Shown here in pieces: positions 1 to 30,659 of a stretch of DNA of 30,659 nt. A program made the position numbers and the translations under genes. Within the stretch, counting starts at the first letter, position 1. Every line of letters begins with the position of its first letter. Source of the stretch: Octopus sinensis (Eukaryota); contig NW_021832522.1 of the NCBI RefSeq assembly GCF_006345805.1, forward strand, positions 1 through 30,659. The letters are read 5' to 3'. The notes under the pieces are model-generated. The model did no database searches and had not been told where the DNA came from. It worked only from the letters and a program-made list of their open reading frames with translations.

Positions 1-242
1 AATATAAAAACTATTATTTGACATGGACAAACAGGTCCTATGTAATGAAGTTTAAAAATTAATTAACATTTAACAGTTATTTATTTTGGCGAGACATCAA
101 CACCGATTTTTCTCACCATTTGAAAATTCGGCCATTCTCGCGCGGAAATCTCGCTCTGTCTACTGTCGATCCTGGGCACTCTTTGAGGCTGGCCGAGGGT
201 AGCAAGATTCCTAAATTTCAGAGCTGCAGTCTATATAAAACA

Positions 243-1084
243 ATGGAAGTAACATTCTACTACGAAAGAAGTAAATAAAACTTTTCAAACAAAAAAGCCA
301 ATTTTAGCTAAAACAAATGCTCCCGACAAAAGCTGTAATGAATTTTTGTATTAAAATATCAGATACAAATAATAACATCAAAATTTCCCAGATTGCCAAT
401 AACGCCATCATTGGTTTTTCTGGGAACATGTATGTTTTGGATTTCTTGGAGCAAGAATTTTCTCGTTATTTTCTGTATTTTTTGAATTAATTTGTTTTCT
501 AGACGGTCTTGGAATGTATACCTAATGTTTTTGAAGGATTTTATTAAAAAAATTCTATCAAATTTCATACTTCCACACCAATTATCGGTATATTTGAGTT
601 CTTGTTATATTTTTAGACCGTTATTCTCTTATGTGTGCATAATGCAGGAATTTATCAATTTGCAATAAATTCCTTCTCAACTGTAGACTGCACATGTCGC
701 GTTACGACAATCGGGTCAGGCGGAATAAGGACGCGTACTTGGATAAATATGCAGTATTTTCTTTTATAATCATTGCCAGTTATCGTGGAATTCATACAAC
801 ACAGAGTGAGGCTATTGAGTTAGCCCACAATGCCATTAAACATGCAGCACTGACTGATCGATTTACTGGAGGATTTTCCAATAGTATATTTGCATATATA
901 ATACTTTAGTTGAATTTATAATTTATGAATTTATAAATGAATATAATGAGGAAAGTTAATTATTATATATTTAAGATATGAATATGTTTATATTAATAAA
1001 ATTTAAATAAATTATTAGTATACTTTAGTTTATACAATCTCGATTCTTGGAATAAATTTTGTCGTCCTTTTTCAGCTTTTTTAA
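243..1084 (+). CDS. Divergent 20S proteasome beta subunit (beta5-like), multi-exon with micro-introns
   Basis: Removing GT-AG introns at about 271-307, 335-362, 475-502, 588-616, 755-780 and 884-1028 gives ...KISQIANNAIIGFSG...TIGSGGIRTRTWINMHYRGIHTTQSEAIELAHNAIKHAALTDRFTGGFSNIYTISILG. This aligns by eye to beta5 (VGSGS...[32 protein letters not shown]). The start codon and N-terminal exons are uncertain. Confidence 0.75.
921..1022 (+). repeat. Copy 1 of a ~102-bp AT-rich direct repeat, inside an insertion bounded by an 11-bp duplication
   Basis: Matches 1901-2003 except for one substitution and one indel. ATACTTTAGTT occurs on both sides, at 901-911 and 1020-1030. Confidence 0.9.
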
Positions 1085-1259
1085 TGCGTATCGATTCTAA
1101 TCTTCATTAATTTTTTATTGTCATACATTTTTCTTAAATTATTAAAACTAGCTAATAAACAATTCCGTGAAAAGAAAAAAATATTAAGATAATATCGAGC
1201 AACATATATAAAAACTAAATATGACAAAGAAGTCAGACGTTCTTCAGGAAAAGTTGTTT

Positions 1260-1725
1260 GTGGCTGTTAAACAGAGCGCTGCGGATACTATCGGTTATAG
1301 AGACAACCGTTCAAGCATCTTCAAAAACAAGGCCCGTCGGTTCCAGAATTGAAGGGAAACCAGCTCTTTTCAGAGCTTTGTGAATTAGATTGTTAATTTC
1401 AGTGTGCCGAGGAAATCGGCCGGCGCTTATTCGGATGTAGCCAAAGGCGTCAACTTTATCCCCACAACAACAGAGGTGAGGTCTGCAGACAGGGAGTCGA
1501 AGGTACCCAAGATACCCAAACGGAGTGAATCCCTATCGAGGACAGTATCCAAAGGTGGAGAAGGGAGTACATTCAGCCAGGAGCCTGAGTATGGCTGACA
1601 GGCGGAACGGAAACAAGTCAGTCTGTGTTGGTCGAGGAGTGGTTCCAAGTCAGTTGAAGGTCGACGGCAAAGAATTTTGTCCCAATCTCGCTGAGAAAAG
1701 ACATCGGAAGGGACTTTATTTCCAC
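1260..1725 (-). mobile_element. Degenerate CRE-clade non-LTR retrotransposon fragment (C-terminal region)
   Basis: Minus-strand peptides YSGSWLNVLPSPPLDTVLDRDSLRL and AGFPSILEPTGL match CRE motifs (SGAWLxxLP..LD..LR; LEPxGL). Internal deletions and stop codons are present. Confidence 0.75.
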
Positions 1726-1900
1726 TAATTTTAAATTATCGATTGAAGTAACACTCACTTCCACATTAATTGGCTTATTTGTAGAGAAATATATTAGATT
1801 TCTATTTCAAAAGTGATAGAGCATGCTCATTAATTACTCTTAAGTCGATAAGCTTACTTTCCTAAAGTCTTCCTATACACTTTTGTACTTCCTTTTTAAT

Positions 1901-2003
1901 ATTTTTGAATTTATAAATGAATATAATGAGGAAAGTTAATTATTATATATTTAAGATATGAATATGTTTAATATTAATAAAATTTAAATAAATTATTAGT
2001 ATA
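1901..2003 (+). repeat. Copy 2 of the ~102-bp repeat, immediately upstream of the RPL41 start codon
   Basis: Near-identical to 921-1022. It ends 8 nt before the ATG at 2012, and no flanking duplication was seen. Confidence 0.9.
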
Positions 2004-2011
2004 ACGTGTTG

Positions 2012-2145
2012 ATGAGGGCTAAGGTTGTGTCATGTTAATAATTTTTAGTGGAAAAAGAAAAGGATGCGAAAACTCAAACGCAAGCGTCGTCAAATGCGGA
2101 ATCGGTTAGAAATTTCCCCTTTAAATCATTTTTAGTGCAAAGTAG
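2012..2145 (+). CDS. RPL41: 60S ribosomal protein L41 (eL41/eS32), 25 aa, 3 exons
   Basis: Exons 2012-2023, 2049-2104 and 2136-2145, with GT-AG introns of 25 and 31 nt, give MRAKWKKKRMRKLKRKRRQMRNRAK*. It is absent from the ORF track because of its size. Confidence 0.95.
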
Positions 2146-2435
2146 TTAATTTTCACTGATTTGATCTTTCTGTTTAATAATTACATTTTTTCCATTCTTT
2201 TTGATCAGATATATATTTCTTTAAATTAGACGCGTAGCCCTCGTTAGCTTACACGTGAATAAGTACTTAGGCTATTAGGGCCATGCATTGAGAGGCATCT
2301 ACAAAGGGTCTTTATTACGGTTTCAATAGAATCCTCATAATGACTTACAAAGTAAGTTAGAAAAATAAAATTATTTAAAGAAATTTTTAAATCATAAATT
2401 TTAATAAAATAATGTTAATTTAAATAGATTTTTAT

Positions 2436-5249
2436 ATGGAGTCTTGTGAGTTCACGTGCAAAATAATCGAAAGTATAAAGAATTTTAAAGTATTAAATTC
2501 ATTTAATAAAAGAACGAAATTGAAGATAATATCAAATACGAGAACTTGAAGTCTGCAATAAGAAATCATCTTAGCCGGCCTTTAAAGAACATTATCAAAT
2601 CAGTAGACACACTCTCATCTCAAGAAAATGCTCACAACATTTTTTTCGACATTATCCGCCTGGATATTGGCAATGTTTCAGAGAATTCTATTCTTCTTCG
2701 TGCTTATTTCGTCATAGTTCTCCAGTTTGACTGGCTAGATTACTTCATCAAAGTAATTTACTCAAAAAACTCTTAGAAAAGTGGTTCGTTGAGCCCCGCT
2801 GAGCAAATTCCACTTTACGCGAATCTTATTTCTGTCTTAAACGAAAGTGAACCTGGAAATTCGCTGTTTCCGGCAAAATTTCAGCAAATTTTTATTTTCA
2901 TATTTTCCGATGAAAACAGCTTTGTTTTTAAAAAACCGGAAACTGATTATTTCACTTTGATTGAGGCCGCAATGACCACATTGATGGATAGATTTACTCC
3001 CAAATTCGTGCTCAAAATATACCTGAACTACTCTTTGCTTCTCAATCAACAGGAATTAAAATTTTTCGATATTTTTACCCGCAATGTTGGGATTTTAGTC
3101 AAAAATGGACGGGTTGGTCTTGATTTTGTACTTTCTCTAATCCTCGATATGTTTTTAAAAGTCGATTCCTCTTCTTTTGCTCAGTTTCTGGTCCTTCGCA
3201 GTGTTCCTATCAATTTCTCCTTTTATAAGTGCATTGAGCCTTTGATAAAATTCTTTGATTTGTCAACCAGTGACCTCATAAACCAGCTTCCGTGGGAACC
3301 AAGACAAGTTTTATTGTCCGTCAAGTCGGTTGTTGGGCTGTGTGGAGGATCTGTACCAACCTGTGGAGATATTTTATGTTGGCTACTCGAATTTATTCCC
3401 GGAAAGACCTCAAAGAATGAAGTTATGAGGGAAATGTATCTCTCGTCTGATCATTGCTTAGTTTTGATGCCATTCATTCAGCATTCAATCAGAATTTCCG
3501 AATATTTGAGGATATTTCGACCTGGCTGCTCCTCACCGACTTGATGAGACTATTTAAGGACCAGGGCGGACATCGAGTTAAATTTGCGGATTAATTTTAG
3601 TTATTACGGGATCTTTTTAAAAAACAGTCCCGCAAATTCCGGTCCTCACTCCCTCCCTTGGAATGTCCGTTGGATATCGAGACTTTGTGTGAGAAGGGAC
3701 TATCGACTTGTAGTGATTGGTCATTGGAGTGGTCATTTTTTGCTTCTTATTACAAAACTGCGGTCAGACTGGTTCAAGAATTTATTAAAGCTAAACCAGA
3801 ACACGTCAATTTGACTAGAATTTGCAGAGAATTTACCAAAAGGACTGATTTGCTGAGAATTTTGGGAGAAAATGTAACAGTCTTCTGTTCAGACGAGTCC
3901 CTGTTAACAAGTCGACTCGAGTTTTTGATTTCTGTTTTGTAATTTTTGATATTTTTAGAAAAATTGTCTCGTCGATGGATTTTTGGACAGTTTTTATGAT
4001 TTGGTTGTCGCCCCTGTGATTGATGCATGTTCCCTCAACAGTCCCAAGTCGGCAATTTATTCAACTCTTACTGTTGCAGAGGTAGACTACTCAAATGACT
4101 ATTTTAGACTTTTTGTGTCAGCTGTGATAGGAATACGACTGAAGTTGTCAAGTTTATACTTTATTTGTTGGATTTCACTCATTTTTTGTTTAAAAACTCA
4201 GAGAGTGGTGAGATGGTCCCCAATCCTTCCCACTTTATGTACGTCAAAAGTAGGGTTTTGGGGTCTTTGGTGTGCATTTCTAAGGTGGAGACAGTCCGCG
4301 AAGCTGTTTCAAGTTGATTGCAAATAAATCGAATTTAGACGTGTTAAATGACATTCATTCCCCCACACTTTTGACTCATTTCTACGTAAAACAAATATTC
4401 GGAATATCGTCACACAAACTGACAACCCAGTTGACTATGTTTGCTAATATTTAGTGAGTTGTCTGGACAGGATTGCCTGGGAGTGGCCGATCTGGTAAAC
4501 CTTGCTCGCTCTGGCTGTTTACAAGCACACGTTAAGGTGGATTACTGTCATTTGCTGTTGGCTGTTTCGTCAGTTAATGACTTTTGGGGTTGATTTTGAT
4601 AGATTGTGCCGCATTGCACGTCTCGGGAGTTTAGATCAGTTGTCGAATTCTGTTCTTCTCTCATCTGTCCAGACACCTGTTGTGAAAACCATTTGGCATG
4701 TATTATTCAATATTCTGACCCACTAATAGCTGCAGCCACGTTTTCGTCAGTTTCGACATTCTTGTGTCATTTGATGTCTGTGCTGTTGCCCAATTTGTCT
4801 GATTTTGGCGACTATCGACGACAGCTTACGGGATATTATTTAAGCTTCGTTCGAGTTAGTTTATGTGCTGATTGGACAGAAGAAATTGTTGGTGGATGCT
4901 CAGTGTTTTGTCAATGAGACGATTCGAGGACTAGTGCTGGACGAATTGAAGCATCAGCTTACTAATCTTGTTGCGTTGCTGATGGACAGGGACTGTGATG
5001 AATTCTCTATGATCAACTCGGTTATTTTTTCGTTGACTCAATGAGTTTTTGAATGTGTGGTTTTTTGAGGGGTTTAAAATATGCGACTGAGTTAAAATTT
5101 TTTGTTAATTTGAGTAGCTATGGACTTTTTTATAACACTGATTTTCACTGAATGATTTAATTATGTAATAATTTTGCTCAGCTGAGTATCCTCGTGACAT
5201 GCCAGCTCCGCAAGTTGATCTTCGTTATCAACCTGGATTATTGAATTAA
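2436..5249 (+). CDS. Unidentified multi-exon protein of roughly 800 aa, no recognised domain
   Basis: ORF-track pieces 2546, 2789, 3658, 3983 and 4606 can be joined through phase-compatible micro-introns, for example the 23-nt gtattaaattcatttaataaaag, 2753-2776, 3436-3461 and 3939-3958. The 3' exon structure and stop codon are approximate. Confidence 0.65.
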
Positions 5250-5333
5250 TTTATTATAATGAAGGTATGTTTTTAATTAAAATACTATTAATTAAAACAC
5301 GATAATAGTCTCAGTTTTTAAAATACACTCACA

Positions 5334-8107
5334 ATGTGGCACCGAAACATGGTTTGTTTAAATCAGAAAAATTATTATTTGTAGAAGCTAGTGAAATTTT
5401 TTCCAGATAAATTAAAAAATTTTATACGAAATGTTAGCCATCAAATAGAGTATGGGAACAGGTTTTTAATAAAAATTACCTCAAGCATTCTAACAGTGGA
5501 AACCGATAAAATAGGACGACAGGCTGCCGGGTCAGTCTTGGTTCAAGTAAATTATTTTTGAATTATTTTGAGTGCAAAAATTGCACAATGATAAGTTCAA
5601 TCGTCGCTGTCAATCAAGCAGCCGCCGTCGGACCATCTTTGAATGTTTTTTGTACATTTAAATATTTTTTGGTCGATTTCAAATCACGAAATAAACAGGA
5701 AGGGCAAATCAACAATAAAAGGAAACCAAATGTCAATATTGAGACCCAAGTTCTGACAAGCAGACTGATCGGTTTTTGTATTTTTATCACATTAGACCGA
5801 TCAATCAGACCGATTTTGGACCCTCGGATGGACTTTGCTCTCAACGTTAGTATTTTGTTTTGTAATTCCAAAGATGCACGTTAAATCTCTTTCTACTGAC
5901 CATACATTTGATTCCGAGGTTTTGGGCATCAATGCGGGTTATTAAAATTTGGTTTTCTTTTTTAGGATCTCTGAGTCTGGTTTCTTCCCATTTGCCCATT
6001 AACCGAACAGTCGCAGCGATTCGGTTGGCTTTGATGCCGAATGGGTCAATAATTTTGTTTCCCTCAAAACAAGAGCTTTTAGAATGTTCAGGAAACATTG
6101 TCATGGTCGTGGACTCGAATGGAAAGATAAGTAATTGGAATTACCTCAATGAGTAGTCATGTTGGAGGGGGCCATGGATAACCAACCAACTTCCGTGGTG
6201 ATGCGAGCCATTTCCACGGCCTGGGAAAACTGTGTGCTTCTTGCAGGACGTTTTTTGAGAATTCAGAAGGAAGTGATACATTTTGATGATACAAATTCTG
6301 AAATCAACGTTCGAGAAATTTCAGGGTTTGGTCAATTTGATATAAGTAGATGTCTTAAAGACTATTTTTTGGAATTTCTAAATCTTCCGCCTTCCGATAA
6401 GGTAATTTTGTGTGCCACCTGTAGAAAAGTGGAGTTGAAGCACTCTCATTGCTCAAATCAAAGTTCACAGAAAAGGCCATTGGTTTGTAAATATACGTCT
6501 TTAGCCAAGAACTGAACATTCCTTCTGACTCTCATAACAACATATTTAACAATCTACTGACTACTCATTTCCGTGATCACATTCTTCGGTCTGAAGTGAG
6601 GACTGACGGAAGGACCTTTTCTCAAATTAGAGACGTCTCTTGTGAGGTAGATATAGCACCAGGAATACACGGTTCTGCCATTTTCCGACGGGGGGAGACA
6701 CAAGTATTAGAAAAGATTGTTCATAGTAGGTTTTGAGTTGTGTCGAGTTGTTATCCCCATATTCCACGTCACGGAGACATCCATTTTCCGCGATTACCGG
6801 GTTGGTGTTACCTGCTAATCGTGTCTCAGTGCCTGTGTCGATAAGCAATTCGAACTGATCTATGAAGTATATATTTTTTATATTTGGCTTAGTTTCCGCC
6901 TTATTCGACAAACGAGGTTAGACAGAGTGGAAACTTGAATCGAAGGGAGATGGGTCATGGTAAGAGTACTGTATGACATGTCAGGGGCACTGGCGGAGAG
7001 AGCTCTCCTTCCGACCATTCCAAAGGCGGGAAATCGGTTTTTTAGTGTATCTTGTGACGTCACGGATTCCCATGGTGTGAAAATTCGTGATTTATTCAGG
7101 CTCATCTTCAATGGCTTCCGTATGTGCTGGATCGTTGGCGTTGATGGACGCGGGAGTTCAAATCACGGAATTGGTGGCTGGGATTGCCATGGGGGTTGTG
7201 AGTACGTCATGTGGGAGACGGTGGAAGGTCATCACCGACATCACTGTTGATCAAAAATGCTATTTTTAAGGGAATGGAAGACTCCCTTGGAAACATGGAT
7301 TTTAAAGTAGCTGGAAGTGTCCGTGGATTCAATTCTATGCAGGTTAGTGTTTGTGACCATTGGGTAGTTGGATGTCAAGGGAGATGGAATATGCTTAGAT
7401 ATACTAGCAGACTCGCTGGAGAAAGGGCATGGTTTGTTATTGCAGTTATAATCTTTTTAGAGGCAATTTGTCGTTTGGTAAATCAAATGAAAACAGCAAT
7501 TGATAAGCCACGGGAATCAGTAAAGGAGTGCTGGCCTGTCAGCAGAGTATTGGAAGTGACCTCAAGTCAGCGAGCCCGCATCATTGGATCGGGGGGACAG
7601 GGACTCAGACGACATTTCAGTCAGTCTGGTTAGGCATATTTAATTATTTTTAGGTGTACTTGTTGAACCTCTTGACGAGAATTGTCTTTTTTTATTTGCT
7701 CCTTCTGTTGAGGCCTTGGAATATGCTCGAGAGGCACTGAATGAGACGATCCTTCAAAACGTATTCTAAACGATATATCATTTTCTAGAAAGAAGTAGAT
7801 TTAAAATTGTATCAAGTCTATGATGCCACAATAGTTGAAATGACGTTTGTTTTTTGAGTTATTCGTAGTGATAATGGTGTTTGGGTGAGAGTCTACAAAA
7901 CAATGCAGCCAATTTTTCTTCACTGTAATCACCTTTCTCTCGACAATGTATTTATTTTGTTATATTTTTGAGACTAAGAAACCAGCTGATCTCGGATTTT
8001 ATGAAGGGTTGAATATTCGAGTACAATATTTTGGGATTGATTCGATGACTGGCAATCATCGTTTGTCTCGGAAATTGGCTCTGACAAAAGAAATGGAAAT
8101 TAATTGA
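5334..8107 (+). CDS. PNPT1: Mitochondrial polyribonucleotide nucleotidyltransferase (PNPase), about 20 micro-introns
   Basis: The spliced frame contains [105 protein letters not shown]-type IIGSGG and an S1-type end (HRLSRKL). The N-terminus MWHRNMKLVKFF... is basic and presequence-like. No disabling lesion was found. Confidence 0.95.
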
Positions 8108-8349
8108 TTGTTGTGATTTATTGTTTTTATTGAGATAGTATTCAGTGTTGATATTTAGTTTTGCTTTTAGAGTTATTTGAATCTAGTTTGGTTCAATAAT
8201 GTTCAGAAAAACCACTTCGTAGTTGTTTTTCGTTGTCTTGAATATTCGAATCTCATTGTCTCCTTGTTAATATCTATTCCTTGTTAAATATTTAATCAGT
8301 CAATTAACTTTCATAAGCTTTAATTGCTTTTCTCCATTTTGGTCTAAAA

Positions 8350-10666
8350 CAGTGATTCTTAACGGGGGCGCTGGCGCCCCCCTGGGGGCGCTGGAACATA
8401 TTAGGGGGGCGCTGGAATTTTAATTTTTTTTAATTATTATAAATATTTTATTAGTTTTTGTAAATCATTATCACGTGCTTTTCTATTAATTCTAAATTCA
8501 AATTGTCTTGTGTGTACGTAAAAAAATTATTCACTGATAATATTTATAAATATTTGTTAATTGTATTTAATATTTTAGAACTTTTTAATAAATATTTTAA
8601 TTATATTTTATAGATGTCTGATAAAAAAGTAAAACGACGTATATATTCGGATGAATACCTAAAGTTTGGAGTGATACCCTACGACCATAACAATTCACTT
8701 CCAATGTGTCTTATGTGTAAAAAGGTCTTTACAAATGAAGGAATGAAGCCTTCAAGAATGCTAAATCATCTTAAGATTTGTCATCCTGACAAACTTGATG
8801 CGGATATCAATTATTTTTCTAATCTGAAATATAATTATGAAAATCGTCTTATGATTAATCAACTATTTACAAAAAATTCGAAGATGCTTGAAAAAGGCCT
8901 ATTAGCATCATACAAAATATCGCAATTGATAGCGAAATCAGGAAAACCTCATACTATTGGAGAGTCATTAATATTACCAGCTATCAAAGAAGTGTTAAAT
9001 TCAATGGTTGATTGTGATTCTGAACAAATAATTTCATCAATTCCTTTGAGTAATAGTTCTGTTTCTTCCAGAATTGATGAAATGGCATTTGATATCGAAG
9101 AAACCCTATGTGCATTTTTAAGAACAACAAAATTTTCAATTCAGATTGATGAATCGACATTCAACGATAGTGTTGCACTTTTATTAGTTTACGTACGTTA
9201 TATTAATCAAAATGATGTAATTCAAGAAGAATTTTTATTTTCTGAACACCTTGAACTCGATACAAGAGGATTAACAATTTTCAAAACTGTTGAACAATAT
9301 TTTTTGAAACATGAAATACCCCTTAGCAATATTTTTGCTTGTTCAACAGATGGGGCACCTGCGATGGTTGGAGTTCATCGTGGGTTTTTGGCATATATGA
9401 AGGAAAAAGTACCGAATATTTTTACAATCCATTGCGTCATTCACAGACAGCATTTAGCTGCGAAAAATTTAAGTGAGAGGCTGAATGAATCACTAAATGT
9501 TGTCATATGTGCAATAAATCGTATTAAAATGCACCCATTGAATTCGAGAATATTTCGACATATTTGTGAACAAAACGATGAGCATTATGAACGACTTCTT
9601 TTGCATACCCATGTTAGATGGCTTTCAAAAGGAAACTGTTTGTGTCGATTTTTTGAATTGTATGATTCAATCTTAGAATTTTGTCAGTTACATGAGCAGA
9701 GAATTTTTAGGTAATTATTCCTTAATCATTTTAGTAAGTTGATTTTATTGAAAGCTGATATAGCTTATCTAGCTGATATTTTTTATAAAATCAACCAAGT
9801 AAATATTAGCTTGCAAGGAAACAATATCAATTTAATAAATGTAAAAGGAATTATTATGCCTTTTATTGAAAAATTACAACTTTATGAAAACAATATTAAG
9901 AAAAAGATTTTTATTAATTTTCCAAATCTACAAAAATTTGGGGTTATTTTTTGTAATAATATTTATTAGGTCGAAAAATTAACGGATTCTGACTGTGAAT
10001 GCTTTTGCTTGCATCTAAAAATGTTAAAAGATGACATGAAAATCCGCTTTGAAGATTTAGAAAATTTAAAATTTTTTGATTGGTATATAAATCCATTTGA
10101 AACTGAAAACGTTAATTTATCTCAAGAAATAACAGAAAATTTATTAAATCTGAAATATGACTTTGAAGCTAAAGTCATTTTCAACAAATATGGATATCAA
10201 CAATTCTGGGTTACTCATAGAAAAAAATATCCTTTATTGTGGAATGAAATTGAAACACTTATAATAGCATTTCCTTCAACATATCTAGTTGAAAGAGGAT
10301 TTAGTGCAGTCTCTAATATTTTGACCAAAAAAAGAAATAAATTACAAATTGTGAATAGAGGAGATTTGAGACTAAGTCTGTCGACTATTGAAGCTGACAT
10401 AAAACGATTGACAAATTCCCATCAAGCACAAGGCAGTCACTAAAATTTTTTTATATAAAAAAGTTTGGTTTGTGAATACCCTTTTTAATTCTAAAAAATA
10501 ATAAGTAATATTCGAAAATATTAAAATGAAACAATTGGCGAAAAAATTGCCAAATAAATCTATAATTGAAAAAAAATAAATTAAATAATAGGGGGGCGCT
10601 GAAATTTTGAAGCTTCGAAATTGTGTCAAAAGGGGGCGCTGACTTAAAAAAGGTTAAGAACCACTG
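8350..10666 (+). mobile_element. hAT DNA transposon, Buster/Charlie (ZBED5/SCAND3-like) family, full length
   Basis: TIRs are CAGTGATTCTTAAC and CAGTGGTTCTTAAC (13/14). The 8-bp TSD GTCTAAAA is perfect (8342-8349, 10667-10674) with a central TA. Subterminal GGGGGCGCTG repeats number three on the left and two on the right. Confidence 0.96.
8614..10443 (+). CDS. Buster-type hAT transposase, 592 aa after removing two micro-introns
   Basis: Exons 8614-9710, 9735-9942 and 9970-10443 total 1779 nt. It has a BED finger (CLMC...HLKICH), QIDEST, TDGAPAM, HCVIH, RWLSKG and STYLVERGFS. Introns are 9711-9734 (24 nt) and 9943-9969 (27 nt). Confidence 0.9.
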
Positions 10667-11004
10667 GTCTAAAACATTTAGAGTTCAGACAAGGTAAACG
10701 GACAGGTAATCAAAAATACAGTCGGACCTCGTTATGAGCCAGACCTCGGGTATGATCCATACTCGCTTATGATACAAACTCTATTTTTGAGCCACGTTTT
10801 TTGAAACTGCTTTTTTCCTAAGGGGTTTGTAAAAATCAATTAAAAATAGACCTCGTTATGAGCCATCTAAAAATTGCTATAAACTAAATATTTTGTAATA
10901 TAATTATTTTTATTTTATATATTTTATCGTTTTTTTTAAAGAATTTTTTCCTTGCCGCGTTGTTATCTTTGTTGAAGTATTTTTCACTGTTCTATGTTTT
11001 CTAG

Positions 11005-13271
11005 ATGCCTAAAATGAAAATTGATCACGAAAAAAAACTCGAAATAGCCCAATATATTAAACGGAACCAGCTTTCAGAGCGCAGAATTGCGGAAATTTTC
11101 AAAGTTAGCAGGGCTACAATTTCACGTATAAAAAAAGATTTCCCTTTTCTTGATAATGGAACTATTTATTCTGATTTATCCGAGCAAACTAGTGATTCTG
11201 AAAAGCTTAAAAATCTCGATCTTTAAGTTTTCGAAAAATTTCACAAATTGCGACTTGAAAAAGTTCCCTTATCTGGACCGACCATTAAGAAAATTGGGTC
11301 GATGGTCGCTTCAAAATTATCATTGAATAATTTCAAATCGTCTAATGGTTGGCTTCAAAGATTCAAGAAACGACATAATTTACAATACAAAACATTGTGT
11401 GGTGAAAAGGGTTCCGCAGATACATCCATGCTCCCTCATTTTTTCCAAGAATTAGATACAAAAGTTGTTTATTATGGTAAAGAAAATGTATTTAATTGCG
11501 ACGAAACTGCACTTTATTTCAAAAATACACCAATTAAGTCATTTGTACAATGTGGTGAAAATTCGTTTGGTTTTAAGCAGCACAAGGAAAGGTTTAGCCT
11601 GCTTCTATGCTGCAGTTATCTTGGAGAGAAACTGGAGCCTTTAATTATCGGCAAATATCGAAACCCTCGGTGCTTAAAACAATTCTATTCTGATGTTTTT
11701 AACGTCATGTACTCTTCTTCTAAAATTCGTGGATGACAACTGAAATTTTTAAAAGCTGAGTTTTTAAATTAAATACCAGAATGCTTTCTGAAAACCGAAA
11801 AATATTAATGTTGTTGAATAATGCTAGTTCTCATAGACCAGGCCTGGCCAACCCAAATCGCATCGCGGGCCACTTTGTCCAAATGAATCCTTTCCGCGGG
11901 CCGCATATACATGTACATACTAAGGATAGATATCAAAACAACACAGATAAGATTTTATTTAGTAAAATAGCATTCAGTCCAATTATACGTATCAATGAGA
12001 AATCTGTTTTTCTTTATCTTCACTTAATTTTTTCAAATCAACTTCACAATTACTAGTTGCACATCTTAATTGGTTTTCTAAGTTTTTATCTGTTAAAGAA
12101 GATCTATATCTACTTTTACTAAACTTAATTTCGAAAAGAATGATTCACATACGTAAGTAGATCCAAAGGAGCTTAAAACTCTTTGTGCAAAAATTCTTAA
12201 GTTGGGATATTTTTCTGCAGTCACATATTGTTATAAAAGTCAATTTTGGATATAGTAGGATAAACAAGTCTTAGTTCACTGTTGCACTGTAGGTCAATTA
12301 TTCCGTCTGCAAAGTATTTGAAACAATAGAAAACGTCAACATGAAATGGAGAAGAAAATGTTTCAAACATTTTCTCATATTTTTTTAGTTCCGAGAATCG
12401 ACTGTCAAATGCTGCAGCAAGATTTTTTTATTCATCAGCGTACTTGAAGAAATTTTTACAATGGCTGATTTTAATTGATTTAGCGTTGGAAAATGTTGAT
12501 CATTTCCATTTCTTATTTGACATTCAACAATGACAATTTCATTCGAAATGCTTTGACTTGATGGCATGCATTAGTAATCAAATTATCCTGTCCTTGTAAC
12601 TCCTTGTTTAATTGATTAATTTTTTCGGTTATATCTAACAAAAGCACAGATCTAGCATCCATTCTTCATCATTTAATTCAGGTAATGTCATTTTCTTATG
12701 CATCATAAAACTTTTGATTTCTTCTCTCAAGTCGAAAAAACGTTTTAAACATTTTCCGCGACTCAGCCATCTGACATTGGAAAAATACACAAGATCACCA
12801 TAGTGAGAATATAACTCGTTCAATAATTCTTTAAACTGGCGATGTTGAAGTGCATGAGAACGAATGAAGTTTATAGTTCTTACAACCACACTCATAACAT
12901 GGTTCATAGACAACACTTGCGCGCACAAATTGTGTTGATGTATCAAGCAGTGTATTACCAAATAATCATTTTTTATGCTTCTTGACTCCATCTCATCCAT
13001 TATTAGCTTTACAACTCCTTTATTTCTTCCAATTTCACAAAATTTCTCTCGCGGGCCGCGGCCTTGGGTTGGCCAGCCCTGTCATAGACTATCCGATTAT
13101 TCAAACATTGAATTTTTATATTTACCTAAAAACACTACATCGTTAGTTCAGCCATTGGATATGGGCATAATTAAAGCACTGAAGACAAATTACAGTAATT
13201 TACTTATCGAATTTGTATGCATTTGTGAAAATAGAAGCAATTTTTTGGAAGCAATCAAAAGTCTCAAATAA
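11005..13271 (+). pseudogene. Tigger-like transposase pseudogene
   Basis: It has CENP-B-type HTH segments (SNGWLQRFKKRH), FNCDETALYF and QPLDMGII. Lesions are an in-frame stop at 11224-11226, a frameshift near 11730, the second catalytic D read as N (LLNNASSH), and the insertion at 11839-13081. Confidence 0.9.
11839..13081 (-). mobile_element. Internally deleted hAT (SPIN/GTF2IRD2-like) nested in the Tigger element
   Basis: TIRs CAGG(C/G)CTGGCCAACCCAA match at 17/18. The 8-bp TSD TCATAGAC is perfect (11831-11838, 13082-13089). The minus strand encodes HCLIHQHNL, VRWLSRG and FGSTYVCESFFS with frameshifts; the N-terminal half is deleted. Confidence 0.95.
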
Positions 13272-13568
13272 ATGATTTCTACGCCCTAAGGAAAAAAATA
13301 ATGATTAATTTACGGGATTAAAAATCGTTTTGGAGAAAAGATTACGCATTATTTCAAAAAAGTATAACTTATGAACTGTTTCTATCTGTTTCTTGTGAAT
13401 ATTTTTTACTTAAAGTACTGTTAATTAGGATTATTAGCGAACCTCGGTTTATGATACAACCTCGGTTTATGAGCCACCAAGTGGCTCAAACCGAGGTCCG
13501 ACTGTACTTAGAAATCTACAATTCATAAACAGATTTTGATTCAGTACGATTTTGACTAGAAGTGATAT

Positions 13569-13975
13569 GTTATTATTAACACACTTATTGTAGGGCTATA
13601 ATAATTATAGTTCCACCTGTGCAACATCCAAAACAATGTTAGTAACGAGTCTCCTTCATTTTCCTCGTTTAAGCGCTGTGAGCCGCAGCCTGTCCAAGTC
13701 ATCATCGGTCTTGAGACAGGATTTGATTTTGGCGAGGTCCGCTTTCAGAAAGACAGGTAACGTAGTGTGTAGGCGTTCCCGGAACCGTGGTTTGTCGCAT
13801 TGGAAGTAATCCTCCATCACCGTATTTGCGGGTGCGGACTGGTCCATTTGCAGTATGTGTCCAAATAGCTTCCAGCGGGATTCAGCAACGTCAATGCAAA
13901 GTGGCCTTGTAGAACACTTTATATATAACGACTCCCGGGATATTCTATAAAGACACTCGGGGTAGCTCTATTGCA
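13569..13975 (-). mobile_element. 3' end of an APE-RT (RTE-like) non-LTR element, opposite in orientation to its body
   Basis: The minus strand reads ISRESLYIKC...ESRWKLFGHILQMDQSAPAN...TTLPVFLKADL, then a short UTR with a stem-loop and a TAATAA-like end abutting AGTGATAT. Confidence 0.85.
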
Positions 13976-13977
13976 CA

Positions 13978-16399
13978 ATGTCTGGAAAACGCCTTAATTC
14001 ACTGTTGGGACTATCTATCGTCACTTTTAATGTCAGGGGAATCTCCAATACATATAAAAGAAAACAATTGTGCAAAGATTTTGAGAGATACAATGTATCA
14101 ATCGGATGTATACAAGAAACGAAGGTCTTGGAAGGGGCTGATGAATCATATGGAAACTACCGTCTAATACTACTTCCCAGCATATCGAAGCACTATGGGC
14201 AGGGATTCATTGTCCATAAGACTCTAGCCCCTGGAATTCATCGTGTATGATGTGTAAATGATATAATCTGTGTTTTGCAAATAAAGACATGTGACAAAGG
14301 AAAATCGAGGGGAATTATCTCCATTATTAATGTCTATGTCCCACATTCTAGGATTGTTGTGAAAGACCCAGAAGTTTTAATCATATTCTACTCTGAGCTA
14401 TCCAAAGTCTATACCGAACTTGAATCCTCTTTTATAATATTCATTACGGGTGATTTCAATGCCAAAGTTGGCGTTCAAAAAGGATTACAATTCATGGGAA
14501 GACATGGATGCGGTATAAAAAACTTATCTGGGTGCTTCCTTGCGAATTTTCTGTCTGTTATGTGACTTATTTATATGCAATACTGCTTTTCAGCACCCTG
14601 CACGTCACAAAACGACATGATGAATCAATCTATATATACAATCAAATTGATTATATTCTCTGTCGGATGAATGACAAAAGCTTTCTGCTTGACTCACGCT
14701 CTTATGGAGGATCAACTGTCGACAGTGATCACAAAATCGTTATGGCTATGATTAGCATTAAAATCCATCTCGTGTTCTTAAAAAAGACTATACCAAAAAT
14801 TCTAGAGAAGCCGGATATATGATCGGAAAGCTAACCTTTAATCTACTTATTCAAGAAGCTTATAAACAACACATTGAATGTCTATTGAAAAACCTGGACA
14901 TGCCTCAGTCAAATCAAGACATTTGGAATAGCGGATAAGCATATCGGAAAGAAGATTGAAACTAGAGGAAAACTTATGAAAGCCTGCCATCCTGAAGTTC
15001 CAATGATATCCTTAAGGCAAAAAAATGTCAGGCTTAAATTACAAAATACTATTGACGCGAATAAAAAACAGATTTTAAAAACAGATTGTAATTCTTTGAA
15101 ATGGCAAATAAAGAAACTAAAAAACGAGCACATAAGAAATCTAATGAGGACTAATATAAATGAAATCGAAAACTTAAAAGATGGTGCACAAATGTTTGCA
15201 GGAGCCCGTCTGCTAAAAAATAAGGAACAAAAAACTCACCTAAGAATACATGACTTTGAGGAAAGAATTATACTTTACCCTCAGTAACAAACAAAAGTCA
15301 TCGAAAACCACTTTGAGAAGCAATTTAACACATTAAATGGATCTCTGGATGCTTTTGTCGGACCCTAAAGAGAATTAGTAATTCCGATTACGTCTGAAGA
15401 AGTGCAATCAGCAATTTTAAAATTGAGGAACAATCGATCTTCGAGACCCGATAACATTAACCCCGAACTACTGAAATACGGGCCATATATACTATTTGAA
15501 ACCATTGCTAAATTGCTGAACGATATGTTCACATCGAATTCTTCTCTACCTGTGGGGAAAGGCATTCTAATCCCAATTCAAAAGCCACATAAGCCGAAAG
15601 GCCCTTTGGAGAACCTACGGCCGGTCATTCTTTTAGACTCTCTTCAAAAAGTGCTTGCACTGATCATCCTGAAGCGAATAAAAGAGCCTGTCAACGAATA
15701 CCTCTCTGCCAGTCATAGTGGGTTCAGACAAGGGAGATCCACAGCGGATATTGTATGGAGCCATCGATGGAGATGCACTATATCTCAAAGATTCAAATGT
15801 GCAACCACGCTTTTGGGAATTGACATGTCCAGGGTCTTTGACACAATAATCAGGGCAAAGCTGATTGAGGTGTTATAACGCTTTTTGGATGAAAGCTCGG
15901 TTAGAGTAATTAGATTGCTTTTTGCCAACACTGAACTTGAATTAAGAATATACTTGGAGTCTGCATTACGAGATCTAAGACCATATTACAAAGGTGGAAC
16001 CAAGAAAACAATTTATGCCGATGACGTGGAATTGATATCCGAAGACAGATCCTCATTAATAGAACTTCTCGAACTTGCACCGGAGCAATTAAGAAAATGG
16101 TTCCTTTATGTAAACAAAAAAAAACTGATCTTGTGGAAGATGGCGCCATGTACAAAAACTTGGCTCTCTTCTGGGAAACAGTGAGGATATTGCAAGGAGA
16201 AAAATGCTGCCATCTGCAGTAATGCACAAACTCTGAAAGAAATGACTATCATATGAATCAGCGAATGTTCAACTCCGGACAAGGCTTTACAATGCCTTTG
16301 TGAAATCCGTGTTAATGTATAACTCCGCCATTTGTGGTTGCACAGATACGGAACTGACACGTTTTAACAGTTTCCACAGAGGACAATTGAGAGTGATAT
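13978..16399 (+). pseudogene. APE endonuclease plus reverse transcriptase ORF of an RTE-like LINE, degenerate
   Basis: APE motifs: TFNVRG, CIQET, NVYVP, GDFNAKVG, NQIDYIL, SDH. RT motifs: RPVILL, SGFRQGRSTAD, IDMSRVFDT, YADD. Many stops and frameshifts; the frame ends at ...LRVI. Confidence 0.92.
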
Positions 16400-16469
16400 A
16401 ACTTATAGCAATTATTACGTAATCGAAATGAAAATTGATTTTTATTTTCATATGAACAATTTTCAAAAA

Positions 16470-18690
16470 GTTCTTAAGTTCCTGGCGAAGTTTCTAGACC
16501 AATTTTTACAAAAGCTGGTCATCCCATCGGTCTTTCCCCATCTCCACGATCTGGGCTTACTGGCCCTAGCACCAAAAGAAGCTCGCTGACTCAAAAGCTC
16601 GTAAGATAATATTATTAACAGCGGATACCGATGAGCTTGTTTAACACTTCGTTTGCAAAGAGTGAGTTGACATTTCTAACGTCTATCATTTTTTTTACAT
16701 CTTCGACGATTTTGTTTGCAGATTTCAAGTCCATTTTTCAGTGCAGTACTAATGCGCATGCAGTCATCCAAAATGTTCCGAGGCCGATTATTGGCATAGA
16801 ATTCAACCATAACCCGGTGTTTGGCACAGTTACAGAGCATAAACAGACGAGTCGATGCAGGTTAAGCCTCTTTGAAAGGTTTCTGACGTGGATTGGGAGC
16901 GTAAATTTTTCCAGGTTTGTTAGAATGATGTTTGGAATGGGAATTTTAATCCTGAATCTTTCCACAGCATACATCCATCTTCAAAAGGCTTTTCCAAAGA
17001 AGATTCTGGGGATTTATGTAGAATCTCCAAAGATAGCCTTTGGATGGATAGTGAGATAACAAAAAGGCGCGAGGACAAGCTCCAGGGCAAATCTTGAGCC
17101 AGCTCCGCCAGAATTAAGTAGTAGTTCACATTGCGTTCACCTATCATCATAGAAATAAATGTTTAAAATAGACTCGGCGCACAATCTTAACGTATTATCG
17201 ATAGATTGCAATATTTCATCTTGTATACGGCAAAGAGAGCATCTTAATAAGCATAATAAGTCGGGACGTGGATGCAATTGTTGAGGAGGAAAAAGGCCGT
17301 GTAGGAGTCACGTAGAGAAAGGCGTTAAGAAAACGGGTCATTTAGCTCGGAGGTGGTTTTGCAATCCGGACTCTCCAAAAGAATCATTAAGGTGTGTTTG
17401 TTTTGTGCCTGCCAAGATTTCCGAAATATTCGCTATTATTAAGTCAAAATGTTGGGATTGAAATTTTTATGATGTCAGTTTTTTGTTGTTGACTTTTAGC
17501 CTTATTTTTGCTAGGGCAGGAACAATTTTAGATAACTCATTCATGAACATATCAACGGGGCCTCCAATAGTGGCATCGTCGAAGTACCAGCGGTTGAAAG
17601 GTGTCTTAACATTACGAACTACCTCGTTGAATTCCTGTCCGGGAATGAATTATTTGTTTGTCAAAGACATGCAAAATTTCGGACTCGTAATTAAGATGAT
17701 CCAGTCTCATGATTTCAGGCGTACACTGCAAGCACGATTCCAACATACAATTCTTCCTCAGGCTATAGAACGCGTTTGAGATATCCAGCTTTACTGCGAA
17801 GGTATTCGGGAAATTCTTACGTCGGTTGAAAAAAACCCTTGTCGCATAGACAGCGGCTTCATATCCGTTGAGAACACTAACTTCCAATTGACCTCGAGAT
17901 AATTCAGCAGCAACACGGAGACATACTCTTTGGGCTGCAATTTTATAGACATTACCGAATGCAATAGAGTGAACACCGCCATCATTTTTTCGAAAAGCAG
18001 TAAAATGTGAATTAAAAAGAAGATCCCTAGCTAAGCATGGGATCTCAGCATTGATGATCGGTTAGACAAGTTTGGTAATAAATTTGATCAGGTAGATTCC
18101 AACTTCCATAGTCAATTGAAAAATCATGTTCTTATATGACTCGGCTAGAGACTATTAATTCCCCCACTGTTACTCGGTCTGAAAAATCCCTTCCGAGATT
18201 TCTTGGTAAGAAATTGACAATGTAGGAGCACTGTCTCGTGTTGGAAACTTCCCTATGTCATCAGAGGGCATTGGATGTCTGTTTTTTGAGGTGCTCAAAA
18301 GTCTCGGCAGTATATTCAGCAAGTGAATCTGCCGACAAAAAACTCAAACGGCTGCAGGGATGTTGCAATCCGTGAGTTCACGACTGACTTGGGTTTCGAA
18401 CCACTGACGGGATTTTTCAAGAAACTAAGTGCATTGTTTGTTCAAAGATCAATCAGATCTTCCTTGGGTTCATGATCATCTGACATAATTTTCAGATTAT
18501 AAGAAAATAGACTCAGAATCCATTCATTCAAAATATTTAGATCCGTTCTAAAATATCCTTCCAAAGATGTGGAAAATACTTATAAATGAGACATCATTCC
18601 TCTACGAAGAGTAGGATTTATTGAATTGTCGACCACTTTTGAAGGTTGGGAAATTCGTGAGATTGTATATTTCTATTCTCCGACGTCAGA
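16470..18690 (-). mobile_element. Degenerate CRE-clade non-LTR retrotransposon (RT plus partial restriction-like endonuclease region)
   Basis: Minus-strand remnants include FRKNDGGV, EAAVYATR, VKLDISNAF, TGIQ.G, PNTGLWLNSMPIIGLG and DRGDGERP. Many frameshifts; the boundaries are approximate. Confidence 0.85.
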
Positions 18691-19420
18691 AATAATTTAT
18701 TTTTGAATGCAGCCATTTTAACTATGTTAAAGACATCTATTCCTTTTGTGGACATTTATAATTTTTTACAAAACAAAAAATCTTCTTTCAATGCACCATC
18801 ATGAAAATACTTAACTAGTGCAATAAGTTTACCACAATAAGAGACATCAGTTGATTTGTCCAACTAAAAAGATATAAAAAAGACTTGATTTGATCTCTAA
18901 TAATTTTTGACAAAATATCATTGCTTAACTCACATATTCGACTGTGAATCATATTATTGGATAGCGGGATTGATTCAATCTTTTGTCTTAACTCTGTTCC
19001 GAGTATTAATGAGAGCATTTCCAATGCACATGATTTAATCAAATTTTTTCCGACTGTATATGGCTTTTTAGACCTTGCGGTGTTATAGGCCAATTTATAA
19101 GAGGCAAAAAAATCGGTTTATCAAAATATACAAATCCTTAGTTAGGAAGAGTCACTTGCGAATGCAAATCATATTGAGTTCCCTTGATTTTTAGAAATTC
19201 AAAATCATTTTTGCTGCTATTAGTTCCACCATGTTTATTTAAAAAGTCCTCTTCCATTTTGGAATGTTTCATATTCTGGTTAGAGAATATAACATCACAT
19301 AAGAAAAATTTGGGTCTTTGGAGATTATCGATTTTAGTATATGTAAATCCAAAACGGACATTATCATCATTTTACTTTATTTTTTCATATTGTGCGTCAT
19401 GCTTTTAATTCTTTAAAATG
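18690..19420 (-). mobile_element. 5' fragment of a second Buster/Charlie (ZBED5-like) hAT transposase
   Basis: The minus strand reads ..NVRFGFTY..RPKFFLCDVIFSNQNMK.. then SYKLAYNTARSKKPYTVGKNLIK..IPLSNN..QLDKSTD. It is truncated where the CRE fragment begins, and no TIR was seen. Confidence 0.8.
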
Positions 19421-19628
19421 AATGTAATTAACTAGTATTTTATTGAAAAAATAATGTTAATCATGACTAATCTAGTAAGTTTTTTAAAGTCATCATATTT
19501 ATAAAATTTTCAAAGCAAAAAAAAGTTTTTGAATCATTTTTTGGTCAAGAATTGTAAACTCTAAATCAAATTCTCTCATTAGTAATAATAAATTTGAGGG
19601 TTTAAATAAAATAATTAAAGATAACATA

Positions 19629-21082
19629 CAGTGCGACCTCGAATTGGGGAAATTTTTCCCCAATTTTGAGGTTTTCCCCCAAAAAAAGGTTTTTCATTAA
19701 ATTTAGGTCTCGCCTGTTCGATATCTCTCTTAATAATATAACCGAGACGGATAACTACAATTTTTATTTTTTAATAAAAAAATCAGTTAATTTTAATCGA
19801 GTGTTTTGTTTTTTTCGCATCGAACTCATAATATTTGCTTTGAATCTGAATAGATCAAGTACATTTTCCGGAGTCTCTTGCTTTAATAACATTTAGCAGC
19901 ATTGTGAATGCGCATTCCGCATTGTTTATAACTTGTTGATCATCCAAATGTTCCATAAATTGTTCGCTGCAGTCCTCTTAAAATGATTCTTAAATGCCTT
20001 TATTATCCCTTGGTCACATGGCTGAATTAAGGAACTTGTATTTTTTGGAAAAAATATTACGTCGACGTTTGAAAGTTTGAGAGAAACAGCATGACAAGTT
20101 GCATTATCAATTAACAATGCTATTTTCCTTCTTTTCTCTCTCATTTCCTCGTTAAATCGAGATAACCAATTTTCAAAAATATTTTTTGTCATCCAGGCTT
20201 TGCACGAAGCATCATATTCAATGCCAATTTCTCTCAGATTCACACCTTTTAATACTCTTGGTGACTTCGTACGCCCAATTATAAGCGGTTTATATTTTTC
20301 TCCTGTGTAACTGCAACACAAAAGAAGTGTCATACGTTCTTTTCTTATTTTATGTCCGCTGTGTGACTCATTTTTTTCAACAAAACTCTTTTTGGAAACA
20401 GCTTTATAAAATAATGCAGTTTCATCACAGTTGAAAATGTTTTCTCCCCCATAGTTTTCAAGCAAATCATTGAAAGTTGATCGGAAGTTTTCCACACCTT
20501 CTTTATCAGCTGATCGTGATTCGCCATGTAATATTCTGAATTTTATTTCGAATTGTTTCTTAAATCTGTAAAGCCATCCATTAGAAGCAGTGAAATTATG
20601 ATTTGAATTTCTATACGCAATTTTACGTGCAATAAGCTTTAAGGTTGGCCCATTAATTGGGAAACCTTTCGACCTGAGATTACGAAAAATCTCGTAAACT
20701 TGGGCATTCAATTCGTATCCAATTGTCCCTTCGGATGTTGAGAAACCTTGAGCTAAGATTCCTTCCCTTTTCTTTTTTAGTCGGTATAGCATTCCTTTAG
20801 AGATGTTAAATCCTTCACAAATCATTTTGTCCTTATGACCCGACTGTATATCCTTGCAAATTCTGATCTTTTCACTTTGATTTAGTTTTCTAGGCATTGA
20901 CTTTCTAAAATTTATAAAATAACTTTAAAAATTGATAATTTCAATTTTTTACCAGGTTAATTATTTCATTAAAAATCATCGTATTTTATAGGGATGGCAA
21001 AAATATTTCCCCAAAAGCAAGGTTTTCCCCAAAAAAGAGGGTTTCCCCGCTACTTGGTTTTCCCCAATTCGAGGTCGCACTG
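19629..21082 (-). mobile_element. pogo/Tigger-like DNA transposon, 1454 bp
   Basis: Perfect 24-bp TIRs CAGTGCGACCTCGAATTGGGGAAA, flanked by TA at 19627-19628 and 21083-21084. Confidence 0.96.
19926..20897 (-). CDS. Tigger-like transposase, 323 aa, DD30D triad intact, C-terminus frameshifted or deleted
   Basis: It has HTH segments, FNCDETALF, LIDNATCH and QPCDQGII, with 30 residues between the last two aspartates. The family-type tail (..KLTDFFIKK*) lies downstream in another frame. Confidence 0.88.
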   Translation of the reverse strand: MPRKLNQSEKIRICKDIQSGHKDKMICEGFNISKGMLYRLKKKREGILAQGFSTSEGTIGYELNAQVYEIFRNLRSKGFPINGPTLKLIARKIAYRNSNHNFTASNGWLYRFKKQFEIKFRILHGESRSADKEGVENFRSTFNDLLENYGGENIFNCDETALFYKAVSKKSFVEKNESHSGHKIRKERMTLLLCCSYTGEKYKPLIIGRTKSPRVLKGVNLREIGIEYDASCKAWMTKNIFENWLSRFNEEMREKRRKIALLIDNATCHAVSLKLSNVDVIFFPKNTSSLIQPCDQGIIKAFKNHFKRTAANNLWNIWMINKL

Positions 21083-21089
21083 TAATTAA

Positions 21090-21240
21090 GATTGGGCCGG
21101 CTGAAAAGAGGATTCTGGCTATAATTTAGAAACTAATCGGAAAGAAGACCTTTGATCACCTGGAAACCAACTGGCTGTACCAGAGAATATGTATACCAAT
21201 CTTGCGAGGTAAATCGTTGCTATTCGCGGTGCAGCCACTG
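21090..21240 (+). mobile_element. CRE-clade retroelement, extreme 3' fragment
   Basis: ETNWLYQRICIPILRG matches the CRE C-terminal WLxQRISIAIxRGN motif. Confidence 0.65.
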
Positions 21241-21289
21241 GCGAATCCGAATTGTTTTACCATTCCATACTTTAAATCAGTTTAATATT

Positions 21290-21665
21290 AAATTCAAGAT
21301 ACAATTATTAAAAATGAAGTAGAAAATGATGACGAGAATATATCTTATTTGGAAACAATAACCGCAATGAATACACTTGAAGAGAACATTTTCAATTTGT
21401 TTCCAAAAGCTTTGAAAGATTATTAAATTTCAGAAAAATATTAGGAATGAAACAAAAAAATCTGCAACCTGAGGGAAATTAACTGACTATTTTCTTATCT
21501 TTTTTAATAAATTTGTTTTTAAAATCTATAAAAAACATTATTTATTAATAAATTTAATAAAAAGCAAATTTAAATCGGTAAACTGTAGATAAATCTAAAG
21601 AAAATATCGAACCTCAATTTTTGGGACATTTTTTAAATAGGTGCTCCAAATAGAGGTAATACTTT
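21290..21665 (+). mobile_element. Probable 3' remnant of a third pogo/Tigger element
   Basis: An acidic stretch (NEVENDDENISYLETITAMNTL) followed by KLTDYF resembles Tigger C-termini. A degenerate terminal-like sequence lies near 21640-21665. Confidence 0.45.
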
Positions 21666-21744
21666 ATAATGATCTGATTTGGATTTATGAAGCTAAAGAT
21701 ACTTATGTGCCACACGACAAGCTTAATGCTGTGAAACCATAAAT

Positions 21745-22140
21745 CCGGGTGAAGCCATAGAACTTCCAGCAAAAAAGTAATTTCACTGCGGGTTTGGTAA
21801 GATGTGCACAGTTAATATGCCATAATTTATTACACGTTGAACAGAAAACATCACATTTCCTTGTGTTGTTGAAACCCATTCCAAAACTAACATGGTCTCT
21901 TCTGCAGTTTCAGCCTCTACTGCAGAAAAAAGAAAAATTGCCAAATATGCAAATCTTGGTCAACGGTATTGTTTCATTTCTATCTCTGTGGAGAAATCTG
22001 GGGTAACCGGTCCTCTAACGACTTCTTTCATCAAAGAAATCCGAGGAAAAGTCGCTATGCGAGGTGGGGAGCCTCGAAAAGTGTTATGGTTGTTCCAAGA
22101 AATCGGAATAGCTGTTGTTTGAAGCAATGCACACTTCATC
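21745..22140. mobile_element. CRE-clade composite: PHD-like 5' piece (-, ~21745-21880) joined to a 3' endonuclease piece (+, ~21885-22140)
   Basis: Minus strand: CSTCNKLWHINCAHLTKPAVKLLFCW. Plus strand: AEKRKIAKYANL..FISISVEKSG..GEPRK..WLFQEIGIAV. Confidence 0.7.
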
Positions 22141-22420
22141 AAACGTGCAGCTCGTAAAAATCGTAAATAGCTTTGCCGCAAATGAAAACGACATGTTGAC
22201 ATATCGCCCATCTTGCTCAGGCCGGTTTGATCACTAGCTATATTTTATTATTTGAATTATCTTTCTCTAAATTTAAAAAAAAAATAAATGTCCCTGGTTT
22301 TTGAACAGACTGGTTTCAATTGTAAAGCAGTCAACACCAGATTCCTTTTGTATGATTAGAATTGAGTTCAAATCTTAATATAAATAGCGAGAAAAAATTA
22401 AAAATCCAGTTACTCCAGGG

Positions 22421-22677
22421 CAGGGGTGGCCAACATTTTTCACCGGCGATATATTTTAATAACAGAATTTTTATTTTATAATTAAAAGTTAATGGGATTT
22501 TTGGCATTGTAATTCTCTTGCGATTATTTTGAATTCTGACTTATATGAGCTTAGTGTTATTCTCACGGAATCATCAAGATCCGTTAAACAGGTCCTGTAT
22601 TGTCTTGTATCCCGTATTTATATAGCGAAGGCGATTGACCAAGAAATGCGCCGCGATCGACTGGTTGGCCACCCCTG
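22421..22677 (-). mobile_element. 257-bp non-autonomous hAT deletion derivative (SPIN/GTF2IRD2-like)
   Basis: Perfect 14-bp TIR CAGGGGTGGCCAAC. The flanks CTCCAGGG and GTCTAGAG match at 5/8, consistent with an aged TSD. It retains the last ~37 transposase codons (YRTCLTD...CQKSH*). Confidence 0.85.
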
Positions 22678-23334
22678 GTCTAGAGAATGAAATTATTGGA
22701 ACTTAATTAATTATTTTAATTTTCATTCAAAAATTACTACATAAATTTGTTTATCCGAATACAGCATCGAAGCTCGAGAGAGATCAATTCCTAGTTTGTG
22801 GAATTTCTGCGTTGTGACTATCTGTGTTTCCATACGACTTTTACATAGAAATATGATTTGTCTACTCTGGAAAAAATTCTATCAAATCAATCAGGAACAG
22901 TAGTTTTGTGGAGTCGTTAGAAAGATTATTGATCTGAGATTTTCCTCCGGTCAAACTTAGCCTAATCAACCTCCTGGGAGTACTGCTTAAGTGTTCTTTA
23001 ATAGAGTGGCCATACTCTTTTTTATGTTACGAAGAATAAAGTTCCTCTTTCCTTTTAATAGGGCTGTCTCAAAACTTTGTGTGTTCTTGATACTGAGTTT
23101 ATTTGTTTATTGTATAGATTATCGTCTTCTTGAGACACCTTTCAACAGAGACCTGATAATAGTCCTAACCCCAACATTTATTAGATAAACATGTTTTTTA
23201 AACAGTTTCTAAATTAATGTAAAAACAAAACTACTACAATTTTTAATCTATTTTCTGTTAAAAATATTCATCAAATGAAAATAAAACAATCAGACACAAA
23301 TAAAATACCAAACAATTTTTAAGAAGTGCTTTTC

Positions 23335-24960
23335 CACACTTTTATAGGAAGTGCGATACACCGTCGGGTATTTGCCCGTTGTCTCTTGAGAGGCCCGGTG
23401 GTTCGAGATGCGAGGAGACTCCAGAGGCCTCGAGGGCATTCTTGACAATGTTGTTCAGCCCCGAATGGCGTGGGAGTCGGCCTGCACTCACCGGCAAGAC
23501 AGAGGGTGGAGGCCCTTTACGTTGACGTTATCCCCGCATCGGCATTCGTAAGGAGTGCAGATTTTTAAGCCGAGTCGGAGAGAAATTCTGATTCTTAAGC
23601 ATTCTGGGTCTAGCAAGTTTCCTGCTGCAGGAGAGGGATAGACGTTAATCCAAGCGCCCGTACGTGGAGATGCTCCTGAAAACGGAAACAAGGTGAAGTA
23701 CGGAGTGGGTACTCCAACAGCAATTAGGCGAACACCGCTGTCTTTTTTTAAAAAAAAGAAACAGGTGGGCTGAGAAAGAGTCTACGAGCAAAAGCAGACA
23801 ATCTGAGAGAAAAAGGTTGTTGACTAATGCCGTGATCAAGTAATGAACAGCGGGCCTGTTGGGCCAATTACGGAGGAAATTAGACTGCAAAGGTGACTTG
23901 GGCGTAGGTCCTCAATCCCTGCACTGCTGCTAGGCGAAAAGGATTTAAGAGCGCGGCTGCCCACATTTTTCGTGGATTTCTAAGGGAAGTGCGTAGCTTC
24001 GATAGCTAGAAATGGCCCGAGGTTGGAGGTGCTGGATGGTGTTTGGTCTTCAAAGTGTTAATTACATGTTTGGTCGATGGGAGTATGCCGCTATTGGAGG
24101 CCAGAACTCTCACGGGTGCTCAGGTGTCGCCCTCGATTAATTTTGACATGATGTGGGACCCAAGAGAGTTGGAATCGAGGACTGTAGTGCCGGCGACTTC
24201 GACATGGCTTGCAAGAATCGAGCTGAGAAAATCGTCCTTGGCAAATTGATTCATACAAACCGAGATGTTGTTTTTTACGCCTGTGGCAAGAGAGCGATCT
24301 GATTTCACGTATTCTAGACTAAAACTAAGTGCCAAAAAAGGAAATAGGATGATTTGGACCCAAGCGGATTAGGATAGAGACAAAAAGATGTCATTTATTA
24401 GAAAGGCCAAAAATTCGAAAGCAAGCGGCCTTAAGGATTTTCACGAGCACAAAGCGGCTGCGGCGGAGAAGGAAAATGCAGGAAGGACGTCTTCTGCGGA
24501 GAATTTGTCCGGGCAAATAGCGTCCGCAAGGGGTTTCCGTGATGGAACTTTTGGGTTTCAGAGGGGCTGAAATAGGCAAGAAGGACAGGACCAGCATTTT
24601 AGTGCCAGTGCCTTACGTTTACAAATGTTTGGCCAGTACAAGTGGAAATACTTGTTACAGGAGAAGCAGCGAAGTGCGTTATTTATGAGAGCTGAAGACA
24701 GACAGTCCTTGTTAAGCGTAGATTCACGGAGGAAACTGCAGGGTGGTTGTGATGTTTTGGGTGTCATATAAATAAGAGAAAACAGAATGAATGAAAAGAG
24801 GTGAAAGGATAAGTGGAAACGAGGGTGAATTGAAAAGAGTAAGAAAGAAAAAAAAAGATGGATAAAAAGGGAAAAAGGATCAAAGGGATGATAACAACTG
24901 AGCAAAGATGCTACAAAAAGACAAAGACCAAAAATACAAGAATCAAGACACCACAACTAC
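23335..24960 (-). mobile_element. CRE-clade retrotransposon with its 5' region present and RT core deleted
   Basis: The minus strand reads a PHD-like CFSCNKYFH...CWSCPSC, then KLIEGD..VRVLAS, SAGIEDLRPSHL and GVRLIAVG. It then jumps to GAWINVYPS..LLD, the zinc knuckle CRCG..GLHPLSC and LEPPGLSRDNGQIPDG. The 5' UTR is pyrimidine-rich. Confidence 0.87.
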
Positions 24961-25035
24961 AAAGAATTTAATAAAATAAGACACCCAAAAACCAAAATCC
25001 CCAAACGATATTAGTAGATGTTAGTATAAAATCAA

Positions 25036-26757
25036 TTAAGAATACTTGGAAATAAACTCCAAATGGAAACGTCTGATTTTTTCAAGCATACCCGGCAAGA
25101 CTTGGATATCTTGCAGAATCGTAGTTCGGAAATGGTAAGTTCCCTCCTTCTGACAGAACCCAGTCCCGGGAACCAGGCAAACTCCAACGTTTTTCAACAT
25201 TTCAAAACAGTAAAATCCATCAGGACTAAGATTTCGTTTCTATTTTAAAACTATCAAAATGCCAACCTCTGCTTCTTTGACGAGTTTATCCGGAAGGTAT
25301 ATCTGCGGGAAAGAATACATTGCCCCCTTTAACTCAACACAAGACATATGCTCCATGGATTGAAATGATTTAGTCACCAAAATAGACTTTTCCTTCAGCT
25401 CGTTCAACACTTTCTCCTTTTCCTGCGAGAACAATTCATATGAAGGCTCTCCTGGAGTGGGAGGGTTGACCATTGCGTCAACAACCACCTAGAAAAAACT
25501 CAATCACAAAAACCTGTCCAAACACAGTACAACACAGTCGAGCCGTGAATGACTTGTGGATCTGAAAAGCCACCTCCGGGTCAACATTGAACATTTCAAA
25601 ATATCCTCCACGTGCCCCACATCTGTAAAGTTAAACACAAATATTGAACTCTCCCATGTATCCCTTAGACACGGACATGAAGGAAAAGAGTTCGACGGAA
25701 CTGTACTCGGGACCCATTTCACAAAGCACTTTTTTGAACGACCAAAACTTTGCATTTTGTGCGTACACGTTATGTTGGTAGACCTTTTCGGTGAAGCGAA
25801 AATTGAACCTCGTCAGCAAGAATGGCCAAATTGTGTCTCCTGGCAAACTCAATGATGAGTTCAATATTCTCTTTCTCGAGGACCGACCCAGTGGGGTTTC
25901 CAGGATTGATTACGACAATAGCACGTGGAGAACACTCCTTTTTTGAGTCGGCAATGGATCTCTCAAGTTCTTGAAGTGTAAGCGACCAGTCTTTCTCTTC
26001 GTTTAAGTAGTAGTTTATTTGATTAAGATTGAGTTCTGTGAGTGTGGCACTGTACAGAGGGTACTGAGGGATTGGAATCATCACCCCCGACCGAGGACCC
26101 TCTTCTGATATGAACATACTCAACACAGTCTTGCTTTAGTCCGTGAATATACCTTAATTCCATCGCTTGCTCCGTTTGTGAGGATAATGTTGCCAAAGTC
26201 TGAGGGATGCCCGTCTCTATTTTCAATGTATTGGGCCACATGACGTCGAATTATTTCAATTCCTGGACTTGGGCTGTATGAGCCTAGGAATGTTCATTTT
26301 TTGAATATTTTTGCCTATGCTTGAACCGCCACAGCCCGACAGGATGGCCTGTGCCCGTTCAACCACGTCGGAGGGGAAAATGCCGGATTTCAAAAGACCA
26401 GAAGGATAAGAACAGGCGGCGGACAACTACACAGATTGGACTAATTAGGTTACCTGTCTTATAAAGGAAATTGGTTTTTGACCACATGCATGACAGTCTC
26501 CGACATTGGCCATCATTACAGTGTCGAAAGGATGAGTTTTCCCCTTAAAATTATATCTTGTGATAACTTGTTTAAGTTCAGATGTGAGTTCATTTGCCAG
26601 AGTGACAATCGGTCCACGGACGGCATATTCCATTTTTCGAGCGTGGGGATTCATGTTATTAATTGTCAGGGACTTGTATCGTTGCGGAGTAAATTTCCTT
26701 TTTATAAAAAAAGAATAAAAACCATCGAATAATATTGCAAGTGAAAGATCGTGACAT
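25036..26757 (-). CDS. GPT2: Alanine aminotransferase (GPT/GPT2-like, probably mitochondrial), multi-exon
   Basis: The spliced frame contains [87 protein letters not shown] and ends EFISKYS*. The inferred start at 26757 gives an R/S-rich presequence-like N-terminus. GPT versus GPT2 orthology is not resolvable. Confidence 0.92.
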
Positions 26758-26835
26758 TACAGGCGTAATTTATATTTTTTTAATATTTTTAATTAATACA
26801 AAAATATATTCTAATTAAATAATACAAAAATAAAA

Positions 26836-27360
26836 ATCGCCTTGGAGTCTTCCGGGATCTTCGGCCCCAAGACACTTCGCTTCCTTCGCTCGCTTGGTCG
26901 ACGGATTTCTAGGACAAATCAGAGAGTCATTTTGGCTCCTGGAATGTCTGTCGATTGCTATGATCCGAGGACTTCGCCATTCAAAGGCAGGCCGGGTGTT
27001 TCATAAGGCCATTAATTAGTTTAGCTATCTTTTTTTTACCTATATAACGGTTTCTTCATTCTCAGAAGCAATTCCTGTTTCTTGCAAATGGATCTACTCC
27101 CTGCATACGACGTCATTCTGAAAAAAGCTGCTGAATCCGTCCTCAAAGTCCACCTCGATGTTCCGGGATGGGCCCAATGCTCGCTTCCGCTAAAATTCGG
27201 AGGTGCGGGAATCCGTACTGCATCCGATTTAGCACTCCTGGCATATCTATCCTCCCTTTCAATGTACCTGGCCTCGGAGATCCTACTCAAACCTTTCGGA
27301 TCTTGATGGACGGTGCTTTGTCGAATGGGCTTGCTACCTGGGATTGCTCCTTTTCTGAAA
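26836..27360 (+). mobile_element. Two head-to-tail CRE-clade fragments: a 3' end (~26836-27010), then a post-RT segment (~27040-27360)
   Basis: IALESSGIFGP..RESFWLLECLSIAMIRG is followed by LRSNSCF..YDVIL..WAQCSLPLKFGGAGIR..DLALLAYLSS. Confidence 0.8.
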
Positions 27361-27699
27361 AATTCTAAATATTCCATTAATTTGGTAAATTTTAAATTTT
27401 TGAATATTTTAAATGCCAGAAAACATTCGTTCAGACAATTTAATAAATAGCCTGCGGTCTTCATGGAGCCTTAAAGTGAGTTTTCGTAAATCACTAGCTA
27501 ACTCCAAATATTCATTTTTAGATCTTTTTGGGTAACCCAGTTAAAATCAATAATTTACTGACTGGTTAGTCAAGAATATCGTTCTGCTATTCTTATGTAG
27601 CTATCGTTCTGCTATTCTCTGCTAAACGTAGTTATTCTATTTAAAAGTCGTCGTTATGTTTTGCCACTTTTTAGAGATTTGTGACTTGGAATATCAGCT

Positions 27700-27900
27700 T
27701 TCGTTTAAAAATGTTCTCCGAGACTCCATTAAGGCTAGCTTCCTGAGTAAACGACCTGAAGGGGTTCATGTCTTTCCTGGCCAGACTGGACAAATTTTAG
27801 AACTCCTCAAAGTCTTTTTGTTACCTTTTGATTTCCCACATACCTTGAGGTGTGTCTCCTTCTTTATTAGTGACATACGGCTAAGAAAGAATTATTTGGA
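27700..27900 (-). mobile_element. Possible hAT dimerisation-domain remnant
   Basis: The minus strand reads DTPQGMWEIK...NLSSLARK, resembling the hATC P..WW...FP.LS.LAR motif. Heavily degenerate. Confidence 0.3.
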
Positions 27901-28109
27901 GGCCGCACAAATGGTCATAGCGTCTCACAATTTGGAAAAAGCAGTGAAAGTAGTGATGACCAAGTCAGTAAAGGAAATGGTCAAATTAAATAAAGTCAGT
28001 CAATCATGAATATTGAATAAAGAGCGAGTTGAGTTATGAATGTGATTTGCTGGGTGGTGAATGTCTTGCCTTTCTCATTAGTGTGTCATGTGGACATAAT
28101 AGCACAAAA

Positions 28110-28795
28110 ATCCATTATATGAAATATAAGGGAGTTCCTTTTTCAACAAAACGCAAAGTTGATACAGAATGCAGATCTTTTCAAAAAAAGTGGAAACTGG
28201 AATATTTCTTTGCCGATTTAAATCGGAAACCTACTTGTTTGGTCTGTAGACAAGAAATTTCAGTTGTCAAAGAATATAACATTCGACGACATTACCAAAC
28301 CCACCATGCTCATGAATACAATAATTTGATGGGAAAAATTAGAAAAGAGAAGAAATTGAATTGAAATGTGACTCAGATCTAAAGAATAAATTTACCATGG
28401 TGGGCTTAGACACCTTTTATAAATATCTCTCGTCGAAGTATCCCAACTTAACAGCCTTAGCTGCGAAAATCTTGTCAATGTTTGGAAGTATATTTTGTCA
28501 ATGTATCTATGTGAACAACTTTTTTCTTTAATGAACATGAACAAAACAAAATTTCAATCAAGGCTCACCCACACTCATCTAAGTGAGATTCTAAGATTGA
28601 CGGTAACTGAGGATTTCACTCCAGATATTGACGCTATTATGAAGAAAAAAAGATGTCAAGTTTCTGGAACATATTTTAATTATAAAAATTAATAAATGTG
28701 TTGTTAAATGATTTTAAATTAAAATTATAAATTAAAAATCGTAGTACGAATTTTGTTAAATCAAAAATAAATAGTCTGGCCCGCGGAGCCTAAAA
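28110..28795 (+). mobile_element. Internally deleted SPIN/GTF2IRD2-like hAT remnant
   Basis: The N-terminus KRKVDTECRSFQKKWKLEYFF..CLVC..EYNIRRHY is fused directly to the C-terminus IELKCD..YPNL..ILSMFGS.YLCEQLFS..SRLT. A subterminal GGCCCGCGG lies near 28778; the TIRs were not found. Confidence 0.85.
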
Positions 28796-28809
28796 TTTTT
28801 TTAATTCAT

Positions 28810-29112
28810 CCTCTTCCTGGGGCTAATTCTCGTTATCGTTCCCCTGCCCGTGAGGCAACGAGTACTTCTGGCACGACACAGTTGGAAATGGGGATCTCTT
28901 ACCTTCCGGGTTTAGCGTGGCGTTACGGGGTTTACCATGTCAGTTGGAAATTCCTTCGGATATGGCAACGCTCAGGAGGCACTTAATGCCTACCGAAAAA
29001 GGACTCTTAGCTTCTCAGACCCTGGGACATCGTCGTCTCAGGCCGATCTTGCGGGAACGATTAAACCTTTCAGAAGGATCTCCCTCGTTTGGATCGGCGG
29101 TCACGGGAATAA
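28810..29112 (+). mobile_element. Degenerate CRE-clade RT core fragment
   Basis: Frameshifted remnants resemble the QGDPL, (Y/F)LDDATLGG and LGSP motifs, in the expected order. It is cut by the Merlin insertion. Confidence 0.5.
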
Positions 29113-29120
29113 CTATAATT

Positions 29121-30175
29121 GGTAATCTCCAATTTTAGTCAGGGTATAAATCTCGACGTATAAGCAATAGATTTTAATTATTTTTTCATTTTTTATTAAT
29201 TTAAGTTAATTTTAATGGGATTGTTTAATTTTAAATGGGTTCGTCTATTGTTGATGCTGCTGCAATCAAGTCTGATGAGCAAATAATGTAGGAATATAAC
29301 CGGTTTTCGTCTCTAAACAGGCTCTTCGGCGATAATATAGAAGAGTGTGTAATTTGGTGCGCAGAGAGGCGGTTGATCTCTAACACAATGAAATGCGTTC
29401 GCTGTAAAGTAAGACCTATATTCTCAAAAATAGAGACGCTGTGGTTTATCTAAGTCAAAAAGAAACGTGGACAACGCAATTTGGTTATGCATTCCATGCA
29501 AAACTACATGACGTAATTCATTTAATTTTAATTTTTAGAAGAGTTGATAGTGGAAATCGACGAGTGCAAATTTTTTCACAGAAAGTACCATCGAGGTCAT
29601 TGGCGACCAGGCCATTGGGTATTGGGTGGAATAGACGAGGAAACTAGAAAGTGCTTTTTTGAATAAGTTGCAAATTCTTTTTTCCATTTATCCTTCAGAC
29701 AGGACAGCGGAAACACTCAATGAAGTTATCGTTCGACGCGTACTTCCCGGCACCCATATCATTACTGATGGTTGGGCAGCCTATAGTGGGATTGTGGACA
29801 TTGGAGGAGGGATTTATTCACATTCTGTGATAAATCACTCCGAACATTTTGTTCACCCTTTGGACCGCTCCATCCATACTCAAAATATTGAGAACACATG
29901 GATGCGAGCGAAGAGAAAGCTAAAAAGGCAATTTGGTAAAACTCGTAAATTTATTTTAGGAACATCGCGAGCGTTATTTGAATCTTATTTGGGCGAATTC
30001 ACGTGGCGGACCTCGGTAGTTGATAAAGAGAAGATATTCCAAGAATTTCTGCTCCTAATAGTTAACAATAGACAATCCCATTAAAATTAACTTAAATTAA
30101 TAAAAAATGAAAAAATAATTAAAATCTATTGCTTATACGTCGAGATTTATACCCTGACTAAAATTGGAGATTACC
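29121..30175 (+). mobile_element. Merlin (IS1016/ISXO2-like) DNA transposon, 1055 bp, non-autonomous
   Basis: Perfect 104-bp TIRs begin with GG (29121-29224, 30072-30175). The 8-bp TSD CTATAATT is perfect (29113-29120, 30176-30183). Confidence 0.96.
29235..30084 (+). pseudogene. Merlin DDE transposase pseudogene with micro-introns
   Basis: It has CVRC..W.C..C, VEIDECKF..RKYHRG..WVLGG, IITDGWAAY, HTQNIENTW and SYLGEFTWR. Stops lie at 29289, 29509 and 29664. Introns are 29409-29433, 29513-29538 and 29936-29959. Confidence 0.88.
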
Positions 30176-30221
30176 CTATAATTAACTGGCTTTGCCCGTG
30201 TTTGGTCTTTAAATAATAATA

Positions 30222-30262
30222 CAGTCAACCCTCTCTATAGTGAACCCTCTCTATAGTGAACA
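30222..30262 (+). mobile_element. Orphan pogo/Tigger-like left end with a 16-bp tandem repeat
   Basis: TA|CAGTCAACCCTCTCTATAGTGA, with ACCCTCTCTATAGTGA present twice (30228-30259). It has the same TA-CAGT start as the two complete Tiggers; its partner end is not in the window. Confidence 0.55.
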
Positions 30263-30319
30263 GGCCATATTAATGCAATCTACAATAACAAATATTAGTA
30301 ATTCTCATTAATATATTTA

Positions 30320-30659
30320 TTTTTTTTTTAAATTGACAAATAAATGAACAAAACAATTGTCAGTTAACTAAATTAATCCAGCCGAACGGATTGCTTGCGC
30401 GTTCCCGCGCACGATTGCAAGTGAGATCCTCTGCCTCAACCAAGAGGACTCGCGAGCATCCATCTTCTTCCGAGCGATGAGGATACCGAGGTCTTTTAAG
30501 AAGCATGAGGTCTGCGGACCGGAAGCGCCTGATGTCTCAAGAGCCACAGGCACGAAGGAATGCCGAGTGGCAAGATTCTTGTATTTTTCCACTTTGCGGG
30601 CTTCCGCCACGGCCGCGACCGAGCCGAAAGAAGAAGCAGATGACGGTAGAGCGGATGGG
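30320..30659 (-). mobile_element. 3' end of a CRE-clade retrotransposon that runs off the window edge
   Basis: The frame AEARKVEKYKNL..FVPVALETSG..WLRQRISLAIVRGNA is undisrupted and is followed ~40 nt later by A10. Confidence 0.9.

What the first reader, a model, noticed from the sequence alone, without database searches (positions are those of the whole stretch)
8614..10443. Intact Buster hAT transposase split by two host-sized micro-introns
Seen: the three ORF-track pieces join into one 592-aa transposase through GT-AG introns of 24 nt (9711-9734) and 27 nt (9943-9969). Each intron contains an in-frame stop, so splicing is obligatory. The element has 13/14 TIRs, a perfect TSD and all hAT catalytic motifs. 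Established: Buster/Charlie transposases are usually single-exon ORFs. Inference: the spliced spacing between FEL and IAYL (24 aa) fits the family length as I recall it. That points to intron gain during residence in this micro-intron genome, in an element that may still be active.
Basis: partly seen in the sequence, partly recalled or inferred. Interest (0 to 1): 0.72.

Follow-up and report, generated by a model that had tools for sequence, protein, structure and literature searches.

The report
Active Buster transposon with two micro-introns
A recently active hAT/Buster jumping gene can make its full enzyme only if two tiny introns (24 and 27 bases) are spliced out; it sits in DNA that is filed as octopus but almost certainly comes from a dicyemid, a kidney parasite of octopus whose own genes have equally tiny introns.

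Summary
Window 8350-10666 is a 2,317-bp hAT/Buster element with 13/14 TIRs and a perfect 8-bp TSD. Its single reading frame is broken only by TAA at 9712 and TAG at 9967. Removing GT..AG segments 9711-9734 (24 nt) and 9943-9969 (27 nt) gives a 592-aa transposase that is collinear end to end with 106 relatives and keeps 116 of 119 near-invariant residues, including the DDE triad.

- **Intron 1** is a pure 8-codon insertion: relatives have 15-18 residues there, the spliced form 17, the unspliced 25.
- **Intron 2** lies in a length-variable linker, so gain and intronisation cannot be told apart.
- **Host:** an alanine aminotransferase gene on the same contig has seven verified introns of 23-31 nt. 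The window is a whole contig of the "Octopus sinensis" assembly, but it looks like dicyemid DNA.
- **Activity:** five insertions with different TSDs carry both introns and show no substitutions, so transposition was very recent.

Splicing itself is not shown, because no RNA data could be reached. The element is best called a new variant of a known kind: transposase genes with host-type introns are already known.

The parts
8342..8349 (.). Left target-site duplication GTCTAAAA
   Evidence: Identical to 10667-10674. TA at positions 4-5 fits the TcBuster consensus nnnTAnnn (PMC3499496).
8350..8363 (+). Left terminal inverted repeat CAGTGATTCTTAAC
   Evidence: 13/14 complementary to the right end. 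Identical in all copies.
8364..8414 (+). Left subterminal repeats: GGGGGCGCTG at 8364, 8384 and 8405. Presumed transposase-binding sites (inference).
   Evidence: The motif occurs five times in the 30.6-kb window, only in the element's subtermini and always on the + strand.
8614..9710 (+). Exon 1: residues 1-365 plus two bases of codon 366. Holds the BED-type zinc finger (C32, C35, H52, H57), D179, D246, CxxH 274-277 and RW 335-336.
   Evidence: Homolog search with E down to 1e-150 against Buster-type proteins.
9711..9734 (+). Intron 1: 24 nt, GT..AG, phase 2, GC 21%. The in-frame TAA (9712-9714) is part of the GTAA donor.
   Evidence: It is an 8-codon insertion relative to all 106 relatives. 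Identical in all six assembled copies.
9735..9942 (+). Exon 2: residues 366-435, part of the all-alpha insertion domain.
   Evidence: Conserved positions D374, Y377, N386, L392, Q393, G394, K403, F409 and F428 are kept.
9943..9969 (+). Intron 2: 27 nt, GT..AG, phase 0, GC 11%. The in-frame TAG (9967-9969) is the acceptor itself.
   Evidence: Removal gives a 16-residue linker; relatives have 11-24, with a mode of 13. The unspliced form would have 25. Identical in all copies.
9970..10443 (+). Exon 3: residues 436-592 plus the TAA stop. Holds E543 and the C-terminal hAT dimerisation region; ends in HQAQGSH, as relatives do.
10592..10641 (+). Right subterminal repeats: GGGGGCGCTG at 10592 and 10632.
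10653..10666 (+). Right terminal inverted repeat GTTAAGAACCACTG
10667..10674 (.). Right target-site duplication GTCTAAAA
25036..26654 (-). Host yardstick (not part of the element): alanine aminotransferase gene with seven introns of 27, 31, 23, 25, 27, 25 and 27 nt.
   Evidence: The spliced 477-aa product aligns 1-477 with human ALT2 (3IHJ) at E = 4e-159, with no gap at any junction. All three 27-nt introns carry in-frame stops if retained.

Best explanation
This is an autonomous hAT/Buster cut-and-paste DNA transposon living in a dicyemid (mesozoan) genome. Its transposase gene carries two genuine spliceosomal micro-introns of the host's own size class, 24 and 27 nt. The host spliceosome must remove both to produce the 592-aa DDE transposase. 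That enzyme then (inference from hAT biology) binds the subterminal GGGGGCGCTG repeats through its N-terminal zinc finger, excises the element at the CAGTG termini and reinserts it with an 8-bp duplication of nnnTAnnn-type targets. Both introns are multiples of 3 and each carries an in-frame stop. An unspliced message therefore cannot be read through: it would be degraded by nonsense-mediated decay, or it would give a 366-aa N-terminal fragment that has the DNA-binding domain and two of the three catalytic residues. Such a fragment could act as a repressor (inference). Intron 1 was gained as a 24-nt insertion after this lineage split from its intronless relatives. Intron 2 was either gained the same way or carved out of a variable linker. 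Shown: the anatomy, the insertion status of intron 1, the host's intron size, the multiple identical copies with separate TSDs, and the conserved residues. Inferred: that splicing occurs, that the element supplies its own transposase, and the fate of the unspliced message.
For: (1) Anatomy: GT..AG boundaries, 24 and 27 nt, and GC of 21% and 11% against 29.6% for the exons. (2) Host intron size: host introns on the same contig are 23-31 nt; the published Dicyema median is 27 bp, with splice signals reduced to 'GTa' and 'AG' (PMC6543705, PMC13644364). (3) Insertion status: intron 1 is an exact 8-codon surplus over 106 relatives, and the closest relative is one uninterrupted ORF. (4) Intact product: the spliced protein is full length from the first to the last family residue and keeps 116 of 119 columns that are at least 95% conserved, including 35 of the 36 downstream of the first stop. 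(5) Host pattern: the three 3n host introns in ALT also carry in-frame stops. This matches the NMD-linked pattern described for Paramecium (Jaillon 2008, as cited in PMC3464196). (6) Recent activity: five insertions (window, L001, L002, L003 twice) have different perfect 8-bp TSDs, differ only by single-base indels, nearly all in homopolymer runs, with no clear substitution, and all carry both introns unchanged. An allelic contig is 100% identical. (7) No other transposase source: no protein above 62% identity other than this element's own products exists in the 5.8-billion-protein collection, so no intronless helper is visible. (8) Chance: about 0.002-0.006 for both stops being excisable this way. 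(9) Independent ranking: a naive ORF-chaining search ranks this gene, with exactly these two introns, as the best chain in the window.
Against: No transcript evidence was found. No spliced-form protein is in the protein collection, and neither the spliced nor the unspliced junction is in JGI metagenome contigs. Because the copies are identical, sequence cannot show selection acting since the introns arose. The dicyemid DNA in hand is only what contaminates an octopus assembly, so an intronless master copy elsewhere in the genome cannot be excluded. Four of the five independent copies carry frameshifting homopolymer indels; I read these as long-read assembly errors, but they could be real. The Pfam hAT dimerisation hit is just under threshold (20.7 against 21.4 bits).
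Confidence: 0.78

Rival explanations
1. The copies are non-autonomous. Two small insertions, each bringing a stop codon, killed the transposase gene, and the copies were spread in trans by an intact, insertion-free sister element not present in the data.
For: Sharing of both segments by all copies is equally expected if a defective copy was amplified in trans. No RNA evidence for splicing was found. Only part of the parasite genome is available.
Against: Both insertions would have to start with GT, end with AG, fall in the host's 23-31-nt intron range and be very AT-rich by chance, at about 0.002-0.006. Apart from the two stops the ORF is perfect and keeps 116 of 119 conserved residues. No protein above 62% identity that could be the helper exists in the collection, which includes the annotation of this same assembly.
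Confidence: 0.12
2. The segments are spliced, but at least intron 2 was not inserted. It arose by intronisation: part of an ancestral, longer coding linker acquired a stop and began to be spliced out.
For: The linker between FPNL and C-HL varies from 11 to 24 residues among 106 relatives. Near relatives P0003 and P0032 have 21, against 16 for the spliced form and 25 for the unspliced.
Against: The unspliced length of 25 exceeds every relative. The segment has 11% GC and would encode VIFCNNIY, unlike the acidic or polar linkers of relatives. This reading cannot apply to intron 1, where the length is nearly fixed at 17.
Confidence: 0.25
3. There are no introns. The host reads TAA/TAG as sense codons, as in a ciliate-type code, or reads through them, so the gene is one 609-codon ORF.
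For: Both segments are multiples of 3 and in frame, and some ciliates with reassigned stops also have tiny introns.
Against: The transposase ends on TAA exactly at the family's conserved C-terminus HQAQGSH, and ALT ends on TAA where human ALT2 ends. There is no other in-frame TAA or TAG in 592 plus 477 codons. The eight extra residues at site 1 are absent from all relatives. The ALT protein is most similar (54-59%) to protostome animal proteins.
Confidence: 0.02
4. The segments or stops are sequencing or assembly artefacts.
For: The assembly shows homopolymer indels in other copies.
Against: Both segments are identical in six independently assembled instances on five contigs. They are 24 and 27 nt of complex sequence, not homopolymer slips.
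Confidence: 0.01

Closest known systems
TcBuster / AeBuster1 (active insect Buster elements of the hAT superfamily)
   Same: 8-bp TSD with TA at positions 4-5 (4 of 5 insertions; consensus from PMC3499496). Short CAG-initiated TIRs. A transposase of about 590-640 aa with an N-terminal zinc finger, the DDE triad, RW and CxxH motifs and a C-terminal hAT dimerisation region. The nearest database relatives carry Buster-derived names: SCAND3-like, ZBED5/8-like, FAM200.
   Different: In those elements, as I recall them, and in the nearest relative checked at DNA level (P0003: one uninterrupted 598-codon ORF; the other 105 were compared as proteins only), there are no extra residues at these two positions. 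Here two obligatory micro-introns interrupt the ORF. Identity to the nearest relative is only about 58%.
Transposase genes with introns: Ac (maize), Tol2 (medaka), P element (Drosophila)
   Same: A DNA transposon whose transposase mRNA must be spliced by the host. In the P element, retention of one intron yields a truncated repressor; the analogous 366-aa product is possible here (my own knowledge; inference).
   Different: Those introns are of ordinary size and are old features of their families. Here the introns are 24 and 27 nt, the size found among animals only in dicyemids and myxobolids (PMC13644364). At least one is a lineage-specific gain.
Paramecium germline transposons Sardine, Thon, Anchois (Tc1/mariner)
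   Same: Mobile elements in a micro-intron genome whose ORFs are annotated with predicted host-type tiny introns (PMC3464196, supporting information legend).
   Different: They belong to a ciliate, to another superfamily and to a different genetic code, and their introns are only predicted. No comparison with intronless relatives showing gain was reported there.
Introners / introner-like elements (introns that spread as mobile copies)
   Same: Both link mobile DNA with intron gain.
   Different: The direction is opposite. Here a transposon gene has acquired introns. The intron sequences are unique, with no other copy within 3 mismatches in the window, so they are not members of a dispersed intron family.
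Domesticated Buster genes (ZBED5, ZBED8/Buster3, SCAND3/ZBED9, ZMYM6) and intron gain in domesticated transposases (PMC3257199)
   Same: Same protein family. Intron gain in transposase-derived coding sequence has been documented in mammals.
   Different: Those are immobile host genes without TIRs. This element has TIRs and TSDs and at least five identical copies at different sites, so it is a live transposon.

Membership tests
hAT superfamily | 8-bp target-site duplication | tested here: met
   Five independent insertions each have a perfect 8-bp TSD: GTCTAAAA, TTTTAACC, GTCTGGAC, CTCTAGTC, ATCTACAT.
hAT superfamily | Short terminal inverted repeats (about 10-25 bp) | tested here: met
   14-bp TIRs, 13/14 complementary, identical in all copies.
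hAT superfamily | DDE catalytic triad with conserved W and CxxH, in a transposase collinear with family members | tested here: met
   D179, D246, E543, W336 and C274/H277 sit in columns at least 95% conserved among 106 relatives; 116 of 119 such columns are kept. This is sequence-level only; no structure was made.
hAT superfamily | C-terminal hAT dimerisation domain (Pfam PF05699) | tested here: inconclusive
   E = 3.6e-4 and 20.7 bits against a curated cut-off of 21.4. The region aligns fully with relatives.
Buster family of hAT | Closest relatives are Buster-type transposases or Buster-derived genes | tested here: met
   Best hits are named SCAND3-like, ZBED8-like, ZBED5-like, FAM200 and ZMYM6-like, with E down to 1e-150 and 49-62% identity. 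No phylogenetic tree against Ac-type hATs was built.
Buster family of hAT | TSD consensus nnnTAnnn | tested here: met
   TA at positions 4-5 in 4 of 5 TSDs; the fifth has TG. Consensus taken from PMC3499496.
Spliceosomal GT-AG intron of the host's micro-intron class | GT donor, AG acceptor, length within the host's distribution | tested here: met
   24 and 27 nt, against 23-31 nt in the ALT gene of the same contig and the Dicyema median of 27 bp (PMC6543705).
Spliceosomal GT-AG intron of the host's micro-intron class | Precise removal restores an ORF collinear with intronless relatives | tested here: met
   Site 1: spliced 17 residues, relatives 15-18. Site 2: spliced 16, relatives 11-24. The product has the family's N- and C-termini.
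Spliceosomal GT-AG intron of the host's micro-intron class | Branch-point-like A residues upstream of the acceptor | tested here: inconclusive
   AA lies 8-9 nt (intron 1) and 10-14 nt (intron 2) from the 3' end. That is compatible with the weak A signal reported for D. japonicum (PMC13644364), but AT-rich sequence makes the feature uninformative.
Spliceosomal GT-AG intron of the host's micro-intron class | Actual removal from the mRNA | not testable with these tools
   No RNA reads were available. No spliced-form protein is in the collection, and there is no match in metagenome contigs.
Autonomous transposon | Encodes its own complete transposase | tested here: inconclusive
   The transposase is complete only if both introns are spliced. 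No alternative helper is visible, but the genome sample is partial.
Introner-like mobile introns | Many near-identical intron copies dispersed in the genome | tested here: not met
   Neither intron sequence recurs within 3 mismatches in the window. In the other loci they occur only inside copies of the element.
Dicyemid host genome | Animal genome with introns mostly under 30 nt, repeat-rich, about 37% GC, associated with octopus | tested here: met
   Host introns are 23-31 nt. The window is TE-rich with 28-43% GC. The contig comes from an O. sinensis assembly, yet its ALT is only 54% identical to Octopus vulgaris ALT. Published traits are in PMC6736024, PMC6543705 and PMC13644364. No dicyemid reference sequence was available for direct comparison, so the species is not identified.

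The most novel reading that the evidence does not exclude
In dicyemids splice signals have shrunk to little more than GTA...AG at a spacing of 20-30 nt. In such a genome almost any small AT-rich insertion with those ends may be spliced, so de novo intron gain becomes easy. On this reading the transposon records two such gains caught very young. A side effect would be that the element is locked to its host: its transposase cannot be made in any organism, including the octopus it lives in, whose spliceosome cannot remove 24-27-nt introns. Intron retention would give a built-in truncated repressor, as with the P element.
Probability: 0.3. Interest if true: 0.72.

Novelty: new variant of a known kind. 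Interest (0 to 1): 0.6.

Why it matters
How new spliceosomal introns arise is an old and poorly documented question, because clean, young and unambiguous gains are rare. Here one intron is a precise 24-nt surplus over more than 100 intronless relatives. It sits in a gene that exists in several identical, recently transposed copies, in the animal lineage with nearly the shortest introns known. That makes three things directly testable:
- Gain can be dated by comparing Dicyema species.
- Splicing efficiency and retention can be measured from existing dicyemid RNA-seq.
- The element offers a natural minimal-intron reporter.

It also bears on whether introns can confine a transposon to its host. 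On the practical side, contigs of the public Octopus sinensis assembly, and RefSeq proteins built on them (XP_029656380.1, XP_029655404.1, XP_029655988.1), are probably dicyemid sequences with mis-modelled genes.

Tried and rejected
**Pfam on the three pieces separately.** Only weak hits came back (zf-C2H2_12, DUF4371, and Dimer_Tnp_hAT just under its cut-off). The newer FAM200/ZBED5 families seen on relatives are not in the local library.

**PDB sequence search with piece 1.** No hit.

**Exact look-up of the 366-aa piece 1.** Not on record.

**Search for spliced-form or intronless near-identical proteins.** A junction-spanning spliced query (not a read-through) found nothing above 54% identity.

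**Scan of JGI metagenome contigs.** A pattern matching either the spliced or the unspliced junction 1 gave no hits.

**Search for other copies of the intron sequences.** None found, so the introner idea was rejected.

**Micro-introns in other transposons**
- The pogo-like element at 10719-13504 has a plain nonsense codon, a frameshift and a nested hAT.
- The pogo-like element at 19629-21082 has an uninterrupted but truncated ORF.
- A second hAT family in L002 at 6000-7850 has frameshifts, not introns.
- The feature is therefore not general in the data at hand.

**Older diverged copies of the same family.** Other Buster-like fragments are only 27-45% identical, so they were no help in dating the introns.

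**Tandem duplication of an AGGT site as the origin of intron 1.** The exon end and the intron end share TTTTAG, but the flanks are otherwise dissimilar (read), so there is no support.

**Ciliate genetic code.** Rejected (see rivals).

**Toy ORF-chaining gene finder.** It recovers the transposase structure exactly but over-fits parts of ALT and the PNPase-like gene. Its host-intron list is used only qualitatively.

**Structure prediction.** Not attempted. It would not discriminate between the explanations, and the spliced sequence is not a literal window translation.

**Note on the read-through.** In one search the unspliced frame was translated inside a local script, only to display codons next to P0003. 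No read-through protein was given to any search tool.
Full report
**1. What is in the sequence**

Window 8350-10666 is a complete class II element. It has 14-bp terminal inverted repeats (CAGTGATTCTTAAC and CAGTGGTTCTTAAC, 13/14) and is flanked by a perfect 8-bp duplication, GTCTAAAA. The motif GGGGGCGCTG occurs three times inside the left end and twice inside the right end, and nowhere else in the 30.6-kb window.

One reading frame runs from ATG 8614 to TAA 10443. It is interrupted by just two in-frame stops, TAA at 9712 and TAG at 9967. Each stop lies in a GT..AG segment whose length is a multiple of three: 9711-9734 (24 nt) and 9943-9969 (27 nt). Removing both yields a 592-codon ORF. No alternative GT/AG pair nearby removes either stop while keeping the frame.

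**2. Is it a Buster transposase, and is it intact?**

- Piece 1 finds hundreds of proteins of about 590-600 aa (E down to 1e-150, 52-62% identity). Their sources name them SCAND3-like, ZBED8-like, ZBED5-like, FAM200 or ZMYM6-like, which are all Buster-type hAT transposases or their domesticated descendants.
- Against 106 full-length relatives, the spliced protein starts and ends where they do (MS..KK..YS.EYLK.G at the start, HQAQGSH at the end).
- It keeps 116 of the 119 columns that are at least 95% conserved. These include the zinc-finger C/H residues, D179, D246, E543, W336 and C274/H277. It also keeps 35 of the 36 conserved positions downstream of the first stop.
- Pfam's hAT dimerisation domain is hit just below its threshold.
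- TSDs of five insertions have TA at positions 4-5 in four cases. This is the TcBuster consensus nnnTAnnn (PMC3499496).

**3.

Between the anchors LEF and D[IV]AYL, the 106 relatives have 15-18 residues, and 89 of them have 17. The spliced protein has 17 and the unspliced frame would have 25. Intron 1 is therefore a clean 8-codon surplus with no counterpart in any relative. The closest relative, P0003, is a single uninterrupted 598-codon ORF on its contig.

Intron 2 lies in a linker that varies from 11 to 24 residues (mode 13). The spliced form has 16 and the unspliced would have 25, longer than every relative. The segment is 11% GC and would encode VIFCNNIY, unlike the polar or acidic linkers elsewhere. 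Insertion is the likelier origin, but intronisation of a formerly longer linker is not excluded.

**4. Are the introns "host-sized", and who is the host?**

On the minus strand of the same contig (26654-25036) lies an alanine aminotransferase gene. Removing seven short segments of 27, 31, 23, 25, 27, 25 and 27 nt gives a 477-aa protein. It aligns over residues 1-477 with human ALT2 (PDB 3IHJ) at E = 4e-159, with no gap at any junction. Six of the segments are GT..AG; the 31-nt one, as I drew it, is GC..AG. A simple ORF-chaining search also strings other host genes together through 18-33-nt GT..AG segments. It ranks the transposase, with exactly the two proposed introns, as the best chain in the window (that tool over-fits and is used only qualitatively).

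The window turns out to be the whole WGS contig VCDQ01008797.1 (30,659 bp) of GCA_006345805.1, the "Octopus sinensis" assembly. Three observations argue against an octopus origin:
- Among animals, introns under 30 nt are known only from dicyemids and myxobolid myxozoans (PMC13644364).
- Dicyema has a median intron of 27 bp, 36.7% GC and 49% repeats (PMC6543705, PMC6736024), and D. japonicum is collected from the renal sac of O. sinensis (PMC6736024).
- The window's ALT is only 54% identical to Octopus vulgaris ALT and 54-59% to other protostomes.

The most economical reading is dicyemid DNA co-assembled with its host. The genetic code is standard. Both ALT and the transposase end on TAA at the family-conserved C-terminus, and neither contains any other in-frame TAA or TAG.

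**5. Do the two segments look like the host's introns?**

- Published dicyemid splice signals are minimal: "GTa" at the 5' end, only "AG" at the 3' end, and a few weakly conserved A residues upstream (PMC13644364).
- The element's introns are GTAATT...TTTTAG and GTTATT...TATTAG, with internal AA pairs.
- Host introns in the window include GTAATTTACTCAAAAAACTCTTAG, GTTAAATTTGCGGATTAATTTTAG and GTTCAATATTTGTGTTTAACTTTACAG.
- All three 27-nt ALT introns would introduce an in-frame stop if retained, as do both transposon introns. This is the pattern attributed to NMD surveillance of unspliced messages in Paramecium (Jaillon et al. 2008, as cited in PMC3464196).
- By chance, only 8% of codons in this CDS lie within an in-frame 21-30-nt GT..AG window, and 2.9% within a 24-nt one.

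**6. Copy number and activity**

Exact-sequence look-ups of NCBI's gene models led to four more contigs of the same assembly.
- Four further full-length copies were found: L001 9594-11906, L002 9469-11778, L003 9468-11783 and L003 17631-19943.
- They lie in unrelated flanks, each with its own perfect 8-bp TSD.
- They differ from the window copy only by single-base indels, nearly all in homopolymer runs, with no clear substitution.
- All carry both introns unchanged.
- An allelic contig (L006) reproduces the window's locus at 99.4-99.9% identity and the element at 100%, which confirms the intact frame.

The family has therefore transposed very recently.

The only proteins above 62% identity in a 5.8-billion-protein collection, which includes this assembly's annotation, are truncated or chimeric Gnomon models of these same copies (P0001, P0121, P0122). 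No intron-free helper is visible. This argues, by inference, that the intron-bearing gene is the source of the transposase and that the introns are spliced.

**7. What is not shown**

No RNA evidence could be reached. Because the copies are identical, they carry no signal of selection since the gain. The parasite genome is only partly sampled, so trans-mobilisation of a defective lineage remains a live rival (about 0.12). Where the 24 nt of intron 1 came from is unknown. It has no second copy and there is no convincing sign of a local duplication.

**8. Comparison with what is known, and novelty**

Introns in transposase genes are familiar from Ac, Tol2 and the P element (my own knowledge). 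Predicted host-type tiny introns have been annotated in Paramecium transposons (PMC3464196). Intron gain has been described in domesticated transposase genes (PMC3257199).

What is new here is the combination:
- a member of the normally single-ORF Buster group;
- an animal host of the micro-intron class;
- a lineage-specific gain documented against more than 100 relatives;
- an element that is still multiplying.

I found no paper describing this. I rate it a new variant of a known kind, with interest about 0.6.

**9. Mechanism proposed**

The element is transcribed, and the dicyemid spliceosome removes both micro-introns. The 592-aa transposase then binds the subterminal repeats, excises the element at the CAGTG ends and reinserts it at nnnTAnnn targets with 8-bp duplication. 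The ends, the TSDs and the catalytic residues are shown; the biochemistry is inferred from hAT family knowledge. An unspliced message is either removed by NMD or gives a 366-aa DNA-binding fragment, a possible repressor. Because 24-27-nt introns are, as far as is known, unspliceable in ordinary animals, the element may be confined to its host. Both of these last points are speculative.

Noticed in passing
whole window (= contig VCDQ01008797.1 of GCA_006345805.1); also L001-L003, L006: The window is an entire contig of the public 'Octopus sinensis' assembly. Yet its genes have 19-33-nt introns, and its ALT is only 54% identical to octopus ALT. This is probably dicyemid parasite DNA filed as octopus. 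NCBI models on it (XP_029656380.1; XP_029655404.1/XP_029655988.1) are truncated or chimeric: they join a PNPase-like gene, the transposase and a pogo ORF, apparently because micro-introns were not modelled.
   Followed up: partly
window 10719-13504 (+): A pogo/Tigger-like element with TA TSD and CAGTCGGACCTCG termini lies 45 bp after the Buster's right TSD. It is decayed (in-frame TAA at 11224, frameshift near 11730). It carries a nested 1.2-kb hAT deletion derivative at 11849-13081 (TIR CAGGCCTGGCCAACCC, TSD TCATAGAC), with a Buster-like remnant on the minus strand.
   Followed up: partly
window 19629-21082 (-): A second pogo-like element with TA TSD and CAGTGCGACCTCGAATTGGGG termini. Its uninterrupted 323-aa ORF is truncated, so it looks like an internal-deletion derivative.
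   Followed up: partly
window 13978-16184 (+): A run of ORF pieces with LINE-type endonuclease and reverse-transcriptase character (decayed). This agrees with the report that LINE ORF2 copies are abundant in D. japonicum (PMC6736024).
   Followed up: no
window 2436-5044 (+) and 5334-7769 (+); 694-909 (+): Further host genes are chained through micro-introns: a large protein of unknown function (about 795 aa, nine predicted introns of 19-30 nt), a PNPase-like gene (motif GNMDFKVAG) and a proteasome-beta-like exon. These structures come from a toy predictor and are not verified.
   Followed up: partly
window 8364-8414 and 10592-10641: The subterminal motif GGGGGCGCTG has the same orientation at both ends of the element, not inverted. 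The first left copy is part of a palindrome, GGGGGCGCTGGCGCCCCC. Its meaning for transposase binding is unknown.
   Followed up: no
L003 9468-11783 and 17631-19943: Two full-length copies of the element lie about 5.8 kb apart, in the same orientation, on one contig (VCDQ01005537.1). This would fit local hopping, a known hAT habit.
   Followed up: no
window 4219-14223 vs L006: The two allelic contigs differ by 48 substitutions over 14.8 kb. None falls between 4219 and 14223, a 10-kb tract of identity that contains the Buster and most of the pogo element.
   Followed up: no
window 18681-19105 (-) and 28029-28364 (+); L002 6000-7850 (-): There are remnants of other Buster-like hAT families, 27-45% identical to this transposase. 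The L002 copy is broken by frameshifts, not by micro-introns.
   Followed up: partly
window 9616-9969: NCBI's chimeric model P0122 uses a 354-nt intron (donor CAT|GTTAGA at 9616) that ends at the same acceptor, 9969, as micro-intron 2. It deletes the conserved RW motif. Whether RNA-seq supported that acceptor is unknown.
   Followed up: no
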